From the IMG/VR virus record IMGVR_UViG_3300021388_000002: DNA of 64,000 bases; one strand, written 5' to 3'. A model generated the notes under the pieces. It was not told the DNA's origin and did not search any database. It saw only the letters and a list, made by a program, of their open reading frames with translations. Source of the DNA: a virus. Taxonomy: Duplodnaviria > Heunggongvirae > Uroviricota > Caudoviricetes. Below are positions 1 to 64,000 of the stretch, piece by piece (positions within the stretch are counted from its first letter, which is position 1; the number at the start of each line of letters is the position of its first letter). Made by a program: the position numbers and the translations under genes.

Positions 1-216
1 CTGATCAGGGTCGAGGAAGACGATAGTGACGTTCGGGTTCGTGAGCGCGGCCAGCTCCAGATCGGGGTCGATGCCAAGATCCTGGTCATCCGCAGCGGCT
101 GCGGCTGCGGCGGCCTCGTCCTCCAGCCACCGCTGCTCGATAGCGTCCCGGACAGGCAGCATGACGCGCTCGGCATCACGCTCATCCGTGCGCTTGCGCC
201 CGCGCAGGCGGGTCAT
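1..216 (-). CDS. hypothetical protein, partial (start at 216, continues past window start)
   Basis: ATG at 216 preceded by CAGGAGAC SD; ATGA overlap with upstream stop; open to window edge (MTRLRGRKRTDE...). Confidence 0.45.
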   Translation of the reverse strand, partial: MTRLRGRKRTDERDAERVMLPVRDAIEQRWLEDEAAAAAAAADDQDLGIDPDLELAALTNPNVTIVFLDPDQ

Positions 217-638
217 CGCGGCGTCTCCTGGTCGGGAGCGAGCACGGTCACCCAGCTGCGGGCGGTCATGAGGACGCTGATGTAACTGGTGAAGCTCTCC
301 ACGCTGGCCCAGAACAGCCGCACGTCCTCATCCGGGACGCCCGCCGCGGCCAGGGCACTGGCGGTCCGGGTGATCAGCAGCTCGCGGGCGAGATCGCCGT
401 CCGGCTCAGCGACTGTGACGGCAGGGTAAAGGGGCCTCGGCATAGGGATCTCCTGTTCACTGGGCCGGGCATAGCTGACCCGGCCCCGGCTGCTCCCGCT
501 GGAAAAAGCGGCAGTGGCGGGCTCGGCGGGCTGGCCCAGGGTGTTACGGAACCCGGCGGCGCGCTCAGCCCGGACGTACTCGTCCCTGGTGACCTCGTGC
601 TCGGGCTCGCTGCCGCTGGCAAGGAAATAACGGTCCAC
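213..638 (-). CDS. hypothetical protein (GTG start; an internal SD+ATG at 443 could mark a second start/gene)
   Basis: ORF track 213..689; CAGGAGAG SD before GTG at 638; C-terminus ...APDQETPR encodes SD of next gene. Confidence 0.45.
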   Translation of the reverse strand: MDRYFLASGSEPEHEVTRDEYVRAERAAGFRNTLGQPAEPATAAFSSGSSRGRVSYARPSEQEIPMPRPLYPAVTVAEPDGDLARELLITRTASALAAAGVPDEDVRLFWASVESFTSYISVLMTARSWVTVLAPDQETPR

Positions 639-715
639 AGGGCTCTCCTGTTCGTTCACTGGGCCTGGCCTGCCCCGGAGCGAGGTCACGGGGCAGGCCA
701 GGAGTCACCGGCCGG

Positions 716-1717
716 TCAGGCGCCCGCGGCCACGACCTCGCGGACGAGGGTCAGGGCCCTGGCCTTCAGCGGCTCGGGCCGGATCAGCGTCCGGTTCAGC
801 CGGGTCTCCCAGGAGCGGGCAGTGCGGACGTGGTCCAGGTACTCCCCGGCCGCCTGGACCAGGCCGTAGGCGGTGTCGGAGACGCCCTCGGTGGTCTGGC
901 TGGCCAGGATGCCGCGGACAGCGGCGCGGGCCTGCTCGATGTTGCGGGCCACCCGGTCGGTGATCATGGTCTCCGGCGGCTCGGGGATGAACTGGCGCAC
1001 GAACAGCTCACGCTGGCCCTCGGTGACGTGGATGCCCAGCAGCTCGGTGGCCAGCTCGGTGTAGGCGGCCATCTCGCGCCGGGCCCCGGTGACGGCCTCG
1101 CGGGCCTCATCGATCCGGTCGCGCCAGTTGCCGCGGTGGGTGAACGAGAAAGTGGCGCCGGTCCGCTCGCCTTCCAGCTCGGCGGCCCGGAAGGTGTTGG
1201 CGCAGACGATCCGCACCGCGGTGGCACGCAGCGCGCAGGCGGCGGTGCCGTCGTGCCGGTTGGTGATGGCCAGGTAGGGGTACAGGATGCTGACCTCACC
1301 GGGCAGCTCGATCGGCTCGTCCAGCAGGGCCAGGCACCACACGGCCTTACCGCCATCCAGGCAGCCGGCGGTCTCCCACTTCACGTTGTCCTGGGCCAGC
1401 ACCGCCTCCACGATCTCGCCCATGGCGGTGTGGTCGATGACGGTATAGGTCGCGGGCCGGATGGACAGCACGGCGCCGTTGTCGCTGCGCTGGATCTTGT
1501 TCCAGTCCTTCAGGTAGGACAGCTCCAGCGCGGGGCTGCCGTCCTCGCCCGTGCCGATGGCGGCGGTGTCGATGACAGGTGTGGCGACCGGCTCCCACTC
1601 CAGCCCGGCGTCCACCCGCGCCTCGGCCCAGCTGCCGGGATACTCCTGAAGGATGGTGCCCTCGCGGTGCCAGGGCATCTCGCGGACACTGAACATCGAG
1701 TCAACATTGGCTGGCAT
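716..1717 (-). CDS. DUF932 / phage-plasmid-like protein (TIGR03299 family)
   Basis: 333 aa from MPANVDSMFSV...; CAGGAGG SD; family resemblance by eye (ILQEYPGSW..., SILYPYLAITNRHDGT...). Confidence 0.7.
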   Translation of the reverse strand: MPANVDSMFSVREMPWHREGTILQEYPGSWAEARVDAGLEWEPVATPVIDTAAIGTGEDGSPALELSYLKDWNKIQRSDNGAVLSIRPATYTVIDHTAMGEIVEAVLAQDNVKWETAGCLDGGKAVWCLALLDEPIELPGEVSILYPYLAITNRHDGTAACALRATAVRIVCANTFRAAELEGERTGATFSFTHRGNWRDRIDEAREAVTGARREMAAYTELATELLGIHVTEGQRELFVRQFIPEPPETMITDRVARNIEQARAAVRGILASQTTEGVSDTAYGLVQAAGEYLDHVRTARSWETRLNRTLIRPEPLKARALTLVREVVAAGA

Positions 1718-1875
1718 GGAGCCTCCTGGTCTGGGGTCTGTCTGTTGCCGTACCATTACAGTCTACAGGGTCAGTTCTGTTTACGTCAAACAGAAATCCG
1801 TAATGCAACTGCCTGCAGAAATGAAAACGAGCCCGGACGGTGAGTCCAGGCTCGCTTCGTGGTGACGTACCGGGG

Positions 1876-2931
1876 CTAGCAGCGGGGGCAGGAGCTGTGC
1901 GCGTGCCAGCGCCGGGCCGGCTCGCAGTGCTCCAGGTGATCAGCGATCCCGGACCGCACGTACTCCATGCCGCAGAACTCGCAGCAGACGCGCGGCGGCC
2001 AGTAGCCGGGGTCGGGCGGGTAAGCGGCCAGCATAGCGTCCCGGGTCTCGAAAATCCGCACGCCAGGGTACAGCTGGGCCAGCCGGTCGCCCATGACGGC
2101 CATCCACGCCTCCGTGTCAGCTTCCAGCACGGCATCAGGCGGGCCGGGTTCCGCGGTCACGTCCCAGTTCCAGACCGTCCCGCGGAACCCGGCACGCTCC
2201 CAGGCGCTGCGGCCCCGGCGGGGCTCGATCACCAGCGGCAGGTGCAGGGCCACGATCCGGGCCTTCGCGCAGCGGAACCCGTGATCCCCGATCTGGGTCT
2301 TGCCCCAGCCCTCGATCACCCCGCACACCGGCAGCTGATGGGCCCGCTTCAGCCCGTAAGCCTGCAGCTGCCAGTAAGCCCAGTACCCGCATGAGCAGCC
2401 ATCCGCGGGGGTCTCATCCTGCGCGTGGGAGCACACCGCGGCCCGGCAGACCGCGGCATTGACGCCTGCTGTCCAGGTGCCCCACTGCCCGGTCAGCAGG
2501 CCGCCCGCCCAGTGCTGGTCAGCGGTCGCGGCGGACCGGTTCAGGTCGGGTGCGTCAAATGACCACCACCGGTAGCCGCGGACGGTGCCGGCCACGAAAT
2601 CCGGCTCAGCGCCAGCCCCGGCCAGCTCACGCTGGTCCCGGCCGTCGAACCCGCTCAGGCCGCCGGGCCAGCGGCGCGGGGCACTCGCCGAGGAGGTATA
2701 GCCCGTTCCGGAGACACTGGCCGGGCCGCCAGGCGGTACCGGCGGCGAGCTGCTGTGCAGGGTCAGCGTCATGCCGGCGGCCGGACCGGAAGTGGCGGCA
2801 CCGGCACAGGCTGCCCAGAGATAACCCAGCAGCTGGCGGGCCTGCGCGGCAGGCGGCTGGGTGCGGGTCATCCAGGCGGTGCCGGCCGGGGCCTGAGCGG
2901 GGAGCGTGACGGTGACCGGCTGGCCCCGCAT
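1876..2931 (-). CDS. hypothetical protein with Cys/His-rich C-terminus (CCEFCGMEY...HLEHCEP...HAHSSCPRC); start uncertain
   Basis: ORF track 1876..3660; 5' part Arg-rich and overlaps XRE gene, so start trimmed to first plausible Met (MRGQPVTV). Confidence 0.4.
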   Translation of the reverse strand: MRGQPVTVTLPAQAPAGTAWMTRTQPPAAQARQLLGYLWAACAGAATSGPAAGMTLTLHSSSPPVPPGGPASVSGTGYTSSASAPRRWPGGLSGFDGRDQRELAGAGAEPDFVAGTVRGYRWWSFDAPDLNRSAATADQHWAGGLLTGQWGTWTAGVNAAVCRAAVCSHAQDETPADGCSCGYWAYWQLQAYGLKRAHQLPVCGVIEGWGKTQIGDHGFRCAKARIVALHLPLVIEPRRGRSAWERAGFRGTVWNWDVTAEPGPPDAVLEADTEAWMAVMGDRLAQLYPGVRIFETRDAMLAAYPPDPGYWPPRVCCEFCGMEYVRSGIADHLEHCEPARRWHAHSSCPRC

Positions 2932-2993
2932 GCCCTGACCGATGACGAAGCCCTGGCCAGCATGTGCAGAGGTATACAGCAGCGCCTGCGCGG

Positions 2994-3134
2994 TCAGGCG
3001 GGCACGGGCTCGGCGGCCGGGACGGGCTCGGCGTATGGCGCGGCGGATGGCGCGGCCGGCTCGTGCACCGGGTCCTCGCCCGGCTGGCTCAGCGGCTCGA
3101 AAATGACAGTGCGGCGCTCGCGGATGTAGCCCAT
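2994..3134 (-). CDS. small hypothetical protein (46 aa), Pro/Ala-rich
   Basis: MGYIRERRTVIFEPLSQPGEDPV...; very high GC3 in this frame; not in ORF track (<60 aa). Confidence 0.3.
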   Translation of the reverse strand: MGYIRERRTVIFEPLSQPGEDPVHEPAAPSAAPYAEPVPAAEPVPA

Positions 3135-3191
3135 GACAGAACTCCCGGAGGACAGTAGGTGCGGATACGGCCAGCCCCAGCCGGATGCGGG

Positions 3192-3761
3192 TCACGAGGC
3201 CATTTTCTCCAGCTGCTCCCGGGCCAGCTCGGCGAACCCGTGCTGGTCCTTCCCGCCGACCGCCTGGTCCAGCACGTACTGGGCGAACGCGTCCTGCAGG
3301 AACCGGGGATAGTACAGCCGGTTGCTGCCCGCACTGCGGACGCCGATACCGTGCGCGGCGGCAAACTTGCGCAGGGCCTCGTAGTAATCCAAGCGCAGCT
3401 GGCGCTGCTGGGCGGCCAGCGGCAGCGGCAGCGGCTCGCCGTCTGGCATGAGTGCGGCCGGGGTGCAGACCTCCCCGTCGCCGGTCAGCGCGGTGCACAG
3501 CGCGCGCAGGGTCAGGGCCTTGGGCTTGCGGTAGCCGTTCTCCAGCTTGGCGATGGCATCCCGGCCCAGCGTCAGCTTGCTGCCGGACGGGTAGCGCCAC
3601 TTCAGGGCAGCAATGGCGTCGGACAGATCCTGGCGGGACATGGCCCGGCGAGCCCGCCACGCCATCAGCTTGTGGCCGTCGATGACGATACCCGAGGCAG
3701 GCCGTGTCCGCTTAGCGGGCGCGCCGCCGGGCTCAGTGCGCTCCTGGGTCATGGTGGTCAT
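3192..3761 (-). CDS. XRE-family helix-turn-helix DNA-binding protein
   Basis: HTH-like segment MSRQDLSDAIAALKW; ACGGAG SD; lower-GC upstream region. Confidence 0.65.
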   Translation of the reverse strand: MTTMTQERTEPGGAPAKRTRPASGIVIDGHKLMAWRARRAMSRQDLSDAIAALKWRYPSGSKLTLGRDAIAKLENGYRKPKALTLRALCTALTGDGEVCTPAALMPDGEPLPLPLAAQQRQLRLDYYEALRKFAAAHGIGVRSAGSNRLYYPRFLQDAFAQYVLDQAVGGKDQHGFAELAREQLEKMAS

Positions 3762-3881
3762 GGTATCGCTCCGTTTTTCTGTCTGTAAGACTGCGTGCTA
3801 CCCGCATGATACTTCTAACGGCGCCCCGGCCCCTGCTTGTTCCCTGGTCACAGCGGGAGCAGGTGCACCAGGGCTTCCCAG

Positions 3882-4205
3882 TCAGCCAGGCTGAGCTGCA
3901 CCGGGGACCCGGATGCCCCGGCAGGACCCGTGCCCGCACGGGCGTTCAGGGACGTAGCGGTACCAGTCCGGAGAGCACAGCGGGCCTATCACAGGATTGT
4001 GGTCGTAGTAGATGCGGCTCGCATACTGCAGGCTGCCGGCCCCAGCGTGCCTGGTCGGGGTCATCGTGCCCTCGGGCCAGCCGCAGCAGTGGCAGTCCTG
4101 TCGGCCCGCCGCGTAGGTGTCAATGCTGGCCCCGTGCCGCTTCCAGCCGCACCGCTGGCACTGCCAGGTCCCGCAGGCCTGGCAGGGCACCCGCCGGTCA
4201 GTCAT
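3882..4205 (-). CDS. Cys-rich small hypothetical protein (putative zinc ribbon)
   Basis: CQACGTWQCQRCGW, CHCCGW motifs; ATGA overlap with upstream gene. Confidence 0.45.
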   Translation of the reverse strand: MTDRRVPCQACGTWQCQRCGWKRHGASIDTYAAGRQDCHCCGWPEGTMTPTRHAGAGSLQYASRIYYDHNPVIGPLCSPDWYRYVPERPCGHGSCRGIRVPGAAQPG

Positions 4206-4636
4206 GACAGCACGGCGCCTTCCACCTGAGCCCGCAGGTACGCGCGGTAGGCCGCCATCAGCGGGCGGGAATGGTAGAAGCCGCCCCTGGGCAGCGCGTG
4301 ATAGCCCTTCGGCGCCGCGAACTCCTCGGTCGTATCAGCCCAGGCCCGCATCCGCTCGTTGTAGCGCCGGGTGTCCGGGTCGTTGGCGACGTCTTTCTTG
4401 CCGGGCACGGTACCGGGGGTCACAACGTCGCCCGGCTCATGGCCAGCGGTGAAGTACCGGGCCAGCACCGCGCGCAGTTCCTTGGCGTGCTCGTGGGTCA
4501 GGTCCAGGGCGGTGGGCTTGAGGTTGCTCAGGTCGGTGCCCAGCGCGAGGTACAGCGTGACCTCAGCGTCCACCCGGCGCCCGTCCTCCTCGTGAAAGCA
4601 GAGGTCGTCGCTGGAGATGAAGCGCAGTTCCTGCAT
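4202..4636 (-). CDS. lsr2: Lsr2-like nucleoid-associated protein
   Basis: N-terminal dimerisation-like segment (VDAEVTLYLALGTDLSNLKPTALDLTHEHAKELRAVL) and C-terminal AT-hook-like region (LPRGGFYHSRPLMAAY); CAGGAGAC SD. Confidence 0.65.
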   Translation of the reverse strand: MQELRFISSDDLCFHEEDGRRVDAEVTLYLALGTDLSNLKPTALDLTHEHAKELRAVLARYFTAGHEPGDVVTPGTVPGKKDVANDPDTRRYNERMRAWADTTEEFAAPKGYHALPRGGFYHSRPLMAAYRAYLRAQVEGAVLS

Positions 4637-4669
4637 GGGTCTGTCTCCTGATCGTGATGATGCGCGGGG

Positions 4670-4885
4670 TCAGGCGCTGGCAGCGTCCGCGTTCAGCGCC
4701 GGCAGCTGCCAGCCGCACCCGGGAACGTAGATCACCCAGCCGCGCTCCAGCGCCGCGGTCAGGAACGCCCGGACGAAGCGCTCATCCTCCCCGGTGGCGT
4801 CCGCGAGCTGGGCGATAGTGGCGGGCTGGTCGCGGTGCGTGTCCAGGTAGCCCTCGATCGGGCTGAGCCGCGGGCCGGCGGTCAT
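4670..4885 (-). CDS. small winged-helix-like hypothetical protein
   Basis: CAGGAGGCC SD; 71 aa. Confidence 0.45.
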   Translation of the reverse strand: MTAGPRLSPIEGYLDTHRDQPATIAQLADATGEDERFVRAFLTAALERGWVIYVPGCGWQLPALNADAASA

Positions 4886-5283
4886 GAGGTGGCCTCCTGC
4901 ACGGTCTGGGCGGGCTGGGCGGCCAGCGTGGTCAGGCCGGCCGCGGCGGCCAGGTCGCCCAGCGGGGAGCCGTCCCCGGGCCGGGCGCCGCCGGCCATGC
5001 CGAACTCGGCCAGCACCTGGACGAACAGGCGCAGGTGCTCACGGGGCACCAGCACCTCATCGTCGTCCCCGCCAGCGACCAGGGCATCGAGCTGGGTCAG
5101 TGCCTGCCGGGCGTGCTCGTACTTCAGGGCGCTGGGCAGGAAGCTGTCCCCGGGCACCCCGCTGTTCTCCAGCGTGGCCAGGTCAGCGGCTGCCGCCTCA
5201 GCGATGAGCTTCAGGGACCGCTTCGCAGCGGCCAGCTGGCGGGTGCGGGCGGCCTTGACCGCCTTCGGGGTGATCTCGGTCAT
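4882..5283 (-). CDS. hypothetical protein
   Basis: CAGGAGAC SD, ATGA coupling. Confidence 0.5.
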   Translation of the reverse strand: MTEITPKAVKAARTRQLAAAKRSLKLIAEAAAADLATLENSGVPGDSFLPSALKYEHARQALTQLDALVAGGDDDEVLVPREHLRLFVQVLAEFGMAGGARPGDGSPLGDLAAAAGLTTLAAQPAQTVQEATS

Positions 5284-5873
5284 GGTGCTGTCTCCTGGTC
5301 ATCGGGATCGGGTTCCTGGAGGTGGTCAGCGCCGTACAGCTCAGCGAACCGGGCGGTTTTGACTGCGCGGCGTCCCTCCGGTGTCTGCTCGTCATAGCTC
5401 CGGGCGCACGGGCCGGTGCAGTCCGGGCCAGGCATGCCGCAGCAGTCCCCGGGACGGGTGATGACAGGCCGCAGCTCCAGCAGCGCGCGGTCCACCGCGT
5501 CCAGGTTCCCGGGCGGCCTGTCCCCGGGTACCGGGCGGCTGCCGCCCGCGGCGATGGCGCGCTGGAGGATGGCGCGCAGCTCCTGGCGGCCCACGACTAC
5601 CTGCGGGCCGGGCGCCTCCAGGGCGGGAACGGGCACAAGACCCCCCAAGCGGGCCAGCAGCACCCGGAGGCTGCCGGTGTCACTGTAATCCTGCAGGGCC
5701 ATGGCGACCTGCCGGCCCAGGCTCTCGTACCCGAACACGAACGCCTCAGCGACGGTCCCCCGCAGCTCGGGGATCTTCGCCAGGCCCCAGTCCTCAAATC
5801 CGTCGTGCAGGCTGAGCGCGCCCCGCAGCAGCTTCTCGGCGCGGTCCTGCAGTTCGCTGATATCCCGGGTCAC
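5280..5873 (-). CDS. hypothetical protein (GTG start)
   Basis: ORF track; CAGGGGGG SD; C-terminus ...DDQETAP encodes next SD. Confidence 0.45.
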   Translation of the reverse strand: MTRDISELQDRAEKLLRGALSLHDGFEDWGLAKIPELRGTVAEAFVFGYESLGRQVAMALQDYSDTGSLRVLLARLGGLVPVPALEAPGPQVVVGRQELRAILQRAIAAGGSRPVPGDRPPGNLDAVDRALLELRPVITRPGDCCGMPGPDCTGPCARSYDEQTPEGRRAVKTARFAELYGADHLQEPDPDDQETAP

Positions 5874-6442
5874 GAGGTGGCCCCCCTGATCTGCGGCGGG
5901 TTCCAGTCGGGATGAGCGCGGTCGCTGTGCTGGCGGTGACGCTCCGGCAGTGCCCGCAGCCGGGCCCAGATGATGCGCCCCGCTTGCGGTGCGGGCACGT
6001 ACGGCTCGGTGTCCAGCAGGTACAGCAGGGAGTTCCGGCAGGCCCCGCAGGACACGATCAGCTCCCGCATCTCTATCGTGCCGGCCACTGCGGACGAGAG
6101 CAGGAGGGCGATGACCTCGGGCAGCGGCGTGATGACGGCCGGGACCTCATCGTCCAGGCTGCCCTGAAGCGGGGCAGCGAATGCAGCCAGGCGCTCCGCG
6201 GCGTCAGCCTGCACCTCGCTGTCATCGTCGGTCAGGCCCGGGATGCCATCACCGGGGCCGGTGAACGGCGCCGCGCACGCACGCAGGTTGCGCTCGGCCT
6301 GCACGGCGGCAGCCAGGCGGGCGCGCTGGCCGGCGCTGAGCTGGCGGATCGCGGTCACGGTGTCGCCGTGGCTGGTCAGATCCAGGATGGCCCGGAACCG
6401 CACGCCGGCCCAGGCCACGTTCGTGCCCCCCGGCGGATTCAT
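5870..6442 (-). CDS. hypothetical protein
   Basis: ORF track; GAAGG SD. Confidence 0.45.
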   Translation of the reverse strand: MNPPGGTNVAWAGVRFRAILDLTSHGDTVTAIRQLSAGQRARLAAAVQAERNLRACAAPFTGPGDGIPGLTDDDSEVQADAAERLAAFAAPLQGSLDDEVPAVITPLPEVIALLLSSAVAGTIEMRELIVSCGACRNSLLYLLDTEPYVPAPQAGRIIWARLRALPERHRQHSDRAHPDWNPPQIRGATS

Positions 6443-6984
6443 GCGATCGCGCCTTCACCTGGCACGGGCTCGGTGAACAGCTCGGCGCCCATCCGGGACA
6501 TGATGTAGTTGATCACGTCCACGCGGGTGATCCGCGAGCCCTCGGGCCGGATCTGCCAGATGTCCTTGTCCCGCTTGTACTGGCGGGTGGCGCCTTTCTC
6601 CATGAAGATGCCGGACCGGCTGGTGTAGCTGGTGCGGACCGTGCCGCAGGTACTGCCGGTGTCATCCCGGACGCAGTCCTCGCTGACCAGGAACACGCCC
6701 TGCCGCTCCACGCGGTGATCCGGGAACGCGGACCAGCCCTGCGGGCGGCCGAGCCCGGGGATCAGCACCGGCCAGATATGCCCGTAAGCCAGGCAGATGA
6801 GCTGGGCCAGGGTAAGCCGGTCCAGGTACGACTGAACTTCGGCCGCGAAGGACGCGTGCACGAACTGCGGGGCTTTCGCCCTGCGGGCACGGGGCCTGCG
6901 GGGAGGTGCGGGCGGGCGGGTTACTGGTGCGCCCTCGCGGGCCGGCACGAATGCCGTGGCCGGGACCTTCGCGGCTGCTGTCAT
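6439..6984 (-). CDS. hypothetical protein (start trimmed to MTAAAKV with GGAGAA SD)
   Basis: ORF track 6439..7047 begins with TTG; internal ATG at 6984 has proper SD. Confidence 0.45.
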   Translation of the reverse strand: MTAAAKVPATAFVPAREGAPVTRPPAPPRRPRARRAKAPQFVHASFAAEVQSYLDRLTLAQLICLAYGHIWPVLIPGLGRPQGWSAFPDHRVERQGVFLVSEDCVRDDTGSTCGTVRTSYTSRSGIFMEKGATRQYKRDKDIWQIRPEGSRITRVDVINYIMSRMGAELFTEPVPGEGAIA

Positions 6985-7080
6985 CAGCGTTCTCCTGATC
7001 GTGGCGAGCTTCTGTATCTTACGCGCCTTCTGCAGTCTACATGACAACCTGGTGCGCGCAGCTATTCCGCTGGCAGGCTA

Positions 7081-7287
7081 CTACCCGCCGGCCAGCACGT
7101 CCTGGATTTCCATGGTGCTGACCGCATCGGCGGGTGCCCCGTCCCGGCAGCGCCACAGGCGGGCCGCGCGGCTGGCGGCGATCACCGGGTGGTGCTGGAG
7201 CCAGGTGCGCAGCTCGCGCTTGACGGTCCAGGTCATCGGCGGCTGATCGGGCATGAGCAGGACGTAGACATAATCCGAGCGGGCCAT
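7081..7287 (-). CDS. small hypothetical protein
   Basis: MARSDYVYVLLMPDQ...; GGGAG SD. Confidence 0.4.
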   Translation of the reverse strand: MARSDYVYVLLMPDQPPMTWTVKRELRTWLQHHPVIAASRAARLWRCRDGAPADAVSTMEIQDVLAGG

Positions 7288-7871
7288 CACGCTCCCGCCG
7301 TGAGCACGCTGGCGTCCTCGAATGCCGGGTCCACCTCAGCCGCCAGCGCCATCAGCTCCCGCATCGGGGCGGACAGCGCGATACTGCGGGCGCCGGACCC
7401 GCTGTGCCGGGCGGTGGCCAGCTGGACGATAACCGACTGCCAGTCCGGACACTCGAACACCTTGATCTGCGGCGCCTCGGTAATCACCTGGGACGGCCGG
7501 GCGGGCGCGGGACGCTGGGCGCCATCGCTGAACGGGTGCAGCACCCGGGCACCGCCCAGCGGCGGGCAGGACGGGCGGCCGGGCTTGGGCGGGATGTCCC
7601 CGCAGTAGATGGCGTTGCCCGGCAGCTCAGCGGAGCGGGCGCGCACCGGGATGCGGACGTGCCCGGCGCCGCCCGGCTCGTGCCAGACGACGGAGTAGTT
7701 GGCCTGGAGCACGACGTACCCGCCGTGATCCCGGGCGTACAGCGAGACCTCCAGCCAGCGCGGTCGCTGCGTGCCCAGGCGGTCGAATGCGGTGCTCACC
7801 GGGCCGGCGATCAGCTCCCCGCTGAAGACGAATGGCGGGCCGCCACCCAGGTCGATCCGGGTTTCTGCCAT
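7287..7871 (-). CDS. hypothetical protein, first gene of leftward operon
   Basis: MAETRIDLGGGPPFVF...; GGAGGGTGGAGA SD; rest of 398-aa track ORF is antisense noise. Confidence 0.5.
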   Translation of the reverse strand: MAETRIDLGGGPPFVFSGELIAGPVSTAFDRLGTQRPRWLEVSLYARDHGGYVVLQANYSVVWHEPGGAGHVRIPVRARSAELPGNAIYCGDIPPKPGRPSCPPLGGARVLHPFSDGAQRPAPARPSQVITEAPQIKVFECPDWQSVIVQLATARHSGSGARSIALSAPMRELMALAAEVDPAFEDASVLTAGA

Positions 7872-7970
7872 GCGTGATCTCCACCCTCCTGTTCCTGCAC
7901 CACTTCCTGGCAGCATATCCCCGGTCGCCGATATCCTTATGGGCAGGACGACAGGAACAGGAGACACAGC
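7872..7970. promoter_or_regulatory. divergent promoter region between leftward and rightward gene blocks
   Basis: 99-bp gap; strand switch; mirrored SDs CTCCTGTTCC / GGAACAGGAG. Confidence 0.4.
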
Positions 7971-8357
7971 ATGACACAGCCCGCTGGCAGCCTGCCCGCA
8001 GCCGCGCAGGCCCGGCCGCCGAGGCCCGCGCCGTGGCGGATCGATCCGCCGCCCGGCAGCCTGCTGGACCAGCTCATGGACGAACGTGAGGCCGCCGTCG
8101 CGCAGGCGAAGGACGCCACCGCCCGCGCCGAGGCCCTGACCCTGCGGATCAAGAACGAGGTCACCGCCGCGACCGGCGGCTACCCGGCCGTCATCATCGG
8201 CGGCACCACGACCCGGCCGCCCTACCAGCTGGGCCTGGTCACCCGCGGGCACTTCAACCGCAAGCAGCTGGCCGCCGACCGCCCGGATATCCACGACTAT
8301 TACTGGGTGCCCGGCGACCCGGCCAGCGGCCACTGGGAACTGCGGAAGGTGAGCTAG
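7971..8357 (+). CDS. hypothetical protein
   Basis: GAACAGGAGACACAGC ATG. Confidence 0.55.
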   Translation: MTQPAGSLPAAAQARPPRPAPWRIDPPPGSLLDQLMDEREAAVAQAKDATARAEALTLRIKNEVTAATGGYPAVIIGGTTTRPPYQLGLVTRGHFNRKQLAADRPDIHDYYWVPGDPASGHWELRKVS

Positions 8358-8564
8358 ATGGCGCGCATCCCGGCCCGGCCGATCTGCGGCCACCCGGTGA
8401 AGTACTACGAGATCGCGTCCCGGCCGCTGCGCGAGGACACCGAGCCGGTCTGCCACCGGCCGCCGCACGAGGGAGACCGGCACATGAGCCAGGCCTCGTA
8501 CGAGAACGAGCTGGAGCGCAGCCGCGCCAACCGCTGGCGCTATGCCCGCGGGGGCCGCTCATGA
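8358..8564 (+). CDS. small hypothetical protein
   Basis: TAGATG coupling. Confidence 0.4.
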   Translation: MARIPARPICGHPVKYYEIASRPLREDTEPVCHRPPHEGDRHMSQASYENELERSRANRWRYARGGRS

Positions 8565-8794
8565 GCGGGGCACTGGCGCGGGAGCAGCGGCGCAGGCTCA
8601 CCACTCATGTCACCCAGGCACTGGCGGTGCTCATGGTAATCGCCACGCTCATCTCCCTGGCCACCGGGAGCAGCCCGTTCCGGGTATTCGCGTGGGTGGG
8701 CGGCGGCGGGGCAGCGGGCTGGGCGGCGGTCTGGGCCGCGGGCAGACGGCAGCGGGCGGAAATGTCAGACCCCGGTGATAGGCCTGAGTCATGA
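8561..8794 (+). CDS. small membrane protein
   Basis: hydrophobic segment LAVLMVIATLISLATG; ATGA coupling. Confidence 0.4.
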   Translation: MSGALAREQRRRLTTHVTQALAVLMVIATLISLATGSSPFRVFAWVGGGGAAGWAAVWAAGRRQRAEMSDPGDRPES

Positions 8795-11652
8795 CCGTAG
8801 ACATGAGCCCCGACCAGTTCATGCAGGCCGTGCCGACCCTGCCAAACGGGAACACGGCCTGGGCCCAGCGTTATGGCACCGAGCTGCGCGAGATCATCGT
8901 GCGCCAGGCCCACCGCCAGCCCCGGTCGGTGCAGCGGCACCTCGGGCCCTCCGAGCTGGGCCACGAATGCCTGAGCGGAGACACCGAAGTAGTAACCCGC
9001 ACCGGGCTCCGGCGGATTGCGGATCTTGCAGCCGAAGGGTCCGCAGAACTCCTGGTCCCGATGCTTTACAGCGGTAGCGACGTCCGGAAACGCTGGGGAA
9101 AATTCCAGCGCGTGCCAGTCACCTGTTTCGGCGAGCGTGAGCTGTTCAAAGTAACCCTGCGCCGGGGCCTGGACGTAAAGATCGTCCATACAACGGCCGG
9201 GCACGCCTGGTTCAGGTCGTACTGGTCGGGGAAACGCAGAAAACAGGAACGCCTGACAACAACAGCCCTGAAGCCAGGTCACAAACTCACCCAGCTCCGG
9301 CGGGCAATGTCTACCACAGCCACGCTGATGCCGGTTGCTGTTGCCCAGGGCTTCACGTTCGGTGACGGCACGAAAGGCAGCGATGACGGTAAGTACCGAG
9401 CGGCGGTACTGAACCTCTACCACAACGGCAAAGACGAGGCGCTGCTGCCGTTCTTTCCCGGTGAGCACGACCAGTACACAGACCCGCGCTGCGCTTACAC
9501 GTGCACATACATCCGGAACTTGCCCCGGTTCTGGAAAGAGCTACCCCCAGCCAGTGAATCGTGTGGGTTCCTCCTGAGCTGGCTGGCTGGTTACTTTGCG
9601 GCTGATGGCTGCGTCACGGAAGACGGGCACTGCACGATTTCCTCTGCAAATCGGGAACATCTGGAGTTCGTCCGGGGTATCGCGGCCATCTGCGGTATCG
9701 GTTACGGGCAGATCCAGTGTCATATGCGCCGGGGCATAACCGGGAAACAGCTTCAGCCGGAAGCGACAGCGCTATACAAGCTCAGCCTCCGGCGGCGGGA
9801 CTTTCCGGCGTGGTTCTTCCTCATCGAGGAGCACCTACGACGCGTGAAAGCAGCAAACCAGACTGCGGAGCACGATCCGCACTGGGTCGTGGTTTCCATA
9901 GAGCCAACAGGGCGAACCGAACCCGTGTACTGCGCCACCGTCGATGGCATCGGGGCCTTTGCCCTGGCGGATGACCTGATGACAGGCAACTGTGACCGGC
10001 TCATTGTCGGCAAGCTGGCGGGTGAGGCGGTTACCAACCATGTGGTAAGCCCGTGGCCCTCCGTGGTCGGCACGGCGGTGCACGCCTGGCTGGCGGACAA
10101 GTTCGCGCTGGAGAACACCCTGACCGGCACGCTGCGCTGGGTGCCGGAGCAGAAGGTCAGCCCGCACCCGTCCTACCCGGGTACCGCCGACCTCTATGAT
10201 GCCGCTGAGCAGGCAGTGTGCGACTGGAAGATCCTGGCTGAATCCTCCATGCGGAAGGTCAAGTCGCCGTCCGGGCCGCCGCGGCACTACCAGGTCCAGC
10301 TGCTGCTGTACGCGCTCGGCTACCGCAAGCTCGGCCTGCCCGTACGCCGGGTCGCCCTGGTCGCGCTGCCCCGCACCGCGGCCACCCTGGACGGCATGTA
10401 CGTCTGGGCACACGACTGCAGCCCGGCCGATGACGAGCTGCTGAACCAGGTGCTGGCCATCACCGAGACCCGCCGCCAGGTCGCGCAGGAGATCCTGGCC
10501 GGGCGGCTGGACATCCGCCAGGTCCCGATTACCCCAGGACCGGACATTTGTTACTTCTGCTTCGCAGGGGAAACAGAGGTCGTCACCCGGGACGGGATCA
10601 GGCCTATCGCGGAGCTGGCCGGGACCACGCCCGAGCTGCTGGTGCCCCGGCAGGGCAAGAACCCGGGTCTGCAGGCTCAGGGCGACTTCGTCCGGGCACC
10701 GGTCCGGATGCTCGGCACCCAGCGGCTGTGGAAGATCGAGCTGGGCAGCCGCCGGGCGGTCAAGACCGTCTACGCCACCGCGGAGCACCGCTGGCTGCTG
10801 ACCGCCCGCGAAAGCCGGGCCAACCCCGGCAACAAGCACGGGCATCTCATCCAGGGCAGGCAGCGGCCCAGCAGCCAGTTCGAGCGCACGACCCAGCAGC
10901 TCCAGCCGGGTGACCGGCTCCGGTCGCTGCGGGCCATGCGCGCGGCGCTGCCCATGATGCCGTGGGCGGTCGCGCAGGGCTTCGTCTTCGGCGACGGCAC
11001 CCGTGGCCAGGGCAGCCGCCCGGCCTCACTGAAGATCTACGACAACGGCAAGGACGAGGCCCTGCTGCCGTTCTTCCCGTTCACCGAGCCGAATCAGCAC
11101 GCGGATGGCAAGCACATCACCGGCCTGCCCCGGTTCTGGAAAGATCTCCCGCCGATCCGGGAGTCCCGGACCTTCCTGCTGAGCTGGCTGGCCGGGTACT
11201 TCGCAGCCGATGGCAACGTCACCGAGGCAGGCCAGTGCGTACTGGACTCGGCGGACGAGCAGGCCATCCGGTTTGCCCGGGATGTCGCAGCTGTCTGCGG
11301 TGTGGGATACAGCCCCATCCGCAGCAAGTGGCGGCTGGGCCGCGGGCAGGAACCCACCGAGCTGTGGTCGATCGGCCTGCGCCGGCGGGATCTCCCTGAC
11401 TGGTTTTTCCTGATCAAGGAACACGCCATCCGGGCCGCGCGGGCCAATGATGACGACGCACGCGGTACCTACTGGACGGTTAAATCTGTGCAGGTCACAG
11501 ACCGGATCGAACCGGTGTACTGCGCCACGGTTGACGGTGCGGAGATGTTCGGCCTGGCCGATGATCTTCTCACCGGCAACTGTCCGTTTTATAGGCCTCA
11601 ATCGGCCACGGACGGCGGGCCAGGCTGCCCCGGGCATAGCCTGCCCGGCTGA
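8791..11652 (+). CDS. Cas4-like PD-(D/E)XK exonuclease (RecB-family, Fe-S Cys cluster) interrupted by two inteins
   Basis: Extein pieces: ...ELGHE|C..DLYD..CDWK..QLLLYALGY..DICYF|CPFYRPQ..GC (Cys1 + CxxxC..C); two insertions starting CLSGDTEVV / CFAGETEVV and ending ...TGN before Cys. Confidence 0.75.
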   Translation: MTVDMSPDQFMQAVPTLPNGNTAWAQRYGTELREIIVRQAHRQPRSVQRHLGPSELGHECLSGDTEVVTRTGLRRIADLAAEGSAELLVPMLYSGSDVRKRWGKFQRVPVTCFGERELFKVTLRRGLDVKIVHTTAGHAWFRSYWSGKRRKQERLTTTALKPGHKLTQLRRAMSTTATLMPVAVAQGFTFGDGTKGSDDGKYRAAVLNLYHNGKDEALLPFFPGEHDQYTDPRCAYTCTYIRNLPRFWKELPPASESCGFLLSWLAGYFAADGCVTEDGHCTISSANREHLEFVRGIAAICGIGYGQIQCHMRRGITGKQLQPEATALYKLSLRRRDFPAWFFLIEEHLRRVKAANQTAEHDPHWVVVSIEPTGRTEPVYCATVDGIGAFALADDLMTGNCDRLIVGKLAGEAVTNHVVSPWPSVVGTAVHAWLADKFALENTLTGTLRWVPEQKVSPHPSYPGTADLYDAAEQAVCDWKILAESSMRKVKSPSGPPRHYQVQLLLYALGYRKLGLPVRRVALVALPRTAATLDGMYVWAHDCSPADDELLNQVLAITETRRQVAQEILAGRLDIRQVPITPGPDICYFCFAGETEVVTRDGIRPIAELAGTTPELLVPRQGKNPGLQAQGDFVRAPVRMLGTQRLWKIELGSRRAVKTVYATAEHRWLLTARESRANPGNKHGHLIQGRQRPSSQFERTTQQLQPGDRLRSLRAMRAALPMMPWAVAQGFVFGDGTRGQGSRPASLKIYDNGKDEALLPFFPFTEPNQHADGKHITGLPRFWKDLPPIRESRTFLLSWLAGYFAADGNVTEAGQCVLDSADEQAIRFARDVAAVCGVGYSPIRSKWRLGRGQEPTELWSIGLRRRDLPDWFFLIKEHAIRAARANDDDARGTYWTVKSVQVTDRIEPVYCATVDGAEMFGLADDLLTGNCPFYRPQSATDGGPGCPGHSLPG
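8968..9990 (+). mobile_element. intein 1 (341 aa) with LAGLIDADG-like homing endonuclease remnant (LLSWLAGYFAADG)
   Basis: Cys1 after extein Glu; block-A-like CLSGDTEVVTRTG; C-terminal ...DDLMTGN followed by +1 Cys; in frame. Confidence 0.7.
10558..11580 (+). mobile_element. intein 2 (341 aa), paralogue of intein 1 (about half the residues identical by eye)
   Basis: CFAGETEVVTRDG...LLSWLAGYFAADG...DDLLTGN|C; identical length to intein 1. Confidence 0.7.
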
Positions 11653-11787
11653 AGCGTTGCACCCGCCGGAGTATTTAGTAGTACAGTTGCAGTCCCAGGC
11701 ACAGTCCCAGGATCAGGAACAGGTCACAGTGCACGACCCGCAGGAACCGCAGGACACTCCGCACAGCCCAGTGAAAGGAACAGGTCG

Positions 11788-12915
11788 ATGACCTACCCAA
11801 ACCAGCCGCAGGGCTACTACCCCCCGGCCCAGCCCCAGCACCCGGCCCAGCCCGGCCCGTACGCCCAGCCGCAGCCCGGACCCGGCTACCCGCCGGCCCC
11901 GCCGCAGCCCGGCCCGTACGGCCAGCCGCAGCCCGGTTACTACCCGGCCCAGCCCCAGCAGCAGTACACCGCACCGCAGCCCCCGCCGCCCGTCCACGCC
12001 ACTGTGGATGACTACTTCAACCAGCCGGCGGGCGGCAGCGGCAAGTCCCTGTCCAGTTTCTTCGTCACCCCGGGCCAGTCCATCGCCGGCATCGTCGCCC
12101 GTCCCATCACAGGCGCCGACATCCAGCAGCAGACGTCCCAGGGCGACAACCGGCCGCTGTTCCACAAGGACAACCGGCCCAAGCTCGTCATGATCGTCCC
12201 GCTGGAGACCCAGCCGTCCCAGATGTTCCCGGACGGCCGGGTCGCCTGGTACGTCAAGGGCCAGGCCCAGCAGGAGCTGGCCCGGGCCATGGCCGAGGCA
12301 GGTGCCCCGGCTGGCGCGCCCGAGGCGGGAGCCCAGATCACCATCACCTTCACCGGGACCCGTGAGGTCGGCGGCGGGCGCAACCCGCAGAAGCTGTACG
12401 CGGTGATCTACCGCCGCCCGGCCCAGGCCGGCCAGTTCGCTGACCAGCAGCAGGCTCCCGCTCCGGCTCAGGCGCAGTACCAGGCCCCGGCCCAGGTGCA
12501 GTACCAGGCGCAGCCGCAGTATCAGGCCCCGCAGCCCGCCATGGCCCAGCCGCAGTACCAGGCACCGGCCCAGCCGCAGAACCAGCAGCTGCCCGGCCAG
12601 CCAGCTCAGCCCGCATTTGAGGGGCAGGGCTACGGCCAGGGATTCGGGGTCCAGCCCCCGGCTCAGCCACCGGCCCAGCCGCAGCAGCCGTACGGCATGG
12701 CCAGCCCCGGGCAGCAGGTCCAGCAGGCCGCGGACGCGGCTACGGCGGCGGCGCAGAACGCCATGGCCCAGCAGGGCCCGGCATCGCAGGCGCCGCAGCA
12801 GGTCCCCCAGGGCCAGCCGCTCGCCGCGCTGCCGAACGTCAGCGCGGGTAACCAGGAACTGCTGAGCAAGCTGCTCGGCCAGGCTGGTGCCCCGGCCCCG
12901 GCGCAGGCCCAGTAA
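11788..12915 (+). CDS. Pro/Gln-rich low-complexity protein with central globular domain
   Basis: N- and C-terminal PQPG/QAPAQ repeats; GGAACAGG SD. Confidence 0.5.
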   Translation: MTYPNQPQGYYPPAQPQHPAQPGPYAQPQPGPGYPPAPPQPGPYGQPQPGYYPAQPQQQYTAPQPPPPVHATVDDYFNQPAGGSGKSLSSFFVTPGQSIAGIVARPITGADIQQQTSQGDNRPLFHKDNRPKLVMIVPLETQPSQMFPDGRVAWYVKGQAQQELARAMAEAGAPAGAPEAGAQITITFTGTREVGGGRNPQKLYAVIYRRPAQAGQFADQQQAPAPAQAQYQAPAQVQYQAQPQYQAPQPAMAQPQYQAPAQPQNQQLPGQPAQPAFEGQGYGQGFGVQPPAQPPAQPQQPYGMASPGQQVQQAADAATAAAQNAMAQQGPASQAPQQVPQGQPLAALPNVSAGNQELLSKLLGQAGAPAPAQAQ

Positions 12916-13000
12916 CCGCAGTACCTCACCAACCGCACTCCGGCCGGGGTTCAGGGACGACCTGGGCTCCGGCCGGCAGTGTCACTGCCAGGAGGTCCCG

Positions 13001-13216
13001 ATGGGTGACTGCGACCACCAGCTGCCGTGCTGGAACCCGGATATGCGCTGCATGGGCTGCAGCCACCGGGTCGCCACCCTGTTCGGTGATGAGCCCACCG
13101 AGACCCGCCAGCTGAACCCGGTGCTGTGGCCGTTCGAGGTCGCGGGACGGGCCGAGGCCATCGTCCGCGGCTGGCTGATCCGCCACCGCCGGCTGTACCG
13201 CAAGGGGGCATGGTGA
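13001..13216 (+). CDS. small Cys-rich hypothetical protein
   Basis: CAGGAGGTCCCG ATG; MGDCDHQLPCWNPDMRCMGCSH. Confidence 0.45.
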   Translation: MGDCDHQLPCWNPDMRCMGCSHRVATLFGDEPTETRQLNPVLWPFEVAGRAEAIVRGWLIRHRRLYRKGAW

Positions 13217-15048
13217 CCGCGCTGGCCAGCTGGCAGCAGCCGGGCTGGATGCCGCCCCCGCCCGTCGTGGAGGCCACCGTGTTCGGTGAGCTGACCGGCG
13301 ACGGGACCCGGATCGTCCTGATCACCGAGGGCAATGACTGGGGCATCGCGCGGGTCGCGAACAAGCTGCGCGCCCTGACCCCGGCGCTGGAATCCGCGCT
13401 GGTCGATGGCCGCAAGACCGGCGCCATGTACTGCCCGGCCACCTGGCCCGCCGTCGTGCAGCTCGGGTTCACCTTCAGCGCGGACCCCACGATGGACTGG
13501 GTGCCGGGCCCGCGGCTGGCGGACTGGATCGCGGACCAGGCCGCGCGGCGGGTGGAGACCCCGCCGGAGCTGAGCGTGGGCTACCCGCCGGGGCTGAGCC
13601 TGCGTCCCTACCAGGTGGACGGCGCCGAGGCCATCGCGGCGGCGGGCAAGTACCTGCTGCTGGACGAGATGGGCCTGGGCAAGACGATCACGGCCATCTG
13701 CGGGGTGGACTCCCGGCGTATCCGCGGGCACGAGGTCTTCCCCCTGGTCATCGTCGTGCCGTCCTGGGAGGTGGGCGACAACTGGGCCCGCGAGATCCGC
13801 ACGTGGGCGCCGTCCTGGGGCGAGCCGGTGATGTATAAGGGCCCAGGCCGCCAGCACCTGCTGCTGGGCGCCCAGGTGCTGATCACCACCTACGCCACCG
13901 CCCGGCTGGATGCCGCGGACATGCGCGGCCCGCTGGTCCTGCTGAGGCCGCACGCACTGATCGCTGATGAGGCGCACTGGCTGAAAAACAAAGACGCCCG
14001 CCAGACCCGGGCGGTGTGCCGGGTCGCGCACCAGGCTGGCACGGTCGTGTTCGCCACCGGCACGCCCGTCACCCGCAACACCGGGGACGTCTGGGCGGCG
14101 CTGTTCGGCATGGACCCGGCCAGCTGGGGCTCCCGGGAGCGGACCATCGCCCGGTTCTGCGAGCGGGTGGACGATGACTACGGCCCGGAGAAGATCCTGG
14201 GCCTCAAGCCGGCCGCGGCACAGGAGTTCTTCGCCTGCCTGGCCGGGCAGATGCGCCGGGTCGCCAAGGCCGACGTGCTGGACCAGCTGCCGCCGAAAAC
14301 CTACTCAGTGCTGCGCCCGGAGATCCCGCCGGAGTGGCGGCGCGCGTATGACACCATGGCGGCCGACATGCTGGCCCTGCTGCCGGACGGCGGCCAGCTG
14401 CCGGTCATGGACACGCTGTCCAGGCTGACCCGGCTGACCCAGCTCGCGTCATCAGCGGCCGACGTGACCGTCACCCAGGAGTGGGACGACCGCCTGGGCC
14501 TGATGGTCCCGAAGTACACCGTGCGGCTGAAGGCGCCGAGCTGGAAGGCCGAGTCGCTGATGGGCGTCATCGCCAAGCGCGAGCACGCCGGTGTGCCCAC
14601 GGTGGCGTTCATGGCCTCCCGCCAGCTCGCGCTGATCACCGGCCGGGAGTACTGCGAGAAGGCCGGGCTGCGGACCGGCTACATCATCGGGACCGGCGAC
14701 GGCATCACCACGAAGACCCGGATCAGGGCCAAGGACGACTTCCAGGCCGGCAAGCTGGACGTGATCATTTGCACCGCGGGCGCGGGCGGCCTGGGCCTGA
14801 CCCTGACCGCCTCGGACTGCTGCGTGATGCTGCAGCGGCCCTGGCCGTTCGATCAGGCCGTCCAGCCCGAGGACCGGGTGCACCGGATCGGCGCCGAGAT
14901 CCACGACCGGGTGGACATCATCGATATCGTCGCGCAGGGAACCGTGGACGAGCGTGCCCGGGTTCTCATGCGCGAGAAGGCAGGCCAGTTCAGCCAGTTC
15001 GTCCGCGACCCGCGGATACTCAGGGAGCTGCTGGGCGGCCTGGACTAG
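13210..15048 (+). CDS. SNF2/RAD54-family DEAD/H-box helicase
   Basis: LRPYQVDGAEAI, LLLDEMGLGKT (Walker A), LIADEAHWLKN (DEAH), C-terminal helicase domain motifs. Confidence 0.85.
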   Translation: MVTALASWQQPGWMPPPPVVEATVFGELTGDGTRIVLITEGNDWGIARVANKLRALTPALESALVDGRKTGAMYCPATWPAVVQLGFTFSADPTMDWVPGPRLADWIADQAARRVETPPELSVGYPPGLSLRPYQVDGAEAIAAAGKYLLLDEMGLGKTITAICGVDSRRIRGHEVFPLVIVVPSWEVGDNWAREIRTWAPSWGEPVMYKGPGRQHLLLGAQVLITTYATARLDAADMRGPLVLLRPHALIADEAHWLKNKDARQTRAVCRVAHQAGTVVFATGTPVTRNTGDVWAALFGMDPASWGSRERTIARFCERVDDDYGPEKILGLKPAAAQEFFACLAGQMRRVAKADVLDQLPPKTYSVLRPEIPPEWRRAYDTMAADMLALLPDGGQLPVMDTLSRLTRLTQLASSAADVTVTQEWDDRLGLMVPKYTVRLKAPSWKAESLMGVIAKREHAGVPTVAFMASRQLALITGREYCEKAGLRTGYIIGTGDGITTKTRIRAKDDFQAGKLDVIICTAGAGGLGLTLTASDCCVMLQRPWPFDQAVQPEDRVHRIGAEIHDRVDIIDIVAQGTVDERARVLMREKAGQFSQFVRDPRILRELLGGLD

Positions 15049-15075
15049 CACACCCCAGAGAACAGGAGACAGATC

Positions 15076-15582
15076 ATGACCGTACTACCGGTGGCTCAGC
15101 AGGAGCTGCTAGCACAGATCCGCGATATCGCGGCTGACCCTCTGGCGGCAGATGCCCAGGCGGGCGCCCGCATCCGCGCGGTGCTGTTCCCGGCACACAG
15201 CCACGACGATGACGGCACAGTGGAAGGCTGCCCTGGCTGCTTCGCCCCAGGTGAGGCGGCCCTGGAGATGGCCATCACCCGGGATGAGCTGCACGCCGCG
15301 CTGGCCCAGGTGGAGCAGCACAGCCCGGCGGAGACAGCCCACGCGCGCACACCCGCCGGGTTCGCTGAGCTGCTGTTCACCCTCGCCGCGGAGATGCGGC
15401 ACGAGGCCGGGAAATGGATGGCCGGCTCGCTGTACGTGCGCGGGCGGGCGGACTGCCCCCAGGTCTACCTGCGGGAACCCCGCGGCTGGTACAGCTACAG
15501 CTCCAGCTCCCACTTCACTGACGGCGCCATCGACACCACCGGGCTCGTGCGCCTGGTACCCGCGGGCGAGGTGCGGTCATGA
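15076..15582 (+). CDS. hypothetical protein
   Basis: CAGGAGACAGATC ATG. Confidence 0.5.
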   Translation: MTVLPVAQQELLAQIRDIAADPLAADAQAGARIRAVLFPAHSHDDDGTVEGCPGCFAPGEAALEMAITRDELHAALAQVEQHSPAETAHARTPAGFAELLFTLAAEMRHEAGKWMAGSLYVRGRADCPQVYLREPRGWYSYSSSSHFTDGAIDTTGLVRLVPAGEVRS

Positions 15583-16220
15583 GCGCGGCAGCTGCCAATG
15601 GCGGCACCCGCAAGGCGGTGAGCACGCAGTACGTCGCGCGGGCCATCCGGGAGCTGACCAATGCGGGTTACCCCCAGGCGGATGCGGCCGGTGCGGTCGC
15701 CGCTGCGCTGCGCACCGGCCGGGCTGGGCTCGGGCGGCACCACATCGCCTACAGTTCCGCGCAGGGGGCCTACACCATCACCGAGCTGGCCCCGCCCCCG
15801 GAGCCGGGCGGCCAGAGCCTGAACGCGCTGAGCGAGGGCAGTGACGCGGTGCTGGCCCGGCTGGCCGTGCTGCTGACCACGATCACCGCCGCGGACGCGT
15901 GGCTGGACAGCGCGGCCAGCCCGGAATACCGCACGAACCCGCTGGCCCAGCGCTGGCACCGGCTGACCAAGGTCTGCGCGGAGGCCGGCGAGGTCTGGGA
16001 GGCCGTGGAGACCGCGACCGGCGGGAACCCGCGCAAGGCCCGGACCCGGGACGAGAAGATCCTGGAGGAGCTGGCGGATACGGCCATGGCGGCGCTGCTG
16101 GGCATCCAGCACGAGACCAAGGACGTCGCTATCACGTGGAGCATCTTCCTGGCGGCAGCGGCCAAAGTGCACGGCCGGATGCTGGCCGCCCAGCCCGTCA
16201 GCGAGGAGGATAGCCAGTGA
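15579..16220 (+). CDS. MazG-like nucleotide pyrophosphohydrolase domain protein
   Basis: C-terminal EAGEVWEAV...EKILEELADTAMAALL resembles MazG EExxE motifs. Confidence 0.55.
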   Translation: MSAAAANGGTRKAVSTQYVARAIRELTNAGYPQADAAGAVAAALRTGRAGLGRHHIAYSSAQGAYTITELAPPPEPGGQSLNALSEGSDAVLARLAVLLTTITAADAWLDSAASPEYRTNPLAQRWHRLTKVCAEAGEVWEAVETATGGNPRKARTRDEKILEELADTAMAALLGIQHETKDVAITWSIFLAAAAKVHGRMLAAQPVSEEDSQ

Positions 16221-16471
16221 GCGCACCAGCTGTCACCGGGGCGCCGGGCGGGCCGGTGCTGGAGGACCCGGCGGCTGAGCACGAGATCCAGCTGGCCGTG
16301 ACGTCACGGGCCGGCATCGGCGGGTTCATCACGGTGTCCTGCACCTGCCTGCCCCGGGGTACCGGGCGCGGGCGCCCGCGGCAGATCATTGAGGCTCGCA
16401 AGGTGTTCCCGGCCGCCGAGGCGGTCGCCACCTGGCGGGCCTGGCACACCGATAGGGGGATCGGGCTATGA
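16217..16471 (+). CDS. small hypothetical protein (GTG start)
   Basis: GTGA coupling. Confidence 0.35.
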   Translation: MSAPAVTGAPGGPVLEDPAAEHEIQLAVTSRAGIGGFITVSCTCLPRGTGRGRPRQIIEARKVFPAAEAVATWRAWHTDRGIGL

Positions 16472-17247
16472 GCTATCAGTGGGACCCGAATGCGGGCCTG
16501 GATCACGACGGCCGGCCGCTGGACGGGGAGCCGTACACGCACCCGTCCTGGGCGCAGGATGAGGGCCACTGCAGCGGCAGCGTGGCTGACCAGGCAGCCC
16601 AGGAGCTGGCCAGGGCCAGCCAGGTGCTGGAGGAGGCCCTGGCCAGCCACGCAGGCGTGCCGCTGGATCAGCTGCCGCTGACGGCAGCGCAGGAACAGGC
16701 CGTCCGCCAGGGCATCCAGCACGGGTACGCCATGGTCCTGCCAGACGGCCAGGCCATTACCCGGAACTGCGACTGCGGCCCGTGCACCGCCACCCACAGC
16801 CAGGCCAGGAAGGCAGCGGCAGCCGCGGCCAGGGCAGCAGAGCATGCGGGCGATCAGGCCGCGCAGCCTGTCCCGCGGATCGGGGACGCCGAGCGGGATG
16901 AGGTGATCGAGGCGCTGCGCGAGCACTTCGCGGCCGGGCGGCTGCGCCAGCACGAGGTGGATGAGCGGCTGGCCGCGGCGCTGGACGCGCTGACCCAGCC
17001 GGAGCTGGACGCGCTGCTGACCGACCTGCCCGCAGGCAGGCTGCCCGCACCTGCCCCGGCGGCGGCACCTGCCCCCGCACACCAGACCCGGGTGACGGTC
17101 ACCCGCTGCCGGCCCGCCACCTGGGACATCGTGGCCGCGGTGCTCCGGACCGCGCGGGTCATGATCATCGCGTACGTCATCCTGGGCTGCCTGTCCACCA
17201 CGCTGCCGCTGGTGAGCGCAGTCCTGCACACGCTGGTGGGCCCGTGA
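16468..17247 (+). CDS. DUF1707-like membrane protein
   Basis: ERDEVIEALREHFAAGRL...ELDALLTDL repeat; C-terminal TM helix. Confidence 0.5.
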   Translation: MSYQWDPNAGLDHDGRPLDGEPYTHPSWAQDEGHCSGSVADQAAQELARASQVLEEALASHAGVPLDQLPLTAAQEQAVRQGIQHGYAMVLPDGQAITRNCDCGPCTATHSQARKAAAAAARAAEHAGDQAAQPVPRIGDAERDEVIEALREHFAAGRLRQHEVDERLAAALDALTQPELDALLTDLPAGRLPAPAPAAAPAPAHQTRVTVTRCRPATWDIVAAVLRTARVMIIAYVILGCLSTTLPLVSAVLHTLVGP

Positions 17248-17783
17248 TGCCCGCCACGGTGACGTCGCTGGCCCCGCGGCGCCAGGCAGCGGTCACGGGC
17301 GTCATCACCGTGCTGGGCATCGACCCGGGCGACACGGTGGGCCTGTGCCTGGTCACCTGGCGCCGCCCGTGCGTGGTCGCTGAGTCGGTGCGGGCGTTCC
17401 AGTGCGACCGCGGCGCCGCGCCGGGCATGTGCGCCATGCTGCTGAACGCCCACCCGCGGCTGATCACCTGCGCGGGCATGGAGGCGTTCCGCTCCGGTAC
17501 CCGCTCGGCCCGGCTGAAAGGCACCCACGCCGACCACACCCGCGACCTGATCATCCTGCTGGCCGGGCTGCTGCGCCAGCACGGCGTGGTCCCCGTCACC
17601 CGGCCGGCCGCCACCGTCAAGACCTGGGCCACCGATGCCCGGCTGGACGCGGCCGGGCTGCTGGCGGCCACCGCCGGGCAGCGGCACGCCCGGGATGCGG
17701 CCCGGCACGCCGCCTACACAGCCTGCAGAGACGCCGGGCTGCCCGATCCGCTGTCCCGCCCCGGCCAGGCGGGACCGCGATGA
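17247..17783 (+). CDS. RuvC-like Holliday junction resolvase
   Basis: VLGIDPGDTVGLCLV; HARDAARHAAYTA C-terminal motif. Confidence 0.65.
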   Translation: MPATVTSLAPRRQAAVTGVITVLGIDPGDTVGLCLVTWRRPCVVAESVRAFQCDRGAAPGMCAMLLNAHPRLITCAGMEAFRSGTRSARLKGTHADHTRDLIILLAGLLRQHGVVPVTRPAATVKTWATDARLDAAGLLAATAGQRHARDAARHAAYTACRDAGLPDPLSRPGQAGPR

Positions 17784-18007
17784 CCACCAGAAGCGACGAG
17801 ATGGAGGAGTACGCCCATGCCCCGTATTCCAGTGCCGGAGCCGGATAGGCGGCAGCCCGGGACCCCCCACTGCCACGTGATCCAGGGTCCCGGACGCCAG
17901 CCTCGCGCTGCATCTTCCCCTTCCCGGCGGCAAGACGCGGGCACTCGCATGGTACCCCGCGGAACTGTGCGTTACCCGTACGCCTGGGCGTTTTACGGGG
18001 GCGTGGC

Positions 18008-21000
18008 GTGACCGGCGCCCCCGCGGTCTACGCCGCTGCCGTCGATGCCTACCTGGCGGCCGGCTGGACGTGCGTCATCCCGGTGCCGCCGGAGGCCAAG
18101 TTCCCGCCGCCCGCCGGGTTCACCGGGGCCTCTGGCCGGGACACCGGCCCGGCCGACGTCGCCCGCTGGGTGATGGCCACGCCCGGGGCCTCGATCGCGC
18201 TGCGCCTGCCGGACGGCGTCATCGGCATCGACGTCGATGAGTACGCCAAGGGCGAGGCCGTCAAGCACGGCGCGGCCACGCTCGCGGCGAAGGTGGCGGA
18301 CTGGGGAGAGCTGCCGCCGACCTACAGCTCCACCGCGCGCGGCCCGGGCCAGCCCAGCCGGATCATGCTCTACCGGGTCCCGGCCGGGGTGCGGTTCGCC
18401 TCGGTGCTCGGCCCGGACGTGGAGATCATCCAGCGGCACCACCGCTACGCCGTGGTCGCGCCGTCGCCGCACCACGGGGCCGGGGCGCCGTATGCCTGGT
18501 ACGGCCCGGACGGGGTGGCGCTGGAGCACAAGATCCCGCGGCCGGAGGATCTGGCCGAGCTGCCGCCCGCCTGGGTGACCGGGCTGGCTGAGGGCGCCTC
18601 AGCGGCCGGGCCGGCCTCAGCGGGCCGGGAGGCGGCCGAGGCCCTGCTGGCCGTGATCGCGGACCAGGCCGGGGAGAGCGCCACCACATGCGTGTCCATG
18701 GACCGGGCCCGGCTGGCCGCCATCGGCGCGTGCACCGGGGCCGAGCGGGGCTCGCGCCACGACGCGATGACCGAGCACACCTACGAGGTCATCATGCTGG
18801 CCGCCGAGGGCCACCCGGGCTGCACCGCGGTGCTGGGCGAGCTGGCCGGGCTGTGGAATTCGCTCACGGCAGGGGAGGGCCGTGAGCACGAGTTCTGGGA
18901 GATGCTGACCACCGCGGCGGGCAAGGCGGTGACCAAGCTGGGCGGCCGGGCCGAGCCAGCCGGGTGGGACCCGTGCCTGATGATGAACGCGGTGCCGTAC
19001 GCCGCGCCGACGCCGGATGCCGGGGACGGCATGGCCCCGGACCCGGTGGAGCCGGCCCGGGTGTGGTCGCCGTTCGAGGTCATCGGCACCGAGGTGTTCG
19101 ACCCGGGCGCGGACATGGACGGGCTGCTGGCCCGCGCCGTGCTGCACCGGACCCGGCCGCTGATCCGCTACGCGGCCGACGCCGGCACCTGGATCGCGCG
19201 CGGGCCCATCCACTGGGAGGCCCGCAGCGGCGACCTGGGCAAGTGGGCGGTGGACCTGCTGAGCTGGCTGATGCGGCCCGGTGACCCGGCTGCGGACAAG
19301 GGCACCCCGGCCGAGACCGACGCCCGGCGGCGGGCCCGGTTCACCACCAACGCCAGCGCGAACGCGATCGCGGGCAAGATCAGTGCCCAGGTCGCGGCCG
19401 GGTACCACCCATCCACGGTGGAGCTGGGCGAGCTGGACGGCGAGCACGAGATCCTGTGGGCGGGCGGGCAGCCGTACGACATCCGGCTGAGCGCCGCGCA
19501 CCCGGAGCTGTCCCGGGTCCTGGACCTGGGCACGCCGCACCTGCACAGCGCCGGCGTGGTGCCCGAGACGCGCGAGACCCCGCTGTGGGACGCGTTCGTG
19601 GCCGCGGTCTGGCCCCAGCCGGGGCTGCGCGCCTGGGCCCTGCGAGTGCTGAGCGTGGCGTTCACCGGGTACTCGGACAAGGCGCTGCCCATCCTGCTGG
19701 GCGAGTCCAACACCGGCAAGACCCAGCTCCTGGTCCTGCTCATGTCCGTGCTCGGCAGCTACGCGCACGTGGCCGACGCCCGGCTGCTGGCGCCCGCCGA
19801 CCGCAGCCACGCCTCCATCGTGTACGCGCTGAAGGGCCGCCGGCTGAGCTTCATCGATGAGGCGCCCCGGACCGGGCAGCTGGCCACCGAGCGGCTGAAG
19901 CAGATCACGGGCGGCGCGGAGCTGACCGGCAACCAGATGGGCAAGAACCCGATCACGTTCATGCCCACGCACACGCTGATCCTGACCGCCAACCCCGAGC
20001 ACGAGCCGGTCCTGACCGATGCGGCCATCCGGTCCCGGGTGCGGCTGATCCCGTGCGACGGGAACCAGGCCGAGGTGGCGGCGGCGCGGGCCGCGATCGG
20101 CGCGCTGAGCGGGCCGGCCTGGCGGCGCGAGGCTCCCGGGGTGCTGGCAAAGATGCTGTCAGAAGCAGCCCAGTGGCTCGAACAGCCGCAGACCGCCAGC
20201 AACGCTGAGGCACCCGCCGAGGCAGCCATGGCAGCCGAGGAGGTCCGGGCCTCACAGGACCACGTGCTGGGCTGGCTCGCAGAGGAATGCGAGTCTTCCG
20301 AGCGGGGCACCAAGGGCCGCGAGCTTTACGTGGCGTTCACGGAGAGTTGCCGGCGGATGAACGTCCACCCGTCTGCGATCCCGAGTGAAACCCGGTGGGG
20401 CAGACGCCTCACCGAGCTTGGCTACCCTTCACGCCACACCAATCAGGGCAACATCCGGCAGCTCCGAATCCGGCCTCCGGTGCCGTTCACACCTGGCAGC
20501 TACAGCCCAGCCGCGCCGCACGGCGCTGCAGTCGTCCTGCAGCCCGGTCCAGGTGAAGGGTTGAGGCCTGAAAGTGAAGGGTTGGTGCATGGTTCTGAGG
20601 CCAGCTCTCAACCCTTCACTGAGGGGGAAACCGCAGGTCAAACTATTCACCCAACTATTCACGGTGAAGGGTTGAATAGTACACAGCCTTATATAACACA
20701 TGCGCGCACGCACACGCGCACGCACATGAACGGAGGTGCAAACGACCCTTCACCCCCTTCAACCGTTCACCTGACCCCCCCGCAGCCGGAAACCCCCCTG
20801 ATGCCGGAAGCCCCGGAGGCCGGCGCAGCGTCACCACCGGAGCGTGACGAGCCCGAGCCGGCGCAGCCCGCGAAGAAGGCCCGCAAGGCGCCCGCGAAGA
20901 AGCCGGAGCGGGTCCGGCCGGCTCCGGAGCTGGAGGGCCCGGTGCACCCGCTGCCGGTGATCGTGGCGCGGAACCCGGCGGGCGGTGCGCCCATCGTGGC

Positions 21001-23863
21001 GCCGTGCACGGTGGCCGAGGCAGCTCAGCTGGCCGGGGGCTACCTGGACGCGCTGTGCGTGGACGTGGAGCACTCGGGCTTCCCCATCGCCCACGCGGAT
21101 TACCGGCTGCGCCTGGTCCAGCTCGGCGGCGAGCACGTGGCCGCCGTGTTCGACCCGTCCGATGCGGCGCAGGCGGCTGCGATCGCGGACCTGCTCGGCC
21201 GGGCCCGCAAGCTGCACGCGCACTCGGCCGCGGCCGACCTGGTGCCGCTGGCCCATGCCGGGCTCGGTGACGCCGATGAGATGTGGGCGAAGATGGAGGA
21301 CTCGGTGCTGGTGACCAAGCTGGGCGATCCCAGCCTGGCCGGGTCGGACGAGAACGAGCTGAAGCGGCTGGCCGCCGGGCTGCTCGGGGACTACGCCGTC
21401 AGTCCCGCCGCGGAGAAGGCCAAGAACGAGCTGTTCAAAGACGGCCGGTGGCTGATCGAGACCAAGGCCATGACCCCGCGGGAGAAGTCCGGGTGGGCCA
21501 TGGTGAAGCCCGGGTGCGAGACGTTCGCCCGGTACGCCGGGTCCGACGTGCTGGACCTGGCCGCCGTGATCCGCACGCTGCCCCGGCCGGATGAGGCCAT
21601 CCTGGAGCGCGAGCGCACCTTCCAGGCCATGTGCGCCCGGGTCGCGCACACCGGGTTCCGGCTGCGCCCTGATCACATCCGGGCCAAGATCGCCGAGTTC
21701 GCCGGGCTCCGGGACGCCGCCCAGCGCCGGGTGCACGAGCTGTGCCCGGACATCATCAACCCGTCCAGCTCCCGGGAGGTCCCGGCCGCGCTGGCCGCCA
21801 TGGGCGTGCCGCTCGGGCTGACCAGGGAAGGCAACCCCTCGGCGTCCAAGGAAAACCTGGAGCTGCTGGCGAAGCAGAAGGATTACCCCCACGCGGAGCT
21901 GCTGGCCCAGATCCTTCAGTACCGGCACTGCGTGACCACGCTCGGGCTGCTGCTGGAGCCACTGAACGTGCTGTGCGAGCGGGGCGACGGACGGATGCGC
22001 CCGGTGGTCTACACGATCAACGCGGACACCGGGCGGACCAGCTGCGTGCGGCCAAACGGTCAGCAGTTCTCCCGGCAGGGCGGCATCCGGGCCTGCGTCG
22101 GCGCCGATCCCGGCATGATCGGCATCAGCGCCGACTTCTCCGGCGTGGAGATCCGGGTCGGGGCCGCGCTGAGCGGCGACATGGACCTGCTCGCCGCCGA
22201 GCTGTCCACCCGGTGCCAGGCGTGCGGGCAGGACCCGTGCGACATGACCGCCTGCGGGAAGAACCAGAAGGGGCTGCACTGGATGGCGGCCCGGATGGCA
22301 TTCGGCCCGGACGCGACCAAGGAAGGCCGCTACAACTCCAAGCGGATCATCTTCTGCGTGCCCGAGGACGGCACCGAGATCCTGACCCGGCGCGGCTGGC
22401 TGGCTCACGATCAGGTCCGGGCAGGCGATGAGACGCTGGGCCGGAATCCCGGAACCGGCTTGCTGGAGTGGACCCCAGTTACGGGTGTCCAGCACTTTGG
22501 TGAGGCTGAGCTGGTGCGGATCGCGAATAAGGATTCCGGCTGGGAGGCCGTGGTCACGCCTGGGCATCGCTGGGCGACTAGCAAGCGCCGTGATGGGGGC
22601 AGCCGCGGCCGGTATTTCGCTGAGGGGATGACTGAGACTCAGGATCTCAGCTGCGAGCACTCGCTGATCCTGGGTGCGCTCGCGGCAACGCCGGAGCAGC
22701 TGCCCATCACCCCGGCTGAGGCTGCGCTGATCGCCTGGGCCTATACGGACGGGCACGTGTTCCAGTCCCCGCTGACCGGGCGCACAAGCCAGGGCCGGGA
22801 TGGACGGCGCCGTAAGCTGCAGGTCAGTATCGCCCAGGCCAAGCCCGCTGGCGTTCACGCGCTGGAGAAGGTCCTGGCGGACTGCGGCGCTGATTTCGCA
22901 CGAGACGACAAGCCGCTGGATGGCAAGGACAAGCGCACGATGCCATCCTCGGTCTGGCGGCTCCGGACTGAATACGCCCGGGAACTGTGGGGCCGGGCTG
23001 GCCTGCTTGCCGTTGCGGGCAAGAACCTGCCCGGATTCGCGCTGGAGCAGTTTGTCCTGCGGCTGGGCACGGAACAGCGCGGCGCGTTCTTTCAGGCCTG
23101 CATGGATGCCGAAGGTTACCGGGATAGCAGGACAGGAGCCCCGCGCATCTCCCAGAATGCGGGGCCAGTCCTGGACGCTATCAAGCTGGCTGCAACCCTG
23201 GAGGGCTACTACGTCCGGGAACACGTGACGCGGTTTGCGCTCGGGACTGCCCCGCATAGCGTGCTCGTGCTGTCGCGCCCGCGGGTGGGCGGGACCAGGC
23301 TGCGTAAGGAACCGGCTGGGTCAGCGCCGGTCTGGTGCGTGACAACAGGGCACGGCACCTGGCTGATGCGCCAGAACGGCCGGATCATGCTTACCGGCAA
23401 CTCCAAGATGTTCGGCGGCGGCCCGAAGTCCGGTGCCGCCCAGGTCGGCCTGCCGCTGGCGGCGGGCATCGCGGTGCACAACGCGTTCGAGCAGATTGCC
23501 CCGGGCTTCGCCGAGTGGGACCGGCAGATGCGGGCCTACCTGGAGGCAGGCAACCGCGGGTTCACTGCCTACTCGGGCCGGACCATCTGGCTGCCTCGCG
23601 GCCGGAGCCACGCGGCCGGGAACTACGCCATCCAGGGCACCGCCCGGGAGATCCTGGTGGACGGCGTGCTGAAGTGGGGTCAGACCCGCTGGGGCGCCTA
23701 TCCGCTGCTGCCGATCCACGATGAAGTTCTCACGTTCGTGCCCGTGGCCGAGGCCGCCGAGGCGCTGGAGACGCTGAAGGCCTGCATGGCCAACGAGCTG
23801 TACGGCGTGCCGATCGTGGCCGCCGCCGACGAGCCGTTCGAGTTCTGGCCGGACAGCTCATGA
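18008..23863 (+). CDS. giant replication fusion protein: primase-polymerase + P4/D5-type SF3 helicase + 3'-5' exonuclease + family-A DNA polymerase (intein-interrupted)
   Basis: IGIDVDEY prim-pol; LLGESNTGKTQ Walker A; CVDVEHSGF exo I; ADFSGVEIRV motif A; PIHDEVL motif C; continuous 1951-codon frame. Confidence 0.75.
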   Translation: MTGAPAVYAAAVDAYLAAGWTCVIPVPPEAKFPPPAGFTGASGRDTGPADVARWVMATPGASIALRLPDGVIGIDVDEYAKGEAVKHGAATLAAKVADWGELPPTYSSTARGPGQPSRIMLYRVPAGVRFASVLGPDVEIIQRHHRYAVVAPSPHHGAGAPYAWYGPDGVALEHKIPRPEDLAELPPAWVTGLAEGASAAGPASAGREAAEALLAVIADQAGESATTCVSMDRARLAAIGACTGAERGSRHDAMTEHTYEVIMLAAEGHPGCTAVLGELAGLWNSLTAGEGREHEFWEMLTTAAGKAVTKLGGRAEPAGWDPCLMMNAVPYAAPTPDAGDGMAPDPVEPARVWSPFEVIGTEVFDPGADMDGLLARAVLHRTRPLIRYAADAGTWIARGPIHWEARSGDLGKWAVDLLSWLMRPGDPAADKGTPAETDARRRARFTTNASANAIAGKISAQVAAGYHPSTVELGELDGEHEILWAGGQPYDIRLSAAHPELSRVLDLGTPHLHSAGVVPETRETPLWDAFVAAVWPQPGLRAWALRVLSVAFTGYSDKALPILLGESNTGKTQLLVLLMSVLGSYAHVADARLLAPADRSHASIVYALKGRRLSFIDEAPRTGQLATERLKQITGGAELTGNQMGKNPITFMPTHTLILTANPEHEPVLTDAAIRSRVRLIPCDGNQAEVAAARAAIGALSGPAWRREAPGVLAKMLSEAAQWLEQPQTASNAEAPAEAAMAAEEVRASQDHVLGWLAEECESSERGTKGRELYVAFTESCRRMNVHPSAIPSETRWGRRLTELGYPSRHTNQGNIRQLRIRPPVPFTPGSYSPAAPHGAAVVLQPGPGEGLRPESEGLVHGSEASSQPFTEGETAGQTIHPTIHGEGLNSTQPYITHARTHTRTHMNGGANDPSPPSTVHLTPPQPETPLMPEAPEAGAASPPERDEPEPAQPAKKARKAPAKKPERVRPAPELEGPVHPLPVIVARNPAGGAPIVAPCTVAEAAQLAGGYLDALCVDVEHSGFPIAHADYRLRLVQLGGEHVAAVFDPSDAAQAAAIADLLGRARKLHAHSAAADLVPLAHAGLGDADEMWAKMEDSVLVTKLGDPSLAGSDENELKRLAAGLLGDYAVSPAAEKAKNELFKDGRWLIETKAMTPREKSGWAMVKPGCETFARYAGSDVLDLAAVIRTLPRPDEAILERERTFQAMCARVAHTGFRLRPDHIRAKIAEFAGLRDAAQRRVHELCPDIINPSSSREVPAALAAMGVPLGLTREGNPSASKENLELLAKQKDYPHAELLAQILQYRHCVTTLGLLLEPLNVLCERGDGRMRPVVYTINADTGRTSCVRPNGQQFSRQGGIRACVGADPGMIGISADFSGVEIRVGAALSGDMDLLAAELSTRCQACGQDPCDMTACGKNQKGLHWMAARMAFGPDATKEGRYNSKRIIFCVPEDGTEILTRRGWLAHDQVRAGDETLGRNPGTGLLEWTPVTGVQHFGEAELVRIANKDSGWEAVVTPGHRWATSKRRDGGSRGRYFAEGMTETQDLSCEHSLILGALAATPEQLPITPAEAALIAWAYTDGHVFQSPLTGRTSQGRDGRRRKLQVSIAQAKPAGVHALEKVLADCGADFARDDKPLDGKDKRTMPSSVWRLRTEYARELWGRAGLLAVAGKNLPGFALEQFVLRLGTEQRGAFFQACMDAEGYRDSRTGAPRISQNAGPVLDAIKLAATLEGYYVREHVTRFALGTAPHSVLVLSRPRVGGTRLRKEPAGSAPVWCVTTGHGTWLMRQNGRIMLTGNSKMFGGGPKSGAAQVGLPLAAGIAVHNAFEQIAPGFAEWDRQMRAYLEAGNRGFTAYSGRTIWLPRGRSHAAGNYAIQGTAREILVDGVLKWGQTRWGAYPLLPIHDEVLTFVPVAEAAEALETLKACMANELYGVPIVAAADEPFEFWPDSS
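20540..20780. promoter_or_regulatory. candidate replication origin-like island inside the replication gene linker
   Basis: local GC drop; GTGAAGGGTTG x3 direct, CAACCCTTCAC inverted, CAACTATTCAC x2; 32-nt alternating Pu/Py tract 20697-20728; TTATATAAC. Confidence 0.35.
22355..23401 (+). mobile_element. intein (349 aa) inside polymerase domain, with homing endonuclease-like middle
   Basis: CVPEDGTEILTRRG start after ...KRIIF; ends ...IMLTGN followed by Ser; in frame. Confidence 0.65.
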
Positions 23864-24015
23864 CCGCCCCTGCCTGGCCCGCCGACTGGCACCGTGAGGC
23901 GCTGATCCGCCCGGACCGGTACCTGGCCATGCGCCGGCTGGTGTGCCTGATCTGCCGCAAGGATCACGTCACCACAGACTGCCCGCAACTTCACCGCAGG
24001 AAGGACACCACATGA
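23860..24015 (+). CDS. small hypothetical protein (51 aa)
   Basis: ATGA overlaps on both sides, high GC3. Confidence 0.35.
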   Translation: MTAPAWPADWHREALIRPDRYLAMRRLVCLICRKDHVTTDCPQLHRRKDTT

Positions 24016-24512
24016 CACTGAGCACCACACGGGCGATCACCGCGGGTAGCAGGCACCGCCGCTGGGGATTCCTGTCCGGTATCGATATCGGTGCGGACGG
24101 TGACCCGTACCTGGACCGGCTCCGGCTGGTGGAGACGCCCTGGCTCGCGCTGTACGTTCATCACATCCACCGGCCGGATAAGGACCCCGACCCGCATGAC
24201 CGTCCCTGGGCGTTCGCCTCGCTCGTCCTGTACGGCGGGTATGCCGAGCGTGTCTGGCCGGATAAGCACGACGCAAGCCAGAGCTTCAGCCGGGACAGGG
24301 CCCGGTTTTCTGCCGCCCGCACTCCCCGTGGCGCCGCGCATATCATCACCGCGATCAGCAGGCCCCTGTGGACGCTGGTCCTCACCGGGCCGCGCCGTGG
24401 CGAGTGGGGGTTCTGGCCGGGCGGGCGCTTCGTTCACTGGCAGGACTACACCGGCCCGGATAACGGCGTGACAGCTTGCCAGCGTGGCCGGCACGGCAGG
24501 AAGGGTGCATGA
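24012..24512 (+). CDS. hypothetical protein (His-rich motif HHIHRPDKDPDPHD)
   Basis: ORF track frame, start at MTLSTT. Confidence 0.45.
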   Translation: MTLSTTRAITAGSRHRRWGFLSGIDIGADGDPYLDRLRLVETPWLALYVHHIHRPDKDPDPHDRPWAFASLVLYGGYAERVWPDKHDASQSFSRDRARFSAARTPRGAAHIITAISRPLWTLVLTGPRRGEWGFWPGGRFVHWQDYTGPDNGVTACQRGRHGRKGA

Positions 24513-25192
24513 CGATCACACCCGTCCCGCGCCTGGAGCCTGCCGGGGAAGACGGCAGCCTGGCCCGCACGGCGGCGCTTGCTGATGCGGTCCAGGCCCT
24601 GGCCCGGTATGCGCTGCAGTTCGGCCGGATCGACCGGACCGCCTGCCTGCATCCTGATGGCGGCATGCGCGAGTCAGATACTGACCACACGGTGATGCTG
24701 AGGTGGATCGCCCCGGCGCTCGCCGACCGGTGCTGCCCGGACCTGCCCAGCGGCGATGTTGCCGCGTTCGCGCTGGTTCACGATGCGGTTGAGGTATTCG
24801 CTGGCGACACGCAGCCCCTGCGGATCGATGCAGACGGGCTGGCCGCCAAGAAGGCCCGCGAAGCTGCCGCGGCCGGCCGGTGGCGCGCCGAGTTCGGCGG
24901 CAGCCTGCCGTGGCTCCCGGCGATGATCGGCCGGTACGAGGCACAGCACGAGCCCGCGGCCCGGTTCGTCCGCGCCCTGGACAAGATCATGCCCAAGCTG
25001 GTGCATATCCTGAACGGCTGCGCGGACCTGATCGCATTCGGCGTCACCATGGACGAGCTGGACGGCTTGTTCTGCCGCCAGCGTGCCGACATCGCCACGT
25101 ACGCGAGTGAGTTCCGTGCCCTGATGGACCTGTACGACGAGACCACCGTGCGGGTTCTTGAGGCGCTGCGAGCCCGGGAGGGCGCCGCATGA
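24509..25192 (+). CDS. HD-domain phosphohydrolase
   Basis: ESDTDHTVML ... LVHDAVEVFAGD (H..HD..D). Confidence 0.65.
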   Translation: MTITPVPRLEPAGEDGSLARTAALADAVQALARYALQFGRIDRTACLHPDGGMRESDTDHTVMLRWIAPALADRCCPDLPSGDVAAFALVHDAVEVFAGDTQPLRIDADGLAAKKAREAAAAGRWRAEFGGSLPWLPAMIGRYEAQHEPAARFVRALDKIMPKLVHILNGCADLIAFGVTMDELDGLFCRQRADIATYASEFRALMDLYDETTVRVLEALRAREGAA

Positions 25193-25644
25193 TCACACCC
25201 GTCCCGCGCTGGACCCGGGCCGGCGAGGGCGACCCGCCGTCCGCCTGGACGCGTGCCCGGTTCCGGGAGCGCCGCATCCCGCCCGCCCGCCGCCAGCCGC
25301 GCTCCCAGGTGCCCCGGCCGGGGCTGTCCCCGATCGAGCAGAAGTTCTGGGACGCGCACCTGCGGCTGGCGCTGCCCGTGCTGTCCGGGCTGGTGGCCCA
25401 GCACCCGGCAGGCCGCTACCGGCTGGACTTCGCGCTGCCTGCGCACCGGATCGGCATTGAGCTGGACGGCCACGCCACCCATTCCAGTACCGCGGCGATC
25501 GCCCGGGACCGGCAGCGCCAGCGCGCCCTGGAAGCCCGCGGCTGGCACGTCATCCGGTTCGGCGGCGCCGAGGTGCACCGCGATGCGGACGGCTGCGTCC
25601 GCCAGGCCGCCGCGCTGATCCAGCGCCGGATCACCCGTCACTGA
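25189..25644 (+). CDS. DUF559 / Vsr-like endonuclease domain protein
   Basis: RLDFALP..IGIELDGHATHS...RDRQRQRALEARGWHVIRF. Confidence 0.65.
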   Translation: MITPVPRWTRAGEGDPPSAWTRARFRERRIPPARRQPRSQVPRPGLSPIEQKFWDAHLRLALPVLSGLVAQHPAGRYRLDFALPAHRIGIELDGHATHSSTAAIARDRQRQRALEARGWHVIRFGGAEVHRDADGCVRQAAALIQRRITRH

Positions 25645-25674
25645 CCGCAGACAGCAGCAAGCCCAGGAGGGATC

Positions 25675-25848
25675 ATGACCATGATCAGCCCTGAGACCGC
25701 CCCGCCCACCCTGGTCTACGCCGCCACCTGGGCGCAGGTCCCGGACAAGTGCGCGTGCCGGTACCGCGCCCGGTCCGGGGAGGACGGCTGGGAGCGCATC
25801 TCGGCCCACCCCGGCTGCCCCGCCGATCACGGGGAGGCAGCGCGATGA
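25675..25848 (+). CDS. small hypothetical protein (57 aa)
   Basis: CCCAGGAGGGATC ATG. Confidence 0.35.
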   Translation: MTMISPETAPPTLVYAATWAQVPDKCACRYRARSGEDGWERISAHPGCPADHGEAAR

Positions 25849-26093
25849 TGCCCACGCCCCCGAAGCTCACGAACGAGGAGATCCTGGCGCAGGCAGGCGT
25901 GACCCGGGAGAAGCTGGGCGAGTCGGTGCGCCGGGAATGGGCCGCCTGGGCGCGTGAGCAGCCTGACGTGGCTGAGCACCCGCACTGGCTCATGCCCTGG
26001 GCCGAGCTGGCCGAGCGGGACCGCGAGGTGGACCGCCGGATCGGTGAGCGGCTGTTCTGCGCGGGCTGGCGGATGCGGGTGTGGCTGCCATGA
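25845..26093 (+). CDS. hypothetical protein
   Basis: ATGA coupling. Confidence 0.4.
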   Translation: MMPTPPKLTNEEILAQAGVTREKLGESVRREWAAWAREQPDVAEHPHWLMPWAELAERDREVDRRIGERLFCAGWRMRVWLP

Positions 26094-26425
26094 GCATGCA
26101 CTACCTGGTGCCCGGGACGCCCGTGCTGGACCGCTCCGCGGTCACGCCCCGGGTGATGGCCGCGTGCGCCGACTGCGGGCAGGTCCGTCCGATCATCGCC
26201 CGGCGCCTGTGCCGCACCTGGTGCTACGACCGCAACCGCCGGGCCGGCACGCTGGGACGGTACCCGACCGGGCTGGCCGTCCGGCTGGAGGAGTACGCCG
26301 GGCTGCGCGCGGCTCACTGGGGCGTCCTGGAGATCTGCGCGGCGCTGGGCATCAGCCTGCGCACCGCCCGGCGGTACGACGCCCGGCTCCGGGAATCAGG
26401 TACACTGGCATTATGGCGAACGTAG
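26090..26425 (+). CDS. hypothetical HTH-like protein
   Basis: C-terminal GISLRTARRYDARL. Confidence 0.4.
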   Translation: MSMHYLVPGTPVLDRSAVTPRVMAACADCGQVRPIIARRLCRTWCYDRNRRAGTLGRYPTGLAVRLEEYAGLRAAHWGVLEICAALGISLRTARRYDARLRESGTLALWRT

Positions 26426-26658
26426 CACTTCCCAAGGGAGAGATCGTGGTGGACGCCCGCGGCCGGACATCACTGGCCCGGGTCCGCGACCAGGAGTTCA
26501 CCCGGTACCTGGTGGACGAGCACGCGGACGGCACGCTCGTGCTCACCCCGGCGATCGTTGTGACTCCGGCCGAGCTGGACCGGCTGCGGGCGGGGGAGCC
26601 GCTGGCTGGGGGCATGCTGACCGAGCGCACGCTGGCTGAGCTGAAGGACCCGGAATGA
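26413..26658 (+). CDS. AbrB/SpoVT-like swapped-hairpin domain protein
   Basis: VVDARGRTSLARVRD. Confidence 0.45.
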   Translation: MANVALPKGEIVVDARGRTSLARVRDQEFTRYLVDEHADGTLVLTPAIVVTPAELDRLRAGEPLAGGMLTERTLAELKDPE

Positions 26659-26789
26659 CCTGGCTGCAGTGGCTGGAGGGCATGCCCTGGTGGGTCACCG
26701 CGGTGCCCTGGGTCATCCTGGCGCTGCTCATCGCGTTCTGCTGGGACGGCTGGTCCTGGTGGCATTTCCACGGGGAGGACCCGGGATGA
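26655..26789 (+). CDS. small single-TM protein (44 aa), Trp-rich
   Basis: ATGA coupling, high GC3. Confidence 0.35.
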   Translation: MTWLQWLEGMPWWVTAVPWVILALLIAFCWDGWSWWHFHGEDPG

Positions 26790-27334
26790 GAACCCAGAGC
26801 GCCATCCCCCGCAACTACGATGACTTCCCGGTCAGCGAGGCGGTGCTGAGCGATGACCTCGTGTACCGGTACACGCTGGACCGCCGCTGGGCCTGGGATG
26901 GCCCGGTCATGGTGTGGATCGGGCTGAACCCGAGCACGGCTGATCATCAGGCCGACGACCCGACCATCCGGCGGATGTGCGGGTTTGCCCGCCGGGAGGG
27001 CTGCCGCGGGATCTGCGTGCTCAACCTGTACGCGCTGCGCGCCACCGACCCGCGTGAGCTGGCCCGGCACCCGGACCCGGTGGGGCCGGAGAACGATGAC
27101 TGGCTAGCCGGGGTGGGCATCGCCGCGGACGGCCCGGTGGTCGCCGCGTGGGGCGCGCACCCGTTCGCAGCCCGGCGCGAGCAGGCCGTGACCCAGCTGC
27201 TGGCGCTGGCTGGCGTGACTCAGCTGATGTGCCTGGGCATGACCGGCCAGGGCTACCCGAATCACCCGCTGTATCTGCGCGCCGATGCGCCGCTGGTGCC
27301 CTGGGAGCCAGCCGAAGCGGACCGGTGGCCATGA
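26786..27334 (+). CDS. DUF1643 family protein
   Basis: WIGLNPSTADHQADDPTIRRMCGFAR...CVLNLYALRATDP. Confidence 0.6.
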   Translation: MRTQSAIPRNYDDFPVSEAVLSDDLVYRYTLDRRWAWDGPVMVWIGLNPSTADHQADDPTIRRMCGFARREGCRGICVLNLYALRATDPRELARHPDPVGPENDDWLAGVGIAADGPVVAAWGAHPFAARREQAVTQLLALAGVTQLMCLGMTGQGYPNHPLYLRADAPLVPWEPAEADRWP

Positions 27335-27492
27335 GCGGCGTACTGGCATGGCTGCGGGCCTGGCGGGCGTCCCGGCCAGCTCCGCAGGAACGGTGCATCT
27401 GCTGGTATGACGGGGACGGCGGCCCATACGGCCTGCCGCACTGGGTGATCTCGCCCAGCTGCCCGCAGCACGGGCGGGAGGTGCTGCGATGA
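27331..27492 (+). CDS. small hypothetical protein
   Basis: ATGA coupling. Confidence 0.3.
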   Translation: MSGVLAWLRAWRASRPAPQERCICWYDGDGGPYGLPHWVISPSCPQHGREVLR

Positions 27493-27698
27493 GCAGGCCG
27501 CTGCAGTTCCGGTACCTGACCCCGGCGGAACTAGCCGAGCAGGCTAAACCGCGATGCCCGTCCCGGCCCTCGCCGCGCTCACAGGCCCAGTGCGAGTTCC
27601 CGGAGGGCCACACCGGCACGGTGGCGGACGGGGGCGGGATCTTTCATGCCGGCCGGACCCGGGCCGGCTACTGGAGATTCTGGGAGACCCGGTCGTGA
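27489..27698 (+). CDS. small hypothetical protein
   Basis: ORF track. Confidence 0.3.
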   Translation: MSRPLQFRYLTPAELAEQAKPRCPSRPSPRSQAQCEFPEGHTGTVADGGGIFHAGRTRAGYWRFWETRS

Positions 27699-28195
27699 GC
27701 GGCCTGCTGCCCCCGCCCCCGCCGGGCTGCCCGGAGCTGCGCTGTACCGCCTACTGGTACACCTGGAATGAGATCGGGCCGCCCGTGGACATGGAGTTCC
27801 TGCGTGAGCTGGGCCTGCGCGCTTACCGGATCGCCCGCTGGTACGGCCTGGTGCCCGCCCAGGTGCCCGAAGGACCGTACTGGGTTCACACCTGGCCGGA
27901 GTGGGCCTGGGACGCCGCGCTGGCCGACATGGTGCACATGTACGGTGCGCCGTCCGGTGAGCAGGCCGCGCTTGATCTTGCCCAGGCCGCGTCCGCCCCC
28001 CTGAGCGCGGATTACCCGGTGCGGTGCGCCGTGGCGACCGCCGCCAGCCTGGATGAGCCCGGCCATGGCTACTGGGAGAAGGGCGGCTACGGCCACCTGG
28101 TGCACGGCGCGGGCTGGCCGCTGCGGACCGGGGACCTCGTGCACGATGACGAGCCCACTCCCGGCTGGCCGCCGATGGACAGCGACGATATGTAG
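27695..28195 (+). CDS. hypothetical protein (GTG start)
   Basis: GTGA coupling; start uncertain. Confidence 0.4.
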   Translation: MSGLLPPPPPGCPELRCTAYWYTWNEIGPPVDMEFLRELGLRAYRIARWYGLVPAQVPEGPYWVHTWPEWAWDAALADMVHMYGAPSGEQAALDLAQAASAPLSADYPVRCAVATAASLDEPGHGYWEKGGYGHLVHGAGWPLRTGDLVHDDEPTPGWPPMDSDDM

Positions 28196-28274
28196 CCCTA
28201 CGCTGGGCCGTACGTGCCCGCGGCCGGTTCCGGAGCCGGGTTCCCGATAAGCCACCGCCATTGGGGAGCCGTGC

Positions 28275-29204
28275 ATGACCGGAGCCGACGTCCCGGTGAT
28301 GTTCCGGGCCGGCCGCGGGCCTTCCGGCGCTGAGCCGGGCCAGCCCGATGTGCCCGCTGAGGCCGCGGGTGCCGCCACCTACCTGGCGGACATCAGCGAA
28401 TTCCAGCCTGACCTGGCCGATGCCGCTTACCTGAACTGGTCGAAGGCCATTGTCATCCGGGCCGCCTACGGCGACGCGCACGACGACGGCGCCTGGTACG
28501 GCGGCGCGCGCCGGGCTGACCTGCATGCCGGTGGCGTGAGGTTCCTGGGCATCTACCAGTACATCGTGGCGGGCCAGGACGCTGCCGCGCAGGCCCGTGC
28601 GCTGACCCGGCTGGTCGGCAGGCTGGAGGCCGGCGAGGTCATCATCGGGGACCTGGAGGAGGGCGCGGGGGATCAGGCCGGCCGGCGCGCCGCCTGGGAA
28701 GCCGTGATCACCGATGCGTACGGGGACCGGCCCTGGATCTATTCCGGGCTCGATTTCGCCGCCAGCCATGGCCTGGCCCCGGTGGACTGGGTGGCGGCCT
28801 ACCAGGCCAGCGAGCCGTCCGTGCCGCACCGGCTGTGGCAGTTCACCGATGGCTACGGCGTGCCCGGGGTGGGCCGGGCTGACTGCTCGGTGTTCCGCGG
28901 CAGTATCGCGGAGCTGGCCGCGCTCGCCCACGGCGGCACGCCCGTTCCCGCGCCAGCTCCCGCCCCCGCAACCGGATGGATGGCGACCGTCATGCCGAAC
29001 CCGCCCGTACTCGCCAGTGGCGCCAGCGGCGAGGACGTCCGCTCGGTGCAGGGCCTGCTGACCGCCCGTGGCTACGGGGTGGCCATAGACGGCAGTTACG
29101 GGCCCACGACCCGGGCCGCGGTGACCGCGCTCCAGCATGCCCGGGGCCTGGCCGCAGACGGCGTGGTGGGTCCCGACACCTGGGGCAAGCTGCTGAACCA
29201 GTAG
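28275..29204 (+). CDS. endolysin: GH25 muramidase + peptidoglycan-binding domain
   Basis: YLADISEFQ...GIYQY (GH25-like); C-terminal GEDVRSVQGLLTARGYGVAIDGSYGPTTRAAVTALQ (PG_binding_1). Confidence 0.8.
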   Translation: MTGADVPVMFRAGRGPSGAEPGQPDVPAEAAGAATYLADISEFQPDLADAAYLNWSKAIVIRAAYGDAHDDGAWYGGARRADLHAGGVRFLGIYQYIVAGQDAAAQARALTRLVGRLEAGEVIIGDLEEGAGDQAGRRAAWEAVITDAYGDRPWIYSGLDFAASHGLAPVDWVAAYQASEPSVPHRLWQFTDGYGVPGVGRADCSVFRGSIAELAALAHGGTPVPAPAPAPATGWMATVMPNPPVLASGASGEDVRSVQGLLTARGYGVAIDGSYGPTTRAAVTALQHARGLAADGVVGPDTWGKLLNQ

Positions 29205-29223
29205 CGCGCGCCGCTGCCCCGGG

Positions 29224-29239
29224 TACCGGGCGCCCGGAA
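29224..29239. repeat. degenerate copy of 16-bp palindrome (TACCGGGCGCCCGGAA) after endolysin gene
   Basis: 15/16 match. Confidence 0.4.
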
Positions 29240-29277
29240 CTTCTGGCCGCCGCATACCCCCCACGCGGGAAATACCC

Positions 29278-30048
29278 GTGCTGCGGGCGATTACGCAGCG
29301 CTTATCGACTTTGCGTAGTTATCCGGCTACGGTCGGTGCTATGCAGCGTTCCGCACAGCATGGCAGGGCCTACGGAACCGGGCTGGCCCTGCCGCCGGAC
29401 CTGGTCCTGCTCAGTGCCCTGTGGGGCGTGGTGCTGGACATCGGGGCCGTGCTCGACTCAGCCAGCCCGGACGTGGCCAAGGTCAGCGCCATCCGGTCCT
29501 ATATGCGGGACCAGCTGCCCGCGGCCCGGCCGCAGGTCCGCCGGGGGGACACCGCTCAGGACGTAGCGGCCATGATCGGCTCCCGGCTGATGTCCGGGAT
29601 GCTCGCCACCGACCTGTTCACCGCGCTGACCGGCCAGCCCGTGCATGTCGCGGTCCGCGAGCAGGAGGGCCGGCCGGCCACCGATGACGAGCGCGCCGAG
29701 CTGCGCTGGCCGGCGGGCACAGAGCTGTATGAGCGTTCCGGCCTGCTCATGGCCGGGTCCATCATCTGCGCCCGGGTCACGCTGCGGATCGTGTCCGACC
29801 CGGCCTGGCTGCCCGCGGGCGCGCTCGGCAAGATCCGCTCGGGCCAGCCGTGCGGCGGGGTGCTCGCCCCGTACGGGCTGCACCGGCCGTTCCGTGAGGT
29901 GAAGGTGTCCGCGGGCACCGGGCCGGCCGATCCCGGGCCGGGCGTGCTCGCGCGGGCCGTGCTGGCCCTGAACACTTCCCGGATCGGGATCGCCACCGAG
30001 GACGTGGGCGATGACATCTGCTACCGGCTGGCGGCGTATGGGCGCTAG
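29278..30048 (+). CDS. hypothetical protein (alternative start at 29341)
   Basis: ORF track. Confidence 0.4.
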   Translation: MLRAITQRLSTLRSYPATVGAMQRSAQHGRAYGTGLALPPDLVLLSALWGVVLDIGAVLDSASPDVAKVSAIRSYMRDQLPAARPQVRRGDTAQDVAAMIGSRLMSGMLATDLFTALTGQPVHVAVREQEGRPATDDERAELRWPAGTELYERSGLLMAGSIICARVTLRIVSDPAWLPAGALGKIRSGQPCGGVLAPYGLHRPFREVKVSAGTGPADPGPGVLARAVLALNTSRIGIATEDVGDDICYRLAAYGR

Positions 30049-30096
30049 CGGGGCCGCCGTGCGTATCCTGGGCCATGATGAGAGGGAGGGTGCCTG

Positions 30097-30231
30097 ATGC
30101 GCGCCTGGCACGCCGATGGCAGCGAATGCCACCACCGGGCCCACGCCTGCGGGCACACGATGTCCCTGGCGGGCCGGCTCCGGATGCGGTGGGCCCTGCG
30201 GCTGATGCGGCGCTCGCTCCGCCGTCTGTGA
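30097..30231 (+). CDS. small Cys/His-rich protein (44 aa)
   Basis: GAGGGAGGGTGCCTG ATG; ECHHRAHACGH. Confidence 0.4.
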   Translation: MRAWHADGSECHHRAHACGHTMSLAGRLRMRWALRLMRRSLRRL

Positions 30232-30456
30232 CCGCCCGGCCGGTTATGAGGATCTGCATATTGATCACGATCATGCCTGCTGTGATTATGTGGCTATGGG
30301 CTATCACCGGGCCCGGAGCTGTGCCGGTTGCGTTCGCGGGGCTTTGTGTGACAGGCACAACACCATCGCGGCTGGGCTGGAAAGCCCGGACGCGATGCAG
30401 GTGCTCGACTATCTGCTTTGCACCAGGTCGTCGGCGCCATTGCCGCTATCCTGGTC

Positions 30457-31115
30457 GCGTGGTCTCACCACGGGGGCATAGATGGGAGCAGTACGCACGG
30501 GGGGTAATCGCCTATTACGGCGGTCTCTGCCACCTGTGCGGTTTAGGCCATGGCGGCGCCCGCCAGGTAGACCACCTGGAAGTGGTGGCCGAGCATCCTG
30601 AGCTGGCCTGGAAGCTGTCCAACTGCCGCCCGGCGCACGGTGCGCCTGGCAACCGCTGCCCGCAGTGCTCGGCCGCCGCGGGCCGGTCCATCTTCTGCAA
30701 CCAGATCCGCGGCGCCCTGTCGGCCGGGAGAGCCCGCAAGATCATCGCGGAGCTGACCGCGGGTGGCGCTGCCCGCCCCGCGGCCCGGCCGGGGCCAGAC
30801 CGCGAGGCGGGCCGCCCGTGGTTACGCGCAGCAGCAGAAGTGGCGGCACCGGCCGCTGTCGCATTTGCGGGCGCTGCAGCCAGGCCGGTGATTGCCCATG
30901 ACGCCGCCGCACTTGGTGCAGACCAGGTCGCGGGCGCGGGCATAGATCCTGCGCATGGTGCTGTCTCCTGTTCTCTGGGTGGTGCTGGCCGGGTCAGCCG
31001 TGCCGCTGGCTCCCGGTGTTCACCTTCACGATCCGGGGCATGGCAGCGACTGCCAGTTCCTGCGCCTGGGCTGGGAACAGCCCGCTGTCGCGCAGGGCGT
31101 CCAGCAGGTTTGTGA
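30457..31115 (+). pseudogene. HNH endonuclease (core near 30520-30730); no ATG start, no stop before 31115; 3' part antisense to two minus-strand genes
   Basis: YYGGLCHLCG..VDHLEVV..HPELA..N..PAHGAPGNRCPQC..CN (two CxxC + HNH His/Asn). Confidence 0.35.
30824..30956 (-). CDS. small Cys-rich protein (44 aa)
   Basis: GAACAGGAGACAGCACC ATG; CTKCGG..C..C..CCC. Confidence 0.4.
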
Positions 31116-31158
31116 TGTCGGCGACGATGTCTCCGATCTCAGCCTCGGTCAGGGCCAT
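30994..31158 (-). CDS. small hypothetical protein (54 aa)
   Basis: GAGAGGAGGTGATCCC ATG. Confidence 0.4.
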   Translation of the reverse strand: MALTEAEIGDIVADITNLLDALRDSGLFPAQAQELAVAAMPRIVKVNTGSQRHG

Positions 31159-31217
31159 GGGATCACCTCCTCTCGTGTGCGGGGGCGGGGCGCGGCCTCC
31201 TGGCCGTGTTCCGTGGG

Positions 31218-31475
31218 TCAGCCGCTGCTGTCCTGGCCGTTGCCCGGGACGCCGCCGAGAGGCCGCCGTACGCCGCCGTGCGGGGTGTAATGCGCAGGCA
31301 GCCCCTCGCGGCCATGCCGTGTCCGTGCCACCTCGGCGGCCAGCGCGGGCGGCAGCCCGTCCGGGATTGTGCCAGCCTGCTCCAGCGCCGCCCAGAGCCG
31401 GCCCGCGTAGCTGGGCGGCGCGCCTGGCGTGCACCGGGACACGGCTGCCCGCAGCTGATCGATCGTGATGTCCAT
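31218..31475 (-). CDS. hypothetical protein
   Basis: AGCAGGAAACAGCAC ATG. Confidence 0.45.
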   Translation of the reverse strand: MDITIDQLRAAVSRCTPGAPPSYAGRLWAALEQAGTIPDGLPPALAAEVARTRHGREGLPAHYTPHGGVRRPLGGVPGNGQDSSG

Positions 31476-31501
31476 GTGCTGTTTCCTGCTCTCTGGGCGG
31501 G

Positions 31502-32494
31502 TTATTTGCCGGAGCTGACAATCACCCCGTTGCCTGTGCCGCTGAAGTTGCACATCCCGATGGTCGGGGTCTGGCCGGCCTTGATCATGTCCTGCATCAG
31601 GTCCAGGCAGCGCGAGATCAGGACGTCGGGATTGTTGCTGACCGAGGCCGCGATGGCCCGGTTGGCCGCCGCCTGGGCGTCAGCAGTCTGCTCGGCCAGG
31701 ATTGCCGCCTGGGTGGCGGACTTCTGCTGGAGGATGGAGTTGATCCGCTGCTGCACCGAGTCGGGGTAGACGATGTTCGGGATGTTCACCAGGTCCAGGG
31801 TGACTTCTGACCCGATCATGCGGTTGAGCAGGGTCTGGACCTGCGCGGCCAGCTGGGGCACGGACGGGTTGCCCGTCTGGCCGACCGGGATCTTGCTCGA
31901 CAGCAGTGCTACCGGGTCGTAGTCCCCGAAAACCGTGTTGGCTGCGGTCTGGAGGGCCGGGATCACGACCCCGTTCTCGACTCCGGACGTGGAGCCCTTG
32001 TACCGCTTGAACAGGCTGGTGGCGTCGTGCGGGTTGAGCTGCCAGCGGACCCCGACTTTGGCGCATGCGGTCTGGCCGTCCGCCAGCCGGAGCTGGACAT
32101 CACAGCTGGCTGCGGTGAAGTCAGTTACCTGCACCGAGTAGTCCATCTCGGACAGGTTCTCCCAGGGCGCCGTCCACTGCGGGCCGTTGCTGACCTCGCC
32201 GATTGGCCGGCCGAAGCTGGTGATGATGCCGACGTTGCTGGTGCCGACGACCCAGAAGCTGGAGGCGAGCAGGCATAGTGCCGTCAGGCCCCCGGCGGTC
32301 AGCGTGGCGGCCTTAGCCCAGGGCCGGATGGCGGCTGGGGTGTCTTCCGCCATGGCGTACCGGTCGCGTGCGGCGTTGCGGGACTGGGCCGCTGCCGCCC
32401 GGTGCTGATCGGTTTTGATGGTGATGCGCCAGGTGATTGCTGCCGCGAGGGTGATGATCCCGAGGAAGATCGCGAGGTAGAAGGTCAGTTGCAT
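31502..32494 (-). CDS. SPFH/band-7 (stomatin/prohibitin/HflC-like) membrane protein
   Basis: N-terminal TM then IITSFGRPIGEV...DVQLRLADGQ; long C-terminal coiled-coil-like region. Confidence 0.7.
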   Translation of the reverse strand: MQLTFYLAIFLGIITLAAAITWRITIKTDQHRAAAAQSRNAARDRYAMAEDTPAAIRPWAKAATLTAGGLTALCLLASSFWVVGTSNVGIITSFGRPIGEVSNGPQWTAPWENLSEMDYSVQVTDFTAASCDVQLRLADGQTACAKVGVRWQLNPHDATSLFKRYKGSTSGVENGVVIPALQTAANTVFGDYDPVALLSSKIPVGQTGNPSVPQLAAQVQTLLNRMIGSEVTLDLVNIPNIVYPDSVQQRINSILQQKSATQAAILAEQTADAQAAANRAIAASVSNNPDVLISRCLDLMQDMIKAGQTPTIGMCNFSGTGNGVIVSSGK

Positions 32495-32547
32495 GGGTCA
32501 CTCCGTTTCGTTCCAGGTGCGGATGGGTGCGTGAGGCTGGGAGTTTG

Positions 32548-32826
32548 TTACAGCAGCGCGCCCAGGATCTTGCTGAGCGCGCCCACGATGGCGCCCATCA
32601 GCATCAGGAGCGAGACCAGCAGGAACGCGGTGCCGCCGCCGATGGGAGGCATCGCGCGCCACCAGTCCCGGTGCGCGATCCCCACGACGTTGGTCGCCAG
32701 GATGCTGAGCGTCACGTTGGCCGCGATGATCAGGGCCAGGATTCTGATGGCGCTGCCAGCGCCGCTGGTCCGGCGGTAGCGGCGGCGGGCCAGGGCGATC
32801 CGCTCGCGGCCGGTGATGTTGCTCAT
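32548..32826 (-). CDS. small two-TM membrane protein immediately upstream of SPFH gene (NfeD-like partner position)
   Basis: CAGGAGAG SD; hydrophobic helices ILALIIAANVTLSILATNVV / FLLVSLLMLMGAIVGAL. Confidence 0.5.
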   Translation of the reverse strand: MSNITGRERIALARRRYRRTSGAGSAIRILALIIAANVTLSILATNVVGIAHRDWWRAMPPIGGGTAFLLVSLLMLMGAIVGALSKILGALL

Positions 32827-32846
32827 GATGGGCTCTCCTGTTCTGG

Positions 32847-33164
32847 TCAGGCTCCGGGCAGCAGCTCGTGCGGGCGGCTGCCTTCGGCCAGGTGATTGAG
32901 AAGGATCTTCACAGCCAGGGCGCTGGCCTCGGCCGGGGTGTACTGGGCGCCCTCCGTCTGCTCCAGGCAGGCGCACAGCACCTCCAGCACGGCAGGCGCT
33001 TGCGGGGCCGCGTCCAGCTCAGCTGCGACCCGGGCGAACTCAGCGTGCAGGGGTTTCAGCTGCGGGTTCACGTCCGCCCAGCGTTTCAGCTCGCTGACCA
33101 GGTAGCGCAGCTGGGATTGCGGCGGCTGGCGGGCAGCCAGCTCAGCGGCGTGGCTGTAGCTCAT
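32847..33164 (-). CDS. hypothetical protein
   Basis: CAGGAAAACCAGAC ATG. Confidence 0.45.
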   Translation of the reverse strand: MSYSHAAELAARQPPQSQLRYLVSELKRWADVNPQLKPLHAEFARVAAELDAAPQAPAVLEVLCACLEQTEGAQYTPAEASALAVKILLNHLAEGSRPHELLPGA

Positions 33165-33192
33165 GTCTGGTTTTCCTGTTCTGAAGTAGTGG

Positions 33193-34038
33193 TCAGGCCC
33201 AGAAGTCATCTGCTGCCCGGGCGGGCTGAACCCGGACGTCGATCGTGCCGATGCCGGACTGGTGACTGCGCAGGGTGCGCGTGACCGTATCGACCCGGAT
33301 GCTCCCGATGCCAGAGACGTCCAGGTCAGCGTCAGCGGCTGTACCGCCGAACCTGATCGATCCCGTGCCGGACACGGATGCGCGCAGGTCTTCCACCATG
33401 CCTTTCCGCACGGTGACTGAGCCGGTGCCGGAGATGTCCGCGCGCAGCTGCTCGGCTACCCAGGCAGCCTCCAGGTCAGCCGCGCCGCTGATGTCCACAT
33501 TCAGCGCCGCCAGCGTCCCGGCTGTGACTGAGCCTGCGCCTTTCAGCCGCGCGTTCAGTGTGCCGCCGATGTTGCCCAGCCGGTAGATGCCATCGCTGTG
33601 ATCCGTGATGCCGATGGACGCCCTGGCAGGCACGTGCACGGTCAGGCGTACCGGTTCCGCAGCCTCGCCGCTGGCGCTGCTGGGGCTGACAACCTGGCCG
33701 TCCACGACCACCCGGCGGCGCCCGCCGCCCGTGCTGATATCGCTGCCGGAGATATAAGTCCCGCCGCCGCGCCCGAAGACGTTGATCCCGGACACCATGT
33801 CGCCGATGACGACCTGGCCGCCACCGCCACGGATCATGATGCCGCCGCCGTTGCGCGGGCCCCTGATGTGCAGGACGCCGGCGTCAGTGCTGTGGCTGAT
33901 GTCCTTCAGGGCATCCTCGGGGCCGGTCAGCTCGAAACTGATGCCGGGTTCGTTCCAGGTGTCTACCTGGACTGTGCCCGGGATGCTGGTCAGCAGCAGG
34001 TTCCGGGCTGCCCGGATGGTTTTGCTGCGTTCCGTCAT
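33193..34038 (-). CDS. DUF2807/DUF4097-like beta-helix (GIN-domain, putative adhesin-head-like) protein
   Basis: repeated ..SGxGSV/I.. strands (ISGTGSVTV, VSGTGSIRF, VSGIGSIRV); CAGGAGAC SD. Confidence 0.6.
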   Translation of the reverse strand: MTERSKTIRAARNLLLTSIPGTVQVDTWNEPGISFELTGPEDALKDISHSTDAGVLHIRGPRNGGGIMIRGGGGQVVIGDMVSGINVFGRGGGTYISGSDISTGGGRRRVVVDGQVVSPSSASGEAAEPVRLTVHVPARASIGITDHSDGIYRLGNIGGTLNARLKGAGSVTAGTLAALNVDISGAADLEAAWVAEQLRADISGTGSVTVRKGMVEDLRASVSGTGSIRFGGTAADADLDVSGIGSIRVDTVTRTLRSHQSGIGTIDVRVQPARAADDFWA

Positions 34039-34370
34039 GACGAGGTCTCCTGTTCTGTGCTGGCGGCCGGCGGGATCTCGGTGAACCCGCCCAGCCGCTC
34101 CATGATGCGGATGAAGTTGTTCCGGTAGCCGAAGCTGTCGTAGTACCCGCGGCAGATCGCGCCGCCGGTCTCCGGGTGCGGCCCGTAGCTGAGCGTCTGG
34201 TGGCAGATGATGCCCTGGCAGCCTTCCCGGGTGGCGTCCCGCACTAGGGACCGGAGCGCGCCTGGCCGCAGGTCCATTGGGTTGCCAGGCCGGAAGATGC
34301 AGGTGCTGCACTGCTCAGCCATCAGCTGCGGGCGCCGGGTGACTGGATTGAAGCAGTTTTCCCCGCTCAT
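34035..34370 (-). CDS. Cys-containing hypothetical protein
   Basis: ATGA coupling. Confidence 0.4.
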   Translation of the reverse strand: MSGENCFNPVTRRPQLMAEQCSTCIFRPGNPMDLRPGALRSLVRDATREGCQGIICHQTLSYGPHPETGGAICRGYYDSFGYRNNFIRIMERLGGFTEIPPAASTEQETSS

Positions 34371-34699
34371 GACGGCAGCTCGTTGCTGTCCCGGGTGCGG
34401 CCTTCCGCTGCCCGGCCGTACGTGCGGGAGCCGTCCCGCTCGCGCAGCTCTGTGCAGTCTTCGGGCAGCACGCCGTACCTGGCCCGGTACAGCCGGAACC
34501 AGTCCACGATGGCCTCGCTCTCGCTGGCGCCGAAGCCGTAGAGGGGGCTGATGCCTGATGTGACCTCGGTCCGGCGTACCGCGAAGATCTGGCCGGGGCT
34601 GGGCGGCAGGGTGAACGCCCCGTCACGCTCGTGGGCCTGCCCGGTTAGCACGGTGACCAGGAACGTGGTGCCGCCGTAGCTGACGGTCGTGGTGGTCAT
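34367..34699 (-). CDS. hypothetical protein
   Basis: GAACAGGAGACCCCTTC ATG. Confidence 0.45.
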   Translation of the reverse strand: MTTTTVSYGGTTFLVTVLTGQAHERDGAFTLPPSPGQIFAVRRTEVTSGISPLYGFGASESEAIVDWFRLYRARYGVLPEDCTELRERDGSRTYGRAAEGRTRDSNELPS

Positions 34700-34962
34700 G
34701 AAGGGGTCTCCTGTTCTGTGGTGGTGTTTAGCCAGGCGTTAGCTGGGGGCGTGCCGTCTGGCTCGTGGATGACAACCTGGATGCGCTCTGGCACCTGGCC
34801 GAATTCCGCAACCAGCTCATCGCTGCTCAGGGCAGCCCGGATGGTGATGCCCAGCTCGGTGTGGCCATAGACCGCCTCGCCCCGGGAGTGGCCGAGAGGC
34901 GGCAGGCCGTAGACGTCCCGGGAGTAGCCGATGAGAGGCAGGTTGTAGACGAGGCTGGCCAT
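34696..34962 (-). CDS. hypothetical protein with internal repeat (IGYSRDVYGLPPLGHSRGEAVYG)
   Basis: TGATG coupling. Confidence 0.4.
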   Translation of the reverse strand: MASLVYNLPLIGYSRDVYGLPPLGHSRGEAVYGHTELGITIRAALSSDELVAEFGQVPERIQVVIHEPDGTPPANAWLNTTTEQETPS

Positions 34963-35207
34963 CAGATCGCCAGCTCGATGTACGGTTCGTCCGTCATCAC
35001 GAACTTGCTGCGGTCGCCGCTGCGGTCGTGGGTCCGCCAGGTGACCGTCTTCACGCAGCCCGCGATGTTTGCCGGGTCGCCCGGCCCGTACGGCGGGTGG
35101 AAGATGTAGTCGCCCACGCGCGGGACCGGGTACGGCCATTCCGGCATGTCCACGATCAGCTCGTGGCCCTGGATGATGCGCAGGTGCACGGTGGTGGTCT
35201 CATTCAT
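34962..35207 (-). CDS. hypothetical protein
   Basis: CAGGAGACAGAAGATC ATG. Confidence 0.45.
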   Translation of the reverse strand: MNETTTVHLRIIQGHELIVDMPEWPYPVPRVGDYIFHPPYGPGDPANIAGCVKTVTWRTHDRSGDRSKFVMTDEPYIELAI

Positions 35208-35424
35208 GATCTTCTGTCTCCTGATCGCTGGCCGCAGATTCCTCCCTGGTGCCGATCCGGGCGAGCCGGTCCAGCCGTGCGGTCAGCGCCGCCAGCGCCG
35301 CCGTGCTTTCGCGGTAGTCCAGGTGCAGGATCACCGTGTCGGGTGTGGCAGCCATGGCGCTGGTGATGCCCGCTTCGCGGAACTGGCGGGTCAGCTTCAG
35401 GGCGGGGGTGTCGTTACGGGGCAT
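35200..35424 (-). CDS. hypothetical protein
   Basis: palindrome + GAACAGGAGATC...ATG upstream. Confidence 0.45.
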   Translation of the reverse strand: MPRNDTPALKLTRQFREAGITSAMAATPDTVILHLDYRESTAALAALTARLDRLARIGTREESAASDQETEDHE

Positions 35425-35447
35425 GAGTGATGATCTCCTGTTCTTCC

Positions 35448-35463
35448 GGGCGCCCGGAATTTT
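35448..35463. promoter_or_regulatory. 16-bp palindrome TTCCGGGCGCCCGGAA, copy 1
   Basis: intergenic, directly 5' of SD of gene 35200..35424. Confidence 0.6.
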
Positions 35464-35469
35464 CAGTTC

Positions 35470-35865
35470 TCAGCCTGCGCTGTCGCTGCCACAGGGCGGC
35501 CGGTTGATGCTGGTGACCGGGCGCTGCCGCCAGAACCCGGCCGGCTTGCGGGTGCGCCGGGCCGCGAAGTCCACGTGCGTGACCTGATCGGGAGCCGGCT
35601 CGGGCGGCCCGGCGGCGGGGATGAGCACGACGCCGTTGTCTGTGATGTCCTTGCCGTGCTCGTAGACCCGGATGACCCGGGTGACCCGGCCGCGCGTGAC
35701 CGTGACGACCTGGCGGGCCGCATAGCCCGGGTCGCCCGACAGGTGCAGGGCCTCTGACAGGGCCTCGCCCATCCCGCCGAGGTTGTCGTTGTAGTAGCAG
35801 GGCTTTCCCGGCTCAAGGCCGGGCTCAACCGCGTAGTAGCTGCCCACCCGGGCCGTCGCCGTCAT
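35470..35865 (-). CDS. hypothetical protein
   Basis: GAACAGGAGACACC ATG. Confidence 0.45.
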   Translation of the reverse strand: MTATARVGSYYAVEPGLEPGKPCYYNDNLGGMGEALSEALHLSGDPGYAARQVVTVTRGRVTRVIRVYEHGKDITDNGVVLIPAAGPPEPAPDQVTHVDFAARRTRKPAGFWRQRPVTSINRPPCGSDSAG

Positions 35866-36266
35866 GGTGTCTCCTGTTCGTGAGTATGCGGCTGGAGGTC
35901 GTTGCAGTCGGGGCAGAGCCCGTACAGGGCCCGGATCAGCCGCAGGTCCAGGTTGCCGGGCTCGGCCGGCGGCACGCATGCGGCGGTGTGCTCGCCGTGC
36001 CCGTGCCAGGGGTTCGTGCAGTAGACCCGGCTCCCGGGTCCTGGTGCGCTCACCGGGCTCGCACCTGCGCGGGCTGCGGCCAGGCCGTGAGCGCGGCCAT
36101 CACCATGCAGCCTTCCCGGTGCCCGCGCAGGTACGTGAAGGTGGCGTCCAGGGAGGGCGTCACCATGGGCCGGGGTGGCAGCCCTGCGATGCCCGTGGTG
36201 AACCCGAGCCGGTATTCCGAAGCCGTCTCGCCTGGGCTGCCGTGCCGGCGCGTGCTCATGTGACAT
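35862..36266 (-). CDS. hypothetical protein; two overlapping minus frames (35862..36266 and 36050..36259) suggest frameshift or two genes
   Basis: ORF track; C-terminal part CTNPWHGHGEH...CPDCNDL plausible. Confidence 0.3.
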   Translation of the reverse strand: MSHEHAPARQPRRDGFGIPARVHHGHRRAATPAHGDALPGRHLHVPARAPGRLHGDGRAHGLAAARAGASPVSAPGPGSRVYCTNPWHGHGEHTAACVPPAEPGNLDLRLIRALYGLCPDCNDLQPHTHEQETP

Positions 36267-36504
36267 CCACCCAGTGCATGATGACGCTCAGCGCCTCGTC
36301 GTAGGACTCTGACGCGAAGACCTGGCGGCGCAGGTGGTCCGCGGCCTCGCGGTAGCCCGCGCGGGTCAGCGCCTGGGCCGCCTTGCCCATGACGGCGCCG
36401 ATGCTGGATGAGCAGCCGGTGCTCAGGTGCACCGTGACGTCCGGGTGCAGCGGCTGCTCCGGGTCGGCGTCCTCGTAGCCGGGCGGCAGCGTGAATGCCG
36501 TCAT
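36256..36504 (-). CDS. hypothetical protein
   Basis: GAAGGGAGCCTGACC ATG. Confidence 0.4.
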   Translation of the reverse strand: MTAFTLPPGYEDADPEQPLHPDVTVHLSTGCSSSIGAVMGKAAQALTRAGYREAADHLRRQVFASESYDEALSVIMHWVDVT

Positions 36505-36506
36505 GG

Positions 36507-37088
36507 TCAGGCTCCCTTCATGGTCAGGTACCAGCGGATGGTGCCGGGCGGGTCCCACTCGCTGGTTTCATCGCACGCCAGCCCCGCGGCCTTCATCCGG
36601 TCCAGCTCGGCTTGCACGGTGCCCGGGTGGTGGCGGGCCCGGTTCGCGAGCTGTGTGCTGGTCATCCGCGGGCTGGCTGGCCCGCCCGATGGTCCCATCA
36701 GGTGGGCGGTGATCTGGCGGCGCAGCGTGGCGCTGAAATCTGCCTCGTGCGCCCAGTCCGCGCCGCCGCCCAGGGTGATCACCGGCTCGCCGCAGGTCTC
36801 GCAGGTGCCGCGCAGCGGGTACTCGCCTGGCTGCGCGCCCGCCGTGATCAGCCTGCCGTTCTTCGTGCGCAGGTTGCCGCTCATCGGGTGCGGGCTGTGC
36901 GCCGGGACCTCCGGCGGGGCGATCCGCAGCTGGTAGACGCTCTCGATGTGCGCCGTGTCCTCGCGGTACCGGCGCAGCTCGGATTCGATGTTGCTCAGGT
37001 GATTCCTGGTCGCCTGGGCCAGCAGATCGTGCCGCTCAGCCTCGGCGGCCAGGATGATCTCCTCGCGGGTGGGATTGCTGGTGCTCAT
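36507..37088 (-). CDS. hypothetical protein with C-terminal winged-helix-like segment
   Basis: GAACAGGAGACACAGCG ATG. Confidence 0.5.
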   Translation of the reverse strand: MSTSNPTREEIILAAEAERHDLLAQATRNHLSNIESELRRYREDTAHIESVYQLRIAPPEVPAHSPHPMSGNLRTKNGRLITAGAQPGEYPLRGTCETCGEPVITLGGGADWAHEADFSATLRRQITAHLMGPSGGPASPRMTSTQLANRARHHPGTVQAELDRMKAAGLACDETSEWDPPGTIRWYLTMKGA

Positions 37089-37363
37089 CGCTGTGTCTCC
37101 TGTTCTGGTGTGATGGTGCCCATCTCGGCGGCTGTCCAGCGCTGGAACAGCCGGCCGCCGCTGGGCTCGCCGCGCAGTACCCGGACGCCCGGGATACGGG
37201 CAGCCTGCTCAGCCAGCCGGGCAGGGATCTGGTAGTAGCAGCCGTGCGGCCAGCCGTGCTCCGGCCAGATGCCGTACTCGCGGCCGGGGTCGCGCACGAC
37301 GCGGCGCAGGCGGTCCCGGCTGCGGTGGCTGGTGGTGGATACCCAGACCGCGGGCTCCGTCAT
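37085..37363 (-). CDS. hypothetical protein
   Basis: CAGGAGACCTC ATG. Confidence 0.45.
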   Translation of the reverse strand: MTEPAVWVSTTSHRSRDRLRRVVRDPGREYGIWPEHGWPHGCYYQIPARLAEQAARIPGVRVLRGEPSGGRLFQRWTAAEMGTITPEQETQR

Positions 37364-37536
37364 GAGGTCTCCTGTCCTGGCGGGCGCCGCTCGCCGTAGG
37401 GGCGCTGTGGCTCCCAGCGGTTCTGGCGCTCGGGGTGGCTTTCCTCGTAGCGCTGGTTGCGGGCCTGGCCCTTCCGGCTGGTGTTGTACCGGCGGTGCCG
37501 GGCCAGGTACTTCTCCCGTGCGGGGTCCGCGGTCAC
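37360..37536 (-). CDS. small basic protein (58 aa, GTG start)
   Basis: CAGGAGAGCCC GTG; high GC3; not in ORF track. Confidence 0.35.
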   Translation of the reverse strand: MTADPAREKYLARHRRYNTSRKGQARNQRYEESHPERQNRWEPQRPYGERRPPGQETS

Positions 37537-37847
37537 GGGCTCTCCTGATCCGGGCGGTCAGCGGATGCGCCCAGCCGTGCGGCCTGCGTGCGGGCCCAGG
37601 CTGTGATCGCGCCTGCCTGGCCGTCATAGTCATGTTCCTGCCAGTACGGCCAGGTACCCGTGCCGTGTCGGGCCAGCGTCGTGCGGATCGCGTGCTCCAG
37701 GTACGCGGTGCTGTAATGCCCGCTCAGATCCCAGCTTTCAGAGAAGGCGCAGTAGCTCAGGATCTCGGCCAGATCCGTGGCGCTCAGCCGGTGCTCAGCC
37801 CGGACGGTGACCCGCCGCCTGCCGTCCCGGCTCAGCGTCCACTTCAC
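37533..37847 (-). CDS. hypothetical protein (GTG start)
   Basis: GATCAGGAGACGCA GTG. Confidence 0.45.
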   Translation of the reverse strand: MKWTLSRDGRRRVTVRAEHRLSATDLAEILSYCAFSESWDLSGHYSTAYLEHAIRTTLARHGTGTWPYWQEHDYDGQAGAITAWARTQAARLGASADRPDQESP

Positions 37848-38071
37848 TGCGTCTCCTGATCGTGATCGTCGCGGAACTGCTCCGGTACCAGACTCGTCAG
37901 CGCGATGACGTCAGCCGCGGCGCAGGCCGCTTCGTCCAGGTGCGCGTCCATGTCGGCCTGGCGCCGGATGATCTGCCGCCGGGCGCGCCAGGAGGTGAGG
38001 GGCTCGCCGGGCTTGCGGGCCGGGCCGGGAAAGCGGAATTGCTGCCCGGTGGCGTGATGGATCATGGTCAT
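37844..38071 (-). CDS. hypothetical protein
   Basis: GATCAGGAGAATCCCACC ATG. Confidence 0.45.
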   Translation of the reverse strand: MTMIHHATGQQFRFPGPARKPGEPLTSWRARRQIIRRQADMDAHLDEAACAAADVIALTSLVPEQFRDDHDQETQ

Positions 38072-38123
38072 GGTGGGATTCTCCTGATCGTGGTAGCGCG
38101 GGCGCAGGTGATCGTGTCAGATG

Positions 38124-38139
38124 TTCCCGGCGCCCGGAA
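38124..38139. promoter_or_regulatory. palindrome variant TTCCCGGCGCCCGGAA, copy 2
   Basis: flanks GATG...GATT; 3' of 38146 stop, about 50 nt upstream of the 38071 start. Confidence 0.6.
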
Positions 38140-38145
38140 GATTGC

Positions 38146-38628
38146 TCAGCCGGTGTACGGCGGCTCGCTCGTGCACTCGCCCGCGTGGTGGGTGCCGCAG
38201 CCGCGCGGCGGGATGCTGGCCGGGTCGGTTGTGCGGACGGTGCGCAGTGCCCGCTGGCGGTCATCCTCGTCAGCGAACGCATCTGACAGGGCGACCGCGA
38301 GCACAGCCTGGGCCAGTGCGCGGCGGGTTGGCCCGTACTCGGCTACGGCGGCCAGCACGATGCCCAGCGCGAGGTCATCCGCTGCCTGGAGGTCGGCCGC
38401 GTACTGGGTCACCGCGCGCCAGGCGTCTTCCCGGCTGGGCTCGGTGCCGCCATCCAGGACCGTGCCGTCCTCGCGGCGGCGGATAACCCACTTTGTCTGG
38501 CCGTCCAGCCCGGCGGCGGTGAATGTGCTGGCGTAGCCCTGCGTCCGCAGCCACGCCTGAGCCGCGATGGCCGCCTCGCTGAGCTGGCGGTCCGGGTCTG
38601 GTGGCGCGGCGGTTACCGGGGTGCTCAT
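38146..38628 (-). CDS. hypothetical protein
   Basis: GAGGAGGCGGCCCG ATG. Confidence 0.5.
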   Translation of the reverse strand: MSTPVTAAPPDPDRQLSEAAIAAQAWLRTQGYASTFTAAGLDGQTKWVIRRREDGTVLDGGTEPSREDAWRAVTQYAADLQAADDLALGIVLAAVAEYGPTRRALAQAVLAVALSDAFADEDDRQRALRTVRTTDPASIPPRGCGTHHAGECTSEPPYTG

Positions 38629-38954
38629 CGGGCCGCCTCCTCGCGCAGCTCCCGGGCCAGGTCGCGCAGATTGGCGGTGGTGCGGGTTACCCGGCGCACG
38701 ATCGGGTCGCTGTCGTTCAGGCATTCCTCGATCGCCGTTATCCGGTCCGCCAGGGCCAGCAGGGAGCAGTCCCGGCTGAGTTCTGGCCGGGAGCCGTACC
38801 GCAGCCAGTTCTCCATGTGCTGCTCCAGCGTGACGCCCTCGGGCTTGGGGCCGATGCCTGCCTGGTTCATCCAGCGCAGCCCGAGCGTGCCCTCGCGCAG
38901 CATCGTGCTGAACGCCAGCGCCAGCCGTGTGGTCATGTCCTGCTGTGCGGTCAT
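38625..38954 (-). CDS. hypothetical protein
   Basis: GAACAGGAGGAACCCCG ATG. Confidence 0.5.
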   Translation of the reverse strand: MTAQQDMTTRLALAFSTMLREGTLGLRWMNQAGIGPKPEGVTLEQHMENWLRYGSRPELSRDCSLLALADRITAIEECLNDSDPIVRRVTRTTANLRDLARELREEAAR

Positions 38955-39041
38955 CGGGGTTCCTCCTGTTCGTTAGGACGCGCTGGCCCGCACCGCGTGA
39001 TGCGGGCCAGCGCGAATGTGATCAGACGGTGACGGGCTCGG

Positions 39042-40451
39042 CTAGCGCGGTGCCGTGGCCGCCATCATCGCGACCGTGGGCAGGCTGGACCCGTGCGCCA
39101 GGGGCGCTGCCGGGAGGGTGACCGGCTCGGCCGTGGCCGGTGCCAGGCTGTCCAGCTCGGCCGGCACGGTGCCCGGCTTGAACTGGGCCAGCACGTCCTC
39201 GCCCGTGACCGCGCCGCTGGCGACGGCAGCGCTCATCCGGGCGGCGTGCACCACGACCAGCGGGTGCTTGCCGATCAGGACCGGCGGGCTGGCGTTCTCA
39301 GCCATCGGGTCGCAGCTGCTGCCCGGGGTGGCTGGGCAGTCCGGGCAGGGCGCTGCCAGCAGCGTGCCGGTCAGCTCTGCCCGCTCGGCCGCGTCCTGCT
39401 CCTGCTCCGTCCCGGTGGTGAACTGGCCGTGCCGCGGGCGCTGGCGGATGCCGTTCCGCTTGCGCGGGCGCTGCGGGATGGGCTCCGCGGCCGGCAGCGC
39501 TGGCGGTGCCGCGTCCGTCTCGCCCGGCAGCCGCAGGCCACCCGTGGACGCCTGGTCATCGGCGCGCAGCCGCACCGTAGCCGAGGTCACCCAGATGGGC
39601 GGCGCGTCCGGCAGCGGCTCGCCGGTCTCCGGGTCGGTGTCCGGCTGGTGCCACCCGATCGGCTCGATGGTGTACGCGAACGAGTCCGGCAGCGGCCCGC
39701 ACTTGACCTTCTCCGCGATCACCGTGGCCGACCGGCTGCCGTCCGTGCTCTCCAGGTCTGGCTCGATCCCGAACACGAAGTCCGAGGAAGCGAACAGCCG
39801 GGAGCCGGGCAGGCGCTGCGGCTCGTTGCCGCGCCCGCCGTTCGGGTGCGCGATCGCGATTACCAGGCAGTCCAGCTGGGCCGACAGCCACTTCATCCCG
39901 AGCATGAACCGGTTGGCGCTGGTGTCGTTAGCCAGCGACAGGCCGCCGAAGTCCGCCGCGCTGTCCAGGATGACCAGCTCCAGGTCCGGCAGCTGGCCCA
40001 TCTCGGTCGCCGCCCGGCGCAGCGCCCGCGTCGGCTCCATCTGCGGGCTGACCGGCACCGCGAACGCCTCCGTCATGAACTTCAGCCGCACGTCGGTGTA
40101 GGGCGGCTGGGCCGCCAGCCACGCATCGGCCGCCGCCTGGCCGTCCCGGCGGGCGATCTCGGCCGCCCGCGCCATCCGGTCATGCTGCTCGCGGATCAGC
40201 CGGGCCTGCTTGCGGACTCCCGCGTCGTACAGGCCCTCACCGAGGCAGTACGCGACCATGCCCCGGATGGTCGCCCGGCCGAGGAACGGGGTGCCGTTGG
40301 CGACCGCCAGGCCCAGTTCCTGGCCGATCACCAGGGACTTGCCGTAGTACGACGGCCCGTAGACGAACCCCACGCCCACCCGGGGGAACAGCCCCTCGAC
40401 CAGGAAGTCCGGCGGGGTGATGTCCAGGTCGTCAGCGTTGATCAGAGGCAT
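39042..40451 (-). CDS. AAA_25-type RecA-like ATPase (RepA/DnaB-like fold)
   Basis: GFVYGPSYYGKS Walker A; VILDSAADF Walker B-like. Confidence 0.65.
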   Translation of the reverse strand: MPLINADDLDITPPDFLVEGLFPRVGVGFVYGPSYYGKSLVIGQELGLAVANGTPFLGRATIRGMVAYCLGEGLYDAGVRKQARLIREQHDRMARAAEIARRDGQAAADAWLAAQPPYTDVRLKFMTEAFAVPVSPQMEPTRALRRAATEMGQLPDLELVILDSAADFGGLSLANDTSANRFMLGMKWLSAQLDCLVIAIAHPNGGRGNEPQRLPGSRLFASSDFVFGIEPDLESTDGSRSATVIAEKVKCGPLPDSFAYTIEPIGWHQPDTDPETGEPLPDAPPIWVTSATVRLRADDQASTGGLRLPGETDAAPPALPAAEPIPQRPRKRNGIRQRPRHGQFTTGTEQEQDAAERAELTGTLLAAPCPDCPATPGSSCDPMAENASPPVLIGKHPLVVVHAARMSAAVASGAVTGEDVLAQFKPGTVPAELDSLAPATAEPVTLPAAPLAHGSSLPTVAMMAATAPR

Positions 40452-40584
40452 GTCCTGTCTCCTGTTCTGTGAAATCGTGCGGCGGGGTCCGTGCGTACAC
40501 GATGACCGCCGCGAGTGCGGTGCCGAACGCGCCCGCGCCCAGCAGGGCGCAGCCCGCGATGAGCAGGGCGTGGATCACGCGCGC

Positions 40585-40974
40585 CTACCAGTCCACCCAG
40601 TCCGGCAGTACCCAGACCGGGTCGTGGTCGCCGCTCTTGCGGAGCTGGCGCGCTTCCTCCGGGGTGGCCGGGCAGTCCGGCAGCGCGTGCCACACCGTCT
40701 CGCCGCTGGCCGTGACGACCGTGGGGATGGCGTTTTGCTCGCCATAGGGCCGGAACGGGGTGCTCGGTGTGGTGTCGGCGGTGTCATAGTCCAGCGAGAC
40801 GACCAGGATGCCGTCCCGGATGTAGACGTAGACCTGGACCCCGCCGACCTCTACGCACGGCGGGCAGTAGGTGGCGCTGTCCTCGCCGTCCGGGTCCAGC
40901 CGGGACGGGTAGTAGATAGCCGCCTCATTGGCCTGGCGCTCGCTGGCGGGCATGCTGCCCTCGAAGTAGCTCAT
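40585..40974 (-). CDS. hypothetical protein
   Basis: palindrome then GATCAGGAGACACAGGCA ATG. Confidence 0.5.
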   Translation of the reverse strand: MSYFEGSMPASERQANEAAIYYPSRLDPDGEDSATYCPPCVEVGGVQVYVYIRDGILVVSLDYDTADTTPSTPFRPYGEQNAIPTVVTASGETVWHALPDCPATPEEARQLRKSGDHDPVWVLPDWVDW

Positions 40975-41002
40975 TGCCTGTGTCTCCTGATCGTGGTGAA
41001 TG

Positions 41003-41018
41003 TTCCGGACGCCGGGAA
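41003..41018. promoter_or_regulatory. palindrome variant TTCCGGACGCCGGGAA, copy 3
   Basis: flanks AATG...GATC; 28 nt upstream of ATG at 40974. Confidence 0.55.
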
Positions 41019-41020
41019 GA

Positions 41021-41449
41021 TCACGGTTCGCGCAGCTCGCGGAGCGTGTCCGGCGGTTCCGGGTCATCGTCTAGCTCGCCCGCTTCATCGGCGGCCAGGA
41101 CCCGTGCGATGTGCGGTGCGGCGGCGTTCAGCTCCCGGCCGAGCTGGGCCAGTGCTCGCTCACCCGCCGCCCGCCGCTCGGCCGGGGTCATCTCGCTCAG
41201 CGGGCGAGACCTGGCCAGCCGCTGGGCGCGCTCTTGCAGTTCCGCCGCCGTCTTCGGTGCGGGCGCGTGCCCGGTCCTGATGGCCCACAGTCCTGACTGG
41301 CCGATCCGGCTGACGCCGCCTGGGCCGTCTGCGATGCCCGCTTCCGGCAGCGCGGCGCTGAGCACGTCCCGGACCGCCTGGCGGGCGGCTGAGCGGGCAG
41401 GCGCGTCAACCTCGATGAGGACTGTGGTGGATACGTGCCAGATGGTCAT
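41021..41449 (-). CDS. hypothetical protein
   Basis: AATAGGAGACCGC ATG. Confidence 0.5.
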   Translation of the reverse strand: MTIWHVSTTVLIEVDAPARSAARQAVRDVLSAALPEAGIADGPGGVSRIGQSGLWAIRTGHAPAPKTAAELQERAQRLARSRPLSEMTPAERRAAGERALAQLGRELNAAAPHIARVLAADEAGELDDDPEPPDTLRELREP

Positions 41450-41457
41450 GCGGTCTC

Positions 41458-41610
41458 CTATTCGCCGCGCAGCTGCCAGCGCAGCCGCGACATGGTGTTG
41501 CTGTAGGTGATGGCGGTCTGGACTTCGTCCGCGCTCAGCGTGCCGCAGGTCCGGAAGAACGCCAGGTACTCGGATAGCGACCAGGGGTAGGTCGCGTGTG
41601 GCCGGGTCAT
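41458..41610 (-). CDS. small hypothetical protein (50 aa)
   Basis: TGATG coupling; high GC3. Confidence 0.3.
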   Translation of the reverse strand: MTRPHATYPWSLSEYLAFFRTCGTLSADEVQTAITYSNTMSRLRWQLRGE

Positions 41611-42023
41611 CAGGCACGCACCCGCTGGTGGCTGGGCGGCTGGAGCAGGTCCAGGAAGTCCTTTGGCTCCTGGCGGTGCGCGCTGTGCACCCGGGCGATG
41701 AAGTCCGCCCGGCTGCGGTACCAGCCGATGCGCGCGTCCGGGTCCTGGGCGTACAGGATCGCGATGACCCAGCCCCAGGCGTCCCAGGCGGCGGCCCGGT
41801 TCTCGCTGGACGTGTCGTAGCTGCCGATGGGCCGGTGCCCGCTGACGCGCCAGCCGTGCAGGCTGTAGGCGAAAACCCCGGTGCCGTGCCGGTACCCGCT
41901 GCGCTTGCGCGGCTCGAATGACCGGGGGTCCTCGGCCCAGATGTCCGCGCCGTGCTCGCGCCGGGCGGTGGCGAATGCCGCTTCCACGTCGCTGACGGTC
42001 AGCGTGCTGCTGTAGATCCTCAT
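41610..42023 (-). CDS. hypothetical protein
   Basis: GAGGATCGG ATG. Confidence 0.5.
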   Translation of the reverse strand: MRIYSSTLTVSDVEAAFATARREHGADIWAEDPRSFEPRKRSGYRHGTGVFAYSLHGWRVSGHRPIGSYDTSSENRAAAWDAWGWVIAILYAQDPDARIGWYRSRADFIARVHSAHRQEPKDFLDLLQPPSHQRVRA

Positions 42024-42241
42024 CCGATCCTCACATCCAGCTCAGCCAGCACGACGTCGTAGGTGTCGCCGTCGTCTGCCTGGGCGGACGTGTCTTTCCA
42101 CGAGAGCTGCGTGCCGCCACCCTCGTCCTCGTCCTCTATCTCCTGGGCGGCGGCCCTGGCCTTCTCCTTGGTGCTGAACGCGCCGATGACCTGGGAGATG
42201 CCGCGCCCGGCCGGGTCGCAGACTGTGATGTAGACGTTCAT
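42020..42241 (-). CDS. small acidic hypothetical protein
   Basis: CAGGAAGGAAG SD. Confidence 0.45.
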   Translation of the reverse strand: MNVYITVCDPAGRGISQVIGAFSTKEKARAAAQEIEDEDEGGGTQLSWKDTSAQADDGDTYDVVLAELDVRIG

Positions 42242-42693
42242 GCGGCAGCTTCCTTCCTGAGCGTGTAGACCTGGCCGTGCACGGGCTTGCTGCGGTCGCC
42301 GTCGATGACCAGCAGCCCGGCCTGGCCGCGCGCGACCGCTGGGCCGGGGCCATCGGACTTGTGCCGGCGGATTCGCCAGGCTGTGCTGCCGAGGCCGTTA
42401 TCCGCCACGATCCGGGCCAGCCACTCGCGGGTGGCCAGGTGGCCATCATCGGCTTGGCCGAACGAGACCGCATTCGGGGTGAGCCGGGCGATGCGCAGCC
42501 TGTACAGGTACACGTCGTAGACCTCGTGCCCGGGACCGCCTGGCCGCCGCTCGTGGATGGTGACCGTCCGGCCGACCGGGGCGTAGCGCCAGCCTTCTGG
42601 GTGCAGGCGCCAGTGCTTGCGGACGTACGCGGCCAGGCCGTCATAGGTCAGTTCTGGTGTGTCCGCGGGGAAGCGGAAGTAGTACTGAGGCAT
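42238..42693 (-). CDS. hypothetical protein
   Basis: GAACAGGAGAGCTGACCC ATG. Confidence 0.5.
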   Translation of the reverse strand: MPQYYFRFPADTPELTYDGLAAYVRKHWRLHPEGWRYAPVGRTVTIHERRPGGPGHEVYDVYLYRLRIARLTPNAVSFGQADDGHLATREWLARIVADNGLGSTAWRIRRHKSDGPGPAVARGQAGLLVIDGDRSKPVHGQVYTLRKEAAA

Positions 42694-42709
42694 GGGTCAG
42701 CTCTCCTGT

Positions 42710-43102
42710 TCAGCCTGCCGTCAGGCCGCCGCGCTCGGATTCGGTGATGGTGCGGCCGGTGGCATCGATCTCGTTGGGCGTGTGCTCGCCGTCCGGGCTG
42801 CCCTCGCACTCGGTGATCCGCCCGGCCGATTCCCAGCGGGCTTGCGGGTCTGCCGTATTGAGCGTGACCTTGCGCTCGCAGTAGAAGCACTCGCTTTCGA
42901 GGAGCTGGCCCCAGCTGGCCTGCGTTTCCTGCTCCGCGACCAGGTAGCTGGCCGCAGCCCGGTCTAGCAGCTGGCGCTGGCGCTCGCTGAGCACGTCGTA
43001 GGGGTCGTCCCGGCCCGTGCTGGCCCACAGCTCGCCTGCTGCGCGGGCCAGTATCAGCAGATCCTCAGCGGGCCAGCTGCGCAGGTCAGAGGGGTCGTTC
43101 AT
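42710..43102 (-). CDS. hypothetical protein
   Basis: palindrome then GGACAGGAGAGCTGATC ATG. Confidence 0.5.
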   Translation of the reverse strand: MNDPSDLRSWPAEDLLILARAAGELWASTGRDDPYDVLSERQRQLLDRAAASYLVAEQETQASWGQLLESECFYCERKVTLNTADPQARWESAGRITECEGSPDGEHTPNEIDATGRTITESERGGLTAG

Positions 43103-43104
43103 GA

Positions 43105-43482
43105 TCAGCTCTCCTGTCCGTGAAGTTCCGGGCGCCCGGAAGATTGCGCTGTGACGGTGGCCAGCAGGTCGGGCAGGATCTCCCAGGCCCGCCCGGTCCA
43201 TTCGGCAGGGTCGCCCCAGGACAGCGTCCATTCATCCAGCCGCACGTGCCGGGTGGTGACGCGCCGTCGCCCGCGCCCGCGCCGGGCCAGGATCTCAGCG
43301 CGGGTCTGCGGGCCGTCGATGTCCAGGTACCGGCCGTCTGGCATCAGGTTGAAGGCGTGGCCGCCTGGGCCGAAGCCATCCCGGAACGCTGCCACTGGCC
43401 AGCTCGTGGCTTCCTGGACTACGGCAGCCAGCAGGAAGCACGCGCCCCGGGTGAAGCCGTCCCGGTCCTGCTCCGTGATCAT
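43105..43482 (-). CDS. hypothetical protein (C-terminal codons SSGRPEL encode the palindrome)
   Basis: GGAAAAGGACAGCCA ATG. Confidence 0.45.
   Translation of the reverse strand: MITEQDRDGFTRGACFLLAAVVQEATSWPVAAFRDGFGPGGHAFNLMPDGRYLDIDGPQTRAEILARRGRGRRRVTTRHVRLDEWTLSWGDPAEWTGRAWEILPDLLATVTAQSSGRPELHGQES
43126..43141. promoter_or_regulatory. palindrome TTCCGGGCGCCCGGAA, copy 4
   Basis: GAAG...GATT; overlaps C-terminal codons of 43105..43482. Confidence 0.6.
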
Positions 43483-43988
43483 TGGCTGTCCTTTTCCAGG
43501 TGCAGCCTGGCCAGGATCTCTGTGGCGCGTGCTTCCTGCGCCGCCTCGGCTGCCTGTCGCTCGGCCAGCGCCGTTTCTTTCCGCGCCAGCCAGGTGCTGA
43601 TTATCTGCACGCCGACTCCGGCTGAGTCCGATAGCGTCAGCAGGTCGCGCAGCTCAGCGAGGAATTCCTCCCCGCCGCGCTTCTGGCCGTCTTCCAGCCC
43701 GGCCTGATAGCCGTAGCGGTCCCGCCGATTATCAGGCTCCACGTTGATGCGGACAGTCTGGTACCGGCCTTCGCTGGTGCGGTAGTCACCGCGCGCCCAG
43801 TAAGCCGCGTTCTCCGGGCCGTCCACCCACCACATGATGTTGGTGACGTAGTAGGAATTGCCGCTGTTGAGGATGATCACGTCTCCGCGCTTAGGCAGTT
43901 CCTCCAGCTCCAGCTCAATGTGCATCCATCCCATGTTCGGGTCATCAGCGGTGATGCGCGATCGTGGCCCGGCGATGATAGCTCTCAT
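43479..43988 (-). CDS. hypothetical protein with C-terminal coiled coil
   Basis: start trimmed to MRAIIAG; TGATG coupling. Confidence 0.4.
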   Translation of the reverse strand: MRAIIAGPRSRITADDPNMGWMHIELELEELPKRGDVIILNSGNSYYVTNIMWWVDGPENAAYWARGDYRTSEGRYQTVRINVEPDNRRDRYGYQAGLEDGQKRGGEEFLAELRDLLTLSDSAGVGVQIISTWLARKETALAERQAAEAAQEARATEILARLHLEKDSQ

Positions 43989-44260
43989 GATGTGTGCACC
44001 GCCGTAGCCTGGTCCCGGGTCCGCGGACGCCGGGCGGTCACCGCGATCTCGCCGCGCGCGGCCTGGCCGAACAGCACCGGGTCGAAGACGCGGCGGGTTC
44101 CGGTGCCCGCGGCCGGCCGGCTGTCCTCCGCGAACAGCTCCGTGAACGCCGTCACCAGCCGGCTCAGCGCCGGGCTCGCGCCGTGGGCCTCGCGCTCGGC
44201 CGCCAGCAGGCCGGCGACGTCGCGGAAGTGCCGCTGGGTGTACTTGCGTGATGCGGGCAT
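43985..44260 (-). CDS. hypothetical protein
   Basis: CCCAGGAGACTGACC ATG. Confidence 0.45.
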   Translation of the reverse strand: MPASRKYTQRHFRDVAGLLAAEREAHGASPALSRLVTAFTELFAEDSRPAAGTGTRRVFDPVLFGQAARGEIAVTARRPRTRDQATAVHTS

Positions 44261-44262
44261 GG

Positions 44263-44424
44263 TCAGTCTCCTGGGTCTCTGCGCCAGCCGAATGCCATGT
44301 AGCAGCGGATGGCGATGATGTGCTCGGGTGCTTCGGCTTCCATGGCTGTGGCGCTGGCTGCCCGGCCGTCCAGGCCGGCGTTGACCAGGTTCTCGTCCAG
44401 CCGCTCGATTTCCTCAAGCGTCAT
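44263..44424 (-). CDS. small hypothetical protein (53 aa)
   Basis: ATGA coupling. Confidence 0.3.
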   Translation of the reverse strand: MTLEEIERLDENLVNAGLDGRAASATAMEAEAPEHIIAIRCYMAFGWRRDPGD

Positions 44425-44426
44425 GA

Positions 44427-45320
44427 TTAGTGCCTGGTGAGCGTGAACGTGCCCGTTGCGTCGTCGTAGGTGGCGGTGTACGACTCGCCGGCCCGCTCGT
44501 GGGTGTGGGTCGGCCCCATCACGACCGCGCTCAGCAGCAGCTTGAGCGCCGCTTCGCGCGACAGGCCGTGCTGCCGCAGTGCGCTGGCCGTCTCGTCCCG
44601 GCTGGCGCGGAAGGCGGCGCGGCGGCTGTCCTGGTCCTGCTCGTGCCGGGCGGGGGCGATCCCGGCTCGCTCTGCCAGGTTGGCCAGGGCCTGGTGCCGG
44701 TTGCTGGCCGGGCTGTTCATGTCGTAGTAGTGCCCGGCGTTGTAGGCCAGCTTGCCGGCCTGGCTGCCGTCCAGCTCGTATGCTTCCCAGGTGACCCAGC
44801 CGCCGTCTTGCTCGGCCGCGACCCACCAGGAGCGCAGCAGGCCGGGGCTGGCGTCGTGACCGGGCAGCACCGCGCGCACGGTCCAGCCCGCGTTCTGGGT
44901 GATGCCTGGCACGGGCGGGGCCATCGTGCGGGCCTCGCGCGCGGCCTCGGCCGCCAGCTCGCGCGCGGCCTCAATGTTCCCGGCGCCCGGAAGATCCCGC
45001 TGCCACCACGGCGCCACCCGGCGCGGCCCGGCCAGCAGGTCCACTGCCTCAGCCAGCAGCTCGGCGGCGTCCCGCAGGTACGGTTCCCGCCCGGGCGCGC
45101 CGTCCTCATGGTCAGCTAGCCTGGCCAGTGTGGTGCGGGCGTCAGCCAGGAAGCCGTCCAGGCCGCTGGTGCGGGCCGTGGGGCCGGCAGGTGCGTGCGT
45201 GGCCTGGAGCACTTCCAGGATGCTGACGTAGAGCGTGTCACCGGGGGTGAACCGGCGTGCGAGCGCATCTACGATGGCCTGCTCCTGGCGCGCGGTGAAG
45301 GTCGGTGTGATGGTGGTCAT
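44427..45320 (-). CDS. hypothetical protein (palindrome encoded internally as DLPGAGNI)
   Basis: GATCAGGAGACCTC ATG. Confidence 0.5.
   Translation of the reverse strand: MTTITPTFTARQEQAIVDALARRFTPGDTLYVSILEVLQATHAPAGPTARTSGLDGFLADARTTLARLADHEDGAPGREPYLRDAAELLAEAVDLLAGPRRVAPWWQRDLPGAGNIEAARELAAEAAREARTMAPPVPGITQNAGWTVRAVLPGHDASPGLLRSWWVAAEQDGGWVTWEAYELDGSQAGKLAYNAGHYYDMNSPASNRHQALANLAERAGIAPARHEQDQDSRRAAFRASRDETASALRQHGLSREAALKLLLSAVVMGPTHTHERAGESYTATYDDATGTFTLTRH
44977..44992. promoter_or_regulatory. palindrome variant TTCCCGGCGCCCGGAA, copy 5 (intragenic)
   Basis: AATG...GATC; inside 44427..45320 coding region. Confidence 0.5.
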
Positions 45321-45421
45321 GAGGTCTCCTGATCAGGGAAGACGGCCCGGGGTGGCCGCTGGGCGCGGTTCCGGGCCGTATATCTAGAGTATCATAGGGT
45401 ATACACGACAGTCCAGTGCGG

Positions 45422-45766
45422 CTAGGTGCCGGGCTGCCGGCCAGGACGCCCGTCGCGTGTGCTGCGGCGCAGCAGCACGATGGGATCGGTCTGGTGAACC
45501 GAGAACAGCTTCCCGGTCACGCCGTCGCGGAACCGCGGGTGCGGGGTGTTCCACCGGTCCTCGTGGCCCGGGACGCGCTCGTGGACCAGGAACTCATCCG
45601 GCGGGTCGCCTGCTGCGGTGGGCACCAGGACCAGGTCGCCGGGCTCGATGTCCGCCGGGGCCGCACCCAGAACGATGCGGTAGCCCACGTCGTCTTTCCC
45701 GCGCAGCCCACCTGCCTCGTTCTGGGCGGCGATCATGGCGATGGCCGGGCCATATGCAGGGGTCAC
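45422..45766 (-). CDS. hypothetical protein (GTG start)
   Basis: CAGGAGAGCAC GTG. Confidence 0.45.
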   Translation of the reverse strand: MTPAYGPAIAMIAAQNEAGGLRGKDDVGYRIVLGAAPADIEPGDLVLVPTAAGDPPDEFLVHERVPGHEDRWNTPHPRFRDGVTGKLFSVHQTDPIVLLRRSTRDGRPGRQPGT

Positions 45767-46023
45767 GTGCTCTCCTGGCGGCCAGTGGCCGGGCGGGCGT
45801 GGCGCCCAGCCGGGGCGGGTGGCGCGGCCTGGCTGGCTTCGCGCACGCGGAATTCGCTGACTGCCTCGTGCGCGGTCGCCGCCAGCTCGGCCAGCCGGCG
45901 GCGCAGCAGGGTCACGTCCGCGGGCTGGTCATAGACCCGTGCCGCGATGTCCGCGTGATCGGCCAGCGTGGTGAGCATGACGCTCATCCGGCCTGCCTCG
46001 TAGGCGTAGCTGAAAACTGCCAT
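45763..46023 (-). CDS. hypothetical protein
   Basis: GAACAGGAGACACCC ATG. Confidence 0.45.
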   Translation of the reverse strand: MAVFSYAYEAGRMSVMLTTLADHADIAARVYDQPADVTLLRRRLAELAATAHEAVSEFRVREASQAAPPAPAGRHARPATGRQEST

Positions 46024-46103
46024 GGGTGTCTCCTGTTCGCTTGCTGGGGTGGCTGGCCGGGCCGGGGCACCGCGCGGCACTCCGGCCCGGCTGGTGGGAT
46101 GGG

Positions 46104-46742
46104 TCAGGACGTGTAAGCCCGGACCCCGGTGCCGTTCCTGACGTACACCACCGATGTGTCACCCAGGACCAGCACGGCCGGGGCGCTGGCGCTGATGCCG
46201 AGGTCCCGCCGGGTGGCCGTGCTCACCGGCAGGCAGTTGCCGCTGTGCTGGCACCCGGCTAGCACCGACGCCCAGGTCAGCGCCGGCGTGATCCGCCGCC
46301 AGCCGGTTACCGCGAGCTGGCTGCCGTAGACCTGCTCGCTGAACGGGACGAAGAACCCGTCCACGTCCAGCCAGCCGGACTGGACCGCGCCGTACGTGCC
46401 GTCGCTGAACCAGGACAGCTCCGTGCCCGCGCTGCCGTCCGGCGGCAGCAGCACCGCGCTCGCGCGGCCGGTGCGGCTCAGGTGCGTGGGCAGCGGCTCC
46501 TGCCGGTAATTCAGCAGCGTGACCGCCGGCCAGCCGGCCAGTTTGCATTCCGCCCCGGTGTTGCGGACAGTCAGCGCCGCCCGGTACTGCCCGGCAGCCG
46601 GGCGCGGGCCGGCCGACGTGACATGCAGCTGGCCTGGCGTGCAGTCGCGCGGCGTGGTGCTGGCCAGCGCCGGCATGATGCTGGCGGCCAGGGCAGCCGC
46701 AGTGATGATCGTGCCGGCGGTGATAGCGGTGATGGTGCGCAT
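46104..46742 (-). CDS. DUF4232-like secreted protein (signal peptide)
   Basis: N-terminal AITAGTIITAAALAASIMPALA; CTPGQLHV...ALTVRNTGAECKLAGWP. Confidence 0.55.
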   Translation of the reverse strand: MRTITAITAGTIITAAALAASIMPALASTTPRDCTPGQLHVTSAGPRPAAGQYRAALTVRNTGAECKLAGWPAVTLLNYRQEPLPTHLSRTGRASAVLLPPDGSAGTELSWFSDGTYGAVQSGWLDVDGFFVPFSEQVYGSQLAVTGWRRITPALTWASVLAGCQHSGNCLPVSTATRRDLGISASAPAVLVLGDTSVVYVRNGTGVRAYTS

Positions 46743-46777
46743 TGCGTGTGTCCCCCTGCGTGGTCTGGCTGGTGAGT

Positions 46778-46793
46778 TTCCCGGCGGCCGGAA
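46778..46793. promoter_or_regulatory. palindrome variant TTCCCGGCGGCCGGAA, copy 6
   Basis: upstream of DUF4232 gene. Confidence 0.55.
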
Positions 46794-46800
46794 GATCCGG

Positions 46801-47091
46801 CTAGCTGGTGTAGCGGAAGGCGAAAGCCGTGCCCGGCTCGAAAAGCCCGGCGTCCTCGCCCTCGAAGTAGCGCGCTAGCCTGCCGTACTGGCGCAGGCTG
46901 CCGGACAGCGTGTCGCAGTCGCCGCCCGTGGTCGCGTGCCAGGTCTGGGTCTCGCCTGTGCTCCCGTACGGGTTCGCGTAGCTGGTGACTTTGGTGATCT
47001 GGACGACGCGCAGGTTGCTGTCCCAGAATCGCGCGCCTACGGTCACCGGCTGGCTGTCCGCGCTGTAGTGGCTGGATGTGGTGTCAGGCAT
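46801..47091 (-). CDS. hypothetical protein
   Basis: GAACAGGAGGCAGCC ATG. Confidence 0.45.
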   Translation of the reverse strand: MPDTTSSHYSADSQPVTVGARFWDSNLRVVQITKVTSYANPYGSTGETQTWHATTGGDCDTLSGSLRQYGRLARYFEGEDAGLFEPGTAFAFRYTS

Positions 47092-47100
47092 GGCTGCCTC

Positions 47101-47235
47101 CTGTTCTCTCACTGGCCGCGGGCCTGGCTGAGCACTTCCTGGCGTGCGGCCAGGATGAGCAGGACGCCGCCGATGGCCAGCTCCAGCGCGTCCAGCGTGC
47201 GGGTGATGTGGCGGCGCGTGGCCGCGATCGGTGCG
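47101..47235 (-). CDS. small single-TM ORF with no canonical start (possible ATC start)
   Basis: palindrome + CACGATCAGGAGACGC then ATCATC...; very high GC3; stop TGA sits in the SD of the next gene. Confidence 0.25.
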
Positions 47236-47262
47236 ATGATGCGTCTCCTGATCGTGTGAATG

Positions 47263-47278
47263 TTCCGGGCGCCCGGAA
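47263..47278. promoter_or_regulatory. palindrome TTCCGGGCGCCCGGAA, copy 7
   Basis: GAATG...GGTC; upstream of ATC-start small ORF. Confidence 0.6.
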
Positions 47279-47285
47279 GGTCTGG

Positions 47286-47510
47286 TCAGCGTGGGCCAGG
47301 CTGGTAGGTCCCGTTATCGAGGGCGCCGGGCTCGTTGAGGAACATGCCGGGTGTGCAGGGCAGTACCTCGAAAGAGCCGAACCCGGACGCTCGCGCTTTC
47401 TGCTGGAATTCTGCTGCCTCCCGGCTGTCCGGGCCGGGGAACGGGCCGAATGTGAACCGGTCGTGCCAGCCCAGGTTGACGGGCCTGCACCGGATCGCGT
47501 ATCTGGGCAT
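47286..47510 (-). CDS. hypothetical protein
   Basis: palindrome then CAGGAACAGGAAGGCAAGC ATG. Confidence 0.45.
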   Translation of the reverse strand: MPRYAIRCRPVNLGWHDRFTFGPFPGPDSREAAEFQQKARASGFGSFEVLPCTPGMFLNEPGALDNGTYQPGPR

Positions 47511-47537
47511 GCTTGCCTTCCTGTTCCTGTGTGAATG

Positions 47538-47553
47538 TTCCGGGCGCCCGGAA
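47538..47553. promoter_or_regulatory. palindrome TTCCGGGCGCCCGGAA, copy 8
   Basis: GAATG...AGTC; 27 nt upstream of ATG at 47510. Confidence 0.6.
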
Positions 47554-47555
47554 AG

Positions 47556-47876
47556 TCAGGTCGTTTGCGCGCCCTGGGTTGTGATCCGGGCGAACAGCCG
47601 CGCGGCTTGCGCCCAGGCCAGGCCGCTGCTGACCTCGTAATCGGTGTCGATGGACCAGCGGCTGAGCAGCGGTGCCCAGCGAGCCCGGAACACGCTGTAG
47701 CGCGGGGCAGCGTCAGGCAGCCGGGCTGCGCGTCCGGTGCTCTCCGTCCGGGTGATCACGGTGAACGTGAAGTCCACCCGGCCGGAACTGGGCAGGTGCC
47801 GGAACGCTGAGACGACTTCCTCGCCGTGGATAGCGGCAGGCATGGTGTAGGGGCTGGGTGTGGTGCTGTTGCTCAT
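47556..47876 (-). CDS. hypothetical protein
   Basis: GGACAGGAGACATCATC ATG. Confidence 0.45.
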   Translation of the reverse strand: MSNSTTPSPYTMPAAIHGEEVVSAFRHLPSSGRVDFTFTVITRTESTGRAARLPDAAPRYSVFRARWAPLLSRWSIDTDYEVSSGLAWAQAARLFARITTQGAQTT

Positions 47877-48133
47877 GATGATGTCTCCTGTCCGGTGTCT
47901 GGTGTCCGCTCAGCGCCGAGCGCCCAGCGGGTGCTGGTGAAGGGCCGGATTGTGGTGAGGTCTGTTACCCGGATGATCCGGCCGAGGCTGGCCCGGCCTG
48001 CGATCCAGCGCCGGTTTATCTCCGTGTCCGCGTCAGCCTGCGTCATCCGGGGCAGGTTCCTGATCAGCTCATGGGTGGGGTGCCGGCAGCCGTCCAGGAT
48101 CACGTACTCCTGTACGGGCTCGATCCGGTTCAT
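47873..48133 (-). CDS. hypothetical protein
   Basis: GATCAGGAGACATC ATG. Confidence 0.45.
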   Translation of the reverse strand: MNRIEPVQEYVILDGCRHPTHELIRNLPRMTQADADTEINRRWIAGRASLGRIIRVTDLTTIRPFTSTRWALGAERTPDTGQETSS

Positions 48134-48405
48134 GATGTCTCCTGATCTGCTTGCTTGATGGCGTCAACGACTGCGAGATACGCGGCGTAAATGGACTCGG
48201 CCGCAGCCGTGGCTGCTTCCTGGCCGGTGTGCTGGGTGACGTGCGGCTCAAAGCCGGGGATGCGCGCGGTCAGCGTCACGCCGTGCTCGCCGTCCGCGCG
48301 CTCGATCCGGAACCAGCCCATGCGCAGGATCATGACCCGGACGGGCCGGCCTGTCTCCGGGTGCGTGACCCGTGAGTCCAGGACAGCCCGCAGGGTGGCG
48401 GTCAT
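48130..48405 (-). CDS. hypothetical protein
   Basis: ATGA coupling. Confidence 0.45.
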   Translation of the reverse strand: MTATLRAVLDSRVTHPETGRPVRVMILRMGWFRIERADGEHGVTLTARIPGFEPHVTQHTGQEAATAAAESIYAAYLAVVDAIKQADQETS

Positions 48406-48710
48406 GACACCAGCGCGGTCAGCCAGCTCAGCGCATCGCGGTAGCCGAGCCCGTGCCGCCCGCCGCTGGCCGGGCTGGTGACCGCCGCGCTGTCCGGAAC
48501 CTCCTGCCAGGTTCTGCCGTCGTGCATGATCCGGTGCACGGTGAACGTCTGGTGCCCGGCCGGGCTGGTGCGCTTGACCACGATGACGTGCTGCCAGCGG
48601 GGCGAGTCCAGGTGCACCGGGCAGCGTGCGGCGGCGACTACCGGGTTACCCCTGAACTCGTCCGGCGGCGCCAGCGTGGGGATGCTGGCCTGGCTCATGG
48701 TGTCGGGCAT
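48402..48710 (-). CDS. hypothetical protein
   Basis: CAGGAGACAGGAGACATCACT ATG. Confidence 0.45.
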   Translation of the reverse strand: MPDTMSQASIPTLAPPDEFRGNPVVAAARCPVHLDSPRWQHVIVVKRTSPAGHQTFTVHRIMHDGRTWQEVPDSAAVTSPASGGRHGLGYRDALSWLTALVS

Positions 48711-48737
48711 AGTGATGTCTCCTGTCTCCTGGTCAGT

Positions 48738-48897
48738 GGCTGCCCAGCGGCCCGGCCGGGCCGATGTCCTCGCCCTTAGCCAGCCGGATGGCCAGCGGGG
48801 ACCAGCCCAGCGCGACCAGCGTCTGCTCGGCGTCAAAACGCGCGCTCGGCCCGGACAGCGGGCTGTGCAGGGTCTGCGCAGCTTCCAGCTCGGTCAT
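48738..48897 (-). CDS. small hypothetical protein (53 aa)
   Basis: doubled SD GAACAGGAGACAGGAGACAC ATC ATG. Confidence 0.3.
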
Positions 48898-48924
48898 GAT
48901 GTGTCTCCTGTCTCCTGTTCGTTG

Positions 48925-48940
48925 TTCCGGGCGGCCGGAA
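48925..48940. promoter_or_regulatory. palindrome variant TTCCGGGCGGCCGGAA, copy 9
   Basis: upstream of 48738..48897. Confidence 0.55.
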
Positions 48941-48943
48941 AAT

Positions 48944-50458
48944 TCACTCTGCTGTGGTCAGTTCCAGCTGCGGCCATCGCGCTGCGCACCGGGTGCACAC
49001 GCCTGCCCATGCCCGGCTGGCGCGGTGCCGGACAACGGGCGGCGTGCCCGGGATGAGGGAAGCGGCTGGCTCATGCAAGTTCACCGGCTCGCCCTCATAC
49101 GGCTGGCCGTCCTCGCCGCACTGGATGCAGCCCACCACGGGCTCGTCCGCGTAGTGAGCGGTGATGATGTGCTGGCCGAACGTCCATTCACCGCACCGGA
49201 TGCAGCCCTGGCAGCCCTGCTCGGCGTGCCAGTGCTCCGGGTCACCGGGGGCATCGGTTAGCTGTGCGCTTTTCTCGCGGGCCTTCTTCCGGCCGTTTTC
49301 CTTGGCCTGGCCGACATCAAACACGATCTGGCCGGATATCGTGCCCGGCCCGGTGCTGCTGTCCGGGTAGCGCTTTGCGAGGTACTGGCCCCAGCTGACC
49401 TGATCAGGCGTGCCCGGGAACGGTGGCCGGCTGCCATTTTCCCGGCGCCCGGAAGATCCCCCGTCCTCCGCGCGGGCCGCCTCGTCCTCCGCGCGCCGTG
49501 CCAGCCCGGCCGGCGTGTAGCACTGGCAGCTGTCTTCCAGCTCGTAGCAGTCATCGCATGCCCCGCACACACGGCAGTACCGCGTGACGGGGTCCACCGC
49601 GCCCGGCTCGTTGCAGATCCAGCAGTCCTCACCCGGGGCGCCGTCGTAGGCCCAGCTGGCGCTGTACCGGCCATAGCTGGCACTGTAGCGGTCGCTGGCC
49701 TCCCACACATCCGGGTCGTGCGGCATGGGCGTGCCGGCGTTCTGTTCGTGGAACCGCAGGTACTTGCCCACCATCGCGAACGTGTCGTTGAGGTAGGCGT
49801 AGCCGCGCTCGGAGTGATAATCGCCCCGGTACCCGACGCCCCAGTTGAACGCCTTGGCGTTCAGGTGCTCCAGGGAGGCGATGTCGGAGAAACTGCCGCT
49901 GCCCATTGCTGCGCCGCTGGCTTCCACGAGCCCGCGGCTGGCCCGGTCTTCGTACTGGTACATCACGACATCCGTGCCGCCGCGATCGAATTCGATGATC
50001 CAGTCATACTCCTTTTCCGGCTTGAAGAACTCGGCCGTGGACAGCCCGGATTCCTCGCCCACGGTGAGCAGCCAGTCGCAGGTAAGGCCCAGCTTCGGTA
50101 GCAGGTCCAGGATGACGTACGCGCCGAGGCGGTCATCCAGCGCGCCCGAGACGATCAGCGGCCCGTTTTCCGTGGTCCGGAAGCGCGGCACGCGGCGCTT
50201 GCCCGCCACGACCGTGTCCAGGTGCGCGACCGCCAGCACGCGCGCGCCGTTGTCCTTGAAGTGGTAGTAATCTTCCGGGCGCCCGGAATCTCCCGGGTAC
50301 CGCAGGTACGGTGCTGGCTGGCTCACGTGGACGGTCTGCATCCCGAAGGCCCGGCCGAACCGGTCTTCCCGCAGGGTGCAGATACGGGCCAGTGCGTCCT
50401 GGCTGTACGCCTGCCGGATCTTGCGGATATCCCGGCTGCGCGCACGGTTCTTGCGCAT
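48944..50458 (-). CDS. M20/M42-like metallopeptidase domain fused to C-terminal zinc-ribbon modules
   Basis: AVAHLDTV, GALDDRLG, TVGEESG motifs; C-terminal CWICNE..CRVCGACDDC..CQC and CQGCIRCGEW..GCIQCGEDG. Confidence 0.55.
   Translation of the reverse strand: MRKNRARSRDIRKIRQAYSQDALARICTLREDRFGRAFGMQTVHVSQPAPYLRYPGDSGRPEDYYHFKDNGARVLAVAHLDTVVAGKRRVPRFRTTENGPLIVSGALDDRLGAYVILDLLPKLGLTCDWLLTVGEESGLSTAEFFKPEKEYDWIIEFDRGGTDVVMYQYEDRASRGLVEASGAAMGSGSFSDIASLEHLNAKAFNWGVGYRGDYHSERGYAYLNDTFAMVGKYLRFHEQNAGTPMPHDPDVWEASDRYSASYGRYSASWAYDGAPGEDCWICNEPGAVDPVTRYCRVCGACDDCYELEDSCQCYTPAGLARRAEDEAARAEDGGSSGRRENGSRPPFPGTPDQVSWGQYLAKRYPDSSTGPGTISGQIVFDVGQAKENGRKKAREKSAQLTDAPGDPEHWHAEQGCQGCIRCGEWTFGQHIITAHYADEPVVGCIQCGEDGQPYEGEPVNLHEPAASLIPGTPPVVRHRASRAWAGVCTRCAARWPQLELTTAE
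49439..49454. promoter_or_regulatory. palindrome variant TTCCCGGCGCCCGGAA, copy 10 (intragenic in peptidase gene)
   Basis: encodes GGSSGRRENG. Confidence 0.5.
50273..50288. promoter_or_regulatory. palindrome TTCCGGGCGCCCGGAA, copy 11 (intragenic in peptidase gene)
   Basis: encodes DSGRPED. Confidence 0.5.
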
Positions 50459-50649
50459 CGGATCAGTCCTTTCTCAGCCAGCACCTCAGACAGCCGGCGG
50501 TGGATGACAGGCCCCGGATCGGCGGGGCAGTGCCCGCAGCTACAGCCGGGGTAGTGGATGAGGTTCAGCCGGCATGCCTCGCACGGCTCGCCGGGGCGGG
50601 TGTGGAATACCCAGGTGATCTCGCTGCCGGGGCCGTACAGCCTGCGCAT
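50323..50649 (-). CDS. small Cys-rich ORF (MRRLYGPGSEITWVFHTRPGEPCEACR...) with no stop before overlapping the next gene; 3' end uncertain
   Basis: palindrome 13 nt upstream of ATG at 50649; high GC3 for the first ~70 codons. Confidence 0.3.
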   Translation of the reverse strand: MRRLYGPGSEITWVFHTRPGEPCEACRLNLIHYPGCSCGHCPADPGPVIHRRLSEVLAEKGLIRCARTVRAAGISARSGRRTARTHWPVSAPCGKTGSAGPSGCRPST

Positions 50650-50662
50650 GGTGCGCCGGGTC

Positions 50663-50678
50663 TTCCGGGCGCCGGGAA
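50663..50678. promoter_or_regulatory. palindrome variant TTCCGGGCGCCGGGAA, copy 12
   Basis: after stop of 50684..52345; 13 nt upstream of ATG at 50649. Confidence 0.55.
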
Positions 50679-50683
50679 TTTTC

Positions 50684-52345
50684 CTAGGCATAAGCCGGCT
50701 CCCGCCCCTGCTCGGCGGCATACAGGCTGGCGTGCCGGTCGACGTACAGGTTCAGGTCGCGGTCGGCGTACTGCGCCGTGATGTCCTCGGGCGCAATGAG
50801 GTAGCCGCCTGAATTGACGTACATCGGCGAGCAGGAGAAACCGATCTTGCGGTAGGTCCAGCCCGTCATCTGCGCCATGACCCGGGCCGGCGCGTAGCCG
50901 CTCAGGTCGCCGTAGCCGTTGAACACTACGAACGCGTCCGGGGTCCCGGTGCTGAACGTCGGGGTCAGGTTCCCCTGCTCGGTCTTCCGCAGCGGCATGA
51001 CCCAGGCCCGGCCAGTCACGTGGCCGTAGCTGTCGCTGCTGAAGGACCGCAGGCCGAGGCCGCCGTTGGTCTTCAGTGCGCAGCGGCTCTCGCGGTAGTC
51101 GGCCCACCAGCACGAATCCTCGTGATAGAAGTCCGCCGCGCTCATGTTCAGGTCCCGGGTGACCTCGATCGCCACGTCGGCGCCCGTGCTGTGCTCGCGC
51201 GCGAGCTGGCCGACGTGTGACATGGCCTCTGCCGGCAGCTTGAGCTGGAACCGCTGGTAGGCAAGGCGGCTCAGCCGCTTGGCGTAGTTCCCTTCCCTGG
51301 TCTGCCACTGGTCGCCCAGCGCGTCCAGGTAGTAGCTCAGCGCGCGGTACTCGCCGGCGCCGCCGTAATAGCGCAGGTACCGGCTGATTTCCGCCAGGCC
51401 GTCCGTTGAGATGGTGCCCGCGGGCAGCTCGATCGTGACCCGCGTGTCGTTCGCCAGCCAGCCGTCGCCGTTGCGGATCGTGAATTCCTGCTGCGGCGAT
51501 TCACAGCAGCCGTCGTCGCTCTCGTCGTGGTCGTGGTAATCGGCGTCTTCGTCTTCGTAATACCCGTCGCAGTCCTCGCACCATGAGTAGTAGCGGTCGC
51601 GGCAGCGGTCGCAGACGGTGTTCCCGTTCAGCATCCCGTTGACGCCATCGGACGGGAACCGGCCGTCGCAGCTGTCGCAGCTGTACCAGTCATCCCAGCA
51701 CGCCTCGCAGATGTCGCTGCTGCCGTTCTCGGCCGAGCGCAGGCCTGATTCCCATTCCGGATGGGCGCAGTTATCGCACCAGCCGAGGTCATCGATCTCA
51801 TCCGGGTCCCGGACCAGCGTCCGCAGGTGCTCCGCGAAATCATCCTGCGCCGTGGAGTAGCGGGGGGGCTGGAACGCGCCCCATAGCTCGGCCAGGTCCA
51901 GGTCGCTCGCGTCCGGGGTGCGGTTGCGGCCATACCGGTCGTCGCCGTCCTCGTCGTAGCCCTCGCGGTCGTAGCCATCGCGGTCGTAGCCAGCCGCGCT
52001 GTAGCCATCGCGGTTGTAGCCGTCCGCGTCATAGCCGAACGTGTCGTAGCCGTCCGTGCCGTAGCCGGCGTTCAGCGTGAGCTGGCCGTCAATGTTCCCG
52101 GCGCCCGGAACTTCTCCCGGCTGGCTGCGCGGGCAGTCCGCCGGGACGTGGAACGCGGTTGCGGTGACGCCAGTCAGGAACCATGTCTCCAGGTACCCTT
52201 CGGCGTTGCGCCGCTCGATCGGGGCGTAGAACCCGTCCGCGCTGACCGGCAACGTCTCGCCAAGCCGGCGCCAGATGAGGCACGGCAGCCCGTCCTGGTG
52301 CTCATGGAACTCATTGGCCGTCATGGCCTGGTTACGCGTGATCAT
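50684..52345 (-). CDS. large hypothetical protein with GYD(x)DGY repeats and Cys-rich treble-clef-like modules
   Basis: GYGTDGYDTFGYDADGYNRDGYSAAGYDRDGYDREGYDEDGDD; CDNCAHPEW, CEACWDDWYSCDSCDG, CDRCRDRYYSWCEDCDG; GACCAGGAGACATC ATG. Confidence 0.55.
   Translation of the reverse strand: MITRNQAMTANEFHEHQDGLPCLIWRRLGETLPVSADGFYAPIERRNAEGYLETWFLTGVTATAFHVPADCPRSQPGEVPGAGNIDGQLTLNAGYGTDGYDTFGYDADGYNRDGYSAAGYDRDGYDREGYDEDGDDRYGRNRTPDASDLDLAELWGAFQPPRYSTAQDDFAEHLRTLVRDPDEIDDLGWCDNCAHPEWESGLRSAENGSSDICEACWDDWYSCDSCDGRFPSDGVNGMLNGNTVCDRCRDRYYSWCEDCDGYYEDEDADYHDHDESDDGCCESPQQEFTIRNGDGWLANDTRVTIELPAGTISTDGLAEISRYLRYYGGAGEYRALSYYLDALGDQWQTREGNYAKRLSRLAYQRFQLKLPAEAMSHVGQLAREHSTGADVAIEVTRDLNMSAADFYHEDSCWWADYRESRCALKTNGGLGLRSFSSDSYGHVTGRAWVMPLRKTEQGNLTPTFSTGTPDAFVVFNGYGDLSGYAPARVMAQMTGWTYRKIGFSCSPMYVNSGGYLIAPEDITAQYADRDLNLYVDRHASLYAAEQGREPAYA
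52095..52110. promoter_or_regulatory. palindrome variant TTCCCGGCGCCCGGAA, copy 13 (intragenic)
   Basis: encodes VPGAGNI in 50684..52345. Confidence 0.5.
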
Positions 52346-52387
52346 GATGTCTCCTGGTCATCGGGTAGTGCTGGATTGAGTGAATGT

Positions 52388-52403
52388 TCCGGGTGCCCGG
52401 AAG
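52388..52403. promoter_or_regulatory. palindrome variant TTCCGGGTGCCCGGAA, copy 14
   Basis: GAATG...GATC; intergenic. Confidence 0.55.
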
Positions 52404-52408
52404 ATCGG

Positions 52409-52660
52409 TTATGAGGCCATCTGGCGGCCGGGCAGGGGCTGCCACGCGAACCCGTGGCCAGCCGGCTGGCAGATCTGCCAGTGCCCGCGGTATTCCCGCG
52501 TGTTGCCCCAGTCGTCCACCGTGCACCGCATGATCCGGTGATGCGTGGCCGCCGCGTGGTGATGCGGCGCGCGGTGATGCGTGACCGCCGCGTGCGCGAT
52601 GCTGGCGGGAACCAGCGCGGCCAGGGCCAGCGCGAGGATAACGGGCAGCCTGGTCAGCAT
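52409..52660 (-). CDS. small secreted His-rich protein (signal peptide + THHRAPHHHAAATHHR)
   Basis: GAACAGGAGACACAC ATG; N-terminal LPVILALALAALVPASIAHA. Confidence 0.5.
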   Translation of the reverse strand: MLTRLPVILALALAALVPASIAHAAVTHHRAPHHHAAATHHRIMRCTVDDWGNTREYRGHWQICQPAGHGFAWQPLPGRQMAS

Positions 52661-52691
52661 GTGTGTCTCCTGTTCTGCTGTGGCCGGGAAG

Positions 52692-52707
52692 TTCCGGCCG
52701 CCGGGAA
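52692..52707. promoter_or_regulatory. palindrome variant TTCCGGCCGCCGGGAA, copy 15
   Basis: intergenic. Confidence 0.55.
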
Positions 52708-52786
52708 AATTCAGCCTGGCTCATCAGCGCGCGGCGGCAAACCCGCGCGGACGGGCACGTGGCCCGTTTCGCCTGGTCCGGGGACG

Positions 52787-53005
52787 CTAGCCGATGTGGT
52801 GCGTGACCCAATCGGGCGCCGTGCCGCCGACGACCGTGATGCGGTAACCCAGCCTGCGGATTGCTGCCAGGTCGGCATCGGTGAACGTCTTGCGCCCGGT
52901 CAGTGCGAGCAGCGCGTGCGCCGTGTCGCATACCGGGTAGACCGCGTCCTTGCCGTACACGCTGCGTACCGTGACCTTGATTTCGACGTTGGCTTGCGTG
53001 ATCAT
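52787..53005 (-). CDS. small hypothetical protein (72 aa)
   Basis: CTCAGGAGACATCAGC ATG. Confidence 0.4.
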   Translation of the reverse strand: MITQANVEIKVTVRSVYGKDAVYPVCDTAHALLALTGRKTFTDADLAAIRRLGYRITVVGGTAPDWVTHHIG

Positions 53006-53031
53006 GCTGATGTCTCCTGAGTCTGTAAGGT

Positions 53032-53060
53032 GGCCGGCCCTAGTGCCGATCGGGCCGGCC
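53032..53060 (-). terminator. 9-bp stem hairpin GGCCGGCCC-(11 nt)-GGGCCGGCC between genes (no U-tract)
   Basis: inverted repeat read directly from sequence. Confidence 0.3.
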
Positions 53061-53104
53061 GGCTGATGCCACGTCGCTAAGGGCACCGTGGCAGGCGGTC
53101 AATG

Positions 53105-53120
53105 TTCCGGCCGCCGGGAA
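53105..53120. promoter_or_regulatory. palindrome variant TTCCGGCCGCCGGGAA, copy 16
   Basis: CAATG...GATT; intergenic next to hairpin. Confidence 0.55.
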
Positions 53121-53138
53121 GATTGCCGCGTGGGCCGG

Positions 53139-53399
53139 CTAGTGGCTGTCACACAGCCAGTTGCCGCCCCATAGGTACGTCTGCGCTCCGCAGACCGGGC
53201 AGTCCGGCGCGACGGCTGAGAAGATCGCATCGGCCACGTCGCCGGCATGCCCGTGCGGCGGCCGGCCGCCCAGCACGATGTGCTTGCGGAGGGAATCGGC
53301 CAGTTCCCGCGCGGCAGCGCGCTGGTCATCGCGCATCGCGGCGCGCATGTCCGCGTACGCCTGGTCAGGATCGAATGCGGGTGCGAGCGTTGCGGTCAT
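53139..53399 (-). CDS. hypothetical protein with C-terminal CPVCG...C..H
   Basis: GATCAGGAGACACCCATC ATG. Confidence 0.45.
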   Translation of the reverse strand: MTATLAPAFDPDQAYADMRAAMRDDQRAAARELADSLRKHIVLGGRPPHGHAGDVADAIFSAVAPDCPVCGAQTYLWGGNWLCDSH

Positions 53400-53434
53400 G
53401 ATGGGTGTCTCCTGATCACTGAGCGCGGCCAGTG

Positions 53435-53450
53435 TTCCGGCCGCCGGGAA
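53435..53450. promoter_or_regulatory. palindrome variant TTCCGGCCGCCGGGAA, copy 17
   Basis: CAGTG...GATC; intergenic. Confidence 0.55.
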
Positions 53451-53456
53451 GATCGG

Positions 53457-53636
53457 TCAGTATGTGCATCCGGCGCCGCTAGGCGGCAAATGGTCCTCTT
53501 GCCGGAGGTCTTTCGCGAATGTGCACGCGTAGTAGTGGTGAAGGCGTGGCGTATGGTCGGCCTTGGCTAGCAGTGCCGTGGCGCCTATGGCCAGGCCAGC
53601 GATGACCAGGCCGGCCGCAATCCAGAAGATTCGCAT
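53457..53636 (-). CDS. small membrane/secreted protein (59 aa)
   Basis: MRIFWIAAGLVIAGLAIGATALLA...; high GC3. Confidence 0.3.
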   Translation of the reverse strand: MRIFWIAAGLVIAGLAIGATALLAKADHTPRLHHYYACTFAKDLRQEDHLPPSGAGCTY

Positions 53637-53752
53637 GGTGCCGGCCGCCTACGCGGGCAGGGAATGCAGGCTGCGGGTACCGTCCGCGTGCGCGACCACG
53701 AACCAGTGCGTAGTGCCGGCGACCCAGCTCTTGACAATGGTGTAGCGCATGG

Positions 53753-53962
53753 TTACCTCACCACCTTGACCAGCGCACCCGTGTTCAGGCATGCCCACGT
53801 AGTGCCGTCCGTGGTTGTGGCCGTCTGGCCGGCCGTGATCGTCCCGCCACCGTCAAACGTGCACGTGACGGGCGTGCTGTGCGCGACGGCCAGCGCGATA
53901 AGAAGCACAATCAGGCCGCCCCATCCTGATAGCGCCATGCTGGTAAGGGATCGCTTGCTCAT
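53753..53962 (-). CDS. small secreted protein (signal peptide)
   Basis: GATCAGGAGACATCACC ATG; ALSGWGGLIVLLIALAVAHS. Confidence 0.45.
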   Translation of the reverse strand: MSKRSLTSMALSGWGGLIVLLIALAVAHSTPVTCTFDGGGTITAGQTATTTDGTTWACLNTGALVKVVR

Positions 53963-54006
53963 GGTGATGTCTCCTGATCTTTAGGGGTCCGGCGGCCGGG
54001 GCAATG

Positions 54007-54022
54007 TTCCGGCCGCCGGGAA
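54007..54022. promoter_or_regulatory. palindrome variant TTCCGGCCGCCGGGAA, copy 18
   Basis: CAATG...GTTC; intergenic. Confidence 0.55.
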
Positions 54023-54028
54023 GTTCGG

Positions 54029-54361
54029 CTAGTGAAGGTCGATCCAGCGGGCGCGCTCGGCCACGTCGCCGGCGTTGCCGGCCGGCAGGACAGTTGGCGC
54101 GCGGTGCGTCTGCATCGTGGCCGGCTTGACCCATGTCCGCATATCGGCGAACCCGTCGCACGGCGCGTACGCCGTGTCGGACATGGGGGGTAGCGGCGAA
54201 CCGGAGGACAGGCCGGCGTAGTTCACGGGTGCGCCCGTGCGGCGTGCTGGCCGGGCCGGCCGCGCGCGATGTACCGGGCCGGCAGTAACGGGCACAGTTG
54301 CCGTCCGCCATTCACGGGCTACCGGGTCCCACGTGCGGACAGTCTCAGTCTGGCCGGGCAT
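54029..54361 (-). CDS. hypothetical protein
   Basis: GAGAGGCGGCATC ATG. Confidence 0.45.
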   Translation of the reverse strand: MPGQTETVRTWDPVAREWRTATVPVTAGPVHRARPARPARRTGAPVNYAGLSSGSPLPPMSDTAYAPCDGFADMRTWVKPATMQTHRAPTVLPAGNAGDVAERARWIDLH

Positions 54362-54387
54362 GATGCCGCCTCTCACTCTTACAGCGG

Positions 54388-54423
54388 GCCGGCCGCACGG
54401 GTAGCGGGTACCGTGCGGCCGGC
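54388..54423 (-). terminator. 13-bp perfect-stem hairpin downstream of gene 54441..55244 (no U-tract)
   Basis: GCCGGCCGCACGG-(10 nt)-CCGTGCGGCCGGC. Confidence 0.35.
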
Positions 54424-54440
54424 GGGTAGCGGGCAGGTGG

Positions 54441-55244
54441 TTACGCGGGCACCGCGATGCGGGCCGGCTTGCGCGCGTGACGCGGGCCGTTGCTGGGCTT
54501 GGCGGTGCTGGGCTTGGCGGTGCTGGGCTTGACGGCGCGCGCCGGCATCGGCGAAACACCGTTCTTACGGCAGTCGGGGCAGTCGGTGCGCGGCTCACTG
54601 GCCGGGTGCGCAGGCACGCCGCGAACCGCGTGCGTGGTGACCTTGACCGGTTCCGGTGAGGCGGCCGGCGTGGCGGACTCCAGTTTGGCTAGCCGAGCGC
54701 GGGCCGCCTTCAGCTCGCCCTCTAGGCGCAGCACGTCCGCGCGTGCCTGGTCAACTTCGGACAGGGCCGGCGCGCTGGCCTGGCCGTCCGTGTCCGTGTC
54801 CGTGCCGGCGCCGGCAGCGTCGCTCTTGCGCGACTGGACAAGCTTCTGGGCTTCCCGGACCGTCCACACCTGAGAGGTAAGCAGGCTGGCCCGGTCATCC
54901 TGCTTAACGAAAACCTGGTGAATGGTGTAACTGTTGTCCGCCGACCGCTCGTCTTCGGCGTACGCGGCGGCGATCGTGCGGTAGTTGATCAGCGTCTTGT
55001 ATGCGATGCCGATGTCGCCGGCGTAGCGCTGCATTGTCTTGTCCCCGTAGCCGACCGTCACGGCGCCGGCGAGGTCGCCTAGCGTCCACGCGGCTTTTCC
55101 GGCGTTCAGCGCGGCGCGCTTGCCGGCCGTCACTGCCTTGGCGTACTCACGGTCGGTCGCGAGGTCTGGCGTGGCCGGCTTGCTGGGCTTGGCGTTGCTG
55201 GGCTTGGCGTTGCTGGGCTTGGCGTTGCTGGGCTTGCTGGTCAT
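54441..55244 (-). CDS. first gene of leftward small-gene block; KPSNA / KPSTA terminal repeats
   Basis: N-terminal SNAKPSNAKPSNAKPSK and C-terminal KPSTAKPSTAKPSN; followed by strong hairpin. Confidence 0.55.
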   Translation of the reverse strand: MTSKPSNAKPSNAKPSNAKPSKPATPDLATDREYAKAVTAGKRAALNAGKAAWTLGDLAGAVTVGYGDKTMQRYAGDIGIAYKTLINYRTIAAAYAEDERSADNSYTIHQVFVKQDDRASLLTSQVWTVREAQKLVQSRKSDAAGAGTDTDTDGQASAPALSEVDQARADVLRLEGELKAARARLAKLESATPAASPEPVKVTTHAVRGVPAHPASEPRTDCPDCRKNGVSPMPARAVKPSTAKPSTAKPSNGPRHARKPARIAVPA

Positions 55245-56212
55245 GATGACTCCCGGTTGGCTCGGTTCGGTTGCTGTCCCTGTCTGGCCGTACGGCCAAG
55301 GCCGGCCAAGGTGCGTTGTGCGGTGCGTACGTAAGCGAACCGCCGGCAACCCTTACGGGCGCCCGTTCGCGGAAGTAGCGCGGTGCGCGTGGCACCTTGG
55401 CCGACCCAAGGTGTACGGATGCGGATTGAATGGCGGACCAGGTCGGCGGACCGATGATCTAGGCGGCCGGCGCATGACGTGCGCGAGATGTGGCCGTTAC
55501 GCCGATGCCTGGTCTAGGTGGCAGTGATCCGCGCGGATAGTTGCTAGGCATCCCGCGAATCGTGGGGAACCGTGTTCGCTAAGCGTCCCGGTTCCGCTAG
55601 GGCAGACTCACCCCAAAGTTGCCGCGTAGTTCGGTGCGTAGGGTCGCCGGACCGTATCCCCGGTTTACCGGAGCCTGCTGTCCGATTCTGGCGACGTATG
55701 CGCGGCGCGTTGCCTCCCGGCTATGCGCGGCGCGTCCTCTAATCGCTCGCCTACCCGCTTGCGCGGCGTGTCCTCAGCTATGGAGTTCTCAAGGTGCCCG
55801 CCGGCCGTGTCCCGTGCCATTCGGTGGGGGCCGGCGTCCCGTTCGGTATTTGGTTGAGACGCCAGTATGCGCAGAGTCCGTAAGAGTATGCAAGCTCAAT
55901 ATTCCCGACGGCCGGACTATTGCATGATCATCAGGCTCTGACTTGCGACGATAACAAAAAATGTGACGTGCATCACATTGTGGCGCGTCCGTCTGTCACG
56001 GTGCCCCGTGGCCGGGCCGGCCAGTGCTGGCCAGGCATGCCCTGGGGACCGCTCTTGACCAGCCAAAACGCCTAGCGCGGCTAGGGTGGCCTTATTGCCT
56101 AGGGTTGGGGGGTAAACCCGTTAGCGTGGCTCTCAGAGCCGTTTAGGGCCATGTCCGGTTTGCCCGTTTCTCTGGTCTGGGCCTGGGCTGGCCCGACGCG
56201 ATATATCGCGCT
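55245..56212. promoter_or_regulatory. non-coding, lower-GC, CTAG-rich region upstream of leftward gene block; contains 7-bp inverted repeat AATGTGA-(6 nt)-TCACATT at 55960-55979
   Basis: stops in all frames; many CTAG tetramers; A-tract GATAACAAAAAATGTGAC. Confidence 0.4.
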
Positions 56213-56522
56213 ACCTGGTGAGCCGTGCCGTGCCCGTGGCCACCTGGTGAGCCGTGCCCGTGGCCACCTGGTGAGCCGTGCCCGTGGCCACCTGGTGAGC
56301 CGTGCCCGTGGCCACCTGGTGAGCCGTGCCCGTGGTCGCCCGGCTGGCCGTGCCCGTGGTCGCCCGGCTGGCCGTGGCCGTGGTCGCCCGGCTGGCCGTG
56401 GCCGTGGTCGCCCGGCTGGCCGTGGCCGTGCCCGGTATGCGGGAACACACGCGGCGTGCCCGTGGTTGTCACCTGGTGAGCCGCGCTCGGTGGCTACCTG
56501 GTCAGCCGGCCGCCTGGTGAGC
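56213..56522. repeat. tandem 24-bp repeat array (ACCTGGTGAGCCGTGCCCGTGGCC x5 then TCGCCCGGCTGGCCGTGGCCGTGG x4, degenerate copies to 56522)
   Basis: direct tandem copies read from sequence; all six frames open (His/Gly- or Pro-rich translations). Confidence 0.7.
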
Positions 56523-56527
56523 ATGGG

Positions 56528-56730
56528 TCGTTAGCAAGGGCAACTGTTAGCCGTGCTAAGGATTGTCGTTAGCAAGGGCAACTGTTAGCCGCGCTAAGGA
56601 CTGTCGTTAGCAAGGGCAACGGTTAGCCGGGCTAAGGATTGTCGTTAGCAAGGGCAACGGTTAGCCGGGCTAAGGATTGTCGTTAGCAAGGGCAACGGTT
56701 AGCCGGGCTAAGGATTGTCGTTAGCAAGAC
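56528..56730. repeat. tandem 38-bp iteron-like array x5.3 (TCGTTAGCAAGGGCAACGGTTAGCCGGGCTAAGGATTG), each with internal palindrome TTAGCCGGGCTAA
   Basis: unit starts at 56528, 56566, 56604, 56642, 56680, 56718. Confidence 0.75.
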
Positions 56731-57075
56731 TAATGACCTGTTGCAGAAATTCGAATGCCTGTTCGTCGTACAGGTGTTCGATTTTTTTGTGCGCATTAGG
56801 GGGGATGCCTGCCACACGCGATTCTCCCCGCGCGAAAAATACCCGCGCACGTGAAGCTCGAACAAAATCGCGAAATCTGTTCTGGTGTGATGGTGACCGG
56901 ACGTGTGACCCAGATCGCCGCCCGTCCCGCGATCGCAACGCGCTGACCTGCAAGGATCACGCGGGTGGTCATACCGTCGCGCCCCGCGGGTCACACCAGG
57001 ATCACAGCCAGGATCACGCCCGCCGATCACACCGATCACACCCTGGACCCTGTGTCCTAGCCCTACAATGGGTGG
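56731..57075. promoter_or_regulatory. AT-richer region with clustered GGATCAC/GGTCAC repeats and TACAAT -10-like box 6 nt before GTG of PadR gene (leaderless-type promoter)
   Basis: GATCACGC, GGTCACACC, GGATCACAGCC, GGATCACGCCC, GATCACACC x2 between 56940 and 57045; CCCTACAATGGGTGG GTG. Confidence 0.35.
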
Positions 57076-57363
57076 GTGCGGAAAACCCTGAACCTGGCTG
57101 TGCTCCTGGGCGCTTTGCTGGCCGAGCCCGCAGCGCAGTATGGTCTGCAGCTGATGGCGGTAACGGGCCTGTGCTCCGGCACGCTGTACCCGCTCCTGGC
57201 CCGGCTGGAAGCCGCGGGACTGGTGGCCGCCGAGCAGGAGCGGGGAGCCCCGCGGGAACTGGGCCGCCCGCTCCGGCGCTACTACCTGCTCACGCCCGCC
57301 GGGGCGCGGTTTGCCTGCGAGATGCTGGCCGCGCTGCCTGAGCTGCCCGTGCGGCCGGGCTGA
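57076..57363 (+). CDS. PadR-family transcriptional regulator (GTG start)
   Basis: GTLYPLLARLEAAGLV winged-helix signature. Confidence 0.6.
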   Translation: MRKTLNLAVLLGALLAEPAAQYGLQLMAVTGLCSGTLYPLLARLEAAGLVAAEQERGAPRELGRPLRRYYLLTPAGARFACEMLAALPELPVRPG

Positions 57364-57557
57364 GCACCCGGGGAGGGCCAGCGATGGTGCCCATCCCGGG
57401 CTCTGGCGGGCCTGATTTTGTGTGAACGGGGCATGTGCGAAGCGCGAATCCTGGCCGGTTCGGCGCACCTGCCGTCTCAGGCGCCCCGTGAGCCGTATGA
57501 TCTCGGGCTGGGAGCAGCGCTCAGCAAGTCATCACCGAGCAGGGAGACGACGGGGAC

Positions 57558-57929
57558 ATGAAGGTGCTCAGCATGCACAGGTACACCGATATGCAGGTGG
57601 CCGAGACCTGCCACGGCGCGTTTACCGGCCTGCAGTCCGCGACCCAGGATGACTTCCCGTCGCCGCCGTTCCTGTACCTGCACCGGGACCTGAAGGAAGC
57701 CGCGGCCGAGGGGGTGCGCCGGGCGCGGGCGGGTGGCGTGCTGTCCGCCCGTGAGCACCATCAGCAGTGGAAGGGGTTCATGGAGGCCCGCGGGTGGACG
57801 CTGGGCCCGCGCGACCCGGAGGAGCGGACACACCCGGATCTGGTGGACTGGGAGGCGCTGCCGCACGAGGAGCAGGTCAAGGACCGGCTGTTCATCGCCA
57901 TCGTGATCGCGCTGACCGTGGACACGTGA
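57558..57929 (+). CDS. RyR (ryanodine-receptor-like) domain protein
   Basis: EHHQQWKGFMEARGWTLGPRDPEERTHPDLVDWEALPHEEQVKDR. Confidence 0.6.
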   Translation: MKVLSMHRYTDMQVAETCHGAFTGLQSATQDDFPSPPFLYLHRDLKEAAAEGVRRARAGGVLSAREHHQQWKGFMEARGWTLGPRDPEERTHPDLVDWEALPHEEQVKDRLFIAIVIALTVDT

Positions 57930-58279
57930 CCGCGGGCATGCGCCGGTCATCAGTCCGCCAGCATGTCCGCGCTGTGGTCGCGTGCCCGTCGTGCACGGCC
58001 ACTGCCGGGGAGCCCTGCCGGTCCTACCGGGACAGCTGGCATGGCCCGGCGCGGGGCACGACGCTGAGCGAGATGCACGCCGCCCGGTGGGCCGCGTTCC
58101 GGGCCTGGCTGGCTGAGCAGGCCCGGCGCCGGTATCTGGAGTCGCTGCCCGTGGCCGGCCCGGTGTGCGCGGACTGGGCAGATGAGGTCTGGGCGGACTG
58201 CGCGCACGGCTCGTGCCAGATGGCCGCCGCCGGCCTGCTGCAGGGCTGGGAACGCGAGCTGAGGGAGGCGCTGGCATGA
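57926..58279 (+). CDS. Cys-rich hypothetical protein (GTG start; ATG at 57938)
   Basis: GTGA coupling; CPSCTATAGEPC. Confidence 0.4.
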   Translation: MTAGMRRSSVRQHVRAVVACPSCTATAGEPCRSYRDSWHGPARGTTLSEMHAARWAAFRAWLAEQARRRYLESLPVAGPVCADWADEVWADCAHGSCQMAAAGLLQGWERELREALA

Positions 58280-58485
58280 CCGAGAAGGCCCTGCAGCTGC
58301 TGGATGAGGACCCGGACGCCGCCCTGGAGGTCATCATGGGCCGCCACCGCGGCAGCAAGGCCTGGGCGGCGATCTGCCTGGCCGATGCGATCCGGCACGG
58401 CGACTACCCGCAGGGCTGGCGGAAGCTGGACGGGACCCGGCAGGCCGCAGATGTTCCGGGCGCCCGGAAAATGACTCCGGAATGA
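58276..58485 (+). CDS. small hypothetical protein
   Basis: ATGA coupling. Confidence 0.4.
   Translation: MTEKALQLLDEDPDAALEVIMGRHRGSKAWAAICLADAIRHGDYPQGWRKLDGTRQAADVPGARKMTPE
58454..58469. promoter_or_regulatory. palindrome TTCCGGGCGCCCGGAA, copy 19 (in 3' end of plus-strand gene 58276..58485)
   Basis: GATG...AATG; encodes VPGARK. Confidence 0.45.
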
Positions 58486-59012
58486 TCCAGCACTGATGCG
58501 CATCTGATGTTAGGCTCGGGCCGTTACCCCTTCCAGCAGGACGCACAGGAGGCACCGCATGGAGTACGGTTCAAGCGCCGCGTCGGTGGAGAGCCGCGAG
58601 ATCGAGCCGGGCGGCAGCAGCTCGCTCTGGTTCAACCCGCGGCCGGTCATCAGCGTGCACCAGACCGAGTCCATCTAGCCGGCTCGCGCGGGACAGCCCG
58701 CGGCCTCGCGGAACAGGCCGCGGGCTGTCCCGGTAACCGGGACGGCCGGTGGCGGGCCGGGGAATGGGGCTGCTCGCTCGGCCTGTCCCGCTACTGGGAC
58801 CGGCACCGCTGCTCATCACACGACCGGGGAAGGAACCCGTGAACCTCAGCTTCAACCCCAACGGGGCCAGCGACGCCAGCGCCAGCCACCAGGCGGCCGA
58901 CCGGCACTACCCGGGCGCGAACCTGCTGGCCCGGCTGCTGACCGCCAGCGGCGAGGAGACCAGCCCGCTCTGACCCTGGCCGGCTGGCCGTTTAATTAGG
59001 TAGGCTAAGCAG

Positions 59013-59495
59013 ATGGACTCTCACGAGCTGGCCGCCGCGCTGACGCTGGCCATCACCCGGCTGGACCGTGATATCCACATCCGCCAGGCCCCGGGCGTGA
59101 CCGTGGGCGAGCTGGCGATCCTGACCCACCTGGACATGCTCGGCCCGTCCACCCCGGCCGACCTGACCCGGCTGGAGCGGATCGCCAGCCCGTCCATGAC
59201 CCGGTATCTCAAGCGGCTGCTGTACCGCCAGCTGATCGATATCGTGCCCAACCCGGCCGACAGGCGCAGCGCACTGGCCACGATCACCGATGCCGGGCGG
59301 GTGCAGGCCGCGCAGGCGCGGGCCGGGGCGTGGCTTCCTCCTCAGCTCGCTGCGCTGCTGCCGCAGGACCAGGCTGTGCTGGAAGCGGCGCTGCCTATCC
59401 TGCAGCGGCTGTGCGCCGAGCCCGACTGCACCGACGATGGCGCTGGCCCGGCTCCGGGGCCATCACCGGAACCGGGCCAGCCAGAAGCACCGTAA
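59013..59495 (+). CDS. MarR-family transcriptional regulator
   Basis: VTVGELAILTHLDMLGPSTPADLTRLERIASPSMTRYLKRL. Confidence 0.6.
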   Translation: MDSHELAAALTLAITRLDRDIHIRQAPGVTVGELAILTHLDMLGPSTPADLTRLERIASPSMTRYLKRLLYRQLIDIVPNPADRRSALATITDAGRVQAAQARAGAWLPPQLAALLPQDQAVLEAALPILQRLCAEPDCTDDGAGPAPGPSPEPGQPEAP

Positions 59496-59522
59496 CAGCT
59501 CACCAGGCCGCTAACCGCAGGT

Positions 59523-60248
59523 TCAGTCCAGCGCGAGGTCCCATTCCTCAACCGTCGCGGCGTCCACCGCGCGTGTCACCCGGCTCAGCGACCACGGGCC
59601 GGTGTTGATCTCACCGTTCTTGCCGAACCCGACCCACTTGCCGCGGTAACCCGTGCCGGCCTCGTGCTCCAGCATCTGGAACGCCCCGGTGTAGGTGGCG
59701 CTGCGGTAGTAGCCATCGGCCTTGGTCCGCTCGGTCCAGGTCCCGGTGAGCACCTGGCCGTTGAGCGAGGCGTCCATGGAGACCGCGCTGGTGCTGGCGG
59801 GCACCGACCGGATCATCAGCCGGCCGCCGTCGTGCAGGACCAGCACGTAATGCCGGGAGGTGAACTCCGCACCGTCACGGCCCGAGGAGGCGTAGGTGTA
59901 CTGGCTCAGCCAGATCCCGGTCAGCGGGCCGTGCCCGAGATCAGCCGGGACCGGCAGCACCGGGGCATCCAGCCCGGCCTCGGCCGCGGCCTGGGCCCGG
60001 CTCATCCCGTAGTTCAGGTCGGCGTCGAAGCCCAGGTTCCCGATCGGCTGGCCGAGCACGTCTTCCAGCAGGAGCTGGTACCGCGGCTGCGGGCGGCGCA
60101 CCCGGCCGTCTTCCCAGCGCTGGACCATAGCGCGGTTGCACCCGTTCAGGTCGCCTGAGCGCCAGCCGGCCCGCTGGATCTCCCGGGCCAGGCCGTCCTG
60201 GCTCAGCCCGGCGCGGCGGCGGGCCTCTTTCAGCGCGATGTTGGCCAT
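59523..60248 (-). CDS. XRE-family HTH regulator with C-terminal domain (repressor-like)
   Basis: IALKEARRRAGLSQDGLAREI HTH; divergent from 60454 gene. Confidence 0.6.
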   Translation of the reverse strand: MANIALKEARRRAGLSQDGLAREIQRAGWRSGDLNGCNRAMVQRWEDGRVRRPQPRYQLLLEDVLGQPIGNLGFDADLNYGMSRAQAAAEAGLDAPVLPVPADLGHGPLTGIWLSQYTYASSGRDGAEFTSRHYVLVLHDGGRLMIRSVPASTSAVSMDASLNGQVLTGTWTERTKADGYYRSATYTGAFQMLEHEAGTGYRGKWVGFGKNGEINTGPWSLSRVTRAVDAATVEEWDLALD

Positions 60249-60453
60249 GATTCCACGCTAGCACTGGAATGATGCCTAAATGATTCAGCGTTCTAGCTAG
60301 TTGACAGTGCGTCGCGGAGGTTACGCTATCGATCCGGCTATGTCTTTAGCGACGCTAACGGACTGCGGTGGTACTCTAACCGCAGACGGGGGTAGGGCCC
60401 GCTGACACGAGCCGTACCCCCTGACCGACCCCGTTGCGAGGAACGAGGACCGG
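60249..60453. promoter_or_regulatory. divergent low-GC intergenic region with CTAGCTAG and ATTCCA-(9 nt)-TGGAAT inverted repeat
   Basis: read from sequence; candidate operator for adjacent XRE gene. Confidence 0.35.
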
Positions 60454-61602
60454 ATGAACCAGAACTCTAGCCGGGAAGTGCCCTGGCGGGCAGGCCCCGC
60501 CCAGGATGACGGCGAGCGCGCGGTAGCTACCCTGCGGTCGTTCAGCGCGACCGTGCGCGGCGCCCGGGACAGCGCGGCTGCCGTGGCGCACTCGGCTGGG
60601 GAAGCCGCCTCGGCGGGCGTGCGCACGATGCAGCACCGCCGGGCCTGGCTGACCGCCGTGCCGATCGCGGGGGTTAACTCGATCGCGTTCCTGGGCCAGC
60701 TCGGCTGGCTGCGGGACAACCTGCGGTGGTTCCTCGGCGGCCAGATCCTGTTCGCCGCGGTGCTGGAGTCCATCGCGGTCTACCTGGCCTGGCAGGCGCA
60801 CCTGGCGCAGAAGGCCGACGACTCCGCGCTGCGGCTGCGGCTGGCCGCCTACCTGGTGGCCGGCGCAATCGGCGCCATGAATTACAGCCACTACTGCGGC
60901 CGGGCCGGGCGGCCCACGGTGCTGGCGGTCGCGTTCGCGCTGTGCTCGGTCATCTCGCCCTGGCTGTGGTCCATCCACTCGCGCCGGGAGTCCCGGGACG
61001 AGCTGAAGGACCGCGGCCTGATCGAGCCGCATGCCGTCCGCCTCGGCGGCACTCGCTGGGCCCTGCACCCGTACCGGTCGTTCCGGGTCATGTTCCACGC
61101 CACCTGGGCGGGCGAGACCGACCCGGCGCGTGCCATCGCCCTGATCGGCGTGCCGCGCACCTGGCCCGAGCGCCGCGAGACCGCCAGGGCCGTGCGCGCG
61201 TTCACTGACACCGCCCAGGCCATGCACGCGGCGGGCACGTTCCCCGCTGAGCCGGCCGCGGAGAGCGCCGTGCCCGCGGTCACGCCCGTGGTGCCCGCGG
61301 TGCCCGCCCGGGTGCGCGTGCCCGTGCCGCCGCGCCCGCCGAAGCCTGCTGTGACCGCGAGGAACGTGACCCCGCTGCCCGCGCGCACGGAGCCGTTCCC
61401 GCTGCGCGGTGAGCACGAGCACGCGCTGGTGGACGAGCTGGTCGTCAAGGCGAAGGCCGGCGTCCCGCTGCCGGAGCAGTGGGACCTGGCCAAGGGCCGG
61501 CTGAACCGCAACCGGCGCGCCGCGGCCCGGGTGCTCGCGCACGTGGCCGCGCGGCTGGAAGGTGGCGATGGCAATGACGATGACCGAGCCTCCCGCGACT
61601 GA
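60454..61602 (+). CDS. DUF2637-like polytopic membrane protein
   Basis: four N-terminal TM helices then Pro/Ala-rich linker and C-terminal domain. Confidence 0.5.
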   Translation: MNQNSSREVPWRAGPAQDDGERAVATLRSFSATVRGARDSAAAVAHSAGEAASAGVRTMQHRRAWLTAVPIAGVNSIAFLGQLGWLRDNLRWFLGGQILFAAVLESIAVYLAWQAHLAQKADDSALRLRLAAYLVAGAIGAMNYSHYCGRAGRPTVLAVAFALCSVISPWLWSIHSRRESRDELKDRGLIEPHAVRLGGTRWALHPYRSFRVMFHATWAGETDPARAIALIGVPRTWPERRETARAVRAFTDTAQAMHAAGTFPAEPAAESAVPAVTPVVPAVPARVRVPVPPRPPKPAVTARNVTPLPARTEPFPLRGEHEHALVDELVVKAKAGVPLPEQWDLAKGRLNRNRRAAARVLAHVAARLEGGDGNDDDRASRD

Positions 61603-63571
61603 GACCGCTCCCGCGCGCACGGGCCGGGTGGGCTGGCGGCGCCTGCTGCTGCTGATCGCCGTGCCCGTCGTGCTCGCGATCGTGCTGCTGCATGGGCTCG
61701 GCGGCCGGACGATGCTGCTCGTGGGCCTCATCGGGGCCGCCGTGCTCGTCTTCGGGTTCATCATCTGGCGGCTTCCGCACCTGCGCCGGCATTTCGCCCG
61801 GCCCGGCGGCCCGAGGCAGCCCCGGCAGCCGCGGGTGCGCTCGCAGATGTGGCACCGCCGGGTGCGCTCGCAGATGTGGCACCGCCGGGTGCGCTCGCCC
61901 GGCCGCCCGCCTGGCGCTGGCTGGAAGCCCGGTGCGGGCCGCCGTCACTTCGGTGGCGGGTCCCGGCGCGCGGGCGGGTTTGCGCACCGTTCTCCCGGTT
62001 CCCTGCTTCACCGCCGCCGGGCCTCCGGCGGGCAGGGAGCGGGGGCTGGCAGCCGGCGCCGCTCCGGATCGGTCCCCGGGGGCCGGCGCCGGGGCGGTTC
62101 CGGCACATCTGGTTCCTTCCGGCGCGCCTCTGGGCATGGACGGCGCTCTGGCGGGAGCTTGCGCGGTTCCCGGCGGTCTGGGCACAGTTCCGGGTCCTCC
62201 CGCCGCGGTTCCGGGCATTTCGGGGGGACCCGGCGCCACCGCGGTCTGGCCACCGCGGGCCGCCGCCGGCCCTCCACCAGCACGGCGCGGCGACCCGGGG
62301 GCCGTACGTCCGGGTCGCCGCGCCGCCGCAGCCTGTTCCACCCGTTCGGCGGGGGGCACCGCAGCAGGATCGCCTCCGGCCGGCGCACCGGCACGGGCAG
62401 TACCGCTCGCCGGCGCAGCCTGCTGCACCCGTTCGGCGGGGGCCGGCGCAGCGGGTCCGGCGGGCCGGGCCGCCGCAGTGGCACGGGCAGCACGCCGCGC
62501 CGCCGCAGCTTGTTCCACCCGTTCGGCGGCGGGCGCCGTCGCAGTGGCACCGGCACGGGCAGCACGCCGCGCCGCCGCAGCTTGTTTCACCCGTTCGGCG
62601 GGGCCCGCCGCCGTGGCAGTGGCGGTACCTCCACCGGGACCGGTTCTGGCACGGCCCCGCGGCGCTGGCGTCACCCGGTGCGCGCCATCACCGGCCGCCA
62701 TCGGCCGTTCCGGGCCCTGGCCGGGCACCGGGCATTCCGGCCGTGGACGTGGGGCAACCCGGCCGCCCGCAAGAACAGCCGGGCCGCGCGCAAGGCCAGC
62801 CGGATGCGGCGGCGGAACTGGGCCCGGCGGGTAGCTGGCAACCCGTACCGCAAGCGCAGCCACGGCTGGGCCTTCTGGCGGAACTGGACCCGGCCGCTGC
62901 ACCCGGGCCGGGCCGGCCGCCGGGCCGCGGTACGCAGGCTGAGCTTTGCCCAGCAGATGAAGCGGCGCTGGCGGGCCCGGCACGGTGGCCTGCCCGGCCT
63001 GGGCGGGCGGCGCAAGCCGCTGGGCGTCCGGTTCGCCGAGTGGCGCCGCCGTGCGCCCCGCCCGCTGTACGGCCGGTTTGGCCGCCTGAGCCGCAACGGG
63101 CTGGCCCGCAAGCTGGACCGGCAGCGGATGCGGCGGCATCTGCGCCGTGGCGGGGGACCGGCACCGCTGAGCCCCAACCAGCGCCCGTCCCGGACGCAGC
63201 GCCAGCCGGGCCGCAGTACCCCAGTCAGCCCGAACCCCGCCACCACCGGGCCCGTGTCAGGAAGCGGGCCCGGGACGTACCGAACAGGAGATGGGAAGAT
63301 GGATGTAGGCGCGATTTCCGATGAGATCGAGGCCGCCGGCAATCAGGAGTTCCGCGACCCCGATCACGTGCACGAGACGATGCGGGACCTGCACCTGGTC
63401 CTGGAAGCGACTCAGGGCGCGCTGCAGCGTATGAGCGAGCGGGTTCGTGAGACCGGCCTGCGGGAATCTTACGCAGACCAGATCGCCGAGACCTCGGGCA
63501 AGCTCGGCGGCCTGGCCGAGGAGCTGTCCTCGATCATCGGCGGCGGCGTGATGGACAACCACGGCAGCTGA
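61562..63571 (+). CDS. membrane-anchored Arg/Ser/Gly-rich tandem-repeat protein (RRRSLFHPFGGG x5) with globular C-terminus; frame assignment tentative
   Basis: N-terminal TM LLLLIAVPVVLAIVLL; five near-identical ~38-aa repeats; all six frames open in repeat zone. Confidence 0.4.
   Translation: MAMAMTMTEPPATETAPARTGRVGWRRLLLLIAVPVVLAIVLLHGLGGRTMLLVGLIGAAVLVFGFIIWRLPHLRRHFARPGGPRQPRQPRVRSQMWHRRVRSQMWHRRVRSPGRPPGAGWKPGAGRRHFGGGSRRAGGFAHRSPGSLLHRRRASGGQGAGAGSRRRSGSVPGGRRRGGSGTSGSFRRASGHGRRSGGSLRGSRRSGHSSGSSRRGSGHFGGTRRHRGLATAGRRRPSTSTARRPGGRTSGSPRRRSLFHPFGGGHRSRIASGRRTGTGSTARRRSLLHPFGGGRRSGSGGPGRRSGTGSTPRRRSLFHPFGGGRRRSGTGTGSTPRRRSLFHPFGGARRRGSGGTSTGTGSGTAPRRWRHPVRAITGRHRPFRALAGHRAFRPWTWGNPAARKNSRAARKASRMRRRNWARRVAGNPYRKRSHGWAFWRNWTRPLHPGRAGRRAAVRRLSFAQQMKRRWRARHGGLPGLGGRRKPLGVRFAEWRRRAPRPLYGRFGRLSRNGLARKLDRQRMRRHLRRGGGPAPLSPNQRPSRTQRQPGRSTPVSPNPATTGPVSGSGPGTYRTGDGKMDVGAISDEIEAAGNQEFRDPDHVHETMRDLHLVLEATQGALQRMSERVRETGLRESYADQIAETSGKLGGLAEELSSIIGGGVMDNHGS
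62290..62640. repeat. ~114-bp tandem DNA repeats x4 inside the repeat-protein gene
   Basis: GCCGCCGCAGC(C/T)TGTTCCACCCGTTCGGCGG... recurring. Confidence 0.6.
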
Positions 63572-63572
63572 C

Positions 63573-63620
63573 CAGGAGCAGGACCAGGAGCAGGACCAGG
63601 AGCAGGACCAGGAGCAGGAG
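63573..63620. repeat. 12-bp tandem repeat ACCAGGAGCAGG x4 (SD-like) in intergenic region upstream of GTG at 63631
   Basis: read directly from sequence. Confidence 0.7.
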
Positions 63621-63630
63621 AGGTGAGCAG

Positions 63631-63930
63631 GTGAAAGGCCCCGCCGGCTACGGCCGGTACGACGATGACCCCGGGCACGTGGGCTGCCCGTGGGCCCGGT
63701 CGGACATGACCCCGTGCGTGGCCCGGGACGGCAGGACCGCCCTGTCCAGCGGGCTCGCGCAGGTCTGTGCGGGCTGCGGCAACACCGTGCCGTTCCTGAT
63801 CTCAGACCTGGCCGGGGAGTACGCGCCGGCCAGGTCCCTGGTCCCGCTGGAAGACCAGGAAGCCCTGGCGGATGAGTTCGCCGACGTGGTCCGCGAGGCC
63901 ACTGAGCCATCAGGAGGTGGGCAGCGATGA
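63631..63930 (+). CDS. hypothetical protein with CAGCGN zinc-ribbon-like motif (GTG start)
   Basis: GGAGAGGTGAGCAG GTG. Confidence 0.45.
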   Translation: MKGPAGYGRYDDDPGHVGCPWARSDMTPCVARDGRTALSSGLAQVCAGCGNTVPFLISDLAGEYAPARSLVPLEDQEALADEFADVVREATEPSGGGQR

Positions 63931-64000
63931 GCAGGCCCGAGGTATTCGTGTCGGTCGATATCGAGGCAGACGGCCCTGCGCCCGGCCTGAACTCCATGCT
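63927..64000 (+). CDS. partial; N-terminus resembles DEDD 3'-5' exonuclease (VFVSVDIEADGP)
   Basis: ATGA coupling; truncated by window end. Confidence 0.35.
   Translation, partial: MSRPEVFVSVDIEADGPAPGLNSM

Follow-up and report, generated by a model that had tools for sequence, protein, structure and literature searches.

Two related inteins precede predicted Fe-S cluster cysteines in a Cas4-like nuclease gene of an uncultivated phage-like element

Results

The precursor gene and its surroundings

The window, that is, the whole 64,000-nt stretch of DNA analysed here, carries on its plus strand an open frame of 953 codons plus stop (8791-11652), which was taken from the ORF list and its translation and lies in DNA of 70% GC. 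The ATG of this gene shares 4 nt with the stop of the preceding ORF (8561-8794). A protein identical to the 953-aa precursor, P0001, was located on the 164.5-kb metagenome contig ERZ27313870 k141_439006, and on that contig only. Endolysin-like and polymerase/primase genes were present, and no capsid, portal or terminase gene was recognised within the 64,000-nt window. The host element is uncultivated, high in GC, loosely phage-like and actinobacterial. No cas gene was found within 10 kb on either side of the gene, and no CRISPR-like array in the 64,000-nt window; the gene is Cas4-like and not a CRISPR component. Its neighbours were of replication and recombination type, which makes a role of the nuclease in phage recombination or end processing more likely. 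The features of the gene are listed in Table 1.

Table 1. Positions of the precursor gene, its extein segments, the two assigned inteins and their motifs in the window
Feature	Position	Strand	Remark
Precursor gene	8791-11652	+	953 codons plus stop; Cas4-like nuclease with two inteins
N-extein, aa 1-59, ends GPSELGHE	8791-8967	+	aligns with residues 1-59 of intein-free homologues; GC3 0.92
Intein 1 (site a), 341 aa, precursor aa 60-400	8968-9990	+	BLASTP, family alignment, AF2 model
Intein 1 block A, CLSGDTEVVTR	8968-9000	+	
Intein 1 block B, TAGHAW	9193-9210	+	
Intein 1 LAGLIDADG motifs	9337-9369 and 9571-9609	+	
Intein 1 blocks F/G, EPVYCATVDG...DDLMTGN	9919-9990	+	
Middle extein, precursor aa 401-589 = extein 60-248	9991-10557	+	invariant columns of alignment A1
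Cys60, +1 residue of intein 1	9991-9993	+	
D126	10189-10191	+	
D137 and K139	10222-10230	+	
Q162...Y166	10297-10311	+	
C246	10549-10551	+	
Intein 2 (site c), 341 aa, precursor aa 590-930	10558-11580	+	BLASTP, family alignment, tblastn
Intein 2 block A, CFAGETEVVTR	10558-10590	+	
Intein 2 block B, TAEHRW	10777-10794	+	
Intein 2 LAGLIDADG motifs	10966-10998 and 11176-11214	+	
Intein 2 blocks F/G, EPVYCATVDG...DDLLTGN	11509-11580	+	
C-extein, aa 931-953 plus stop; motif CPFYRPQ...GPGCPG	11581-11652	+	invariant C249, C264 in alignment A1
Cys249, +1 residue of intein 2	11581-11583	+	
Cys264	11626-11628	+	

The spliced extein

By sequence and model, the predicted spliced product of 271 aa is a Cas4-like PD-(D/E)XK exonuclease that is predicted to bind a [4Fe-4S] cluster. 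The spliced extein matched PHROG 1674 'exonuclease' (1.3e-55) in one continuous stretch and Pfam PDDEXK_1 with 24.4 bits (cut-off 22), and the Pfam Cas4 models gave no match at E<=1. Actinophage exonuclease or Cas4-family genes, 384 in number, matched it as single pieces across both junctions. A total of 1,158 database homologues were detected at E<=1e-10, and the best 120 of them were all 260-298 aa long and all intein-free, with identity up to 70%. When 27 intein-free proteins, each 260-298 aa long, were aligned with it, the junctions E59/C60 and F248/C249 were free of gaps. A Cas4-like fold was obtained, and the flanking pieces thus do reconstruct the fold proposed in the initial annotation.

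The invariant extein residues were read from alignment A1, which comprises 28 aligned homologues. Exactly four cysteines were invariant, C60, C246, C249 and C264, and their spacing (C60...C246-x2-C249-x14-C264) follows the Cas4-type pattern C...CxxC...C; these four are the predicted ligands of the Fe-S cluster. D126, D137, K139, Q162 and Y166, which represent RecB motifs II and III and QhxxY, were also invariant. Among the hallmarks named in the initial annotation, DLYD, CDWK and QLLLY contain such invariant residues, ELGHE was only partly conserved (the conserved motif around site a is GPSELGxxC), and the supposed CxxxC is actually CxxC.

Intein 1 interrupts the extein between E59 and C60 (GPSELGHE/CDRLIVGK) and intein 2 does so between F248 and C249 (DICYF/CPFYRPQ), where it splits the C-terminal CxxC; the location of one intein inside the C-terminal Fe-S cysteine motif had been recognised before. 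The +1 residue of each intein, Cys60 or Cys249, is one of the four invariant extein cysteines. That intein 1 too directly precedes a predicted Fe-S ligand had been overlooked.

Assignment of the two insertions as inteins

Both 341-aa insertions are, by sequence and model evidence, inteins that contain a LAGLIDADG homing endonuclease. The coordinates (8968-9990 and 10558-11580) and termini given for them in the initial annotation proved exact, and its estimate by eye that about half of their residues are identical agreed with BLASTP (167/357, 47%, E 9e-101). Both insertions end in ADDL(M/L)TGN followed by Cys. Their equal length is a coincidence because the alignment of the two takes 32 gap positions, and members of the family span 308 to 353 aa.

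The AF2 model of intein 1 reached a pLDDT of 90.1, and its best Foldseek matches were the TliVMA intein (E 2e-12), PI-PfuI and PI-SceI, with I-DmoI also matched. Both inteins aligned end to end with annotated NrdA inteins in tblastn, and intein 2 did so with the insert in the reductase gene of Thermobifida phage P318 (E 1e-13). The profile of the family aligned with the solved DnaE intein 7qil, positions 2-85 on blocks A/B and 307-332 on blocks F/G, and Cys322 of the family was placed opposite the F:4 Asp of 7qil. All four blocks, A, B, F and G, were present in the insertions. The curated profiles remained below their cut-offs, with 14.5-18 bits for Pfam Intein_splicing PF14890 (cut-off 35.8) and 17.5 and 12.5 bits for TIGR01445 (cut-off 24.5). 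So divergent a family escapes these two profiles, and the assignment is carried by the fold and block evidence.

For the endonuclease, the LAGLIDADG-like block LLSWLAGYFAADG reported earlier was found in both inteins as the second motif, and a first motif that had not been listed, AVAQGF(T/V)FGDG, was also present in both. Both catalytic Asp residues are intact in each intein; D133 was conserved in 97.5% and D213 in 98.4% of 122 family members. LAGLIDADG_3 (PF14528) scored 26.2 bits for intein 1, above the cut-off of 22.5, and 19.3 bits for intein 2.

Splicing residues and the intein family

The splicing residues Cys1, TxxH, Trp B:12, Cys F:4, Thr G:5, terminal Asn and Cys+1 were all intact in both inteins. 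C1, T76, H79, W81, C322 and N341 were invariant in the 122 family members and likewise in 115 further representatives (115/115 each for Trp B:12 and Cys F:4), and Thr G:5 (T339) was found in 98% of the 122 and in 110/115. The penultimate residue was Gly and not His in both inteins, as in 86/115 representatives. This Gly may slow Asn cyclisation; its presence in place of His is tolerated in phage inteins (PMC5050341). The class 1 features Cys1, TxxH and terminal Asn were found together with the class 3 triplet Trp-Cys-Thr (B:12, F:4, G:5), whereas the Asp at F:4 and the penultimate His of class 1 inteins are replaced by Cys and Gly. The original class 3 definition, without a nucleophile at position 1, does not apply to either intein because Cys1 is invariant. 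The joint occurrence of the triplet and Cys1 in both inteins had escaped the initial annotation.

The family comprised 848 clusters at E<=1e-30, with a signature of invariant Cys1 and class 3 Trp-Cys-Thr, Cys+1 and mostly penultimate Gly. The closer members were mostly located inside CxxC motifs. A Cys at -3 preceded 47/47 site-c inteins and 42/45 related inteins in other hosts, compared with 0/30 site-a inteins and 40/124 copies in the wider family. No member was detected among 50,697 phage records, in which the nearest matches, about 25% identical, lay in reductase genes (NrdA in Vibrio phages).

Origin of the two inteins

Taken together, the evidence indicated, with a probability of roughly 85%, that the product of the gene is a Cas4-like nuclease and that two members of one large LAGLIDADG intein family, long diverged from each other, entered the gene independently, each at its own site. 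The initial annotation had instead implied intein duplication or ectopic homing, in which an intein was copied between sites of this gene in this lineage. Clear homology, with 47% identity, a common domain order, common block sequences and the same length of 341 aa, would fit such an event, as would the NJ tree, in which the site-a clade is nested within a mix of site-c inteins and others of the family. However, the DNA of the two was only 58% identical, silent sites were saturated and third positions agreed in 48% of the residues identical between them; the shared length is coincidental given the 32 gap positions. Each intein was 66-79% identical to same-site inteins of other metagenomic alleles, compared with 47% to its partner. 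All 30 site-a inteins formed one clade (bootstrap 100), site-c inteins formed several clades with intein 2 inside one of them, and the target DNA of the two sites shared 12/48 nt, a random level. In the allele census, 24 alleles had site a only and 39 had site c only, 63 single-intein alleles against 4 with both, and the site-c inteins of these four fell in three different clades. A recent duplication or recent ectopic homing is thus largely refuted, and we regard it as very improbable. The nesting of the site-a clade does imply some ancient site switch within the family; on a tree whose backbone is poorly supported, an ancient jump into site a is plausible.

Assembly was considered as another source of the pair, since single-intein alleles are common, P0001 is on one contig of one metagenome assembly, and a site-a-only strain might have been merged with a site-c-only strain. 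This is scarcely credible: three more proteins with both inteins, P0002-P0004, came from other samples and sources, and related alleles differ by at least 24% in DNA over the 567-bp middle extein, which is too large for assemblers to merge. It would likewise be very surprising if the insertions no longer spliced and the nuclease gene were a relic. The penultimate Gly, the low scores on curated intein profiles and the knowledge of the element from one metagenome assembly only would agree with decay, but the 953-codon frame is open in DNA of 70% GC, neither copy has lost any catalytic splicing residue or either endonuclease Asp, the signature does not vary over hundreds of clusters, the extein retains all invariant nuclease residues and cysteines, and penultimate Gly is the norm of the family (86/115).

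Separate invasion also accords with the distribution of inteins among relatives. On the extein tree intein presence was sporadic, the 25 carriers at site a requiring at least 22 changes and the 38 carriers at site c at least 27, and the closest extein, P0005, contained a site-c intein only. GC3 dropped abruptly at each border of intein 1, from about 0.9 in the extein beside it to 0.71; in intein 2 it was 0.87. A third site (site b, after D(W/H)K) is occupied in relatives by the known actinophage Cas4 intein.

Discussion

In the mechanism proposed here, each intein would use an invariant cysteine and predicted cluster ligand, Cys60 or Cys249, as its +1 splicing nucleophile. The 953-aa precursor is expected to be inactive because the N-terminal ligand Cys and the CxxC are each cut off from the remaining nuclease by a 341-aa domain. 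Each intein would excise itself with ligation of its flanks, after which the four cysteines could bind the cluster and the nuclease become active. During co-infection, the endonuclease of each intein would cut an empty allele at its own site, and repair would copy the intein in; since the DNA of sites a and c is unrelated, the two endonucleases would have to differ in specificity.

As to splicing chemistry, we lean towards a catalytic role of the block F cysteine, as in class 3 inteins. Canonical class 1 splicing, in which Cys1 starts, Cys F:4 is a helper replacing the F:4 Asp and the Trp-Cys-Thr match is incidental, is a real possibility at somewhat less than even odds. It draws on the invariance of Cys1 (122/122 and 115/115 copies) and a fully kept TxxH with Thr B:7, both missing from typical class 3 inteins (PMC2807308, PMC6195587), and on Cys+1 as the rule in this family, where nearly all class 3 inteins have Ser or Thr (PMC5222942). 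Against it, the conservation of Trp B:12, Cys F:4 and Thr G:5 equals that of Cys1, and a 2009 survey found strong co-variation between the triplet and class 3 chemistry, with Ser1 or Cys1 in just 3/37 inteins that bear the triplet (PMC2807308). Moreover, three free-standing derivatives of the family have lost C1, Cys F:4, terminal Asn and Cys+1 together and kept both LAGLIDADG Asp residues, so that Cys F:4 went along with the other splicing residues. Two triplet-bearing inteins with Ser1 or Cys1 were reportedly shown by Tori and Perler in 2011 to splice by the class 3 route. On sequence, either Cys1 or Cys F:4 may start the reaction.

Inteins of actinobacteriophage Cas4/RecB-like exonucleases are known as class 3 inteins at one site, RecB motif III, and have no N-terminal nucleophile (Kelley et al. 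2016, PMC5050341; bioRxiv 10.1101/2025.01.02.630785); the initial annotation had not mentioned them. As in the window, the host is a phage Cas4-like PD-(D/E)XK exonuclease, the insertion lies at a catalytically essential motif, and the intein combines a LAGLIDADG endonuclease with a block F cysteine. Identity between the site-b intein of relatives of the present gene and the inteins of phages Frankenweenie, Zeeculate, Dexes and LittleE was 35-44%. In contrast, the two inteins of the window belong to another family, which BLAST did not match to the site-b intein at E<=1e-3, have Cys1 and occupy two different positions, one ahead of Cys60 and one within the CxxC; the motif III site of the gene is empty, with Ile instead of Cys at +1. 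The Trp-Cys-Thr inteins with Ser1 or Cys1 (Tori et al., PMC2807308) share B:12 Trp, F:4 Cys, G:5 Thr and an N-terminal nucleophile with them, and the Bvi IcmO intein also shares Cys+1. Compared by published description only, they differ in that here hundreds of clusters show the combination without exception, Thr B:7 of class 1 is retained and the penultimate residue is mostly Gly.

Two inteins of different classes have been described in M. smegmatis DnaB (PMC6195587), where, as here, both must splice for a complete protein; the pair in the window differs in coming from one family and in standing before predicted ligands of one metal cluster. CRISPR Cas4 (SSO0001 4ic1; Cas4-Cas1-Cas2 7mi4, 8d3l) resembles the spliced extein in RecB motifs II, III and QhxxY and in one N-terminal and three C-terminal cysteines, and differs from it in that the window gene has no CRISPR array or cas gene nearby and its Pfam match is PDDEXK_1.

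Since inteins in phage Cas4-like exonucleases and proteins with more than one intein are already on record, the core of the finding is an extension of known biology. The nuclease family gains two new insertion points, each directly before an invariant cysteine that is a predicted Fe-S ligand, and cluster assembly, hence nuclease activity, should need both splicing events. A further addition is a large intein family with invariance of both Cys1 and the class 3 triplet. The natural population, in which the gene occurs empty, with two inteins or with a single one at site a, b or c, offers a ready-made system for studies of homing, site switching and intein loss.

A broader reading combines a large unrecognised lineage, a permanent combination of class 1 and class 3 features and a preference for metal-ligand cysteines, namely those in the CxxC of Cas4 and of PAPS-reductase-like proteins, the zinc finger of primase and the CHHNY motif of RtcB; that all three hold together is improbable. 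The 848 clusters, which curated profiles do not call as inteins and none of which turned up in about 50,000 sequenced phages, may form such a lineage, with a lasting union of Cys1, Thr B:7 and His B:10 of class 1 with Trp B:12, Cys F:4 and Thr G:5 of class 3, plus Cys+1. A disulfide with the extein Cys at -3 may also hold the precursor until conditions for Fe-S assembly arrive. At site c, C246-Y-F-C1 forms a CxxC across the junction of the N-extein and intein 2. MoaA is an Fe-S enzyme, as is predicted for the nuclease of the window. According to PMC10663303, an N-extein Cys near the intein Cys1 also occurs in the MoaA intein of Pyrococcus abyssi and in the engineered DnaE 'redox trap' (Callahan et al. 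2011); the likeness in the window is one of cysteine positions, and site a has no Cys at -3.

Further database proteins carried 2-5 matches to the intein family. In public sources, proteins of the kind described here are labelled 'hypothetical protein', 'LAGLIDADG endonuclease' or 'PAPS reductase', which indicates that annotation pipelines miss these inteins.

Identification of two inteins in a Cas4-like nuclease gene

The sequence evidence supported the reading of one gene in the window as encoding a Cas4-like, predicted Fe-S nuclease interrupted by two related inteins, and its coordinates are listed in the table together with those of the neighbouring features. Inteins in phage Cas4-like nucleases and proteins with several inteins are already known. 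What is new here is the pair of insertion sites at predicted cluster ligands, a population of alleles carrying zero, one or two inteins over three sites, and the fact that both inteins belong to a large family, so far without annotation, in which class 1 features are combined with those of class 3.

Coordinates of the nuclease gene, its inteins and other features in the window
Feature	Position (nt)	Strand	Description
Nuclease ORF	8791-11652	+	953 codons
Intein 1 (site a)	8968-9990	+	aa 60-400 of precursor
K139 codon	10228-10230		site b follows, empty; next residue Ile, not Cys
Intein 2 (site c)	10558-11580	+	aa 590-930 of precursor
Low-GC3 stretch	11509-11652		last 40 codons of intein 2 and 23-codon C-extein
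Downstream gene	11788-12915	+	375 aa
Primase-polymerase fusion	18008-23863	+	1,951 aa
AAA_25 ORF	39045-40574	-	510 aa
tRNA-Gly(GCC) call	39163-39255	-	93 nt, ARAGORN
24-bp repeat	56227-56430		8.5 copies
38-bp repeat	56527-56728		5.3 copies, 96% matches; unit GTCGTTAGCAAGGGCAACGGTTAGCCGGGCTAAGGATT

The ATG of the open frame shares four bases with the stop of the upstream ORF. Both insertions were located exactly where the initial annotation had placed them and had the ends described there, C(L/F)xG(D/E)TEVVTR at the start and ADDL(M/L)TGN followed by Cys at the end. Its estimate by eye that about half of their residues are identical agreed with BLASTP, which aligned them from end to end at 47% identity (E 9e-101). 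The common length of 341 aa is a coincidence, since 32 gap positions were needed to align the two and the relatives span 308-353 aa. No further copy of either intein or of the extein pieces was detected in the window by tblastn, and the whole nuclease gene gave no match in a DNA search of 50,697 phage records.

Both insertions scored below the threshold of curated intein profiles, intein 1 exceeded the cut-off of LAGLIDADG_3, and a single-sequence PDB search with intein 1 returned only ankyrin-repeat noise. End-to-end alignments at about 25% identity were obtained for both with inserts in phage ribonucleotide reductase genes, those of Vibrio ICP1 phages, which are annotated as NrdA inteins, and one in the reductase gene of Thermobifida phage P318. 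A profile built from 23 family members matched the DnaE intein 7qil, with blocks A/B at the N-terminus and F/G at the C-terminus, and also the LAGLIDADG region of PI-PfuI. For intein 1, AlphaFold gave a confident model (pLDDT 90.1, pTM 0.89), whose best structural matches were the TliVMA intein (E 2e-12), PI-PfuI (TM 0.68) and PI-SceI, followed by I-DmoI and mini-inteins. The reading of both insertions as inteins with a LAGLIDADG endonuclease, as had been proposed from their sequence, was thus supported.

The host protein predicted after splicing

When the flanks were joined without the two segments, a protein of 271 aa was obtained, which matched PHROG 1674 ("exonuclease", 1.3e-55) in one unbroken stretch and scored just over the Pfam cut-off for PDDEXK_1; NCBIfam assigned no family to it. 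By tblastn, the extein matched 384 actinophage genes with the annotation exonuclease or Cas4 family exonuclease at about 34% identity, each as a single piece across both junctions. In a large protein collection 1,158 proteins matched at E<=1e-10, and the best 120 of them were all 260-298 aa long with identity up to 70%. The alignment with 27 of these proteins was gap-free at E59|C60 and F248|C249 and contained exactly four invariant cysteines (C60, C246, C249 and C264), together with invariant D126, D137, K139, Q162 and Y166, which correspond to RecB motifs II and III and QhxxY.

A fold search was needed because the single-sequence PDB search with the extein gave nothing and the extein profile search nothing useful, and Foldseek matched the host nuclease to lambda exonuclease, LHK-Exo, ACE1 and RecE. 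On the RecB motifs, the four-cysteine pattern and these fold matches, the host is a Cas4-like nuclease, as the initial annotation had named it, and the extein pieces rebuild the expected fold. Neither of the grounds named beforehand for abandoning that reading, absence of the intein blocks or lack of a Cas4 fold, was found, since blocks A/B/F/G, the intein fold and the Cas4-like extein fold were all present. The nuclease is not CRISPR-associated; no cas genes were present within 10 kb of its gene, and a tandem-repeat scan of the window detected no CRISPR array. Homologues of the nuclease without inteins were found in genomes of Micromonospora and Haloactinopolyspora, as well as on other contigs, 130-190 kb in length.

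The protein encoded directly downstream of the nuclease carries long Pro/Gln-rich repeats at both ends, and its centre matched PHROG 1911, a family of unknown function, at E 2.7e-9. A role as recombination partner of the nuclease might be considered for it.

Insertion at predicted cluster cysteines

Intein 2 has as its +1 residue C249, the second Cys of the invariant CxxC, as proposed earlier for one intein within the C-terminal Cys motif. The case of intein 1 had been overlooked: its +1 residue is C60 of the conserved motif GPSELGxxC, the cysteine of which we take to be the N-terminal cluster ligand position in Cas4 and AddB-type nucleases. Both inteins therefore directly precede predicted Fe-S ligand cysteines. 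The precursor would be unable to assemble the predicted cluster because a 341-aa domain separates each of C60 and C249 from the rest of the fold, so that nuclease activity, as judged from the sequence, should need both splicing events.

A third site was occupied in nine relatives (P0008, P0029, P0032, P0047, P0052, P0054, P0056, P0072 and P0084), which carry an unrelated insertion of 317-330 aa after D(W/H)K in RecB motif III (site b). Its first residue is Gly, its block F contains PTRCIDV, and the terminal VHN is followed by Cys; the P0084 copy has no obvious block B His. The insertion was 35-44% identical to inteins in exonuclease or Cas4 genes of phages Frankenweenie, Zeeculate and Dexes and to the terminase intein of phage LittleE. 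It is the class 3 Cas4 intein of two surveys, reported in 40 copies at a single site at the PD-(D/E)XK motif (Kelley et al. 2016, PMC5050341) and in 138 copies at motif III of PhagesDB genes (2025, bioRxiv 10.1101/2025.01.02.630785). Unlike this published intein, those of the window belong to an unrelated family and lie before C60 and C249.

Separate acquisition of the two inteins

Duplication within the gene or recent ectopic homing had been proposed as the origin of the intein pair. When the whole precursor was used as query, one identical protein, located on a 164.5-kb contig, and many relatives were found, and the best 120 were dissected. Among those with this extein, site a alone was occupied in 24 alleles, site c alone in 39 and site b alone in one, while the pairs a and c, a and b, and b and c were each found in four. 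Intein 1 was 58-79% identical to other site-a inteins, and for intein 2 the highest identity with another site-c intein was 76%, compared with about 47% between the two. At the DNA level their identity was 58%, with third positions agreeing at only 48% of identical residues. Ectopic homing by way of similar target DNA was also rejected, as sites a and c share 12/48 nt. A neighbour-joining tree built from 122 inteins placed every one of the 30 site-a inteins in a single clade (bootstrap 100) and spread the site-c inteins over several. Intein 2 grouped with the P0002 copy, and the P0003 and P0004 copies fell in two other clades; because the site-c inteins of a+c alleles thus lie in three clades, this combination has been assembled at least three times. 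Given the DNA divergence, the site-specific clades, the dissimilar targets and the single-intein alleles, duplication or recent ectopic homing was not supported.

Presence of the inteins was sporadic on a tree of 179 exteins, requiring at least 22 changes for 25 carriers at site a and at least 27 changes for 38 carriers at site c. The closest extein (P0005) carries the site-c intein only. The GC3 of intein 1 was 0.71 versus 0.89-0.92 in the extein on either side, changing abruptly at each border (0.97 to 0.63 entering, 0.73 to 1.0 leaving), and that of intein 2 was 0.87; site-a inteins were also below their own exteins in two other alleles fetched. Taken together with the identities, the trees and the DNA divergence, this pattern indicates that the gene was invaded twice and separately, and in this lineage intein 1 probably came second. 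It is plausible that the family itself reached site a by a much older move; no claim is made on the direction of the site switch, because rooting on the two P0077 inteins failed (the pair was not monophyletic) and the backbone of the intein tree was poorly supported. GC3 was also low (about 0.70) at the end of intein 2 and in the C-extein, where homing could have left a co-conversion tract.

Hosts and catalytic signature of the family

Among close relatives in other hosts, 42 of 45 were inserted between the third and fourth residue of CxxC. Most of the 45 were in PAPS-reductase-like proteins, where the flanks read KSACxF|CPF or RLSCVF|CVL, and one was in a family A polymerase. The arrangement was present in 47/47 site-c inteins and 0/30 site-a inteins; over the closer subfamily as a whole it holds for 89 of 92 non-site-a copies. 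CxxC as a universal home of the family was rejected, since Cys at -3 occurred in only 40/124 copies of the wider family. In the precursor, the extein Cys at -3 and intein Cys1 together form CxxC, which resembles the Pyrococcus abyssi MoaA intein, where a disulfide between an N-extein Cys and Cys1 blocks splicing in oxidising conditions (PMC10663303). By this analogy, redox control of splicing might be hypothesized here.

Distant members, 31-39% identical, retained the Cys1 / TxxHxW / Cys F:4 / T-x-N|C signature in actinobacterial MAGs (loci L009, L014 and L016) and in Competibacter MAGs, an actinomycete MAG and Micromonospora (L010-L013), some hosts lying outside Actinomycetota. Their sites, before the Cys of RtcB CHHNY and before CFGCGxGG of a primase-type zinc finger, are again metal-site cysteines. 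In protein P0288 (1812 aa), family inteins at 42-349 and 350-662 abut directly (GLVTGN|CFSGDT), a third lies at 919-1224 and the profile search reported five matched stretches, which is tandem or nested occupancy in one protein.

C1, T76 (B:7), H79 (B:10), W81 (B:12), C322 (F:4) and N341 were invariant in 122/122 family members, T339 (G:5) was 98% conserved, Cys was at +1 in 120 of the 122, and the penultimate residue was usually Gly. When 1.84 billion representatives were searched with a profile, 2,475 clusters matched at E<=1e-3, of which 1,613 remained at E<=1e-10 and 848 at E<=1e-30, and C1, the B:7 Thr, B:10 His, B:12 Trp and F:4 Cys were each present in 115/115 further complete copies. 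Trp-Cys-Thr at these positions is the signature of class 3 inteins, in which the nucleophile acting on the N-terminal junction is the block F Cys and not residue 1 (PMC2807308, PMC5222942, PMC7664689). The window's family differs in invariably having Cys1 and the class 1 Thr at B:7 besides Trp-Cys-Thr; in a 2009 survey, Ser1 or Cys1 was present in only 3/37 Trp-Cys-Thr inteins (PMC2807308).

Free-standing derivatives of the family were found in Streptomyces sp. NPDC126510 (L005), S. sasae (L006, 3001-4020) and an Urbifossiella MAG (L007, 1042-2034). Each begins with a start codon of its own and stops a few residues past the intein end; C1, Cys F:4, the terminal Asn and Cys+1 were all replaced, and both LAGLIDADG Asp residues, W81 and T339 were kept. 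They look like inteins turned into stand-alone homing endonuclease genes, and several representatives of 325-366 aa (P0249, P0255, P0273 and P0300) appeared similar. The joint loss of Cys F:4 with C1, the terminal Asn and Cys+1 is one indirect sign that Cys F:4 may be catalytic. Initiation of splicing in inteins 1 and 2 by a class 3-like route is slightly favoured.

Genomic neighbourhood

The contig is a 164.5-kb metagenome assembly with 70% GC. The nuclease neighbours were mostly small ORFs without families, and the recognisable ones included an SNF2 helicase and the primase-polymerase / family A polymerase fusion. The latter is a single protein with Prim-Pol, DUF5906 and family A DNA polymerase domains, and only its polymerase part resembled actinophage polymerases (about 29% identity, tblastn). 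When 20 proteins encoded nearby were scanned against PHROG and Pfam, an endolysin(-like), a peptidase, an AAA_25, an SPFH, an HD-domain and an HTH protein were identified. Because no capsid, portal or terminase was recognised in the window by these scans, the phage label of the element is provisional and it is described here as phage-like.

The tRNA-Gly(GCC) call lies inside the AAA_25 ORF and is probably a false positive on account of its length and position. The 38-bp array near 56 kb, much lower in GC than its surroundings, adjoins the 24-bp array, and the two are possibly iterons or protein-binding sites.

What the first reader, a model, noticed from the sequence alone, without database searches (positions are those of the whole stretch)
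20540..20780. Origin-like island embedded in-frame in the linker of the giant replication gene
About 240 bp of markedly lower GC sit inside the 1951-codon ORF, between the helicase and exonuclease/polymerase domains. The island contains:
- the 11-mer GTGAAGGGTTG three times in direct orientation;
- its complement CAACCCTTCAC once (an AACCGTTCAC partial match also follows);
- CAACTATTCAC twice;
- an AT-rich TTATATAAC;
- a 32-nt perfectly alternating pyrimidine-purine tract (CACATGCGCGCACGCACACGCGCACGCACATG, Z-DNA-prone).

The reading frame is preserved, so the repeats are translated as GEGL and (T-H/R)n linker peptides. Iterons plus an AT-rich element inside a replication-initiator gene are a classic ori arrangement in phages and plasmids.
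Basis: partly seen in the sequence, partly recalled or inferred. Interest (0 to 1): 0.7.

Follow-up and report, generated by a model that had tools for sequence, protein, structure and literature searches.

The report
Replication origin translated as protein linker
A short stretch inside a giant phage replication gene carries about ten copies of a protein-binding DNA word around an easily melted centre, and it is most likely the element's replication origin, read through by the ribosome as the flexible linker between the helicase and polymerase halves of one protein.

Summary
Ten copies of GTGAAGGGTT (up to 2 mismatches, both orientations) lie in 20423-20770. They flank an AT-rich patch and a 33-nt purine/pyrimidine-alternating tract. 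This is the least stable 100 bp of duplex in the 64-kb window.

I fetched 62 related loci from actinobacterial genomes and viral contigs. All 60 fused relatives keep one open frame across a low-GC linker. In 48 of 57 linkers a locus-specific 10-mer (family consensus NTGNNGGGTT) occurs 8-14 times, against 3 of 676 control windows. The layout is conserved: > > > < … > > [AT or RY tract] < <. The word sits in all three codon phases and both orientations, so the DNA is conserved, not the peptide.

Iteron bases 1, 4 and 5 covary best with residues 812, 810 and 815, out of 1851 columns of the polyprotein. These residues lie in the wing of a predicted winged-helix domain just upstream, which resembles RFX and the P4 origin-binding domain. 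Two unfused relatives carry the same array in the non-coding spacer just after the primase-helicase stop codon.

Best reading: a SaPI/P4-type origin for a self-loading helicase, swallowed into the ORF by gene fusion. No replication experiment exists.

The parts
18008..23863 (+). Single ORF of 1951 aa: Prim-Pol, SF3 (D5/P4-type) helicase, winged helix, linker, 3'-5' exonuclease, family A polymerase
   Evidence: ORF list and translation. Pfam hits: Prim-Pol aa 14-187, DUF5906 aa 563-666, DNA_pol_A. At least 120 full-length homologues, with PF01612 exonuclease called in several.
19694..20005 (+). Core of the SF3 helicase NTPase (DUF5906, aa 563-666)
   Evidence: Pfam. A profile of this region hits the ASFV primase-helicase C962R in the PDB at E = 3e-8.
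20258..20470 (+). Predicted winged-helix origin-binding domain (aa ~751-821). Recognition helix aa 794-803; wing hairpin aa 808-821.
   Evidence: AlphaFold2 model, pLDDT 85. Foldseek: RFX1-DNA 1dp7 (prob 1.0), RFX5, P4 origin-binding domain 1ka8 (prob 0.84), ASFV PrimPol C-terminus.
20435..20452 (+). Codons of wing residues H810, N812 and N815, the proposed specificity determinants
   Evidence: These are the best covarying columns among 1851 non-linker columns, for iteron base 4 (810), base 1 (812) and base 5 (815).
20422..20432 (-). Outlying iteron-like copy (GTGAAGGGTAG, 1 mismatch) inside the wing-coding DNA. It may be coincidental.
   Evidence: It overlaps the conserved peptide GYPS.
20553..20563 (+). 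Iteron 1, GTGAAGGGTTG (exact)
20574..20584 (+). Iteron 2, GTGAAGGGTTG (exact), 21 bp after iteron 1
   Evidence: Family spacing peaks at 9-11 and 21 bp.
20585..20594 (+). Degenerate iteron 3 (GTGCATGGTT, 2 mismatches), 11 bp after iteron 2. It matches the third '>' of the family layout.
20609..20619 (-). Iteron 4, inverted (CAACCCTTCAC on the + strand, exact)
20640..20662 (-). Two AT-richer variant copies (AACTATTCAC twice, 12 bp apart, 2 mismatches each), inverted orientation
20664..20674 (+). Iteron 5, GTGAAGGGTTG (exact), on the left edge of the melt-prone centre
20675..20697 (.). AT-rich patch (AATAGTACACAGCCTTATATAAC), the proposed start of duplex opening
   Evidence: 20656-20696 is the second least stable 40-bp stretch of the window, and 20602-20701 is the least stable 100 bp. 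Relatives have an AT-rich patch at the same place.
20696..20728 (.). 33-nt strictly alternating purine/pyrimidine tract (ACACATGCGCGCACGCACACGCGCACGCACATG)
   Evidence: Longest in the window, next 17 nt. 33 of 57 linkers have a run of at least 15 nt, against 12 of 676 controls. Codon choice shows a DNA-level constraint.
20743..20753 (-). Iteron 6, inverted (CGACCCTTCAC, 1 mismatch), on the right of the centre
20760..20770 (-). Iteron 7, inverted (CAACCGTTCAC, 1 mismatch), 17 bp after iteron 6
20771..20935 (+). Rest of the linker: Pro-rich then Lys/Arg-rich peptide (…AKKARKAPAKKPERVRP…), GC back to 0.72-0.78. Not part of the repeat array.
20936..23863 (+). Exonuclease and family A polymerase half. 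It carries an intein-like insertion of 349 aa at about 22355-23401.

Best explanation
The island is the element's iteron-type replication origin. It is of the kind served by self-loading primase-helicases such as phage P4 alpha and the staphylococcal SaPI Rep proteins. Here it is embedded in frame in the linker of a one-polypeptide replisome.

**Proposed mechanism**
1. The winged-helix domain at the end of the primase-helicase half (aa ~751-821) reads the 10-bp word GTGAAGGGTT, mainly through its wing hairpin. Residue 810 would read base 4, residue 812 base 1 and residue 815 base 5.
2. Copies spaced one or two helical turns apart on each side of the centre, pointing towards each other, assemble helicase hexamers on both flanks.
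3. The duplex opens at the AT-rich patch and the alternating purine/pyrimidine tract between them.
4. The Prim-Pol domain primes, and the exonuclease/PolA half of the same protein extends.

**Proposed history.** The origin originally lay in the spacer just 3' of a primase-helicase gene. Loss of the stop codon fused that gene to the downstream polymerase gene. Since then the origin has also had to stay free of stop codons.

**Shown:** the repeat array, its conservation at the DNA level, its layout, the covariation with the wing, the fold, and the unfused state.
**Inferred:** binding, melting, hexamer loading and initiation.
For: 1. **Clustering.** All 7 hits at up to 1 mismatch in 64 kb lie in 350 bp, with 0.53 expected. 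At up to 2 mismatches there are 10 hits in 400 bp, an 88-fold enrichment.
2. **Family-wide arrays.** 48 of 57 linkers hold at least 8 copies of a locus-specific 10-mer, against 3 of 676 control windows. The word occurs 0-1 times in most ~12-kb flanks. Linker 7-mers such as AACCCGT and ACCCTCC are enriched 40-67 fold.
3. **Conserved layout.** The pattern > > > < … > > [AT or RY] < < holds even where the word differs, for example GTGACCAGTT or CGGACAGTT.
4. **DNA-level, not peptide-level.** Copies occur in both orientations and all three codon phases. In (T/A-H/R)n stretches, 87 of 87 Thr/Ala codons end in a purine and 24 of 24 Arg codons are CGC.
5. **Covariation with the wing.**
   - Base 4: A goes with H810 in 24 of 25 loci; G or C goes with K/R in 13 of 14.
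   - Base 5: A goes with N815 in 12 of 17; C goes with K815 in 18 of 22.
   - Base 1: G goes with R/K/N812 in 22 of 24; C with E in 8 of 10; A with M/T in 5 of 5.
   - The swaps recur on backbones that are 78-86% identical (L003/L029/L032 and L008/L010/L042).
6. **Fold.** The model is a winged helix nearest to RFX, which contacts DNA through its recognition helix and its wing, and to the P4 origin-binding domain (PMC2777425).
7. **Melt-prone centre.** The island is the least stable 100 bp of duplex in the window.
8. **Unfused relatives.** L017 and L018 carry the same kind of array in the non-coding spacer right after the primase-helicase stop codon. L018 uses the family word GTGACGGGTT.
9. **Match to SaPI origins.** The description of SaPI origins fits point by point: a C-terminal winged helix, 6-12 iterons just downstream of rep, an AT-rich centre, and at least 2 iterons on each side pointing in opposite directions (PMC9371898).
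Against: - There is no experimental or replication-profile evidence. GC skew over the 64-kb piece is uninformative, and the whole 164.6-kb contig was not available.
- The covariation is read from 39 loci that share ancestry, so the counts are not independent events. One out-of-sample locus (L015) breaks the base-4 rule.
- 9 of 57 linkers have fewer than 8 copies.
- The centre is GC-rich alternating DNA rather than a classical AT-rich unwinding element. Its role is a guess.
- The inverted copies also give a strongly structured transcript (z = -6), so an RNA-level role is not excluded.
- The same winged helix could bind these sites for autoregulation rather than initiation.
Confidence: 0.77

Rival explanations
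1. The array is a binding-site cluster for the polyprotein's own winged helix, but it serves another cis function: autoregulation by a transcriptional roadblock or operator, copy-number 'handcuffing', or tethering. The real origin would lie elsewhere.
For: The covariation shows who binds, not what binding does. Iteron initiators commonly autoregulate; this is general plasmid knowledge, not tested here. Only 64 kb of a 164.6-kb contig was examined.
Against: - There is no second cluster in the window or in the ~12-kb flanks of relatives.
- The opposed iterons around the least stable duplex in the window are the layout of an opening site.
- In unfused relatives the array sits where SaPI origins sit, and next to the region that pRN1 needs for replication (PMC4234260).
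Confidence: 0.12
2. The inverted repeats act as mRNA or single-stranded DNA secondary structure, for example to pause ribosomes between the two halves of the protein. DNA-protein recognition would be irrelevant.
For: The RNA fold of 20540-20780 has an MFE of -102 kcal/mol against -73.6 ± 4.7 for shuffles, z = -6. Concerted change of all copies in a lineage preserves pairing.
Against: - A structure does not need one identical word for every stem.
- It does not need unbalanced numbers of direct and inverted copies, such as 7 to 1 or 10 to 4.
- It does not need helical-turn spacing of 9-11 and 21 bp.
- It does not explain chemically sensible covariation with three wing residues.
- Unfused relatives keep the array outside any ORF.
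- There is no Rfam match.
Confidence: 0.05
3. The repeats are peptide repeats of a disordered linker (GEGL, TIH, TH/TR), selected at the protein level.
For: The frame is open, and related linkers show similar peptide words such as GQTIH, EGL and THTHTRT.
Against: - One DNA word gives at least 4 different peptides within a single locus.
- Peptide words change whenever the DNA word changes.
- Codon third positions are fixed against the genome's codon bias.
- The array also exists untranslated in L017 and L018.
Confidence: 0.02
4. The island is a remnant of an inserted mobile element, or a chance low-complexity patch in a variable linker.
For: The GC dip and inverted repeats superficially resemble a small insertion.
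Against: The same layout lies at the same place in about 60 loci spanning 45-75% protein identity. Shuffle and control-window statistics exclude chance.
Confidence: 0.01

Closest known systems
SaPI (staphylococcal pathogenicity island) pri-rep-ori modules, especially the fused PriRep5
   Same: - A primase plus a self-loading helicase with a C-terminal winged helix that reads short iterons.
- 6-12 iterons next to the 3' end of the helicase coding region.
- A central easily melted region with at least two iterons on each side pointing in opposite directions (PMC9371898).

The window has 7-10 copies in this layout.
   Different: - SaPI origins are non-coding, while this one is translated in frame.
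- The word is 10 bp rather than 5-6 bp.
- The primase is of the Prim-Pol (AEP) type.
- A 3'-5' exonuclease and PolA are fused downstream.
- The centre is often an alternating purine/pyrimidine tract instead of plain AT-rich DNA.
- There is no detectable sequence homology to SaPI Rep; this was not tested beyond Pfam and PDB searches.
Phage P4 alpha protein and its origin-binding domain (PDB 1KA8)
   Same: A primase-SF3 helicase-winged helix order in one polypeptide, with origin recognition by the C-terminal winged helix (PMC4889955). The model matches 1ka8 with prob 0.84 and TM about 0.5.
   Different: - The P4 primase is DnaG-type.
- From memory and unverified here: P4 ori and crr are separate non-coding regions with the octamer TGTTCACC.
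- P4 alpha has no fused polymerase.
- Sequence similarity of the domain is not detectable by profile search.
Origins inside initiator genes: lambda ori in gene O; N15 initiation within repA
   Same: The origin lies inside the coding sequence of the replication protein that uses it (PMC3985674; PMC2847241). Lambda has four iterons next to an AT-rich region.
   Different: - Lambda O has no helicase or primase and recruits host DnaB through P.
- N15 RepA is reported as a DnaG-primase plus SF2-helicase fusion (PMC4889955).
- Neither is homologous to this protein.
- Here the origin fills an inter-domain linker created by fusion of helicase and polymerase.
Archaeal plasmid pRN1 ORF904 (Prim-Pol, SF3 helicase, winged helix)
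   Same: The same domain order as the N-terminal half. A winged helix aligned to RFX and P4 alpha (PMC2777425). 166 bp directly downstream of orf904 are essential for replication (PMC4234260 abstract). This matches the position of the array in unfused L017 and L018.
   Different: No iterons could be recognised in pRN1 (PMC2777425). The region is non-coding, and there is no fused polymerase of family A.
Primase-helicase-polymerase fusions of phages (e.g. Pas55 of Actinoplanes phage phiAsp2)
   Same: An SF3 helicase, a primase and PolA in one polypeptide have been noted before (PMC4889955).
   Different: That report calls the primase DnaG-type and says nothing about an origin in the linker. No deposited phage is close to this protein; the best hits are 24-32% identical.

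Membership tests
Iteron origin of a self-loading primase-helicase (P4 alpha / SaPI Rep type) | Primase domain fused to, or next to, an SF3/D5-type hexameric helicase | tested here: met
   Pfam Prim-Pol (E = 6e-20) and DUF5906. The profile hits the ASFV primase-helicase C962R.
Iteron origin of a self-loading primase-helicase (P4 alpha / SaPI Rep type) | [quoted passage not shown] | tested here: met
   Predicted structure with pLDDT 85. Foldseek hits 1dp7, 8zjr and 1ka8. This is a prediction, not a solved structure.
Iteron origin of a self-loading primase-helicase (P4 alpha / SaPI Rep type) | Array of about 6-12 short repeats adjacent to the 3' end of the helicase coding region | tested here: met
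   The window has 7 copies at up to 1 mismatch and 10 at up to 2. 48 of 57 relatives have 8-14 copies.
Iteron origin of a self-loading primase-helicase (P4 alpha / SaPI Rep type) | Easily melted centre with at least 2 repeats on each side pointing in opposite directions | tested here: met
   Layout map. Least stable 100 bp of the window.
Iteron origin of a self-loading primase-helicase (P4 alpha / SaPI Rep type) | The winged helix binds the repeats specifically | not testable with these tools
   Indirect support only: residues 810, 812 and 815 are the top covarying columns of 1851. 7 of 8 out-of-sample predictions fit.
Iteron origin of a self-loading primase-helicase (P4 alpha / SaPI Rep type) | DNA synthesis starts at the site, and the fragment supports replication with the protein in trans | not testable with these tools
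   No experiment or read-depth data. GC skew over 64 kb is uninformative.
Iteron origin of a self-loading primase-helicase (P4 alpha / SaPI Rep type) | The origin lies in non-coding DNA downstream of the gene | tested here: not met
   Here and in 60 fused loci it is read in frame with 0 stop codons. The feature is met only in unfused L017 and L018. This is the point of difference.
Lambda-type origin inside the initiator gene | Iterons and an unwinding region inside the coding sequence of the initiator | tested here: met
Lambda-type origin inside the initiator gene | An initiator of the O family that recruits the host helicase through a P-like loader | tested here: not met
   No O-like domain. 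The protein carries its own SF3 helicase.
Z-DNA-forming alternating purine/pyrimidine tract | Uninterrupted (CA/CG/TG)n alternation of at least about 12 bp | tested here: met
   33 nt at 20696-20728. Runs of up to 47 nt in relatives.
Z-DNA-forming alternating purine/pyrimidine tract | Adoption of the left-handed form, or a role in opening, under physiological supercoiling | not testable with these tools
   No test possible. In several relatives a plain AT-rich patch takes its place, which argues for a generic opening role.

The most novel reading that the evidence does not exclude
An origin of replication has been captured as a protein linker. In an ancestor the iteron origin lay in the spacer 3' of a primase-helicase-winged-helix gene, as in L017 and L018. 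Loss of the stop codon fused that gene to the downstream exonuclease-PolA gene. The result is a one-polypeptide replisome whose ~150-residue linker is dual-coded DNA.

The initiator's specificity residues (wing positions 810, 812 and 815) lie only about 100 bp from their binding sites. Specificity pairs are therefore inherited together, and they have diversified into at least nine readable 'wing-to-base' classes that should define incompatibility groups. In these 70% GC elements an alternating purine/pyrimidine tract does the job of the usual AT-rich unwinding element.
Probability: 0.5. Interest if true: 0.85.

Novelty: new variant of a known kind. Interest (0 to 1): 0.77.

Why it matters
- **It gives a concrete candidate origin.** The family is large, uncultured and previously unannotated: actinobacterial prophage-like elements of about 40 kb and phage-like contigs of 140-210 kb. 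The origin and its binder can be read straight from sequence.
- **It is a clean natural case of dual coding.** A cis-acting DNA machine dictates the sequence of a translated linker. This explains odd conserved 'peptide motifs' such as GEGL, QVNPS and THTHTRT that would otherwise be mistaken for protein features.
- **It yields a testable amino-acid-to-base code.** The three-position covariation for a wing-reading winged helix comes with natural specificity swaps that could be reproduced by point mutation.
- **It could supply tools.** Compact origin-plus-replisome cassettes of this kind could provide replicons of graded specificity for high-GC Actinobacteria.

Tried and rejected
- **DNA search of deposited phages.** Megablast with 2.5 kb around the island found no match.
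- **Protein searches of phages and plasmids.** Only distant primase-helicases at 24-32% identity turned up, and none had the fusion. Cultured phage records therefore could not be used.
- **Profile search of the PDB with the helicase plus winged helix.** Only the NTPase core matched (ASFV C962R). The winged helix was invisible to sequence search and needed a structure prediction.
- **One fixed pattern across loci.** A single A[AC]C[CT]NNCAC pattern missed about 20 loci whose word differs. I replaced it with a de novo best-word search per locus.
- **Codon usage inside RY-defined tracts.** This first test was circular. I replaced it with peptide-defined stretches.
- **Rfam and promoter scans.** Rfam gave nothing of note in 20000-21200. 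The promoter scan found none, and the 'terminators' are just the alternating tract folding on itself.
- **GC and AT skew of the window.** There is no interpretable turning point at the island.
- **Literature.** Searches found no paper describing this family's origin.
- **Rejected readings.** Peptide repeat, chance, mobile-element scar. RNA structure is rejected only as the sole explanation.
Full report
**1. What is in the window**

The window is about 70% GC. ORF 18008-23863 (+) encodes 1951 aa.
- Pfam finds Prim-Pol (aa 14-187), the DUF5906 core of P4/D5-type SF3 helicases (aa 563-666) and a family A polymerase.
- Neighbouring genes include an SNF2 helicase, an HD hydrolase, an exonuclease and a GH25 endolysin with a peptidoglycan-binding domain.
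- The identical protein sits on a 164.6-kb JGI contig. This looks like the early/replication region of a large actinobacterial phage-like element.

Between nt 20540 and 20780, GC drops to 0.565-0.57 against 0.72-0.78 on either side.

- GTGAAGGGTTG at up to 1 mismatch has 7 hits in 64 kb, all within 20422-20770. Shuffles give 0.53 expected.
- At up to 2 mismatches there are 10 hits in 400 bp, against 18 singletons in the other 63.6 kb.
- The alternating tract is 33 nt (20696-20728), and the next longest in the window is 17 nt.
- By nearest-neighbour energies the island is the least stable 100 bp of duplex in the whole window, 4.4 sd from the mean. The stretch 20656-20696 is the second least stable 40 bp.

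**2. The fusion is real and widespread**

A protein search found at least 120 homologues with the same architecture, usually 1550-1620 aa. They include proteins from Nocardioides, Micromonospora, Kribbella, Prauserella and Mycobacterium.

I fetched 62 loci: 18 from genomes and 44 from IMG/VR viral contigs. Most of the viral contigs are 37-60 kb. Four of them are 139-210 kb, three of which (L019-L021) are the closest relatives.
- In all 57 sequences with both flanking anchors (56 loci plus the window) the frame runs through without a stop. The linker is 340-650 nt long, and its GC is always below that of the flanks.
- Three more loci with a different polymerase module are also fused.

**3. The DNA is conserved, not the peptide**

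- Linker 7-mers AACCCGT, ACCCGTC, CCCGTCA and ACCCTCC are 40-67 fold enriched over flanks. ACACACA and CACACAC are enriched 31-35 fold.
- A de novo search in each locus finds a 10-mer present 8-14 times in 48 of 57 linkers. It occurs in both orientations and several codon phases, and 0-1 times in most ~12-kb flanks.
- Of 676 control windows of the same length from the same loci, only 3 reach 8 copies.
- The words form one family, N-T-G-N-N-G-G-G-T-T. Lineage-specific versions are GTGAA (window, L032), CTGAA, ATGGA, GTGGA, CTGGA, GTGAC, CTGAC, ATGAC and GTGCA. A few are more distant, such as GTGACCAGTT, CGGACAGTT and CAGGCGGGTT.
- In the window the inverted word is read as QPF(T), (D)PSP and T(I/V)H in the three phases, and the forward word as GEGL. 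The forward word contains TGA, which explains why it uses only one phase.
- The odd peptide words seen in relatives' linkers are translations of the DNA word in its two orientations.

The layout is the same everywhere:
- two or three forward copies, then one inverted copy;
- a gap of about 40 nt, then one or two forward copies;
- an AT-rich patch and/or an alternating tract;
- two inverted copies.

Adjacent same-orientation copies are 9-11 or 21 bp apart, which is one or two helical turns.

Alternating runs of at least 15 nt occur in 33 of 57 linkers, up to 47 nt, against 12 of 676 controls. Where the run is absent, an AT-rich patch takes its place.

In stretches defined only by their peptide, (T/A-H/R)n:
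- 87 of 87 Thr/Ala codons end in a purine, against a background of 36-42%;
- 24 of 24 Arg codons are CGC.

The peptides themselves vary (AHARTHA, YTHARTHA, HMYAHAHAH and others). Strict alternation of the DNA is therefore what is kept.

**4. Who binds**

I aligned 39 polyproteins with assigned iteron classes and scored every one of the 1851 non-linker columns against the variable iteron bases.
- The best column for base 1 is residue 812.
- The best two columns for bases 4-5 are residues 815 and 810.

The contingencies are clean.

| Iteron base | Base | Wing residue | Fit |
|---|---|---|---|
| 4 | A | H810 | 24/25 |
| 4 | G or C | K/R810 | 13/14 |
| 5 | A | N815 | 12/17 |
| 5 | C | K815 | 18/22 |
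| 1 | G | R/K/N812 | 22/24 |
| 1 | C | E812 | 8/10 |
| 1 | A | M/T812 | 5/5 |

These pairings agree with the usual contact preferences (Arg/Lys with G, Asn with A, Glu with C). That is general knowledge and was not tested here.

The swaps recur on backbones that are 78-86% identical, so shared ancestry alone does not explain them.

| Locus | Residues 810/812/815 | Iteron class |
|---|---|---|
| L003 | HRK | GTGAC |
| L029 | QMK | ATGAC |
| L032 | HKN | GTGAA |
| L008 | HEK | CTGAC |
| L010 | HKK | GTGAC |
| L042 | RKN | GTGGA |

Three loci left out of the fit gave 7 of 8 correct predictions. L015 fails at base 4.

An AlphaFold2 model of aa 739-826 (38 sequences, pLDDT 85) is a winged helix. 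Its recognition helix is aa 794-803 and its wing hairpin is aa 808-821, so the three residues sit on the wing. Foldseek ranks the following:
- the RFX1 DNA complex first (prob 1.0);
- then RFX5;
- then the phage P4 origin-binding domain 1ka8 (prob 0.84);
- the C-terminus of ASFV PrimPol also matches.

RFX contacts DNA through both its recognition helix and its wing, and it has been aligned with P4 alpha and pRN1 ORF904 before (PMC2777425). In P4 alpha and other D5-family helicases the C-terminal winged helix is the origin binder (PMC4889955).

**5. The unfused state**

Two distant relatives have a stand-alone primase-helicase.
- **L017** (Pseudonocardia MAG, 38% identity). The ORF stops 9 codons after the winged helix. 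The next ~300 nt are non-coding. They hold three direct CGGTGGCGGAT copies 11 bp apart, an inverted copy, an AT/purine-rich centre, and four or five inverted ATCCGCCAC copies before the next gene.
- **L018** (31% identity). The ORF stops at 6831. The 240-nt spacer before an SSB-like gene holds GTGACGGGTT and its inverse, an AT-rich stretch, then AACCCGTCAC twice. This is the family word and the family layout in ordinary intergenic DNA.

The simplest history is that an origin lying just 3' of the primase-helicase gene was read through when that gene fused to the polymerase gene. SaPI origins lie in that position (PMC9371898), and pRN1 has an essential 166 bp there (PMC4234260).

**6. Mechanism proposed, and how much is shown**

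*Shown:* the array, its DNA-level conservation, its layout around the least stable duplex, covariation with a wing of a predicted winged helix attached to an SF3 helicase, and the non-coding homologue.

*Inferred:* the winged helix binds the copies. Opposed sets on either side of the centre load helicase hexamers. The AT patch and the alternating tract open. Prim-Pol primes and the fused exonuclease/PolA extends.

The description of SaPI origins fits almost word for word: 6-12 iterons just downstream of rep, an AT-rich centre, at least two iterons on each side pointing in opposite directions, and a self-loading helicase with a C-terminal winged helix. Placing the specificity residues (nt 20435-20452) about 100 bp from their sites would keep matched pairs together during recombination. 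That is my inference.

**7. Rivals**

- **Another role for the same binding sites** (autoregulation, handcuffing) cannot be excluded without mapping. No second cluster exists nearby, and the layout is that of an opening site.
- **RNA structure** is real as a by-product (z = -6). It does not explain identical words, unbalanced orientations, helical phasing, the covariation with the protein, or the untranslated homologues.
- **Peptide repeats and chance** are excluded by sections 1-3.

**8. Comparison and novelty**

Already known:
- origins inside initiator genes, such as lambda O and N15 repA;
- iteron origins of self-loading winged-helix helicases (P4, SaPI);
- primase-helicase-PolA fusions, such as Pas55 of phiAsp2.

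I found no description of an origin embedded in frame in the helicase-polymerase linker, of its conservation across a large actinobacterial family, of the alternating tract at its centre, or of the wing-to-base covariation. No deposited phage is close; the best is 24-32% identical.

I class it as a new variant of a known kind. Function as an origin is about 0.77 likely. That it is a cis-acting binding array for the protein's own winged helix is more likely still.

Noticed in passing
window 22355-23401 (aa ~1450-1798 of the polyprotein): An intein-like insertion of 349 aa splits the PolA domain. It begins CVPEDGTEIL… and ends …RIMLTGN|S. It is absent from P0004 and P0006. Other relatives carry different insertions, some with an HNH_3 domain (P0076, P0082). 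Pfam did not call a Hint domain.
   Followed up: partly
window 8791-11652 (+), GC dip at 9001-10000 (0.609): A 953-aa ORF matches a phage exonuclease family (phrog_1674, two stretches) and a LAGLIDADG_3 domain at aa 261-303. It is probably a second intein or homing-endonuclease insertion. The second-longest alternating tract of the window (17 nt, 9496-9512) lies inside it.
   Followed up: partly
L008 and L009 (contig CAZDAO010000001.1, 101,680 bp, uncultured Nocardioides): The same locus occurs twice on one contig, about 46.9 kb apart (16820-29611 and 63768-76559). This suggests a concatemeric or tandem assembly of a ~47-kb element.
   Followed up: no
L019 (IMG/VR contig of 210 kb) and proteins P0021, P0022: In these close relatives the ORF ends about 240 aa after the linker (1204-1232 aa, no PolA domain called). 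The polymerase part is therefore split off, interrupted or replaced there, while the iteron array is intact.
   Followed up: no
L007, L015, L023: A sub-lineage has the same helicase, winged helix and in-frame iterons (8, 9 and 17 copies) but a different, shorter downstream module (~690-740 aa) that my exonuclease anchor did not match. L023 has an unusually long array (17 copies) and an extra Pro/Ala-rich repeat before it.
   Followed up: partly
window 20866-20902: A direct repeat GCCCGCGAAGAAG occurs twice, encoding a Lys/Arg-rich patch (AKKARKAPAKKPER) at the end of the linker. A basic patch lies at the same place in most relatives, just before the exonuclease domain. Its role is unknown.
   Followed up: no
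window 39163-39255 (-): ARAGORN calls a 93-nt tRNA-Gly(GCC) inside the high-GC3 ORF 39042-40451 (AAA_25 ATPase). The length and location make it a likely false positive.
   Followed up: no
window 7290-7970 and 30050-31500: Gene orientation switches here. Genes diverge at about 7.3-8.0 kb and converge at about 30-31.5 kb, so the replication gene lies in a ~22-kb rightward block. AT skew changes sign near 25 kb.
   Followed up: no
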